A stretch of DNA of 44,795 bases, filler included, from Jimgerdemannia flammicorona (lineage: Eukaryota), in the NCBI GenBank assembly GCA_003990765.1. It is 2 parts of 2 records of this genome, joined end to end, with 100 filler letters (N's around TTAATTAATTAA, not from the genome) between each part and the next. Parts side by side here need not be neighbours in the genome. Positions count along the whole stretch, not along the records: positions 22,450 to 44,795 come from RBNJ01001295.1; 1 more part is not named here. One strand, written 5' to 3'. Under the pieces are notes generated by a model. The model saw only the letters and a list, made by a program, of their open reading frames with translations. It did no database searches and was not told the origin of the DNA. This document shows, one piece after another, positions 1 to 44,795 of this stretch (its first letter is position 1; every line of letters begins with the position of its first letter). Position numbers and translations under genes: made by a program.

Positions 1-60
1 GGGGGAGGGGGAGGGGGAGGGGGGGGGGAGTTCCCATTCAATGCTCAAAAACAACACAAC

Positions 61-117
61 GAGGCGGAGTTTACGGTGAGAGGCGGAGTTTACGGTGAGA
101 GGCGGAGTTTACGGTGA
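61..117. repeat. Perfect tandem repeat, 3 x 19 bp (GAGGCGGAGTTTACGGTGA)
   Basis: Units at 61-79, 80-98 and 99-117 with no spacers. Confidence 0.95.
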
Positions 118-774
118 GAAGCGAACTAGGCAGCGACCAACAAGTGTACATTAGCTCGGGCCGAAGTCCTTACAGTTTTTTTATCCATGATACCGCTGCA
201 ATCCACGTCATGACATCCGCTGGAATGATATCCGCTACAATCTACGTTCACGTTAACCTTGAAGATGAAAGTACTATCGACCGAATACAATACAAAAAAA
301 AAAAAATGAAAAAAAGAATGGGACTCTGTCGTGCATCCTCGCGTGTCTGCGCGAGATCTTAATACCAAACTTTCTGATGGGATGACAAAACGCGCCTGGG
401 ATATCAAATTACTTCCAAAAGTGAAGACCAGAAATGGGATTTTACAATCATTCAAACGAATAGGCCTCAATGAAACAACCTGAACTCTGCCTCAGCATAA
501 TGACCCTTTATCAAAACTTGCCAACGGAATATAAATTATTCCACAGCCCCCAAACCCGTTACTTCGAGTCAATAGTATCCGAGGATTGCACAGTGCAATA
601 TCACTAATTATTATTGCATTATTTTTGTGATAGTGACAGTACAAACATCCGGATATACTATTTATCCCAACCTGAAATCATTATCGCATCGCATTGCAGT
701 TTAACCCCAAAACCATTTCACCGTCGCACAGCCAAAACCAAACCCAATCCTTCCCGCCCGTCCTCCATCAAATC

Positions 775-1233
775 CTAGTTCCTCTCACGCGACGGGAACC
801 AACCCAGCGAGGCACCGACGACAAAGTAGAAGCTAGCGACGGAAGCCATAGCGACAAGAACCCTGAAGAGGGCCGTCACGTACATGTCAAGGGTGCGGAG
901 ACGCTCCTCGTTCGGATTCAGCTCGGCGCGTGGTGGAGAGGTGACGCGTTCCGAATCCGTTACGTGGGTTCCCATATCAATTTCATCGTTGTCGATCAGC
1001 GGCCTGGCGGCCCGAATCCTGAGGGAGGAGACGGGGTCGATCTCAAAATGGTAATGGATAGGAACAGAGTCGTTGGACGAGCCGTGGGCGAATTCGTTAA
1101 GAATGCGCTCCTTGGTAGCGGCCATCTCCCCGCGCTCGTGACGGTGTTTGGCGTCCGTGAACTCCTGTTTCAGATCCATCGAGGCTGCTTGAGCCGAGCC
1201 TGGATAGTGCGGGAAATGAGAAGGGTCGTCCAT
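775..1233 (-). CDS. Hypothetical 152-aa protein with a single C-terminal transmembrane helix (tail-anchored-like)
   Basis: ATG-started ORF with a hydrophilic body, then YVTALFRVLVAMASVASFYFVVGASLGWF and a short basic tail; TATAAA on the minus strand about 40 bp upstream (1272-1277). Confidence 0.6.
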   Translation of the reverse strand: MDDPSHFPHYPGSAQAASMDLKQEFTDAKHRHERGEMAATKERILNEFAHGSSNDSVPIHYHFEIDPVSSLRIRAARPLIDNDEIDMGTHVTDSERVTSPPRAELNPNEERLRTLDMYVTALFRVLVAMASVASFYFVVGASLGWFPSRERN

Positions 1234-2002
1234 AGATAGGCAAGGGGGAGTTCTGGCAGACGGGATGAAAATTTATATGGGTTTTGGGCATGTCTATGAA
1301 ATACATCTATCTGTCTGCGTTGTTTATCTTGAGGTCTGCTTTGAAGGAGGCGGTGATCCAGCTTTTCGGTTGCAGGATGAGATATGCAGACGACGTTTCG
1401 AAGCGACGGCTCCTATATCATGACGGATGCGTTGTCGTTATTTTGATAACAAGGCGCCGGTCGAATCCGGCGATGTGACCCCCTTTACAATGAACGGAGG
1501 TAGATGCATGTACTGTGAAACCCCTGAGCATACGCAGGTTGTTTTAAGGGGGGAGAGGGGTGGGGGAGATTGTCAAAGCGTCGGTTCGATCACGCCAAAG
1601 GCAAACAATCTAATTAGAACGGGATTTTTCCAGGAACCAAGCATTGCAAATAAATTACGCTACCAATGGCACCATCTCCCTTTCCAAAACAAACAGCCAA
1701 TATGTACACCGTCTCGACTCCCACCGCCGACGGGTTCGCTCGATTAGAGAAATGGACGCTTCGAAAGCCTAACCCCGTTTTTCTCACACACACAAACTGG
1801 CTTGGCAGATCACACACGTTACATGACCAAATTTTATCATGTGGCGTTTTCTTTTAAATATTGTGCAACGGGCTAGCCCGTTGCGTCGCATGGTGGGAAG
1901 GTTTGTACTCTCCCTCTGCAGAATCGGGCGTGAATTTTCTATTTGGTTTCAAAATAAAAAATAAATAAAAGTTCGGAGTATAGATAGGCAGAAATAATAT
2001 AA

Positions 2003-2035
<33 letters not shown>

Positions 2036-2746
2036 CATTTGGCATGCATGCGGTCAGTTTGGATAAACTTCTAAAGCTTATTGTAATTTATCTTGGTAGG
2101 CGCAGGTATTCACCGCCAAACTTCGTGGCGAAATTTTGCCAGCTGATGAACCAAAGTTGTGTAGCGTCAGTCTGTCCATATAGGGCGACATTCTATTTGT
2201 GGAGCTGATATACATGTCTATCTTTGAAGGTGGTGATGATACTGGCTATGATGACAAAGGTGATAGTTACTAATACAAGCTAAGAACAAAATAAATAGAA
2301 GGAGATCATGATCGAGGCCGCAAACAAATCAACGCTTGTCGGTTTCAAAAGCACCGAAATCGACGCTTCAAATTCCTGAAAAAAAAAAAAAAAAAAAAAA
2401 AAAAGGCTATTTACATAACACGCCCAAGCGGATGGATGCCAGACCACGGGGACGCCAGAGCACAACTCGCCCCTTTCTTCTGAGGTGCATAATCTCACAC
2501 GCTCCTGGGAGCCTGAAACTGCCCGACGCGTGTGCATAGAGTTCCCCGGGCCCGATCTCGTTTCCGGCGTAAAGGTTGTGTGAGGAGGGAAGGAAGGAGG
2601 AATAAAGAAGGGCGATGGGAAAACGAAATCACAGCGTCCAGTCCCGAAGAAGCAACACGACGTATACCGAAGTCGAATATTGCGCGAGGGTGGATATGTC
2701 AAGGGATAATATTGTTCGTTTGTCCGGGGTGGCCGCTGGCTCATAG

Positions 2747-3850
2747 TCATCCGGCCCTTGATCTCATTGGTGTCTTTGAGGTGATGGTGGACATGTCCTC
2801 CTCGATTGACATAATCTGGAGCTCGACGTGATCAGAGACCGTTGTCACTGGCATGGAGCTCGGGGTGTCGATGGAGTTGATGAATGTGGCCGGGAAGAAT
2901 TTGCGACGGATCTTGAGAATAACATTCTTGGAAGGGGGGAAGCTGTAGAAATCCAGCATAGCCATTCTGTTGGGCAAAGAAACGGGGTAAGTTAAGGGCT
3001 GATGGGTTGAGGACTGATGGGGCTGGGGGTGGAGGAGACGAAGGATAAAAAAAACTAACCTGAGGAAGACCTCGAAGGACGCCATGTCGATGTTAACTAT
3101 CTTGTACTTCTCGGCAGGGAAAGCGATACCGAAGCAGATTGTGATGATTTGTAGAGAAAGAAGCACACCCATTCCCGACAGGTACCTGGAATTGTCAACG
3201 TTCTCCAACATTTAGTTTATGACACTGAAGTGGAATGCGCCATGTTTAGAAATAATAAGGACAGCTGCTTACCAAACGCCAACCGCCACGGCGGCCGAGG
3301 GCTCATCGTTTACTCCTGTCCTCGTGTTTATCACCGGATGGAACGCGTACCAGTAGGCAAAGAAGATGGCGATTGGCCAGGTCACTTTTGAGCCCATCTC
3401 GAGGATGCTCCCGGTGCCGTTGTTCTTTATAACATACACCTCGATGTTCGCCATGATGGTTACCAGATTGACAGCGGCAGTTGTCAAAATGGTAAAATAG
3501 TAGAGTGTGTTGAACTTGCTCTGTGGCTGGAGATAGAACTTGCGGCCGAGGTTGAGGGTGATTACGACCATGAGATCGACGAAGAGGGCGACAAGGATGA
3601 AGCTGATGACCTTGAAGACGTGGGGGTCGATCTCCGAATAGATACGCAGGACGTTCGCGCCGGACCAGCCAAGAGTCATGACACTCATGGCGATACAGCT
3701 GCAGCGGAGCCATGTAAATTCGTTGAAGGACTTGCCGATGATGATGCCGCAACTGATCATGCTGAAGACGACACTAATGCCTGCCAGGCCAATGGTTCCG
3801 TAGGCGTCATCGGGGATGGGCGGGTCGAGGACGGTGGCGTTGGAATTCAT
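2747..3850 (-). CDS. Seven-transmembrane (GPCR-like) integral membrane protein, 3 exons
   Basis: Exons 3850-3273, 3185-3060 and 2966-2747 joined by GT-AG introns (GTAAGC..CCAG; GTTAGT..ACAG) keep the frame. Product starts MNSNATVLDPPIPDDAYGTIG, has about 7 hydrophobic segments, an N-terminal N-x-T sequon and a Ser/Thr-rich C-tail. Confidence 0.8.
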
Positions 3851-4436
3851 CGCGCGCAGAGACGGATCGGATCGAAGATGAGATGGAGGCGCGACGGCGG
3901 GAGATATATATACGTTGGGACAAGAGAAGAGTTTGTGCGGCGAATAAGCTGATCGACGTGGCTCGTGACCACAACTACTCTCCGTAATTGACGGGAATCT
4001 GAGCGTGGACTGGGGTGACACCACAGTCGCACAAATGAAACTGGACTCGGGCAATCCTCCTTGGTTGGCCGTTCAGGTCGGACCCTTGTGTGATTAAGTT
4101 GCCGCTGCCAAATGAGGCCCGTTGCTCGGGAACCATGAGAATGATCAGGGATTCCATCAGATTCGGCATGGCAACCGCAACACCCAGGCTTTCGCCGCCG
4201 GTGGGAGAGATTACCCTATGGGATCACGTGTGTCAGGTGCTAAGGAAAACATCACCGTTTTCCTTTCTCTCCTCGCTGCTCCAAAACCGTCAATCCACTC
4301 TCAGTCTTACCGGAATTAGAACACGGACACTAACACATGGCGATTTCTTCAAAACATCAATCAGTGGACGACTATATTCATTGCCTGGGAACAGCCGTTC
4401 GGCATGTGGCGCATTGAAATTCAGCAAATTTGGCTG

Positions 4437-4468
<32 letters not shown>

Positions 4469-5340
4469 TTTTGACTCAATATTTGATATAAAAAATAAAT
4501 ATAAAAGCTAATAAAAAAATTTAAATTTTTTTTTAGTAAATTGATTTTTTACAATTTTTTTTTTACTTTTATAAGATTTTAAATATAGTTTTTTTTTTTT
4601 TACAGCCAAATTTAGCTGCAATACCAATAAAGAGATAGCTCCACCGACCGGCGTAACCAGAAACGTAGTGCTAGGTGGGGCAATCCTCCCGCTCGGGTGT
4701 CGGAAAGATGGCCGCAGGGTGTCAAGGTTCTAGGAACGAGGTCGACACGACTAGTGTGCACCAATCACCGTCGCAAAGCCCCATTGACCCTTAAATACAC
4801 TGTGCTCTGCATATCGTCCTTTCGAAAGAAGCATAGCTTTCCGTACCTGTTACCTCAGCCCCCGGATGACGTCCTAACGGTGACTGGCATGGGCTTGGCG
4901 TGCAACTCCCATCTCGCCACGACAGTATGTGCAACAGAAGAAGGCCTGAAGTACACATAACCAATCTCTCGCGTAAGTCACATACGTATTTGCATGCCCA
5001 GCTCCCGGCACTGCTCCTCAGCTTCCTCGGTGAAGACAGTTCGTGCCGAATTGGTCGTATCGGTCTCAGATTGGACAATGTGCACCGTCGATAAGAGAAG
5101 CGCCTAGGTCCATGCGGCCGGCGGCAAATTTCACTGTGAGGAGTGAATTTTGCGCTCTGCGCGGATCCTAGACTCTTTCTTTCTGGGAAATTCCTCTTTG
5201 GCGTGTTCACAAGTCATTTATTACCTGTACGGGAAATATGACATACGCGTGTATCTCCGAGCGGCTGAAACTTTGAGTTTGAGTTTGGGCAGGGGAAGGT
5301 TGTGGCAATCAATTCCATCTTATCATTCGTACTGTAGCCC

Positions 5341-5371
<31 letters not shown>

Positions 5372-6333
5372 CGGTGTGCGGTGTGCGGTCGTTGCCGGAC
5401 CCTTGTATCATTGAGACAATATATCTAATGGGAGAGGCCTAGCAATGATAAGCAATGGTGCAACTGACCCATTTGCCCGAATCGGTAGTTCAGCGAGGCG
5501 TTTGGATCATTTATTCCGAGAAAGGGGACACGTGTCGAATTCCCACAGCGATAACATTTTTCATATATGTAAAAGGTCGAAAGAAGTTGCAAAGTTTTTT
5601 TTTTTTTTTTTTTTTGGGTGTTTTTCTCCGAGCGCGCCACTTCTCTCTTTCAGGTTGGTCCTGCGGTGATCGACGGAGATTATCCCGGCAGCGAGATTAT
5701 CTTGGCGATGGATGCCTGTTTCTCGCATAGATATTGCAGGAAAGGAGGCGCCGGAGAGTTCACGCGAGGCCGAAAGCATAAACTTCCACCCTTTAACTGA
5801 CCGTGGCGTTAAAGTATGTTGCATGTACACCCTGTCATGCAGGATCCGGATCGAATCGCGTTTCCAACTCCAACATTAACCTTGAACATTAACCTTAATT
5901 TCGTGCCTAAGCATGTTTCTATTGGTAGAGCTTAGGTGGCCAAGGCCGATTTTTGCGAACGAGTACTACGTAAGTTGACCGAAAAATAGCATCCATATCT
6001 ATTAGGCCAAGAGCGTTAGAGTTGAGCTAATACAAACACAGAGTATGCTTGGCTAGCCAGTCTACTATGATGTACTACTCAAATGCAACTGGCCAGAGTA
6101 CATACAATGTACTTATATACTACTCAACTGCAACCCAAGCATACCAAAGTTCATGCAATATACTTACACACTACTCAAATACAACTTGAGCACATGTATG
6201 CAAACTTAAATATAATGGAAACTATATATATATTACACTATATACTACTCAAATTCAATGTTAAACACACTTAAAGAACTCCAAATACCAACTATACAAT
6301 TAATGAAAATAGACTTAAAAGTACTAATATGGC

Positions 6334-6580
6334 TAGTGCTCAGAACAAATTGAATTGAATTGAGAGCCAATCAAATTGAGATCAAGTTTCAATTCAAACC
6401 TTAATTTAAAAAATTCAATAACTTGATGAAAATATGTCCAAATTTGATGGATTCTAGCTTGTTAGATTTGCTTTATTTAGGAGAATCTAGCACAACAAAT
6501 ATCATCAAGTTTGGATGTATTTTTGTTGAATTATTATATTTCAAAGTTTGACTCTTAATTTGATTCATTTGAGAGCACAA
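6334..6580. mobile_element. Degenerate hAT-type MITE related to the 23104-23527 element
   Basis: Starts TAGTGCTC, ends CATTTGAGAGCACAA, and shares internal motifs (AATTGAATTGAATT, ACCTTAATTT..AATAACT, TAGCTTGTTAGATT) with 23104-23527. CpG-depleted; no TSD recognisable. Confidence 0.7.
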
Positions 6581-7173
6581 CCAAACAATCTGAAATATCT
6601 AATTATTGCACAATAGTGTAACTTGCTGTCAATCTACTCAAAGTGAATGCTATTTACAAAGTAAGGCTCATTAATAAGTGAGAGTAAGAAGTCTGACGTA
6701 TATTTCTTAAAAGATATAAGCCTATAACCAGTGATAATAATTCAACTAACAATAAGATGCTACATTCATGTAATATAATATCTAAAACTCTTATGAACCT
6801 ACATTTGTCACTTCTAATCTACCCAAAATTTAATAACATCACTAATATAGATCTAAAGTTAAATAACAGATATTATACTGTAAGTTAGAATAAATATGAA
6901 CCCAGAAAATTTGTAACAGCAGGTGCGTTTGATCACATAGATTGACTCCACAAACGTAGTCAACCTGTCATCATGGCAAGTTTGGATAAGTACGATCATT
7001 TTTAGGTGGTCAGTTTCAATATTTGAAACAGGGAGAAACTCGATTCTGACCCGTAGCAAATGTCGAGAATGCGCGAACGCCGTAATTGTGACCGCAAGTC
7101 AGCATATAAAGTTTCCCGAACTCGGCACACCAAAGATAATCCGTCTCTCCTCTCACCATCAACCGCGAAACCA

Positions 7174-7497
7174 ATGACCGACAGACTCAATACCTCGACC
7201 AACGCTCCCAAGAAAGTCAAGAGGGTAACCTTTGCCGAGCTGCCTCCCAAACACGTTCAAGAGCATGATAATTTCCTCGAGTTGCCCCTGATGCGTTTAG
7301 AGCCTGATCCTGCGCCACTGGTCCAAAAACACATGTGTAACGTGTGTTACACCATGTTCAAGTCCCCAGTCGACTTGTCCGTCCATGAATTGCTAAAGTG
7401 TCCAGTAACCGGGCGCTCTTGCCAGCAGAAGCAGTCGAGTGTCCGCGAGAGTATGGTGGCCAAGAATTTCGAGTGGAAAATGCTCATGCGGAGGTGA
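7174..7497 (+). CDS. Hypothetical protein or first exon with a C2H2-like (C2HC) zinc finger; possibly the 5' part of a decayed multi-exon gene
   Basis: Motif CNVCYTMFKSPVDLSVHELLKC; TATAAA at about 7105 lies upstream of the ATG at 7174 (ORF track starts at 7060). Confidence 0.45.
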   Translation: MTDRLNTSTNAPKKVKRVTFAELPPKHVQEHDNFLELPLMRLEPDPAPLVQKHMCNVCYTMFKSPVDLSVHELLKCPVTGRSCQQKQSSVRESMVAKNFEWKMLMRR

Positions 7498-7974
7498 AAG
7501 GTGGACGGAAGAGGCAAAGTTGTAAATAAGATAGGAGGATCGGGTTACTGGATGCTTTTACCTTTTGTTTTCTTGATTTAAATATGCCTTGTATTTTAAT
7601 AGAATGTATACCATTAAATCGTGTAGTGAAAGGGGGGGATCTTTTGAATTTCATCGGTGCAAGCGAAGTTGACATGGACAATGTCAATGACGCCAGAAAG
7701 GATCAATTTTGAGTGGACAGGACGAAATAAACGAGGTTGATGTACTGACTGCCATAATCTCAATGAACGTTCATCTGAACATTGCAGTAACGTGATGTGT
7801 ACAATAAACTTTACCTGTGCTCAAACATAGAACGACGAATGCAAACTGTCAAGTTTCGCGTTTCTCGGCCCTATTTGCGGTCGATCATAGTGACACAAAT
7901 TAGTATTCACGACTTTTTTAGTAATTATATTGTTGTGCGAAACACAACTCTGATATTTGCGATATGTAACCCAG

Positions 7975-8385
7975 AAAATCTGTCCTTGTATAACGGTGCC
8001 ACCACCACCACAGCCGCCTCCACCACAGCTGCCTCCACCACAGCCGCCTCCACCACCGCCTCCACCACAGCCGCCTCCACCACAGCCGCCTCCACCACAG
8101 CCGCCACCACAGCCGCCACCACTGCCACCTCCACCACAGGTGGCACCACCGCTGCCATCAGCGCCGAAGCTCGAGTCGGACACCCCCATTGCCCCAGTGC
8201 CACAGGTACCACCGTAACCGGCATGGCCGCTGCCACCATTATCGGCGCCGAAGCTTGAGTCGGATGCCCCAGTGCCACAGATACCACCGTCGCCGTCATG
8301 GCCGCTGCCGCCATTATCGACGCCGAAGCTTGAGTCAGATACCCAGTGACACAAGTACCACCCATTGCCCCAGTGCTACAGGTAT
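7975..8385 (+). pseudogene. Proline-rich repetitive exon remnant (15-bp CCACCACAGCCGCCT array, then about three 72-81 bp APKLESD..PVPQ.PP.P.WPLPPLS units)
   Basis: Follows a CCAG acceptor at 7974; reads PPPPQ repeats, then repeated APKLESD units broken by a TAA at 8215-8217 where the next unit has TCG. Confidence 0.5.
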
Positions 8386-8654
8386 ATACATAATTGGAAG
8401 AGATGCTGACTTTATTATCGTTTTTAGGATAAAATGGTAAAGTCATTGCTTTGGTTTACCATCAGTCGCAGTTTTTACCACTCGCTTTAAGTAACTTTCA
8501 TCAGGCAAAAATATCTTGTACATTTAAAATACCAACTGACATTCTTGCAAGTGTCATACAATGCGTACCTGTCCTCACCAATATATTGAGATGTGTTCAT
8601 CAGCAAGAAACAAATTTTGTCATGATAGCGTACTGACCAACAACAATCCTACCA

Positions 8655-9083
8655 CTACTTCGACCTAGATAGCTGCGCGCCGACCGCCAAGGCTACCATC
8701 CGAACTTCATTCCCAAGGACCATGTCTTCAAAATCTAAGAGATGGGCTCCTTCCTCAAGGCCAAGGACAAAAAGCTCCCGCATTGTCGAGGACGAACACA
8801 TACCGTGGTGCTCGTTGCCTTCTTCCAAGATGCGTTCATATTCGGCTTCGGAGAGGTCGGAGCCCACCCGCAAAAAGCGACGCAAGGTTCTGGCAATGAC
8901 GGTCAACTTTGGGGTTTCTACCCCAACGGCATATGCCACTGCAGCGTCAAGTTTCCATAAAGAAAAATACAACAATGCCATTGCTAGCCCTGGGAACACC
9001 AAGTCTGCTGCTGGCATAGCAGCAGGTTGCAGAGGAAGGATGGGTCTTGGTCGTGTGGGAAGCGAAATCGCGCGGTATTGCAA
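8655..9083 (-). CDS. Possible terminal exon of a hypothetical protein of unknown family
   Basis: 142-codon open frame with protein-like composition and weak similarity to 16768-16947; start not resolved. Confidence 0.3.
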   Translation of the reverse strand: MQYRAISLPTRPRPILPLQPAAMPAADLVFPGLAMALLYFSLWKLDAAVAYAVGVETPKLTVIARTLRRFLRVGSDLSEAEYERILEEGNEHHGMCSSSTMRELFVLGLEEGAHLLDFEDMVLGNEVRMVALAVGAQLSRSK

Positions 9084-9350
9084 AAGGAAAGATGCGCCGG
9101 TGCGCGGAGAGCAAGGGAGTTTGAGCAGTTAATAATTTGGACACACACATGCACAATTCACAAGTCATCTTCGTTGCTGTCGAAGACACAAGTTACTTAA
9201 ATAAAATGGATATATTATAAGCATCAAGATGTAACACATCTTGTTGTTTCAGTGCATTTAGGCATCGAAAGACGTTTGGGTGTTGTATTGGAAAACCAAA
9301 CATAATGAGTACATCTCGCGATGCCCAGATCTTTAATCGATTGAGGGATA

Positions 9351-10443
9351 TCAGGCATAAGATACGTTAAGACACTTCCTTTCCTGTATCAAATCTAACC
9401 GATGCTGATGCACCTCTTCCAACATGAATCATTTCTTGGCCCACTCCAGTATGTCAAGTAAAATTTCGATCGGCATCTCCCTCCCGATTATTCTCATCGC
9501 CATATCATTCAGCGCGGTCCTGGCCCCAGGTCACATACGGTCCCACTGCTGCTCGGGGTGGATAAAATCTCTCTGTCTGGATTGACAAGGAAGAAGCCGA
9601 GGATCTTGCAGACACCGACCTCAGTCTTTGACATGATGATGATTCCGGATACTTGGTGCTGTAGCCTGTTGCGAAACGCAAGCAGTCGGCCTCCGATGTC
9701 TGGATGTTACCCATTGGCATATCAACTCCGTACCGGAATGCGAGCCCGCTTTCCGCGAGATACGGAGAGGTCGAGAAGTAGTAGATATCGGAGGCGACGA
9801 CGCGCTCGTGCATGCCCTCCACGAGTCACTCCCCTTCGTACATCTCACCACCTGGCTGGATGACATAGTTGATGGCCTTGACAATAAATTGTAGCTCGCG
9901 CGAGCGGAGGATCCTATACAGGATTCCCTCGAATATTGGCAGGAAAAGTGAGAATTTCATATTGATGGCCCTGTACAAACCTTGGTGGGACAGGTCGAGG
10001 TTGTTTATGTACGATTTGACGCTGGTGGAATCATCTTCGTCGACGTATAATTTCGCTGGGAACTGATAACGACCACTCTCTCCGCCAGAATTGTGGCAGA
10101 GCAGACCGGTCTTAAACAGGACTGACGCCTTCTATGTACGGGAGGAAGGGTGGGTGAGGGTTTGAACCATGTCGTCCGTCCCAGGATGGTAATCCTTATA
10201 TGGTCCAGTCGTGATGACGTCCAGGCTGCTGTTGAGAAGCTCGCGGAGATTCGCGGGCATGACATCTTCTGCTACCCAGACTGAAGGTATGGGCTTCTTC
10301 ATGACTTTGCTGACAATAGCCTGTGCTGCCGCAACCTTGGCGCGCAGCTCTAGGAGATTCAGCTGAAAAGAACATTATGTGAGTTAAAAATGAACCAATG
10401 GAAAGAGGAGTGTGTGCAATACATTCTGAGAGTCCGATGTCAT
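9351..10443 (-). pseudogene. DUF4246-family (2OG-Fe(II) oxygenase-like) pseudogene
   Basis: ATG at 10443 and a short GT-AG intron, then family motifs spread over different frames: KDYHPGTDDMVQTLTHPS, SYINNLD, LQFIVKAINYVIQPGGEMYEGE*LVEGMHERVVASDIYYF, GRLLAFRNRLQHQVS, KILGFFLVNPDREILST, MPIEILLDILEW, LEEVHQHRLDLIQER. Several frameshifts and in-frame stops. Confidence 0.85.
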
Positions 10444-13400
10444 AATTCGGTTTCCTAGGATGAAAAGAGAGTTTTATTTATCTCCAAAAGGAGAGGTTTG
10501 TCCGTAGCATCTTGGAAATCATGTGGTAAGGATTTTTCCGCACCATGCAAACATTTGTAAGTACCTTACATATTACTCCACCAAGACATTTGTTCGCTTC
10601 ATTTGGGATCGGCCTATAAACCACACCATGTGACTAAATAGTGTGCTGCTACCAAAATCCTGGCTCCATGAGATGTCATAATATTTTTTGATATGTCTAT
10701 TATATTACATAGTATTATAAAATTTATAGTATTATAAAATTTATATAGTATTTCCATTTTAAGAAGTAACTGGTGTCAAGTTTTGGCTCAATATAATAAA
10801 AGTTCCTTTTTTTAAAAAAACTTATAGGGAGACATAAAAAAAAAAATTAAATAAAATTCTAACTCTGTCAAGTTGTAGTAAATAAATCAGAGAATCATTC
10901 TACAGAATTGGTTTTTTTTTTCTTGTTACATTCTATACCTTCAAAGTTCATCAAAATTTATTAAGGTTTATAGATTCGCTATACTGTATATAGTTCTCAG
11001 GTCTGGAAATATTCAACGCTTGGCCAATTTTCTGAGTTATATACCATAAAAAATTCCTGCACGCGACAATGTCAGATGGTGTCACATGTTCTTCGGCCCG
11101 ACTTCATGGGACCTCTTTCTCCTGTCCACATGGCGTCATTTGAGTACCAGCCTGGTTACCCGGTTCAGCGCACATGTATATATATACGATTGGCGCAGTG
11201 ACGTAATTTTTGGCGCGCCACAATTTCTGCGTAATATTTGTTGCCTGCGCTCATATCTGCTACCGTAATACACACTAAATCAAACCGACTCTATTTCATT
11301 GGGAGATAAGGTCAGAAGTCACTCATGAGGTCAAGGCAATTAAAAAGCCACAAATTTCATATTATAAAAAGTCCAAGTTGTCGCTTCTCCAAAGCGAAAA
11401 ATTACTCCACTGTATTTCATATACCCTCTCCGTCACACCAACATCCCCACTATCAACATGCCAAAGACCCAGTCTCGTTCCTCCGCCTCTGGTGCCATCA
11501 AACTTTCTCAAGACATGGCCATACTCGTCAACAACCCCAGCGGAAGCGACGTTCGTTTTTTAGTAGGCGGAGCCGACACCAAGAAGGACGACGAGATACG
11601 CAAAAGAGCTGAACCAGTTACGATGTACGGCCATTCGCCAATTCTTCGCTGTCGCTCCAAATACTTTGATACATTGTTCAGCAGCGACTGGAAGGAGAAG
11701 ACCAGCGGCATAATTCACAAGCCCAACATTTCGCACATCGCGTTCCACGCAATCCTGCGCTACATTTACACCGGTAGTGTCGAGGTCAACGACAAGACAA
11801 TTCTTCTCGATCTGATCGCTGCTGCCGAAGAGATGGAACTAGCCGAACTGAGTGTTGTATGTCAAGCCAACGTAATGGAGGTGCTGAAACAGGTTGCCTC
11901 AAATGAGGACGATGATGACGAGAGCAGAATGCTTGAGCGCCTTCCCTTTAACCTCGTAGTCAGTACATTTCTCATCCCTGGATTAATCCTCGCACATCAA
12001 CACACTCTTCTCAAATTCTTCCAAGAACTTTTTGACTTCACTATTGCTCATATTGAAACCATCCTAGAGTCTAGCATCACGCTCGCCACATTCTTTGACG
12101 AAATTCCTCCTAAATTTTTCAAGTCGATTCTCACCTCCGACAAGCTTCCCTTAGCCGAATTTGAAGTCTGGAATTTGGCTTTCAACTGGGCGTGTCACCA
12201 CACCAAGGTTTTGAAACCTATGGTCGAATCACAGGTGAAAATTAATATTGTTAGCGAAATCGACGAAGACACACACTCGGAGACGGCGTCAGGCAACGTG
12301 GCTTCCGATGCGGACGCAGGGGGGATTGATCAACCGCTCATTTCAGCTCAGCAGCTCACGGCGCTAAGTGCCTCTCTTACATCACTGACTCCGACGATTC
12401 GTTTTACCCTCTTTGAGCCGGAGCAGTTTACCCAATCTTTCGAAACTCTCGCATTCTTCCTACCAATGCGCCGATATCTTGAGATCCAGCGGTTCTTCTC
12501 TCAGCCGAATAACACATCGATTGAGACCCCGAGGACAAAGAGCAGGGTTAAGAGCATGGATAAGGGCGAAGATAAGAGCGCTTTTTCTTCGGACATTGCC
12601 AATCACGAGTCATCGACGCTTTTGAAAATGTGGATTGTAGAAGCTAATGGTATAGCTGGATGCATTTCGCCGGCAAATTTGCGGTTCAAAAAGCTATACC
12701 AAGCTTCAGTTCATGGCTTCGAGGCCACTACTTTCCATCAAAAGTGTGACAATCAAGGACCCACACTCGTACTTGTTAAAAGTTCCGACGGACATCTGTT
12801 TGGCGGTGTCAATTTCAACCCTTGGCAATCAGGCGACGGTAGCTATGTTCAGTCCAGTACCAACTTTCTGTTTGCTTTGAAAGATGGACTGCATCGACAA
12901 CAACCAGTGAAATTCACAATCACCAATACTATATATGGGAGCTACAACATCACAAACTACGGGCCTATATTCGGAGCTGGATGTGACATGTTCATTGGCA
13001 ATCTGGCGAACACTTCAAATATATGCTACAGCAACTTATCACATAGTTATTCTGGTACAGGTGCATCGAACACGGCTCTTGCTGGTATGCAACATTTTAT
13101 GGTCGCAGATTATGAGGTTTTCTCTATTTGGAAGGAGTGACGGCCGATAAGTATTGACGACACAATTGAATGTTGGAGAGCAATGTATATACGTTCTTTT
13201 GTTTGTCGGGAATTGGCTCAAGAAAAGGATTATGTATGAACATAGAATCTAGCGGTTCTTTTCAATCTGATTTGTCACGTTCCTTTGTGTTGTGTGATTC
13301 AACATTCAAATGAACGAATTGCTTTGTACAAATGAAGAGTGCAGAAATTATCCAGTTCCGCACCCTCAGCACCTCACAAAGAGTCAATAGAGTCTCCCCC

Positions 13401-13845
13401 AACGAATCCCTCGTAAACGGGCTGGGACAATTTCTCGGTTTGAAGTGTTTTTCCTGTCCATTAAAAGCTGTGATACGTTGGATATTTCGCTTTCCAGTCG
13501 TCTGGCTGATCTTGCGCACGGCATCAAAATTGAAGTCACGCTGGTCGTCTCAATGAAATTGCATTGGAGACGGCGCGACAGCGTATACATGCCACTCGCC
13601 CGCTGATCGAACTACCCTGTCCCTTCTCAGCTTTTTGGCTGCCGCGTTTCAATTTGGCATTTCTCGTTTCCAGTATATTTTGTGTGAAGCTAAAAAAAAG
13701 CAACCGAAATTTCACCATCGCACCTGTCACATGACTATATACTTCATTTTACAGATTTTCTCTATTCAAATAACTAAATAAAATATTTTACATAGATATA
13801 TATTTATAAGACATGCAAACAAAGTTAAAAACAAAAATAGAATTG

Positions 13846-13884
<39 letters not shown>

Positions 13885-13985
13885 AAAAAAAAAAAAAAAA
13901 AAAAACTTGAAGGACTGAACCCCCAAGGGCATAGCATGAGGTTGGCTCAGTAGAGGCGATTGTAATCTCCGTTTTCTCACCGAAC
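10296..13985 (+). repeat. Left arm of a large inverted segmental duplication (partner about 17468-20684)
   Basis: Reverse-complement similarity traced through the DUF4246 5' end, the promoter, the BTB-TLDc CDS, the 3' flank and past the poly-A (CGATTGTAA..CTCCGTTTTCTCACC). Ends approximate. Confidence 0.9.
11458..13140 (+). CDS. BTB/POZ-BACK-TLDc domain protein, copy A (560 aa, intronless)
   Basis: BTB: SDVRFLVG..YGHSPILRCRSKYFDTLF..ILRYIYTG; BACK-like: ILTSDKLPLAEFEVWNLAFNW; TLDc: FKKLYQASVHGFEATTFHQKCDNQGPTLVLVK..GPIFG..VADYEVF. Confidence 0.95.
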   Translation: MPKTQSRSSASGAIKLSQDMAILVNNPSGSDVRFLVGGADTKKDDEIRKRAEPVTMYGHSPILRCRSKYFDTLFSSDWKEKTSGIIHKPNISHIAFHAILRYIYTGSVEVNDKTILLDLIAAAEEMELAELSVVCQANVMEVLKQVASNEDDDDESRMLERLPFNLVVSTFLIPGLILAHQHTLLKFFQELFDFTIAHIETILESSITLATFFDEIPPKFFKSILTSDKLPLAEFEVWNLAFNWACHHTKVLKPMVESQVKINIVSEIDEDTHSETASGNVASDADAGGIDQPLISAQQLTALSASLTSLTPTIRFTLFEPEQFTQSFETLAFFLPMRRYLEIQRFFSQPNNTSIETPRTKSRVKSMDKGEDKSAFSSDIANHESSTLLKMWIVEANGIAGCISPANLRFKKLYQASVHGFEATTFHQKCDNQGPTLVLVKSSDGHLFGGVNFNPWQSGDGSYVQSSTNFLFALKDGLHRQQPVKFTITNTIYGSYNITNYGPIFGAGCDMFIGNLANTSNICYSNLSHSYSGTGASNTALAGMQHFMVADYEVFSIWKE

Positions 13986-14690
13986 GTGATCAGCCCTTCA
14001 TTCCCAGGTCATTTAATGAGCTTTCTCTGATCTTATTCTAGCCGACGGCAAAATCGGGCTTTTGGGCCTGACAACGGAAGCCCACCCTCTACGACAATAC
14101 TGCGGGTCACACGTTTTGCGGAACGAGGTAGACCTTGCAGCTCTCGGGCAGGTTATCTTCAAGCTTAAATCCTACATGTAATTATCAACGTGGTTCGGGC
14201 TTCGGAAAAATGGCCGAAGCCGCTTAACATTCATGCGCAACTCAGTTTCCCCTCGCCCGAATCAAGAGTTAGTGCCTCACCCAGTAACTTAGTAAATAGT
14301 CATAACCTAACAATCAGTCGCAACTTAGCAATTAGTCGCATACTACGCCCGTCCACCAACTTAGTAATTAGCCGTTGGCAATTTCGCAACTACAATCTGT
14401 TCGCGCATCCCTCCCGCCCATCCCTTGTGGCTCGAGGTGAAACAAATGGTCCCTCCGCGTACGAGTGCGAATGGCGGACCTTGGAAGAACGTACGCTTCC
14501 ATACAGCCAAACCCATGTCCTTTTATATTTACTTCATTTCACGACATACGATTTGAACTTTAGGCAAAAGGACACTTTGCACCCTGACAATAACGTTGTC
14601 ATGTCTGCCGCAGGATCCAGCGTTGTGTTGGCGATCACAAGAACGAGTATTTGTCGCGCTCCCTACCATGGCGTCTGAGTTTAAGCGGCA

Positions 14691-14721
<31 letters not shown>

Positions 14722-15369
14722 GTTTCTGAAGAGGACCAACGAGCAGTTGCAGGTTAGCTGGGGTTCGCTTGTTACGAGATGTGTTGGACCAAACGTTTAC
14801 CTCCATTATCGCTATTAAATTGCAGGCGATCCTCGCCAATCAGCCCAAGGACAGTACCGACATGACAGAAGAGAAGGAAATGGAGGAGATGAGGAAGTCA
14901 ATGGTATGTTTTCATCATTACTTTTCGTCTCCACCGCTCAGCCCAAATGACGGAATTACAATTTTATGTCAGGCAATTCAATGTACCCAACCCTCGATGT
15001 CAATCCTTGCGTGATTTAAATTGGTCTACGAGCCTTAGATACAAAATAGCCTTCTTTAGTTACCTCAATTAAATGAAAATGAGTTTTTATTTATTTAAAG
15101 AAAGCTCGCAAGAAATGATAATTTCAGATTATTTATAAATTGCTAAAACTACATATCACAATAAACACAACCGCTTAGGCCTGTCCCTAGCAATATCTAC
15201 TACAAACATTTCCGTGTCAACCATAGTCCCCTTCCTAAACCTGCGGCGTAAAACATAGTAAACAAGAATAACGTGCCGGTTACGACGAGGACAATCCCGT
15301 CGATCTAGAATTTTCCTCACTCAATCAACACCCCGACGACTACATGCCACCGCGGAATTATCAATTTTC

Positions 15370-15991
15370 TCGGCGAAGACGCTGATGGCGTTCCGAAGGA
15401 CTACGTGTCCGTGAATAAGAGGTCACCGATCATGGCGAGGGTGTCCGGGCGAGTAGGGCGGCGCCGCCGGAAGGCTTTTGGGTTTGGGGAGATGCGAGGA
15501 TGCATTAGCCGGGGCTGGAGGTGCGTTAAAATGACGATAGATATCTTATTTGGGTGTACCTTTTCTGTGTGTCTCCTCTCACACTACATGCAGCGACGAT
15601 TTTCACAGCGAAAGGGTACTTACACAAAACTATCGGCCTACGTAAACCAACCCAGGCATTCATCAAACATCCGACAGCACCAATCCCAAAGATCCTGTCG
15701 CCATCACAAGACCGCAAACGACAACGACCATCCCTTTCCCCGAAACAAACCCCCAACCTGCATCCCGCCCACACCATCATCCTTGCCCACCGAATTCGAC
15801 ATGATCACAACATTCTCCACGCCAAAGACCTCCATGCACTCGTTCCATGAGACCTAATGAATTCCCAAGTGAAAATCTCGTACGGGGGTGTAGACTTCTA
15901 CGAACCGAACCAAGGAATCTCATACCTGAAACGGAGGGTATATTGCGATTTGATATGGCGCCGTTGAGCAATTATCCTTGTCGAACGCCAG
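15370..15991 (-). pseudogene. Mitochondrial phosphatidylglycerophosphatase (GEP4-like, HAD IIIA) pseudogene
   Basis: Exon 15991-15926 LAFDKDNCSTAPYQIAIYPPFQ, GT-AG intron 15925-15854, exon 15853-15758 VSWNECMEVFGVENVVIMSNSVGKDDGVGGMQ, a later RRHTEK, and LAMIGDLLFTD at about 15440-15408 followed by a stop/frameshift. These match HAD motifs DKDN, SNS, RH..KKP and GDRxxTD. N-terminus not seen. Confidence 0.85.
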
Positions 15992-16602
15992 GTGTCACAG
16001 AAATATCGTCAAATTGTGGCACGATCGCCTTGATTCTATTCTAATGTTTCCAATGACGTTTTTATTTTTTTCATCTTTATTTGTTCTTCCTATGCATGAG
16101 ATAATTAGAGTGTCTCGCAAAATTGTGCACGCCCAGTTAGACTTCGCGACCTCATGTTCTTTATCAAAAAATATTCCATCACCATGCGCTATGAAAAGTG
16201 GTATACCGTACATCTGGTAATTAATCAACTGAAACACACGCTATAGTAATCCGTTCTGTTGCTTTTCTCATGCTGATCAAATAATGTCTTTTGTGTTGGA
16301 GCGTTTGGCGGGACGATATGGAGCGGAAGTAGCGGAATTTGACATCTTCCGTTTGTATATACGTTCATTATTGGTCAACTCCGCATTGTACGTTGTTTGA
16401 CGGAGGGGCGCTGTTGCCTGGACGTTCCATTCGGAGCACTATAGACATTCATTTTTTTCAAAATGCTTTTCTAACATGGTTTTCGGCTATATATTTTACT
16501 AACTTTGATGTATTTACATAAATATTATTAAAATATAGTATAACTAGTTGAAATAGTAGACCTTTGACGACGGATTTCAGAGCGATGATGGATTGCCAAG
16601 AC

Positions 16603-16669
16603 TGGACTGGACAAGCGAACGTGGATTGGATGAGCGAACGTGGATTGGATGAGCGAACGTGGACTGGAT
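16603..16669. repeat. Tandem repeat, about 3.5 x 19 bp (TGGATTGGATGAGCGAACG)
   Basis: Units 16603-16621, 16622-16640, 16641-16659 plus a partial unit. Confidence 0.9.
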
Positions 16670-18319
16670 AATGGACTGCAGAGCAACCCTGCGGCAGGGT
16701 ATCCGTCTTAGAAGTAGGAAATGCATCTCTAGCTCCTCAGCGGCCTCTTTGGTCGGGCTCCACAAGCTCAACCCGCACCCAACGCAAAAATGGCGTTTGC
16801 CGATGCCAACAACTTTGCGGTTACAACAATTCGCAGAAATTTGCCGATGCCGGCACCGCAGGACGTCCGTCGTATAAGCAGGAACGCCATCTCTAGTTTT
16901 TCAGCGGCCTCAACATCAGCGGCCCGCATACGACGCGGCTTTGCCATTGTAACAATTCATAGATTAGATTTGTCGTAAAATTGTTATCTGCTGAATCCCA
17001 ATCAACGGCTAAGGTCCTCTCCCCTGGACGTCCTCCATTTGGCTTGCTCAAAGCAACATCGACCAACTATAATGTATGAATAACCTCAGTTCAACATTCA
17101 AACCATTTTTTTCCATGAATTGTACCGTTGAAAAACTCCTACCCGACCCCGAGCCATGAACCGAAATTACGGTTGTGATCCGTGTGAACGCCGGTAGTCT
17201 TGTGTTCTGCAACATTATTGGTAACGCACCCCGCTCGTCGAGTTCTGCCCAAGCAATTACAGGATGTCGAAGAATTACTGTGATTGTGAATATGAGAGCT
17301 ATAATAATCATAGTCGTAGCCTACCCTTCGTGGTAGATGTATTTATTAATGTGGAGAAAATGGTTTATGCAGATATAGTAATGTACTGAGGTATATACAG
17401 CATTACTAAAATGCTAATATTACTCAATAGCGAGATCGGGGTGAAGAGCTCGCTATCTGGTGGAAGATCTTTGGTGAGAAAACGGAGGTTGTTACAATCG
17501 GACGTATGTGACTATGACGTCACAGATCGAACGCCGTGACGCTATAGCCAAGAAATTACATAAAACAATCACCTGGTCCAACAGAGTTCAACCCCTTCAA
17601 AAGGACCAGGTAGTTGTTTTTTTTTTATTTTTTTATTTTAACATATGCCTTATAAATATATATGTTTTATGTAGCTATTTGAATAGAAAAAATTTGTAAA
17701 ATGAAGTACATATTTTCCATCAACTGGGTCAAGTCATATGACAATGCCAGGTGATTGGCACGGTGCTTCTTGAAAAATTGTTGCTTTTTAGCTTCACAAA
17801 AAATATGCTGGAAACAAGAAATGTCAAATTAAAACGCGGCGGTCAAAAAGGCTGAGAAAGGGCAGGGCAGTTCGAGCAACGAGCGAGTGGCATGGCCAGC
17901 GTGACTTCAATTATGATGCCGTGCGCAAGATCAGCCAGACGACTGGAAAGCGAGGAATGCTTGTAATGCATGCAAAATATCCAACGTACAACAGCTTTTA
18001 ATGGACAGGAAAAACACTTCAAACCGAGAAATTGTCCAAGCCCGTTACGAGGGATCCGTGGGAGAGACTCTATCGACTCTTTGTGAGGTGCTGAGGGTGC
18101 GGAGCCGGATAATTTCTGCACTCCTCGTTTGTGCAAGACAATTTGTTTATTTGAATGTTGAATCGCACAACACAAAGGAACGTGACAAATCAGATTGAAA
18201 AGAACCGCTAGAGTTTATGTTCATACATAATCCTTTTCTTGAGCCAATTCCCGACAAACAAAAGGACATATATACACTATTCTCCAACACTCGATTGTGG
18301 CGTCAATGGTTATCGGCCA

Positions 18320-20002
18320 TCACTCCTTCCAAATAGAGAAAACCTCGTAATCTGCGACTATAAAATGGTGCATACCAGCAAGAGCCGTGTTAGATGCACC
18401 TGTACCAGAATAACTATGTGATAAGCTGCTGTAGGATACATTTGAAGTGTTCGCCAGATTGCCAATGAACATGTCACATCCAGCTCCGAATATAGGCCCG
18501 TAGCTTGTGGAGTTGTGGCTCCCATATATAGTATTGGTGATTGTGAATTTCATTGGTTGTTGTCGATGCAGTCCATCTTTCAAAGCAAACAGAAAGTTGG
18601 TACTGGACTGAACATAGCTGCCATCGCCTGATTGCCAAGGGTTGAAGTTGACACCGCCAAACAGATGTCCGTCGGAACTTTTAACAAGTACGAGTGTGGG
18701 TCCTCGATTGTCACACCTTTGATGGAAAGTAGAGGCTTGGAAGCCATGAACAGAAGCTTGGTATAACTTGTTGAACCGCAAATTTGCCGGCGAATTGCAT
18801 CCAGCTATCCCATTGGCCTCTACAATCCACGTTTTTAAAAGCGCCGATGACTCGTGATTGACAATGTCCGAAGAAAAAGAGCTCTTATCTTTACCCTTAT
18901 CCTTGTTCTTAACCTTGCTCTTTGTCCTCGGGGTCTCAATCGATATGTTGTTCGGCTGAGAGAAGAACCGCTGGATCTCAACAGATCGACGTATTGGTAG
19001 GAAGAATGCAAGAGTTTCGAAAGATTGCGTAAACTGCTCTGGTTCGAAGAGGGTAAAACGGATCACCGGAGTCAGTGGTCTAAGAGCGGCATTTAGCGCC
19101 GTGAGCTGCTGAGCTGAAATGAGCGGTTGATCAATCCCCCCTCCGTCCGCATCGGAAGCTACATTGCTTGACGCTGTCTTCGAATGTGTGTCTTCGTCGA
19201 TTTCGCTGGCAATATTCATCTTCACCTGTGATTCGACCATAGGTTTCAAGACCTTGGTGTGGTGACACGCCCAGTTGAAAGCCAAATTCCAGACTTCAGA
19301 TTCGGCTAAGGGGAGCTTGTCGGAGGTGAGGATCTGCTTGAAAAGTTTGGGAGGAATTTCGTCGAAGAATGTGGCGAGCATGATGCTAGACTCTAGGATG
19401 GTCTCAATATGAGCAACAGTGAAGTCAAAGAGTTCTTGAAAGAGTTTGGGAAGAGTGTGTTGATGTGCGAGGATTAATCCAGGGATGAGAAATGTACTGA
19501 CTGCGAGGTTGAAGGGAAGGTGCTCAGGCATTCTACTCTCGTCGTCATCGTCTTTATTTGAGGCAACCTGTTTCAGCAACTCCATTACGTTGGCTTGACA
19601 TACAACACTCAGTTCGGCTAGTTCCATCTCTTCGGCAGCAGCGATCAGATCGAGAAGAATTGTCTTGTTGTTGACCTCGACACTACCGGTGTAAATGTAG
19701 CGCAGGATTGCGTGGAATGCGACGTGAGAAATGTTGGGCTTATGAATTATGCCGCTGGTCTTCTCCTTCCAGTCGTTGCTGAACAATGTATCAAAGTATT
19801 TGGAGCGACAGCGAAGAATCGGCGAATGGCCGTACATCGTAACTGGTTCAGCGCTTTTGCGTATCTCGTCGTCCTTCTTGGTGTCGGCTCCGCCTACTAA
19901 AAACCGAACGTCGCTTCCGCTGGGGTTGTTGACGAGTATGGCCATGTCTTGAGAAAGTTTGATGGCACCAGAGGCGGAGGAACGAGACTGGGTCTTTGGC
20001 AT
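18320..20002 (-). CDS. BTB/POZ-BACK-TLDc domain protein, copy B (560 aa, intronless)
   Basis: ATG at 20002 is equivalent to the copy A start; colinear without indels; about 53 amino-acid differences counted by eye (about 90% identity). Confidence 0.95.
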   Translation of the reverse strand: MPKTQSRSSASGAIKLSQDMAILVNNPSGSDVRFLVGGADTKKDDEIRKSAEPVTMYGHSPILRCRSKYFDTLFSNDWKEKTSGIIHKPNISHVAFHAILRYIYTGSVEVNNKTILLDLIAAAEEMELAELSVVCQANVMELLKQVASNKDDDDESRMPEHLPFNLAVSTFLIPGLILAHQHTLPKLFQELFDFTVAHIETILESSIMLATFFDEIPPKLFKQILTSDKLPLAESEVWNLAFNWACHHTKVLKPMVESQVKMNIASEIDEDTHSKTASSNVASDADGGGIDQPLISAQQLTALNAALRPLTPVIRFTLFEPEQFTQSFETLAFFLPIRRSVEIQRFFSQPNNISIETPRTKSKVKNKDKGKDKSSFSSDIVNHESSALLKTWIVEANGIAGCNSPANLRFNKLYQASVHGFQASTFHQRCDNRGPTLVLVKSSDGHLFGGVNFNPWQSGDGSYVQSSTNFLFALKDGLHRQQPMKFTITNTIYGSHNSTSYGPIFGAGCDMFIGNLANTSNVSYSSLSHSYSGTGASNTALAGMHHFIVADYEVFSIWKE

Positions 20003-20525
20003 GTTGATAGTGGGGATGTTGGTGTGACGGAGAGGGTATATGAAATATAGTGGAGAAATTTTTCGCTTTGGACTTTTATAATATGAAATTTGTGGCCTCG
20101 ACCTCATGAGTGACTTCTGACTTTATCTCCGAAATTGCGGCGCGTGGACAGGAGCAAGAGGTCCCATGAAATCGGGCCGAAGAACATGTGACACCATCCG
20201 AAATTGTCGCATGTAGGGGTTTTTTTTTTAATATAACTCAGAAATTGGTCATGTGTTGAATATTTCCAGGAACCTGGAAACTATATACATCGCCGCATCG
20301 TGCCCATCCCGAATGAAGCGAACAAATGAGGCGATTTTAAAATGTTACCTCTGGTGGCTTAGTATGACTCAAAAACAGGTGGTCATCTCAAATGTCTTGC
20401 TTGGTGGGGGTGATATGATTGTGTATGATGCATGGCGTGGGAAAATCCTGATCACATGATTTCCAAGAAAACCTTTCCTTTTTGAAGATAAAACAAAACT
20501 CGCTTTCACCATAGGCAACCGAATT

Positions 20526-20684
20526 ACGACATCGGACTCTTGGAAGGTATTGCACACTCCTCTTTCCATTGGTTCATTTCCGCACAATCTTTCATCTCAC
20601 ATCAGTGTTCTTTCTCAGCTGAATCTCCCAGAGCTGCGCGCCGAGGTCGCGGTAGCACAGGCTATTGTCGGCAAAGTCATGAAG
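20526..20684 (+). pseudogene. Truncated duplicate of the DUF4246 gene 5' end
   Basis: Reverse complement of 10296-10443: ACG where the other copy has ATG, same intron, LNLPELRAEVAVAQAIVGKVMK, then homology stops. Confidence 0.8.
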
Positions 20685-21315
20685 GAGCGGGAATCAGTGT
20701 GAGATGTTGGAATTCAGAATGACAATAGCGAGATAGCTGACGAGGCACGTCATGACAAAAACCTCCTCTACCAATCTATTATTCGGTGACTATGCTAAAG
20801 TAGTAATGTAGTAGCCATGATACTGTGAATAGTTTACTTTGACCGGGCCTTTGTGAACGTGACAGGGGCGGAGGCGGAGGTCGACGTGGAATTTGAGTAG
20901 AGCGGCGCTTAGTTCTAATATATATATACGTAGCGGCCCAGTTACGAAAAGAGATGCGGCACGTGGAGTATCGAGGATAAATTTGTTATGAATAGCGATC
21001 AGGAATTTCAGACTGGAGATGATTTTTGAATAGTACCCTTCAAACCGTGGTATGTTTATCTTAGAGTTGTCGGAAGAAATGAATCTTGAAGGAAATAATA
21101 TGTCTAATATATTGGTAACCCATCAGAATACAATTTCAAAGCCAGGCTGGTTTGCAATTTCGAATCACTTGCAGGCGTAACATTGAAATAAAAATATAGC
21201 ATAGACCGAAACTAAACGTTGGAGGCTACTTCAACCGCCATCCTTTGTCCCCAGCATTTGGGGTGGGTCTGATCAAACACAATCCTTCCGGAGCCTTACA
21301 TTGTAACTTCCCTTC

Positions 21316-21348
<33 letters not shown>

Positions 21349-22349
21349 ATAATAAAATAATAAAATAATATAAATAATATAAACGTCTGTTTGAGAGCAA
21401 GAATACACTGTGATATGCGCTAGCTCGACGCGAAATCACACAGGTGCAAAAGTGGCCAAGTATCTTGAATCTAGTAATTAGTGAGTTCCCATAATCGCGG
21501 GAAAATACTAAGATAAAGCAACGATATAAGATTTGTAGATTCAGTGGTATCAACATCTTCAGTATCTAATTTGATTTTCATGCAATTATTCAAAGTTTGT
21601 GAAAACTAATTTATTGCTGGAAGATTTATACGAGATGATAATACTATTTGCTAATGAATAGGATAAATACCAATTATCTCTGCACAATTTGACTGCGCTC
21701 GACAACAGCCGGGGCAAGTAAGACATCATGGAACTAAGTTACTTTTCCTGAGCAGTTGAGCCTAAGGATGGAATCAATGTGTTCGAAAATTTGTCAGATA
21801 CGGATGGGATGTGAGCGGTAGGCGGTGAAGATAAAAAAATAGTAATAAAGGCACGTCATCAATTCTCTCATCAATCCCTTTATCGATCGTGTCTATACTG
21901 TTCTTGGGCCAATGGCGAGGACAACCGGCAATTTGTAGTTCACTTAACTGGTGTGACGGATCAGATGAGCTTTGCAGGGACCATGTACAAATTCCCAAAA
22001 ATTAACTATATAGCAGCGCCGAGAACGTGCCAATATTTAAAACCAAGTATGTAAGAACTCAAAAAACGGAGAATTCCGGGGCGAGGTTAAAACATGGCTA
22101 CCCTAGTACGTGAGATCCGAAAACGTCATGACCGGACCAGATGCACGGGGTTATCAAGAACTACGGCAGCGTTCACGTGGGCCGAAGCAATGGTTCGCCA
22201 AGAACGATCAGGGGTTGTCCTTATTGAAAGCGAGCGTTAGGATACGTAAGACTCGTGCACTTGTACGTTAATTTACATCTTTGTATTCGCAAAACCTGCT
22301 TAAAGCCATACGAAAAAAAAAAAAAAAAAAAAAAAAAAGCAAAAAAAAA

Positions 22350-22449
22350 NNNNNNNNNNNNNNNNNNNNNNNNNNNNNNNNNNNNNNNNNNNNTTAATTA
22401 ATTAANNNNNNNNNNNNNNNNNNNNNNNNNNNNNNNNNNNNNNNNNNNN
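22350..22449. other. Assembly gap linker (44 N + TTAATTAATTAA + 44 N)
   Basis: Exactly 100 bp with a six-frame stop spacer, flanked by poly-A contig ends. Confidence 0.97.
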
Positions 22450-22754
22450 AAAAAAAAAAAAAAAAAAAAAACAATCCTTTATTGGCTATAATTTATATTT
22501 TTTTCCACTTGTCTGTACAGTAATAAACACCCAGATTTTATTGATAGTATTAAGAATATTATTTGGAAAATCAGAACAGTTGAGTTATAGATATATTCTC
22601 TATTTATTTATCATTTTTCTTACCCAAGTAACTATACTTGCCAGTCCCAAACTAAGCCTCAAATTTCTACACTAAATTGCTAAGAATATAGATAGAAAAT
22701 TATAATATATAAACTACTAGTAAATATAAACTGAAGTTTTTTTTTTTTATATAT

Positions 22755-24130
22755 ACTCCAAAAACTAAAGCTCTCTCTACTTACTCTAGTAATACTAGAG
22801 AAAGTCTAAAGAGATATAAGAATATAAGTGAGAGTCAATCCAGTGATGAAAATTAATAACTGTACTAATCTCTCTTCTTTAGTAATAAAAATCAATAACC
22901 ACACTAATCTCTCTTCTCCAAACTACTCTAAAAATGAAAGCTCTCTCTACTTACTCTGACAATATTAGAGAGAGTCTAAAGAAATATAAGAATGTAAGTA
23001 AGAGTCAATTTAGTGATAAAAATTAATAATCATACCAACTTCTCTTCTTTAGTAACAAAAATTGATAATTATTTCTCTAGTGATAAAAATCAATAACTGC
23101 ACCTAGTGCTCCCAATGAATCGAATTGAATTGAATTTGGCCCAAACTCAATTCGATTCAATCAAATCAAGGGTCCAATTCAATTCAATTCGAATTGAATC
23201 AAAGGTCCAATTCAATTTGAAGTTCAATTTGAACCTTAATTTTCAAAATGTAATAACTCGACGAAAACTCATCCAAATTTAACATATTTTAGCTTGTTAG
23301 ATTCACCGTATTAATGTGATTCTAACAAGCTAAAGTACGTTAGATTTAGATGAGTTTATGCTGAGTTATTACATTTTGAAAATTAGGGTTTAAATCAGAC
23401 CCTCAATTTGATTCAACTTTTTATTTGATTCGAATTGATTCAAATTAAAAAATCCCCAATTTGATTCGACTCGTTTAACCCTCAATTTGATTCGATTCGA
23501 ATTGATTCAACTCATTTGGGAGCACTAATTGCACCAACCTATCTTCTCTAGTAACAAAAATTGATAACTGTACTAACCTCTCTTCTTTAGTGATAAAAAT
23601 TAATAACTATATTAATCTCTCTTCTCTAGTGATAAAAATCAATAACTGTACCAACCTTTCTTCTCCAAACTACTCCAAAAACTGAAGCTCTCTCTACTTA
23701 CTCTAACAATACTAGAGAAAGTCTAAAGAAATATGAGAATATAAGTAAGAGTTAATTTAGTGATAAAAATTAATAACTATATCAATCTCTCTTCTCTAGT
23801 AATAAAAATCAATAACTATACCAACCTCTCTTCTCTAGTGATAAAAATCAATAACTGTATCAACCTTTCTTCTCTAGTGACAAAAATCAATAACTGTACC
23901 AATCTTTCTTCTCCAGAGATAAAAATTGATAACTATACCAACCTTTTTTCTCTAGTGACAAAAATTGATAACTGTACTAATCTTTCTACTTTAGTAACAA
24001 AATCAATAATTATACCAATCTTCTTTCTCTCTCTTCTTCAGTGATGAAAATCAATCTCTCTTCTATAGTGACAAAAATCAAAGACTATACTAAAAACTAA
24101 ATATAAGAAAGTATAAGTAAGAGTCAACCT
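22755..24130. repeat. Decayed higher-order tandem array: ~90-bp units interspersed with runs of a 39-bp unit (GTGATAAAAATCAATAACTGTACCAACCTCTCTTCTCTA)
   Basis: ~90-bp unit (TACTCCAAAAACTGAAGCTCTCTCTACTTACTC..GAGTCAAT) at about 22755, 22924 and 23671, partial near 24085; more than 10 copies of the 39-mer differing mostly by C/T and G/A. Confidence 0.85.
23104..23527. mobile_element. hAT-superfamily MITE (foldback) with 8-bp TSD
   Basis: TIRs TAGTGCTCCCAA(A)TGA; TSD ACTGCACC (23096-23103) / ATTGCACC (23528-23535); interrupts one 39-bp unit; no coding capacity. Confidence 0.92.
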
Positions 24131-24975
24131 TAGATAGCTCTCTGAAAATGAACTCTATGTATAACAACTATGCTCTCACTTGTAACATAATAAAGCTCTT
24201 ATCTATAATGTGATAAAGTCTTTATCTATAATATAATAAAGTTCCCCTCTATAACAAAGACTGTACTCTATCCTTCTGTTATTTCTCTATTATATATATA
24301 TCTTTATAATGAGAAAGTGGATTTATTCTACTAAACCAATCTAATATAAAAAGAAAAAAGAGAGATATCATACTATCAGAATAGTTAAAAAGAAAGAAGA
24401 TATCAATAGTTTGAAAAAAATATATTACCCTTCACCAGTTAGTTCTAAAAAAAGCTTACTAAAATAATACAAAAGAAAATAATCAGACTATTAAGACTTA
24501 TATAGAGTTAATAAAAAAACTATAAGAGAAACTTCATATACTTTTATTTAAAATAATTAATCTGCTCCTGATTCATCTTTATCTATTGTAATTATTACAA
24601 CTGAAATTATCATAGATTATATATCTTTACCTCTAGATAGAATATTTTCTTACAGATTAAAGTATGAGAAAAAGAAGTATTATTTAAGAGATATTTTACA
24701 ATATGTTATAGATACTTGATTAGCTAATCTTTCTCTATCTCAATAATTATAAATAGCTTTTAGCTAGTTTATAATATAGACAAAAGTAATTTATATAGCC
24801 TAAGATAGATTAGTAACAAAGGCCAGTCACTATGATAGTAGTCTTAAATATTGAAATACTATATTTTATGGTCTTAAATCAGAGACCAGTTACTAAAATA
24901 TTAATTTTAAATTAATTATAGGCCAAAAATCTATAGTAATTATATAACTATTTATATGATAGTATAATAGAATAC

Positions 24976-27206
24976 CAGAGGTAGAAAAAACCCAATTATT
25001 TGTTTTTAGAAAATTGTGTTTAAGGTTTATACTCAATAATATCTCAAAAAACCTAAAAAAAACTTAAGGTTTTATTATAAATGGCTGCTCAGTCAATATT
25101 ATCTTTACTATTTATATTATTACTATTATTTTTTGAGTCTAATTAAAACTTATTATTAACTTTATAAAGTAAGCACTTAGTAAATATTAGATAATTCTGC
25201 TTGATAAAGATAAGCTTCTTGATCTTATTAGCTAATAAATAATTTTATAGCTTTGAATAAATAAATCCAAAGATAGAGAAATTTTATTCTAAAGTTATAC
25301 TTAATATTACTAATATGAAGAGCTTAATAGTGATCTTCTGCAGCTATAACTACTTGATACTATCTGATAGCTAATATTAGAGTAGTATCTTATGCTTATT
25401 ACTCAGCATCTTAAATTGAAAAATATTGGCTTACTTTTTCTAATAAGCAGTAATGATATATTAGATAAACTATATATATAATACTTTTTACTAAATATTA
25501 TCAACTGGTATATTATTGTTAGTAAAAATTTTGATAAGAATGTTCTTGAGTTCAATATAGTTCTCTTGTAAAAACCTTTTACCAATAAAGTGAGGATCCA
25601 GTAAGAATACTAACCTATGAACTTTATTATATATAAACTGAAATCAGTAAGTAGCAGATATATATAGATATTAAACCTCATTTTCTATTATAACTTCTTC
25701 TTTATAAAGCTTATTGAATATGATAGGTAACTGATAAAAATCAGACAGAACTTCAGTGATTAGACAGAAGTCCAATTAATTCTTGATAATAAGAGTAATA
25801 ATAGGCTATAAGATTTTGAGGCTCTTCTTTAACAAATACTCAAAATTGCTTATAGTGATAATATCTTTAATTCTCATTTACTCTATCTTTTGAACTATAT
25901 TATCAGTAATAAAATCTCATTTAGTTACAATTTTAAAAAGAACTGATTCTGATTTAAGAATAGTCTTGGAGTATTTCTGTAATAAGTCTCAATATATTAA
26001 AGTAGACTTTACTGATATAGAAAGATTCTCAAGCTTTTATTTCTCAATTAGCTTAGTTTTTATAATATGATGATTGTAAAAAAACTTGACAATATCTTTA
26101 GTGTCAAATATAAATTATAATAGATACTTGAATGAATATTTATCTAAATAGCTAGTCTCTATTTCTCTTGAATTTTTAGTTTTGCTTATTGTAAAGATAT
26201 TCTTAACTAGCAAATAAAGACTATGTAATATACAGTCTTAGAAAGATGATAATGAAAATCTGACTATAAGTATCTTCTATGTTTTTTTGTTCATAGCTAT
26301 ATTATTAGTTATAGTTCTAGTAAATATAATCTTTTTATTATCTGATATCACTTATTCAATATTCTGTATAATCTATTCAGTAGTGTATCTCTACTGCTGA
26401 GTTATAATAAACTCAAGAATTGGACTTAAGATTGATATAATTATTATATAGTTAATAATAAACTTATTTCAGATATTAAATTATAAATCTGATATAAGAT
26501 AGATAGTTGAAGAGTTATTTAAGAAAAACTTATTACACTTGGCTTTAATATTATCATAACACTTATTTAACAATATATTACTAAGTTTCTTAAATCAGAG
26601 AGTAGATCACTATCTAGTCATAGGACTTTTATGAGTGTACAAAGATTCTTCTCTTTAATATACTAAAAAGATGTCCCTATCATATAGTAGTATATAGCAA
26701 GATGTTTCTGGAACTTCTTTTTAGTCATTCTGTCAATTTTGGACAACATGAAGCTTATAATTAAGGCCTGGTCTTTACTAGATAATGATACAGCTTTTGA
26801 TAAATTATTACTCAATATCTTTGACTTCTTCTAATAACTGATATATCATCCAGAGTACTTGCTGGTGTCTTTGCCATTCATGAGTTTCATAAATTGGACA
26901 GTGGTTGTTCAGATGATACATAGCACTTTTGCTTTTCTTGTAGTGGTTTATAACCTGCTTACAGTACTTACACTGGGCCAACTTGAGTTTGTATGGCTTG
27001 GCTGCCATTGTAAAGTACATCCAAATATCACTGGCCATATGTCCTCACTTGTTTTCACTTTGGCCAGTATGATCAGCTAGGTTTGATCATTAATGATGTT
27101 GTCCATTAGTTGTCTTCACAATCTGGTAATAATGAGTGCATGTCTATTTCCGAGTCCACTATTTGGGGCGCAATTTTGCAAAAAAAACCTTGTCTCCCCA
27201 CCCCTG
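24976..27206 (-). mobile_element. Full-length but hypermutated hAT DNA transposon (BED zinc finger + DUF659-type transposase core)
   Basis: TIR CAGGGGTGGGGAGA at 27206 vs CAGAGGTAGAAAAA at 24976 (5 G>A); TSD TAGAATAC (24968-75) / CAGAATAC (27207-14); BED finger SDIWMYF..AQCKYCKQ..MYHLNNHC (27038-26898); decayed core KKKFQKHLAIYYY, SDL*FNI*NKFIINY and F*DCILHSLYLLVKNIF (CxxH motif). Confidence 0.92.
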
Positions 27207-27277
27207 CAGAATACCGAATATTTGACTGCCGTTTGGTTGTTACACCACGAAAATATTCCAACACTCCAACGTTCGAA

Positions 27278-29343
27278 ATGTTCACCACCGTCCAGATACC
27301 ACCCTTTGGTACACTTCGCGGCAACGTGACAACCACCGGCGTGCGCCAATTCTTGAACATTCCCTACGCCAGGATCCCAAAGCGCTGGAGGGCTCCCGAA
27401 AAGCTCACCGCCGCAGACGCCTGGCAGGGGGAGCGTGATGCAACGCGATTCGGGTTCGTATGGGTCTTTTTTCCACCATATCAGTATGCCGAGAACCGGA
27501 TAATGCTAGAGATTACCATACACCCTTCTTGTAATAGTCCGCAATGTCCCCAACCTCCAGGCCTCCTGATCGCCGGTCCCTACGCTAGCAATCCCGACTC
27601 CAACGAAATGAACTGTCTCAATCTCAATATCTACGCCCCCGAGCGCAAGAATGCCGAAGCAAACAGGTTGTTCCCAGTGATGGTGTGGATTCATGGCGGA
27701 TCTTTCAAAGATGGTACCGCAAATTGCAGCCTTTACGGTGAGTGAAGTGAGATTTGTCCATCTTCGCCCAACGACGATGTGCCTCATAACGTATGTTGCT
27801 TTGTGCACATCTTCACAAGTTAGATTCTACCAACTTCATTGAGCACGCGCTTTCCGTCTCCCGCCCCGTCGTCGTCGTCACCGTCAATTATCGCCTGAAC
27901 GTTTTCGGGTTCATGGGGTCGCGCGACATCGAAGACGAAATGCGCAAGGATCCTAGCGTCAAAGCCGATGAGACATCCATCGGGAATTGGGGGCTCTTGG
28001 ATCAGAAAATCGCATTTGAATGGGTGAGTGCTCTTTCTGTTTCCAGTGTTGCCCTTCGGAAAGGATGGATATGAGAACGCTTGACTTTGATTGTAACTTC
28101 CGTCAGTATGTCAGGTCAAGGACAACATCAATCAATTTGGCGGCGATCCTGACCAAATCACCGCCTTCGGTGAAAGTGCCGGTGGCGGTACGTCCCATCT
28201 ATTCATTTATTCTACACTCCTTACCCTGCTAACTCCCCACCATCTCTCCCCGCCAGCTTCGCTCCATTATCACCTCATCAACCCGGCCCATCACGGCCTC
28301 TTCCGGCGTGTAATCATGCAATCTGGAGTGGCTTCAATAGCCGCCGCGCAGCCACTGGCCGTTCATCATATGAAGTTTGACGCACTTTGTTCCCACTTCG
28401 GCATCCCCGCTACGGCCGAAGACCGCGTCCAGAGGCTACGCGACGTGCCGAGTGACCAAATTATTTCTGCATTGGCAGAGTTCAGATTCAGCCCCACAAT
28501 CGATGGGGTGGTTGTACCTGCTGATGTGAGGGTCCTGTGGAGGCAGGAGGGCGCGTGGGATCCAAAGGTCGAAGCTGTGATGATTGGGGATACAAAAGAT
28601 GAGGTTTGCGTTGCGAATGTGTTTGCGACTTTGTCGGTGCTCGTGCTAGATAAACTCTACTTGAATTATATTATGCTCTTCTCATATAGTCGTTTTATTT
28701 TATTTTATTTTATTTTTTTTCACTTGTCCATTGAATCTCACCCCATCACAATCCAGGGTACCGTCCTCTCCGTAAGGTTCCAATTAACGACTCTCCCACG
28801 CGTCATGGCTATGGTAGACTTCCTTGTTCCCGCCTCCCTTCAGCCGCGCTTCCGTATCCTGTACTCCACCCCCACGACAGACGCAGAAGCGAAGCAGTTG
28901 ATGGATCACCTCTTCTATGATGCCATCTTCCACTCCCCTATGCGCAACCTGCTCGCGCATCTTTCTGCCACACGTCCGGGCCTCGAACTGCATTATTACC
29001 ACTTCCGACACGCGCTCGATGCGACCGCCGCGTTGGGGCTAGGTGTTCACCACCAGATTGAGCTTCCGTTCTTGTTCCTCCGACGCGATTCACTCACCGA
29101 GAAGGAGCTCCGAGTCGCTGAGAGAATGGTGGAGTGTTGGGTCAGATTTGCCTACGGCGAAGGAACCGGGTTTGAGCCATTCAGGGAGGTACTGAGGGAA
29201 AGGCGATTGTGTTTGGCGAGGATGGGGAGGTTCGACTCGAGAGGGAGGTGCCGAGGGAAGAGAATGAGAAGGCTGTGTTTTGGGCGGATGTGGAGAAGGA
29301 GAGCGCGAGGATTGCGGGAGAGGCCGCGAAAGCCAAGATCTGA
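27278..29343 (+). CDS. Type-B carboxylesterase/lipase (alpha/beta hydrolase), 6 exons, apparent 1-nt frameshift near 29185
   Basis: Exons 27278-27453, 27538-27737, 27824-28023, 28115-28187, 28257-28603 and 28757-end, all GT-AG. Motifs FLNIPYA, NCLNLNIY, PVMVWIHGGSF, VTVNYRL, GNWGLLDQ, nucleophile FGESAG, GDTKDEG, GVHHQIEL. Confidence 0.92.
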
Positions 29344-30711
29344 AACGGACTTATGAACGGTGAACGCCTTGACGCATATAACTTTTCGTTACGAATAATG
29401 GAAAATAACACAGAATCCGGATATTTAGTACCGAAATAACAGCTATTACTATAAACATCTGTAGCATAGCCGAGAGACGAGAGCGGCATTATTGCTTGCT
29501 AATATCATACATCGAACGAGCCATTATCCAAAGCGCTAACTGGTATCAAGTTGTACGAATAATAGTGGGGACACTTAGAGGTCATCAATGTGCTTGCTGG
29601 AACAGCCCAACCGGAACCTCTTTAGAAAGGCAGTAACATGAATGACGCATACACCGAACTTTGTAAAATAGTAGTTCCGCTTCAGGTATTGTAGGAAAGG
29701 TTGGTCAATCTTTACAAGTGAGAATATATTTATTGGCAATGTTCGAAAGATTTTATATTATAATTATATTTTCAAATTCGACTAGAATGGAATTATCTTA
29801 TGCCGTTTTATTTTTTAAAATAAATAAAAGTAGAGATAATTAAATTCGTTATTTTATTTTACTAGCAGTAGAATTAAAATATTGCAATCTAGTTATATAT
29901 GAGTGTATTGTAGAACATATCGAGAGTCCTAACCGTGGTTAATACAGATTATCCTGTAGCACAGAGCCAGTATGTCAATAGTGATTTATTCGAGCGATTC
30001 TTTACAATACAACGAGAAGACCGAAGCAGGCGTAGGTCTGATGGAATAATGGGTGGTTCTGCTTAAGTCACGCATGAAAGGTGCACAATACTCAGATCCA
30101 TCTGAAACTGTTACCCTCCGATTTTATGCGTATTAGAGAGTATACCCAGGAGGGTTACTGCTATATATAAAGTAAAAGAAGGCTATACTAAATACTAAAA
30201 TTATCAATAAACTGATTGATAGTATATCAGGGATAAAATTTTATCAATAATTATTTTACTTAAAAGAATTATAACTTTAGAAATAATTATACAGATTTAG
30301 TCAAATAAATATTGTTTAAAAGCTCTAGACTTCTTTTGTTATTTATTTAAATATAGATTTGATAGCATTCATATTTAAGCTGAATAGGTTGAAATTTAAA
30401 AATAATAAAACATTGGTAAGGTTTATATTACACATATTGTCTGATATGTATTTCGTTTTGACGAGGCGTTCATTTTTTTTTATATATTTGACGAGGCGTT
30501 CAATGAAAACTGAGGTTATAGCGGGTATTGATTTTGAAAATTGTTTTAACGGCTCTAAACCTGATTTTGTCACGGCGATTAAATCATTCACTAGCTGATA
30601 CGATGAAAGCGGGATTGAAAGCCAGACCCCAATGTCACGTGATTTCAAGTTCCGCCACACCTCCACTTTAAAATCAGGCAGAAAGTACCTTTTTAAAAGT
30701 GGCCGTCTCAA

Positions 30712-32329
30712 ATGTCGTTCATAGATCCCAACTGCGACCATATAACTTCTATTCCCTGTCTCGCAACCCCTCCTTCCTACCACGAATTTCTACACAACTA
30801 CCTTATCCCCAACGTTCCCGTCCTGATTGGCCCGGCCCTCACAACCGGATGGCGCGCACGATGCGACTGGGTGCGTCCTAATCCTGACTGTCATGGAGAG
30901 GAGGCTATCTCCGAGAAGATACCGCGGTTTGTGCCAGATTTTGCGTTCCTGATGGATAGATTTGGTGATGCCCCGGTGCAGGTCGCTGATTGTCGCCGGA
31001 GGGAGTTTACGGATCAACCAAGAGTTGGGATGATGTTCGCCGATTTTGTGGAGAAGTGGGGGACGTCGGTGGTTGAGAGTGAAGGCGAGATGAAAAACGA
31101 TCAAGTTCGCGATATTGAGGCCAAGTGGGAGCATGACAGCGACCGGACCCGATACTACCTGAAAGACTGGCACTTTGTCAAGGCCTTCCCGGAATACGGC
31201 GCGTACGAGACCCCGGACATCTTTCGTGGTATGGCGCCGCTTCCATATTTACATCTCTCTTGTTTTTACACTACCGAACTCGCTAACAATGTCACTCCTC
31301 GCTTCCCCGATGCGCTTTCACATCAAAAAGTACAGACGACTGGATGAACGAATTTTGGCACACCCGCAACGACGTCCGCGACGACTACCGCTTCGTCTAC
31401 ATGGGCGGCCATGGTACTTTCACTCCATTCCACGCCGACGTCTATAGGTATCGATCTCGCTATCTTCTTCTTGAATCTTTCGTCTATTTTTACTTCTCAC
31501 ATGCCAGCTACCTGCTACCTATTGTATGCAGATCCTACTCCTGGTCTGCCAATATTTGCGGCATTAAGCGCTGGACGTTATTCCACCCCGGGCAAGAGCA
31601 CTTATTCAAGGACAAACTCGGAAATATGGTTTACGATGTGCGCGACGTCGACCCAGCGCGGTTCTCGCGGTTCGCCGAGGCAAGAAGGATCGTATTGCTG
31701 CAGAGGGACGGAGAAACGCTGTTCGTGCCCTCGGGATGGTTCCATCAGGTACTTTACGAATTAATCACATCCTCTACACGTGTGTCCTTTGGCCTAGTAT
31801 TTACGTCCTTCTCGTCCTCGCCTCCCACCTACAGGTTGAGAACATCGGCTCGACAATCTCAATCAACCATAACTGGTCCAACGCCTGTAACCTTCCCTAC
31901 CTGCATACTTCCTTCGTCGCCGACCTCGGCGAGGTCCGCTACGCGCTGCGCGATCTTATTGACCTCCTTCCGTCACCGGAGTTCGAACGTGAGTGCCAGC
32001 GCCTGCTTCTGGTCAACTCCGGGTGGGACTGGATCGTGCTGTGGCGTATGTGCGCGTGCATCATGCAGCGACTCAGGCGACAACTTGAAGGGGAAGATGG
32101 GGATAAAGGGACGCCGATGGAATTGCAGCCGCCAGTAGGGTTTCAGGCGAAGAGAATTTTGGACGTCATGATGGGCTTATTGGCGGAGACGGAGGCGGGG
32201 AAGGTGGTGGGGAAGTGGTACGAGGAGGAAGGTGGGATGGAGGTTGGAACGGGGGAAGAGGCAGTGGAGGAGATGGTGAGAGAGTTAAAGGGATTGGTGG
32301 AAGAATGTAAGGGATGGCGCCTTGATTAG
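30712..32329 (+). CDS. JMJD4: JmjC domain 2OG/Fe(II) oxygenase, JMJD4 orthologue-like, 4 exons
   Basis: Exons 30712-31228, 31336-31447, 31532-31748 and 31835-32329 with GT-AG introns. Motifs YYLKDWHF, DDWMNEFW, DDYRFVYMG, TPFHADVYRSYSWSANICGIKRW, FVPSGWFHQVEN, ISINHNW. Confidence 0.92.
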
Positions 32330-35017
32330 AGTGCGTCGGAAGGTTATATGTAGAAAAGATTGCCTTGCGTGCTTAATAATTTGTAGATCTATTTATTAGA
32401 TGAATAGGTTTGCTTGAAATAATCGATTAGATAAAATATTTCCTCCAGTAATCTTTACGGTTTTGAGGGCAAACAAAGGTCGAAAGAAATTAAACTAGGG
32501 GAAGCAAGCGCACTCTCCTTTCGTTGGTCATGATAATGACCTCATTCTTGTCCCCTATTTTCATATGCAAATATAAAGGCCTGCAGAGTTGCGAGAGCAT
32601 TCGGCACAGAATCGTTTGGTTAACGGCGTATTTTATTTAACAGGCATGTAACAATAAAATAAAAATAAAAAAAAACTCAGCCATCTCTGACAGTGGAGGT
32701 GAGTCGATGTCCCCACCTGACACATACATACCGAAACTCCATCCGCCGAATCCACAACGAATATGCACCGAGGCGATGCTGATATTATGTACGACACCTT
32801 TCCTAATGGTGGTTAATTGGTTTCTTGTAAAAAATTCACCTTTCCGTTTTTATTCTGTTCGGGCATCACATCGCATCTTCCGGCCTGGCTTTCCGGTCCC
32901 CTGTATCTTTCAATAAACTATATACTTGCTGCATAAAGCAGATTTTTAAAGCCGAACGGAGATTGGAAAGCGTATTATACGCTTTGGCATCGTAATCACT
33001 ATCGAGTGATAGTCGTAAAATATGCATTATGTTGCAGGCGTTAGTTGACAATGGCCTATTGCACACAGTTGCTCAAAATTATATCTACATTGCTACAGCT
33101 GGATTGTATCCTTCCCAAAATCTTATATGAATTATCCGAAACCGAGTGTTACGGGATGGGATGGAACGATGGTGACTCACAATCCTAATCGCTGGGCTAG
33201 GACAATGATAAAGCTCTACCGACGCAATCGCACAACTACTTGACATTTCCAACGTAATCTGGGCAAACATCGCTATATGTTTGCTTGCATTGTAGGTCGT
33301 AATTAAAGCCATTCGACAATTGATTGGAGAGCAAAGTTTCAGCTAAGAGGATCGATCATGAAATTGTGGGTATGAGTAAAACGGCTCGGATGACATCTGG
33401 AACCACGGTCAGCATATAGCCTAGATTATTACAACTAAACTTGTGGTAAAATCTTCTTATACTACTTGGGGCGGTGCGCATTCTTTCATAATGAGATCTC
33501 GGTCTGTACACTTCCGTCGTTTCCCTGATTTGGTTTTGCGCGTGGGGTGATTGGGTTGGAGTGTAGTTTTAAACAAAAGAAAATCACGGATGTTTGGAAT
33601 ATTCTCCCACAAGCTTTGAATAATGCTAATAAATAATGGTATAAATTTTGTTGATGATAATGATGTAGATTTCCTAGATCACACGTCTGCAATAAATTCA
33701 TACGACTTCCACAATATTTAGAGGTCAGTCAAACAATTGTATACTTTATGTAATTAGCTGTCATGACAAAATGCGCTTCCGCGCATAATAAATGAAAGCT
33801 TCGAATGTCAAAATACTGTTACTACTATTCACATCCGCCTCACACGCAATATACTCTCATACCGATGGTTCCTTTACTAATTTCATTTTCATTTTTGGGC
33901 CACAAGCTATGTAAACACAATATGTGCAAGAAGCTGCCTATTTACAAACCCCATTTGATGCGGAGGCCTACCACAAATGTTCGTATGAACGTTGACTTTA
34001 GACCCAATATTTATTTAGAAGAAAATCTTAGCAACGTTTGAGCGCGCGTTGCCACGTTGATTCCTTGTCAACCCGGATTGGTATATACAGGTTCTGCAAG
34101 CTACCGTAGTCACAACTCCACCAGCGTTACGCTCGATTCAATGTCGCCAAATGTTTATGTCACGTTTCTTCTATATATTACAATAGCTCGGGCTTCTAAG
34201 CACATCCCTTTCCTCTCCATTTCATCAAATTTCAGCGAGTATAACCTTATGTCTTACAATCAGAGTATGACAATGATCCAAAGTTACAATCGCGGACAGG
34301 ACTAGTCCAATCTAATCGAATGATATTATACCTGTGTATGTGTCGAAAGGTGTTTCGTTTTGCGCTCCACGCAACCCCTATCAGACGACTGATGATACAC
34401 ACACCATTGTCAGTCTCAGACGACGATAGAGAACTCGAATTAAAGCAACTGCCGCGTGTCTTTCGAGAAAACGCAATACGATTGAAAACAGGCAACGGCT
34501 ACTACACCCTACAAGCTTGCCCAACTGTACCACAAGCGCGGCGACGCCGAGGAAGCTCGGCAATTCTATATCCTTTGTCTGGAGATGAGGGAAAGGTTGC
34601 TCGAGGGGCGACACCTCGGACGTGGCAGCATGTCTATTCTAACTTGCATTGCTCTACAAATTGACAGGGTTTTACTTGCGGTCGCCTGAGATCAATGAGA
34701 CTTGCTGATCCTCTCACGTTGTTATCCGCCTCTATTTTGGCTAATCTGTGCGAAGAGCGGAGGGAACGGGTGATGGGTGGGGAAACAAAGGGGTCCATAG
34801 CTTTCGGATCCGGAATGAATGGAACTAAAGGCTTGCATATTTTCTCGAGTATTATACATCGATCGATCCGGCCATAAGCTTATAAAATCATTAATGGTAT
34901 AAAATATGTGCTGCCATTTACAACTTGGAACACAATAAAATTAATGATAGATGAACGACAACGCCCAATTCTAAACGTGTTTGTCTCCTAAAATGAAGGT
35001 GAGTGGACGTTGTTCAT

Positions 35018-35737
35018 TAGGTTAGGTCATATGCCGACCTATCACCGATCTTACTCCCTTTAAAATGAACAGGGGGTGAGCGAACACACAGGTCATGAGC
35101 TTGAGTCCATCATGCAGCTGCAGACAATGCATCACACAATTCTGACATACATCCAAGCTTCAGCACGGTCAAGTTCGTGTTCTGCTTCAGAGCCTCGGTT
35201 AAAATGCATGCCACGCCATAGCAAATGTAACTCTCTTTAAAATAAACAGAGGATGACAGATTTCAGCTTGATTCTATCACACAGCCGCACGCGACTCTTC
35301 ACACAGTTTTCACATGCCTTCGAAATTCAGATTGGTTAAAGTCATGTTCTGCCTCAGAGCATCGGCTAGAACGCATGCACTCTCGAAGCTAATGACACTT
35401 CCCTTAAAATTAACCGAGGATGAGCGAACGCACAGATTGTGAGATTGATTCCATCGCACATGTCTGACAAACCTTTGAGATCCCTGGGCCACAACAAACA
35501 CTCAAACTCAGCCCTCCCATCTTTGCTCGCCAATTGCAAGACCTCTCTAGGCTTCCTGATCCAGTTCAACGCATCTTGCGTAGTAACCTTCCGTCAGGAT
35601 CATGATACACCTGCGTCGTGAACGATTCATAGCCATAAGCAGATACGGTAAAATACACGTGCATCGGTCTTTCCCCCCACCAAATTTATCAATGGTCTCG
35701 ATCTTGATATCCGTCAAAAATTTGCCTAACCCCAGAT
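35018..35737 (-). pseudogene. Ribonuclease-inhibitor-type LRR gene remnant (one 28-aa repeat per 84-nt exon), interrupted upstream by the DIRS element
   Basis: Exons 35401-35318 (SVISFESACVLADALRQNMTLTNLNFE) and 35234-35151 (SYICYGVACILTEALKQNTNLTVLKLG); a third starts at 35057 and hits TAA. The first has damaged splice sites (AAGG acceptor, GC donor). Confidence 0.75.
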
Positions 35738-35760
35738 AGACTAAGCTTCGCTTTGTTCCA

Positions 35761-35945
35761 GACTGTGAAGAGTTGGTTTCTGCCATCCTGAAAGTGTTGG
35801 CATGCTTTATTTGTCTTAAACATGGTGTATACATATGAATTTTCATCTGTCTAAGACATATGTATGAGACATTTCATGTAAAACATAGTAATAAAAGAAT
35901 ATCTTAACTCTTATGGAGTTTCTTAGCCATTTTGAAAGCTTGGCA
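35761..35945 (+). repeat. DIRS left inverted terminal repeat
   Basis: Reverse complement of 39803-39974 apart from C>T/G>A changes and two small indels. Confidence 0.93.
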
Positions 35946-38900
35946 GTTTGTCTCTTCTCATGATCCACAGAACCCTTCCTATCACATTACTATGAGCAAT
36001 GAATAACTCCAAAAATAATAACAATAGGCTGCTCTGGCTGAGTATGCTGAGTTCCTTTGACAGGTCATCAAGACTGTCACAGTCAGCCTCTGCCCTCCTC
36101 AGTATGACCAACATATCTTATCAATACTCTTTTCCTTTAGTATTTCAGATGTTCCAATCCTGTAGTCCTTAGACTTAACAGGAATTCTGATAGTATAGAC
36201 CTTCATGATGATGTCAACAGTAGTGATAATGAATTCCTTATAGTAGACAAGTTTTGGATCATTAGGAGATATCATATATCTCTTATATTTACTAATACTA
36301 TTCTACTAGAATATATTGAGATATATCTCATCTCTATCAGTTTTAAGAAACTCCTCTATTAAAACTCTGAACCCAAACAGAGTGTTCTCTATATCTTCTC
36401 TATTGATGAAGCCTTCACTGACAATTTTAACAAATTTACTAAAAAAGCAGACAAGATTCTTACTGATATTTAACAGACAATCTACAATACTCTCTAACCT
36501 ATTACTATTACTCTCCAGGCCCTCAAATGTCACTCAAATGATGCTAATCTCTACTACTACAGATTGGTCTATAATACTGTCATTCTTCTCTTAGTGGAAA
36601 AACTACAAGACTCTCTCCAGATTAGATTCTATAAAGTAGAATATATATATATTTACTATTATATTAAACTTACTAAATCTGCTAAATAGTTATCTGTTCT
36701 CATCTCTGGCTACTATATAGTGGCTTCTGGCTCTGAGTATATGTAATAGTAATCTATTTGGTACTAAATTTATTTATTATTTTTATAATAATACCAAATA
36801 TTGCAAGCACTTCCTTATAGTTAAAAAAATCTTCAAACTATGAGATAATATACTCTTGTCCTATAGCTCTAGTAGTTATAGTCAGGAAAATAGATTCTAG
36901 AGCAGTCACTATCTCAACTATTACAATTTATAATAACAGAGCTCTCAGAACTGCTCTCTAAGTACAAATAGCTGAGAAGGTTTCTAATACTAAGCTCTAA
37001 ATCTAGACAACAGTATTTCAACACTTATTGCTCATCTTTGAAGAACTAATTGATCTATAATATCATTGTCTCCAAGATCTCAAATATTATCTCCAAGGTA
37101 GGAATATAGTTAGCTTAGATTCTTAAGACTATTTGGACAATTCTGAGCATTAACTATTAAGTAATTAATATAGTCCACAGAAAGAACTATATTAAATAGT
37201 TACAAACCCAACTCTCCTCCAGACTGAACTCAGGTTCTTCTACAAGAAAAGTATATTAGTAATAGAGAAGACTCTGTTAAATACTACTATTATCAAGTTC
37301 TAGAACAAGAAGACTATCTACTCTATATAGAACAGAGAGCTGCTTTTCTTTTATAATATCTTTACAATCTTCTAGATTGATAAAAACTATACCTATCTTG
37401 ATACCTATTTGCTGAATAGTTTTATAAGATAATTATAGTTCAAGATAGAAGGTTTCTAGACCCTATATTATAGTCTGGCCTAGTGATTATCTCATCAAGA
37501 TCAACCTATCTTTATATTCTCTTATACTTAAATAATTAATAATTACTTATCTTTTAGTAATAGAAGATTAACTGAAAATTTCATACTATACTATTTGGTC
37601 TATCATCTGCTCTATATATCTAGACAAGATAATAGTATATAATAGTTCTAAAGTCTCTTCAAGCAAGAGATATCTGGCTTATATATTATATTAATAATAT
37701 ATTATATCTTCTGATCTCTATAAGAGATAACAAACTCTAATATAGAAGAATTATTTGTAACTATCTGGAAATATTGGGTTTTTTTCTATATCTAATAAAA
37801 TATATATAAGAGCTTATATAGTAATAGATATTTCTGAGATTTCTGATTAATATTATTAATATAGAACTCTACTTATTCAAGAACAAGATACATATGTAAT
37901 ATTTATAGAGAGACTATACTCTATATGTAAGATAGTATTACTAGTTAGTCTCTATAACTATAATTAGAATAGTCTCATATTCATATCTCTGATATCTCAA
38001 AAGGACTTATATTAGTGATCTCTTGAGCCTTTTAGCTAAAATAGCTAGTTTCTACTTACTGAATACTCTGAGATCATAGTTAATATAAATGTTAGTAACT
38101 TAGATTAGGACTTTGAAATTACTACTTCTATATCTACCAACTAGATTATATAGCAAGTGATAGATACTTGGGCTCCTATAGAATAATACTACTCTAGTAA
38201 CTACCATAAACTCAAGATAGTTCTATTCACACTTCAGATCAATAACTGCTATTAGAAGAACTATATAGTTTTTATTCAGATAGACAATATGACTATGAGG
38301 GCTTTCATCAATAAGCAAGAGAGCTCTCTCTTTTATCTAAATGAGATTGCTACTAAGATATATTATATCTACTTAATAAAGAGGATATATCTCTTTGCCA
38401 AATATATCTTTAGAATAGAAAATATTTATACTGATTTTTTGAACTATATCTATTCTAGTCCAGATGAGTGATAGCTCAACCCAATACTTTTTGACATTTC
38501 CTCCATTAGAGTCCTATCTGTCTAGATCTCTTTATATTATAGATAATAATCCAGACTCTCTACTTTTATAACTAATAGACAGATCTCAATATTCTAGATA
38601 CTGATACTTTCTAACATTAATAGCTAATATTTAGTATATATACAAATATACTATAGACCCTTCTCAACTATATACTATACAAGATTAAGGTAGATAGATA
38701 TGCTTATCTTATTCTTATCATACTATTTTAGAAATAATAGAGCTAGTGGTCCAAACTTCTGAAAATAGTAACTGCTTTTCTCATTCTTCTTTCTTATTAT
38801 CTCCTGATAATAGAAAAGATAATATTATAGATAATATACTAAAAAAACTCTAGTATAGCAGATTAGTAGTAATTTTCAGATACTCTATGACTCTATTAAG

Positions 38901-39572
38901 TAATAAATTTTGCAGTAAGAAAATACACACTCTTCCTACTCTATATATATTCTGATAAATAGTAAGCAATTTTGAAAAATATAAGATAACTATTAGTTTT
39001 TACAATAGTATCAATGATTGGTCTACCAAAATGGTCCTAACTACCAATATGATAAAGGAATATATTTCTGATATTATCACTAAGGTCTCTCATTCCATTC
39101 TAGTCCTCTTGGAGGATAAGACAATATATCCTATATACTGAGTCTTCTGCTAGATGAGTGAGATAGAATCTCTCTGCCTACAGACCAATTGTGACTGCCT
39201 ATTCATCAGTATATATATACTTACTTTATCACAATCTTATCTGATCATCTTTGAAATTAGTTTTTCAAATATATGACAGCTGCAGACATTGATCCAGTTT
39301 ATTGCCCTCACTCTGCTCAGGCTGAATCCTCTACTGAGGCTCTGAAAGAGAGCACATTCATTGATAAAGTCCTTAAGAGTAGTAATTAGAGCTTCAAAAC
39401 TATATTTGAATATCACTATCATTTACTCTATTGGATGCTAGTCCTTTTACAATCTGCTTGGGCCACTTCTCTCATCTACATAATCCTCAAGTATAAGGGC
39501 AAAGCTAAGGCTGACATGACTCTGGCCAGATGCTCTACTCATATTAGATCTAAAACAACCAACCCTGAAATG

Positions 39573-39677
39573 GTCTGGAACAAAGAGATGCTTAGTCCTG
39601 GATGGATGAGGTGCCATAGGCACTGAAGTCTGTCCCAGACTTTGTGAGCTTTGGGAGGACCATAAAGAGTTGGTTTC
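39573..39677 (+). repeat. DIRS internal complementary region (ICR)
   Basis: 39573-39597 is complementary to the left terminus (35739-35763); about 39596-39677 is complementary to the right terminus (39955-40035). Confidence 0.92.
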
Positions 39678-39802
39678 CCACCTATTCCCTGATCCTTTCT
39701 GATTTTTCTAGATATATTTCTCTCTTTCTGATTTCTTCAGCTGCACTTTGCCAGCCAGTTTTTTTTTTCCTTTTTTCCCTCTTCAGGTATTCCTGGCTCA
39801 CA

Positions 39803-39974
39803 TGCCAAGCTTTCTGGGCTAAGGGACTCCGTGGGAGTCGAGATGTTCTTTTATTACTATGTTTTACATGAAATGTCTCATACATATGTCTTAGACAGAT
39901 GAAAATTCGCCATGTTTAAGACAAATAAAGCACGCCAACACTTTCAGGATGGCAGAAACCAACTCTTCACGGTC
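39803..39974 (-). repeat. DIRS right inverted terminal repeat, followed by a right extension to 40035
   Basis: Reverse complement of 35761-35945; retains its CpGs. Confidence 0.93.
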
Positions 39975-40732
39975 CTCCCAAAGCTCGCAAAGTCTGGGAC
40001 AGACTTCGGCGCTACGGCGCCTCGTCCATCCGGGAATATCCACGTTCTGTACGTGCAACGACCAAAGGTTATTTACTTTGCAGAAAATTTCTTTGCGCAA
40101 ATATTAGTAACAATAGATTCTACCTTTGGCGTTCGTGATACATTGGTCGAACTGCCAGACGTCCGCCACAGCTGCTGGGATTGGCGTGCACGCCGTCCAC
40201 TACTCAGATAGAGAGAATCGGTGAGGTAACGATAGGGCCGTCATATAGACGGCGGAGGCGGAACGGAACAAAAAGCTACAATTGGTGGGTTGTATGAAGG
40301 AAGAAATATTGTAGGTAATGCTGACTCTATTGTTGTGTGCAGTATGAAGTTCAAAGTTACCTTATACAACAGTCCTTCCATCTCGGCCTGAGGATGATAC
40401 CCCCGCGAATAATTCCAGAGCAAAGGGATTTCTGCCGTGAGAATGTGGAAAAGTGCATTTCGATGACGCGATAAATTCACAACGCGTATTGGTTGACTCA
40501 CCGAACGTAAAAACGTTCAAGACTAAGCGACACCCAGTCAGCACGATCACAAAAAAAAAAAATTGAATTGTGTCCATTGTTGGTTGGTTGCGTGTTCTGT
40601 AGGCTTCGGACGTCTTTTAAATCCCCGTGAGGTGTCGAAAACACAGGGGAGTTTGTGTGGAACCTAGTCTCTTCCGAAGATGGGTATCGAGGAAACCATA
40701 CTGTAATAGGAAATACCAGTGTCGATGTCCGA

Positions 40733-40772
40733 GGAGGCGCGGAGGCGCGGAGGCGCGGACGCGCGGACGCGG
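40733..40772. repeat. GC-rich 8-bp microsatellite (GGAGGCGC/GGACGCGC)
   Basis: About 5 tandem units read directly. Confidence 0.8.
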
Positions 40773-42228
40773 TTTTTTCGGCCGCCACCTTGACAATTTA
40801 ACCTAGATTCAAAGTCACAGTTCACACTTCAGTAATAAGCTTACTTTCTGATTTTAGAGAGCAGATTGAACTAATTGTAACTGTGTTTAGATATTTTGTA
40901 TATCAAAAAATAGTTTTTCTGCTGTTTTTTTTTCTTCTTCTAAGATTTCGTGCGAATATACCGACATAGTACATTGAGAGATATTAACGGTTGCTCTCAG
41001 TATTAGGGGGTTACTTTTTTTTAATAAAAATAACCTTTTAAGAGTGTTTTTGTGTGTAATCAAACATTATATGAATCGGTACGGATTGTGAAAATCACGC
41101 AAATTGTCATAATTTGGAAGTAATAATCATACCCAAGAGGTTCAGCTGGGTCAAGCTCGTGTTCTTGCTACTAGGTGTAAGATCCCAACGTGACTGATGT
41201 TATATAAAGAATGGCAAGTGAGTATATACGCACAAGGAAGGTCGTGAGCTGATTACCTCTCCTCACGCAAACTAATCCTAAGTCTGAGTGGCATGTTCAA
41301 CTCGACTGAGGGCTTGCTTTTATCTCGCTTGAAGCGCCATTGCAAAAATGTTGCCCGCCACGTTTCTTCATAACACGCCGCCTCTAAAATTGGCAATCCT
41401 TTGCTATGCCAAGTCGCTCGTCTCTAAAAAATAACATGGGCGGACAATTTGAAAGTTTCGACGCCAGCGTAAGACGTGGAATGAAAAGGCGGAATGCAAA
41501 CAGCGAACCTCAAACCAAACAGGGATCGCTTTGCTGGCAGCTCGTCTTTGAACGTGATACTACGAACCCAGTGGCCTCTCGTGCTGTCGCGCATCGCATG
41601 TGGTGTGCGACGGAACCCACAGGCAAACACCCATCCGCACGAAGAACACGCTCGGCTTTCTCGCTAATAGTTGACACATAATGTGTTGGCCTGGGTGACG
41701 TTAGTTGAATGAACGCTTTCTTTAGTCTATTTTCGAATTTTGTCCTCCCTAAATATTTTTGCACAACGAAAACGGTCTGCTGGATGTTGTGCGCAGTGAA
41801 AAAAGCCTGCTGTTCTATAGCCCGAGGTTCGGTCTTACGCATGTTAGATAATTTCGGACGCATGTTGAATATGAATCCAGCCCAATTCGCGCCTTGAATA
41901 CACGGCCTCAATTCCCCTGCGATTGCCATTACTCGCGACCCTTGACAGTTGAATCCATTGTGTAAGAGTTGTTCCGCCTATAGTTATGGGTCATTTTTGC
42001 CTTTAAGCCTTTCTATGAGATATTTCTCCTGTACGCGGGTTCATTTCCCTAGCGACGTGAATTACCAACAAAGAACCAAATTAGGGCCGCCCCTAAGGAA
42101 TTCAAAATGCTCGCAACATTTATTGTCCAATTTATTCAGTTGACTTCATTTTGAACTTCTGACGGATAGCCCGAAATTTATGGTTGAAATTTCAAAACTC
42201 TCGCAGAATCTGGGTGTGGCAAATTCAT

Positions 42229-43444
42229 TTACATGTTCTGAGCGACAAATGGCCCACCAAATTCGATTGAATTCCGTTTGAAAAACTGCCAAATCGGAAG
42301 TCGATGAGCGTAAATGTCGTCAATGTCACTCAAATTATACATATACACGTTCGAAATAACGCACTCACCTCCTCGAGCTTCTGACCGTCGCTACCAATCA
42401 GGTTCTTCAAATCATCCGTCGTAAAGTCGGCCTGCCCAGCCCTGACCCACTCGAGCTCATCGAGGAGCGTCTGGGTCTGCTTATCGGTTGGCTGTCCCTC
42501 AAAGAGATCCTTAAGTTTATCGTCGGCACCGTCGCGTCGGGACTTGAGGTAATTCTCGAGTACTTCGCGCTTAACGGTGAGATACTCGACTCTACCGTTG
42601 CCAATGGCGCGATTGAGACGATCGACGATTTCGGGACCGTCGAGCTGTGATGTAAATAAGAATGTGTTAGAGTTTAAGAAGAGTGTGCACGTGGGAATAT
42701 ATTGTAATGTTGCCTACCTGCTCAGGACCGGTAAGAGTATACGTTTTCCCCTGATGATGACGGTGGGTATCGCCGTGAATGATGGCGTGAACAGCGCGGG
42801 TAATATCCTCGTGTTGGATGGGGGAAAACTTCTGGTTTGGTTCCAGGGTCAGAGGAAATTTGCCGTTCACCACGACATATTCGCCCCAGAGGTGGAAGAT
42901 GTTAGAGATCCAAGTAGTGCTATAATGAGGACGGTCAAAATTAGTCGGTGTCGGTCAACAAGTTCGTCAACATCGTGTAATTTTACCGTAAAATGACCCA
43001 ATTCTTTCCCTTCTGCTTCACATAGTTCTCCAATTCCAAAAGCTCCTTCATCTGATTCCAATTCTGCGCTTCGGCACCAGCGACGGATATGAAGATGACG
43101 TTAGCAACCTGGCCGGCTCTCTGCATGGCGTCTACAAGCTTCTTTGTGTTTTCGACACGGTTGTCGTCCAACGAGTCGGGGACGAGCAGGACCCAGTCGA
43201 CCTCACCGCCAAAGGCGGCCACTAGAGAATTTTCGTTCTTGTAATCGATTGGCTTAAGCTCTGCACCAGACCTCCTGAGGCAGCGCCCGCGTTCTGGATG
43301 GACGAGTGTGACAGAGAGACGGCGGAAGTCGGCGCGGTACTCGGTGAGCATGTGGTGTGCGAATTCGTTACCGATATATTGGTCACCACTCGTTATGACG
43401 ACGGTGATTTGCTTGTTGTCGAGGGAGGTCGAGGGAGTTGTCAT
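42229..43444 (-). CDS. NmrA-like / atypical SDR NAD(P)-binding Rossmann-fold protein, 4 exons
   Basis: Exons 43444-42987, 42919-42718, 42644-42369 and 42285-42229 with GT-AG introns, in frame. Motifs VVITSGDQYIG, LVDAMQRAG..VIFISVAG, WVILR, PIQHEDI, HQGKTYTLTGPE, TTDDLKNLIG..EEFFK; TATATAAA at about 43540. Confidence 0.9.
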
Positions 43445-44726
43445 GGTGGCCTGGAGAGTCAGTGAGGGTGTGATGTTAAGTGGCGTGCGAAGGATGTTCG
43501 AATGACGACGAAGAAAGGTTTGAATGTGTGGCTTTATATACCGCAGAGGAAGGGCAATTATCACTGTCAGATGCGTGCTATGCACGCATGTTGATTTATT
43601 CTGCATGACCCCTTTGAAAGGTATGAAAAGGAGTTGACACCGATGCTGTGTCATGCAAACCACATTTTCGCCCGACTATACTTATGTTTTCGTGGGGGAT
43701 GATGAGACATATAATATCACAGGACGGTTCAGTCGTTTTATGAAGGACTGAAATATCTTCTGTAGAAATACACGTTTGTCCGAGGGCTCATAGCATTTTG
43801 ATCAGGGCTAATAAATGACACAATACTGATACAACCATCCGGCTTTAAGTTCAAACATGCCAAATTACATATAGTATCGGGCGTTCATATTTGTAAATGG
43901 GGAGAGGGAGGCTAAGACACGAGCCCCTTTAGATCGCGCCAAAAAAAATGTTCCTACCTCGCAAATACATACTTGGCATTAGCATTGCCGTCGATGGCCA
44001 AATACTTGAGAGAGATGGATTTTTCTATAGTAACATACGTGAAGACGAACAGCGCTATCCAGCCTGAATGTTGTCCTTTCCACAGTATCATGCGACACAT
44101 TCCCAACGGAACTGTCTTCAAACTCTGATTCGTAATGGTTCAGTTTGGGCTGGTAGTCTGGAGAATAAAAGACAAGCATCTTGAAACTACACCGCTACAG
44201 TTAAACCTATATTAATGTCTGTTGGAGTGTCCACATTAAATAAAATAAATAAAAATAAAAAAATTCGTCGCAAATTGGTTGGAAATCGCCCGACATAATT
44301 ATGCGACAAATTAAAATTGGGTTTTCGAAACAATCATAGCTGACCCAGTGGTAGTCACCCAATTCTAATGCTCGGGAAGGCGTATTGCAGTAAGATTTCC
44401 GTCTTTCATGGGAGAATAATCATTTAAGTGTTCGGAGATGTGTAAATGAAGGATTCTTACTTTCTCTTCCTCTCTCTGAACCATTTGGTGGATTTAACCT
44501 TAGATTGTGATCCCTCGACGATTTTTGCAGGTTCCTCAGTTGCGCCGTCAAAAATCTGTCTTCAAGCTTTCTGAAATTTCTATTATGGGCAATGCTCCGA
44601 TTCGAAGGCCTGACGCCACGGCAAAATAATGGACATTTGTTACGCCAAAGCCAGATTTGCTTACCTCAAGAATTTCGGGCCACCTGATTTTAAAGCCCGT
44701 TACTTTTTCCATTCCTCCGTTTCTTT

Positions 44727-44795
<69 letters not shown>

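Follow-up and report, generated by a model that had tools for sequence, protein, structure and literature searches.

This locus raises the question of what has removed cytosines from transposon relics and left neighbouring genes, one of them duplicated, alone. All of our evidence comes from a single 45 kb window (the whole stretch of 44,795 nucleotides that was analysed), which a preliminary description had read as a candidate RIP-like genome defence in a fungus, probably of the Mucoromycota. The latter was correct: the exons of an esterase gene are identical, at 308 of 308 positions, to a protein recorded under Jimgerdemannia flammicorona, and the organism is that species or a near-identical relative, a soil fungus of the Endogonales, Mucoromycota.

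Transposon Relics Have Lost CpG and Other Cytosines

The features of the window are as follows.

6000..6900, no strand assigned: AT-rich, CpG-poor transposon fragment, left contig (self-BLAST homology)
10293..13854, plus strand: BTB-TLDc duplication, copy A (ORF 11368-13140, 590 aa, BTB and TLDc; Pfam TLD 8.8e-25, BTB 1.5e-12)
17614..20688, minus strand: BTB-TLDc duplication, copy B (ORF 18320-20122, 600 aa, BTB, BACK and TLDc; Pfam)
22350..22449, no strand: artificial contig linker, N44, TTAATTAATTAA, N44 (N runs 22350-22393 and 22406-22449; poly(A) either side)
22450..24975, no strand assigned: mutated repeat block, no transposon class assigned (39-nt tandem arrays, 170-nt higher-order repeat, nested palindromic element)
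24968..24975, no strand: left hAT target-site duplication, TAGAATAC
24976..27206, minus strand (coding): degraded hAT DNA transposon (zf-BED, E=3.8e-4; hAT dimerisation domain, E=0.025; stop-masked minus frame)
27103..29474, plus strand: expressed carboxylesterase gene, unmutated neighbour (spliced RNA contig with GT..AG joints; Pfam COesterase)
27207..27214: right hAT target-site duplication, CAGAATAC
35739..35945, plus strand: DIRS left inverted terminal repeat (ITR), mutated copy
35946..39572, plus strand: DIRS interior, degraded pol in frame +3
39573..39677, plus strand: DIRS internal complementary region (ICR; 39573-39597 complementary to the left terminus, 39598-39677 to the right terminus)
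39803..40035, minus strand: DIRS right ITR, essentially unmutated (GC 0.472, CpG observed/expected 0.93, 12 CpGs retained)

In four relics, nearly all CpGs and about a third of the other cytosines are gone via C-to-T changes, whereas neighbouring genes, introns, spacers and the duplicated gene are untouched. GC was 0.26-0.30 across these patches (6000-6900, 22475-24975, hAT 24976-27206 and DIRS 35739-40035) and 0.44-0.46 outside transposon blocks; by region it was 0.29 in patch 6000-6900, 0.259 in block 22450-24975, 0.262 in the hAT and 0.296 in the DIRS interior, where roughly a third of G+C had been lost. The four patches together held 16 CpGs versus 174.7 expected: 0 versus 77.1 in the DIRS interior (35946-39569), 2 versus 38.3 in the hAT, 12 versus 40.7 in the block and 2 versus 18.6 in patch 6000-6900. 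CpG was the most depleted dinucleotide in every mutated patch. As described earlier for the block, the hAT and the DIRS, most surviving C was in CpT (54-58%) and surviving G mainly in ApG (47-56%); CpT/ApG observed/expected was 1.43-1.66 in these three and 1.21 in patch 6000-6900, compared with 0.78-0.95 in non-transposon DNA. Spacers, introns and genes of the window had CpG observed/expected of 0.87-1.16, the esterase introns standing at 0.87 and a low-GC control spacer (29500-30690; GC 0.326) at 1.12, with CpT/ApG of 0.95.

TpA/ApT was 1.10-1.13, and the composite RIP index, i.e., TpA/ApT minus (CpA+TpG)/(ApC+GpT), was above zero in both the DIRS interior (+0.10) and the block (+0.18). Where mutation was light (DIRS left ITR, ICR and patch 6000-6900), the changes were mostly at CpG, and CpA/TpG was raised to 1.29-1.36. 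The mutated zones ended within elements and stayed inside repeated sequence.

The 39-nt arrays of the block lie at 22837-23105 and 23536-24093, and its 12 CpGs were all kept by the nested palindromic element (23121-23498). A Pfam search of the block in six frames gave no hits. Parts of it are bridged by RNA and soil-metagenome contigs, and an RNA contig represents an expressed, less mutated copy of 24377-24737. Among 16 listed differences from that copy, 14 had A or T in the window, one was the opposite transition and one a transversion; the comparison included 14 non-CpG transitions within 86 nt. By self-BLAST, 6346-6541 in the left patch was about 70% alike to 23185-23376.

The Changes Are Directional, Post-Insertional and Extend beyond CpG

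Paired sequences within single elements gave the direction of change. The left and right DIRS ITRs differed over 172 aligned columns by 12 transitions and 1 transversion, with T or A in the left copy in 12 of 12; the ten classifiable changes fell at CpG (five, i.e., 5 of 5 CpGs lost), CpC (three) and CpA (two), and at none of 20 CpT sites. Comparison of the ICR with the right end (84 columns) gave 9 transitions, all in the ICR, and 1 transversion, with 8 of 8 CpGs lost plus one CpA. Pooled over 256 columns, transitions outnumbered transversions by 21:2, and 21 of 21 lay on one side, i.e., the inner or left copy (binomial 9.5e-7). About 11 and 9 such changes had been counted previously, with none at CpT in the ITR and every CpG erased in the ICR; these accounts were essentially confirmed, as was that of the hAT, where the terminal inverted repeats (TIRs, read by eye) differed by five G>A changes, all in the left TIR. 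A single C/T difference had also been claimed for both target-site duplications: the hAT pair, likewise read by eye, did differ by one C>T at CpA, in the left copy (TAGAATAC versus CAGAATAC), but a search for a DIRS target-site duplication found none. The hAT carries unlike target-site duplications and unlike TIRs at its two ends, and the mutated zone ends inside elements, which places the changes after insertion. The esterase RNA contig begins within the last 104 nt of the hAT.

Coding remnants told the same story as the repeats, in agreement with the earlier reading of conserved codons: the reverse transcriptase (RT) motif of the DIRS pol is now YINN (37687-37698), a recombinase-like motif is now HSAQ (39309-39320), and three W>stop changes were seen. 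The best phmmer hit of this pol was P0014 (E=4.8e-9), which carries RVT_1 and Dam-like methylase domains. Of 88 RT codons mismatched with P0014, 49 could be explained by C>T/G>A only and 3 by the reverse; against the other four hits the corresponding ratios were 18:3, 29:6, 30:3 and 24:5. Both DNA strands were hit, the inferred plus-strand changes in RT being 31 C>T and 27 G>A.

The order of contexts is CpG > CpA >= CpC > CpT. In the polarised pairs, where counts are small, changed sites were 13/25 for CpG, 13/45 for CpA, 9/40 for CpC and 4/44 for CpT (CpT versus CpA+CpC, Fisher p=0.036), and 26 of the 39 inferred events were outside CpG. Adding 13 units of the 39-nt repeat, whose cells are not independent, gave 69/103, 45/97, 27/92 and 12/104, respectively. 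The description of CpT as spared was thus right in that its rate was 3- to 10-fold lower, but not as an exemption, since four CpT sites had changed, one of them in a hAT TIR. The 3' neighbour had a stronger effect (chi2 25.7) than the 5' neighbour (chi2 9.4; rates A 0.19, C 0.35, G 0.40, T 0.20). In simulations, CpG-only loss stopped at GC 0.40-0.44, versus 0.26-0.30 observed, so CpG loss alone is insufficient; spectra with kCT at 0-0.3 of kCA fitted best, and uniform and Neurospora-like spectra fitted worse, all these composition fits assuming that the ancestral elements resembled host DNA. Composition, pairs, codons and controls agree with the original claim of a real, directional, transposon-confined C>T mutation reaching well beyond CpG.

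A Gene Duplication and a Multi-Copy Region Escape

The inverted BTB-TLDc duplication (2.6-3.5 kb) shows ordinary, unpolarised divergence. Its copies were 87.6% identical over 2617 nt by self-BLAST, with 122 transitions and 44 transversions in 2458 columns (ratio 2.8); T or A was on one side in 57 cases and on the other in 61, and all contexts had changed at 8-14%. Both ORFs were kept, as were the CpGs (observed/expected 0.99 in copy A and 0.94 in copy B), just as had been stated. The claim that this duplication is linked to the mutated elements held only in part: the linker at 22350-22449 means that the hAT and DIRS lie on another contig, but the mutated patch 6000-6900 shares the contig of the duplication, 3.4 kb away from it. 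A multi-copy expressed region (34777-35737) also kept its CpGs (observed/expected 0.87). Together with the unmutated duplication, this implies that homology is insufficient to trigger the mutation.

Probable Methylation-Linked Conversion and Its Alternatives

On balance, the probable explanation is methylation of CG and non-CG cytosines, targeted to heterochromatin, with subsequent conversion of C to T, rather than RIP triggered by homology. The relics would sit in heterochromatin of this Endogonales genome and be methylated at CG and non-CG cytosines, most likely by DIM-2-class methyltransferases of J. flammicorona, and methylated C would become T, spontaneously or with enzymatic assistance. 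The process would work in place on both strands of double-stranded DNA, at a rate set by the 3' neighbour, and would fade over the last 50-250 nt of an element on meeting transcribed DNA. Targeting by transposon or chromatin status, rather than by pairwise DNA homology, would explain why a gene present in two copies and an expressed family with many copies are left alone. Some observations count against this explanation. CpC was hit about as much as CpA, and we know of no described DIM-2 or DNMT3 preference of that kind. With only 2 transversions in 256 columns and yet a third of the interior G+C lost, a burst-like mutator would suit at least as well as slow passive decay.

The available part of one survey (PMC9963178) gives RID from Pezizomycotina only and DIM-2-like homologues in Endogonales. 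For J. flammicorona, its Dataset S1 (part 234) gives three proteins of the DIM2 class, with BAH and C5-methylase domains. The DNMT1 rows of parts 229-232 list Endogone sp. and not J. flammicorona, which also weighs against the explanation as regards maintenance of CG methylation; the link to an enzyme comes from this one paper's table. With a DIM-2-class family on record, dense non-CpG methylation with deamination, targeted to heterochromatin, fits better than the other mechanism offered in the preliminary description. The restriction of the losses to transposon relics thus suggests that mutation here is linked to methylation, in a lineage recorded as having no RIP.

A true RIP-like mutator would instead sense repeats, in bursts, perhaps around a sexual phase and with DIM-2-class enzymes, the two-copy BTB-TLDc pair falling short of a threshold of copy number, length or identity. 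It would account for the heavy load over a background of few transversions, for the loss of all 77 expected CpGs in the DIRS interior, for the raised TpA/ApT and RIP index, and for the restriction of the mutated zone to repeated sequence. Gladyshev and Kleckner reportedly described, in 2017, a RID-independent, DIM-2-dependent route of RIP in Neurospora, which also counts in its favour, as do RIP-index-positive windows outside Dikarya, given for Zoophthora in the accessible text of PMC11105155. We nevertheless consider it unlikely. The duplication, identical at its origin, has no polarity, region 34777-35737 is multi-copy and keeps its CpGs, and the DIRS right repeat and right terminus were spared despite belonging to the same repeated element, as a chromatin boundary would explain better than homology. 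RID is confined to Pezizomycotina in the survey part cited above, and a kingdom-wide screen called J. flammicorona 'no_rip', a weak test in a genome with 73% repeats. The term RIP-like genome defence is overstated as a mechanism: nothing shows homology sensing, and the likeness lies in the product.

Ordinary decay of methylated CpG, combined with natively AT-rich transposons or AT-biased drift in old, unconstrained DNA and no special non-CpG process, agrees with the primacy of CpG depletion everywhere, with the CpA/TpG excess and CpG bias of the lightly mutated parts, and with transposon CG methylation documented in related Rhizophagus (portion of PMC8647823 available). It is improbable given the two thirds of polarised events outside CpG, the 14 clustered non-CpG transitions relative to the transcript copy, the 49 versus 3 RT codon changes and simulations that never fell below GC 0.40; moreover, the right ITR of the same DIRS has a GC of 0.47, and adjoining unconstrained spacers keep CpG with no CpT excess. 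Dense, polarised C>T/G>A changes might also suggest an AID/APOBEC-type cytidine deaminase acting on single-stranded transposon DNA or retroelement cDNA, but we give this very little weight: the strands were about equally hit in RT, the hAT, which is a DNA transposon, and the satellite-like block were affected as much as the retroelement, end-to-end differences within one inserted copy arose after insertion, and the 5' rates revealed no TC-type preference, the 3' effect being stronger. That the AT-rich stretches are misassembled foreign DNA, e.g., from AT-rich endobacteria, is scarcely credible. Endogonales do host Mollicutes-related endobacteria (PMC7928374, in part), and the window contains an artificial contig joint; however, the hAT and DIRS lie within one contig with fungal genes on either side, the former with target-site duplication and TIRs and the latter with ITRs and an ICR complementary to each of its ends; there is also a eukaryotic RT remnant, and parts of the block are spanned by contigs from RNA and from soil metagenomes.

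Comparison with Known Systems

Methylation-linked conversion has a close parallel in Zymoseptoria tritici, an ascomycete, whereas the present host is a mucoromycote. In the parts of PMC8016269 consulted, Dim2 prefers CG and CA, not CT, and more than 95% of mutations during mitosis were in 5mC regions and C>T. Both cases involve transposon regions only, with no need for a sexual cycle or duplication sensing, and CA far above CT; the methylation and DIM-2-class enzyme of that account would have counterparts here. However, CG in Z. tritici is described there as methylated but unmutated, whereas here CpG is lost completely and CpC is hit about as CpA. Because CpG is left unmutated by the Dim2-linked process, the explanation needs a further activity, or simple deamination of 5mC at CpG, in addition.

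RID-dependent RIP in Neurospora crassa and other Pezizomycotina shares dense, polarised C:G>T:A changes on both strands of repeats, sharp-bordered AT-rich islands, a raised TpA/ApT and transposon genes disabled by stop codons. It differs in that here the process has left a linked duplication intact, hits CpG hardest instead of CpA and has passed over one end of a repeated element; the part of PMC9963178 cited holds no report of RID outside Pezizomycotina. Deamination decay of 5mC in Basidiomycota, Rhizophagus and animals resembles the present case in transposon-specific CpG loss, protected genes and a chromatin-based address, but here two thirds of the inferred events are outside CpG and GC has dropped by 15-20 points. 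Zoophthora radicans (Entomophthorales) is likewise early-diverging; its genome is huge and rich in repeats, and its composite RIP index is positive. The report, in its accessible portion (PMC11105155), rests on that index per 1 kb window and gives neither the direction nor the context of changes, nor a control with duplicated genes. In Pucciniomycotina, TpCpG hypermutation (PMC3318451) is likewise a RIP-like pattern beyond the Ascomycota, where no RID homologue is present. Unlike it, the changes described here hit non-CpG sites heavily and show no TCG preference: of the 28 NCG trinucleotides left in the transposon patches (both strands counted), 18 are TCG, which survives best.

Composition of Four Transposon Patches

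As the preliminary description had supposed, the host is a mucoromycote and not an ascomycete, i.e., Jimgerdemannia flammicorona or a near-identical relative (Endogonales, Mucoromycotina, Mucoromycota). The esterase ORF in the window matches a protein that both NCBI and UniRef assign to J. flammicorona, with 308/308 aligned residues identical outside the read-through intron. The evidence base for what follows is four patches in this one window:

6000-6900, left contig: AT-rich patch, with a palindromic element in common with the block below
22450-24975: block of 39-nt tandem arrays with a higher-order repeat of 170 nt and, nested within the block, a palindromic element
24976-27206, coding on the minus strand: hAT element with terminal inverted repeats (TIRs) and an 8-bp target site duplication (TSD)
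35739-40035: DIRS element with inverted terminal repeats (ITRs) and an internal complementary region (ICR)

The earlier proposal that C>T change is restricted to transposons was borne out by composition. All four patches have a GC content of 0.26-0.30, against 0.44-0.46 in their surroundings, and are depleted of CpG (observed/expected counts of 0/77.1 in the DIRS interior, i.e., no CpG in 3624 nt, 2/38.3 in the hAT, 12/40.7 in the block and 2/18.6 in patch 6000-6900), whereas spacers, introns and genes keep theirs. The CpG observed/expected ratio was 0.87 in introns, 0.92-1.16 in the remaining non-transposon stretches and 1.12 in a spacer of GC 0.326. The ratio for CpT/ApG was 0.95 in that spacer and 1.21 in patch 6000-6900; in the other three patches (for the DIRS, its interior) it was 1.43-1.66. 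The transposon signature is not merely what local non-coding DNA looks like.

The usual cut-offs for repeat-induced point mutation (RIP), i.e., TpA/ApT above 0.89 and (CpA+TpG)/(ApC+GpT) below 1.03, are meant for a CpA-dominated spectrum. Here TpA/ApT lay above its cut-off in the DIRS interior, hAT and block (1.10-1.13) and was 1.03 in patch 6000-6900. The second index, which is refilled by CpG>TpG change, was 0.92 in the block, 1.03 in the DIRS interior, 1.09 in the hAT and 1.22 in patch 6000-6900.

Identity of the Relics

The hAT assignment rests on short TIRs, an 8-bp TSD (left TAGAATAC, right CAGAATAC), a BED finger (zf-BED in a stop-masked frame at 20.9 bits, just over the Pfam cut-off of 20.6) and a dimerisation domain that is sub-threshold in the stop-masked frame (14.8 bits, cut-off 21.4). 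The DIRS element has the structure of its class, with ITRs (left 35739-35945, right 39803-40035) that are 86% alike over 185 nt, and an ICR complementary to both termini, 39573-39597 pairing with the left and 39598-39677 with the right. In its frame +3, an FGLSSA-type motif is followed by a YxDD-type motif that now reads YINN. This reverse transcriptase (RT) stretch matched P0014, its best phmmer match, with E=4.8e-9; P0014 carries RVT_1 and a Dam-like methylase domain, which we take to be the DIRS arrangement. The same search, over 1.84 billion representatives, gave only five matches, all weak. The only trace of a recombinase that we saw was an HSAQ motif. There were no Pfam hits in the six stop-masked frames of the whole element, nor at E<=1 in a stop-masked six-frame scan of the RT stretch alone, and a 26-nt ITR stretch scanned against metagenome contigs gave no matches.

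The block gave no protein signal, its sole six-frame hit (UPF0425_C, in one of six frames) being non-significant at E=0.38 and 11 bits against a cut-off of 27. All 12 of its CpGs fall in the nested palindromic element (23121-23498), a sequence of about 380 nt that contains TTCGAA-type motifs and has the look of a more recent insertion. A relative of this palindrome in patch 6000-6900 (6346-6541) has lost its CpGs, and the pair could serve to date the process. Contig cover in three sequence runs was nil or almost nil inside the hAT and over most of the interior of the DIRS, from which we draw no inference.

Direction and Strand of Change

Pairs of related sequences gave the direction of change. 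Between the left and right ITRs there were 12 transitions in 172 columns, with T or A in the left copy in all 12 cases and loss of all five CpGs. Between the ICR and the right terminus there were nine transitions in 84 columns, all in the ICR, which had lost its CpGs (8/8). For the two pairs together, 21/21 transitions were one-sided and 13/13 CpGs were lost. The preliminary description was right about the class and direction of these transitions, and about the erasure of every CpG in the ICR, but each pair also contains one transversion. The left hAT TIR carries five G>A changes relative to the right one, just as had been described, and the left TSD copy has one C>T. The C/T difference ascribed to both TSD pairs holds for that of the hAT only; we looked for a TSD at the DIRS element and found none.

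Comparisons outside the window agreed in direction. A 501-nt expressed copy aligns to 24377-24737 and differs from it at 48 positions. Sixteen of these are listed: in 14 the window has A/T and the contig G/C, one is the opposite transition and one a transversion. The RT stretch and P0014 differ at 88 of 135 aligned residues, and 49 of the window codons are derivable by C>T/G>A alone, against three by the reverse changes; for the other four phmmer matches the corresponding figures were 18:3, 29:6, 30:3 and 24:5. This polarity, with YINN for YxDD and with HSAQ, upheld the earlier statement that conserved codons had been hit in the same way. On the plus strand the inferred RT changes were C>T 31 times and G>A 27 times, so that both strands are affected. 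Differences between the two ends of one and the same inserted copy mean that some of the mutation, at least, took place in situ, after insertion. One of the marks by which RIP is recognised, a concentration of polarised C:G>T:A transitions in repeats, was observed.

Sequence Context

In the polarised pairs (ITR, ICR, hAT TIR with TSD, and transcript copy), changed sites numbered 13/25 for CpG, 13/45 for CpA, 9/40 for CpC and 4/44 for CpT, and 26/39 events were non-CpG. CpT differed from CpA and CpC combined (Fisher p=0.036) and from CpA alone (p=0.029; 45/97 versus 12/104 when cells of the 39-nt repeat are included). Comparison of 13 units of that repeat with a C/G-restoring consensus gave CpG 56/78, CpA 32/52, CpC 18/52 and CpT 8/60, with 14 non-transition changes, in cells that are not independent. 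The order of contexts is CpG > CpA >= CpC > CpT. The claim that CpT is spared stands as a tendency of about 3- to 10-fold, but not as an absolute rule. In two older pairs (the palindrome arms, and 6346-6541 with 23185-23376) CpT had changed as often as the other non-CpG contexts, but these pairs contain many transversions.

At non-CpG sites the 3' neighbour had a larger effect (chi2 25.7) than the 5' neighbour (chi2 9.4), and there was no TC-type preference. Trinucleotide ratios between transposon and non-transposon DNA were 0.06 for TCG, 0.03 for ACG and 0.00 for both CCG and GCG; 5' or CHG/CHH preferences read from such ratios were dropped as too confounded by flows between contexts. Forward simulations, which start from host DNA and whose fits hinge on the assumed ancestral composition, reached a floor at GC 0.40-0.44 with CpG-only change, and fitted poorly with uniform or Neurospora-like spectra (rms 0.018-0.042). 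The best fits (rms 0.003-0.021) had CpA and CpC at 0.1-0.5 of the CpG rate, with CpT at 0 for the DIRS and at 0.03-0.1 for the hAT.

Borders of the Mutated Zones

CpG loss ends within the elements, about 50-100 nt short of the right end of the hAT; at the DIRS it starts about 25-60 nt past the left end and stops about 235 nt before the right end. Non-CpG loss fades earlier than CpG loss. Both spared ends are covered by RNA contigs, i.e., an esterase contig from 27103 and contigs on 39473-40035, the latter possibly from other copies of the DIRS family. The only two CpGs of the hAT are kept within 27103-27206, its last 104 nt; since the esterase contig starts there, the transposon end is also the 5' end of an mRNA. 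RNA-contig depth on 39473-40035, the CpG-keeping part with the DIRS ICR and right ITR, was 159.7 in X2, one of two runs of presumed RNA.

A Gene Duplication Escapes the Process

Canonical RIP is expected to mutate any duplication above a few hundred bp, and linked ones most. The inverted BTB-TLDc gene pair (copy A, 10293-13854, plus strand; copy B, 20688-17614, minus strand) has 122 transitions and 44 transversions in a core of 2458 gap-free columns, the T/A allele lying 57 times on one copy and 61 times on the other. All four contexts had changed at 8-14%, CpG observed/expected was 0.94-0.99, and both ORFs are intact. Raw divergence was 6.8% for this pair and 7.6% for the DIRS repeats, with entirely different spectra. 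The 2.6-3.5 kb of inverted duplication thus bear no such mutation. The preliminary description had spoken of a linked duplication being ignored: the missing polarity, the CpGs and both ORFs agree with this, but the pair and the two elements hAT and DIRS are on different contigs. The pair is only 3.4 kb from the mutated patch 6000-6900.

A second control, 34777-35737, contains a module repeated within the window, has a CpG observed/expected ratio of 0.87 and is matched by very many RNA contigs at 80-95% likeness. Its modules (minus strand) recur at intervals of 177 and 344 nt. The RNA contigs here reach an extreme summed depth (6473 and 8616 in the bin 34777-35363) and show numerous "goes back" joints. 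The DIRS directly abuts this region, and an open frame (35547-35873) runs from it into the left ITR. A leucine-rich repeat-like (RNI-type) reading of 34700-35737, made by eye, was rejected: there was no Pfam LRR hit and the frames are broken.

Mechanism and Alternatives

There is a real, strong, directional C>T process restricted to transposons in this mucoromycote, and it works like methylation-linked mutagenesis. In the mechanism that we favor, with some reserve, transposon cytosines would be methylated in heterochromatin and then converted from C to T. A process that acts on both strands of double-stranded DNA, in place, according to the 3' neighbor, within transposons and blind to duplication leaves the pattern that such conversion would give. 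A mutator of the RIP type, triggered by homology or copy number and acting in bursts, we regard as unlikely. It is kept alive by the finding of just two transversions in 256 repeat columns, although about a third of interior G+C has been lost; the duplication is unpolarised (122/44), however, and the right terminal repeat of the DIRS was spared. That an element present as repeats should have one of its terminal repeats spared is more in keeping with a border in chromatin than with the sensing of homology. Canonical RID-dependent RIP fails, with a 2.6-3.5 kb duplication unmutated; on its CpA-dominated spectrum the indices are mixed, with CpG rather than CpA the top target.

What probability remains after the methylation-linked and burst-like readings is shared by CpG-only decay, a deaminase and artefact. 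Decay of 5-methylcytosine at CpG alone does not account for 26/39 events being non-CpG, nor for a GC content below the simulated floor of 0.40-0.44. AID/APOBEC-type editing is opposed by the balance of C>T (31) and G>A (27) and by a 5' effect weaker than the 3' effect.

Methylation-linked conversion has a parallel in Zymoseptoria tritici, where Dim2 prefers CG and CA, not CT, and is the driver of mitotic C>T change at CA sites of methylated repeats, with CG spared (PMC8016269, in excerpt). Confinement to transposons independent of duplication, and CA over CT, are shared with our case; the sparing of CG is not, CpG here being fully lost (13/13; 0 in 3624 nt). A Dim2 model would therefore be good for targeting and for CA over CT but poor for CpG, and would leave the CpC rate unexplained. 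According to the portions of PMC9963178 consulted, conservation of RID-1 is limited to Pezizomycotina, whereas Endogonales and Glomeromycota have DIM-2-like proteins; its Dataset S1 assigns three DIM2-class proteins to J. flammicorona (part 234), and the DNMT1 rows of parts 229-232 include Endogone sp. but not J. flammicorona. It is a tentative suggestion, possible at best, that Endogonales have a RID-independent, DIM-2-class C>T mutator by which transposons in heterochromatin are actively destroyed at CpG, CpA and CpC, and which spares CpT and duplicated genes.

Relation to Known Systems

Transposon-specific CpG decay is ordinary, and hypermutation by RIP or a RIP-like process is generally regarded as a feature of Dikarya, for the most part ascomycetes. 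What sets this case apart is transposon-only C>T change with the context order CpG > CpA >= CpC > CpT in a mucoromycote, in four patches of one window. TpCpG hypermutation has been described in Pucciniomycotina (PMC3318451, in excerpt), where TCG is mutated over VCG, unlike here, and RIP-index-positive windows in Zoophthora (PMC11105155, in excerpt). No RIP signature was detected in Mucoromycotina according to a passage of PMC8647823 that cites Venice 2020. Among the papers covered by our searches, none described transposon hypermutation in Endogonales.

A 2025 kingdom-wide k-mer screen, in the parts available, reports signatures in four ascomycete classes only, and its table calls J. flammicorona "no_rip", with 23 k-mers enriched in non-coding DNA and none further enriched in repeats (PMC12543289). 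Among the Mucoromycota rows shown, the number of AT-rich k-mers with non-coding enrichment is highest in J. flammicorona, where TATA is enriched 4.0-fold; Endogone sp. has 13 enriched k-mers and the other rows 0-5 (PMC12543289). With 73% of the assembly in repeats, a contrast of repeats with non-coding DNA has little power in this species. If the DIM-2-class mutator were real, RIP-type mutagenic genome defence, or its enzymatic core, would be older than Dikarya, and the verdict of "no RIP" published for Mucoromycota would be a false negative of the repeats-versus-non-coding test in a genome three-quarters repeats. A directional, transposon-only C>T process and three listed DIM-2-class enzymes in the same species make directly testable the long-standing question of when methylation-linked transposon mutagenesis arose, and whether RID or homology sensing is needed. 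In such genomes, serious bias will affect both the annotation of repeats and the dating of transposons from Kimura distances.

Other Features of the Window

Reviews give this species a genome of 240 Mb with >77% repeats (PMC10386755, in excerpt); figures taken together are 231-240 Mb and 73-77%. The host genes in the window are the BTB+TLDc pair, a carboxylesterase, a JmjC/cupin gene, an NmrA-like gene and a DUF4246 fragment. The BTB-TLDc ORF had homologues at 39-57% identity, and a search with the NmrA ORF for longer relatives found nothing. For the esterase and JmjC genes, two runs of one coded organism (X1 and X2) contain spliced contigs whose joints are GT..AG; the RNA nature of these runs is a guess, but their contigs do show such joints. 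Some identical pieces are also present in a soil metagenome.

The window is 44,795 nt long and consists of two contigs; the artificial linker between them (22350-22449) reads N44, TTAATTAATTAA, N44. The spacers contain poly(A)/poly(T) tracts, 26-60 nt long, at 2005-2035, 13846-13905, 14693-14725, 22313-22349 and 44729-44795, two of them at contig ends; with poly(A) runs at both contig ends, assembly probably broke off here in a homopolymer. The DUF4246 fragment (9829-10131, minus strand, E=7.3e-9) is immediately upstream of copy A of the duplication. Two of the esterase introns (28187-28255, 69 nt, and 28602-28754, 153 nt) are both stop-free and multiples of three in length, so that an ORF of 419 aa continues through them without interruption.
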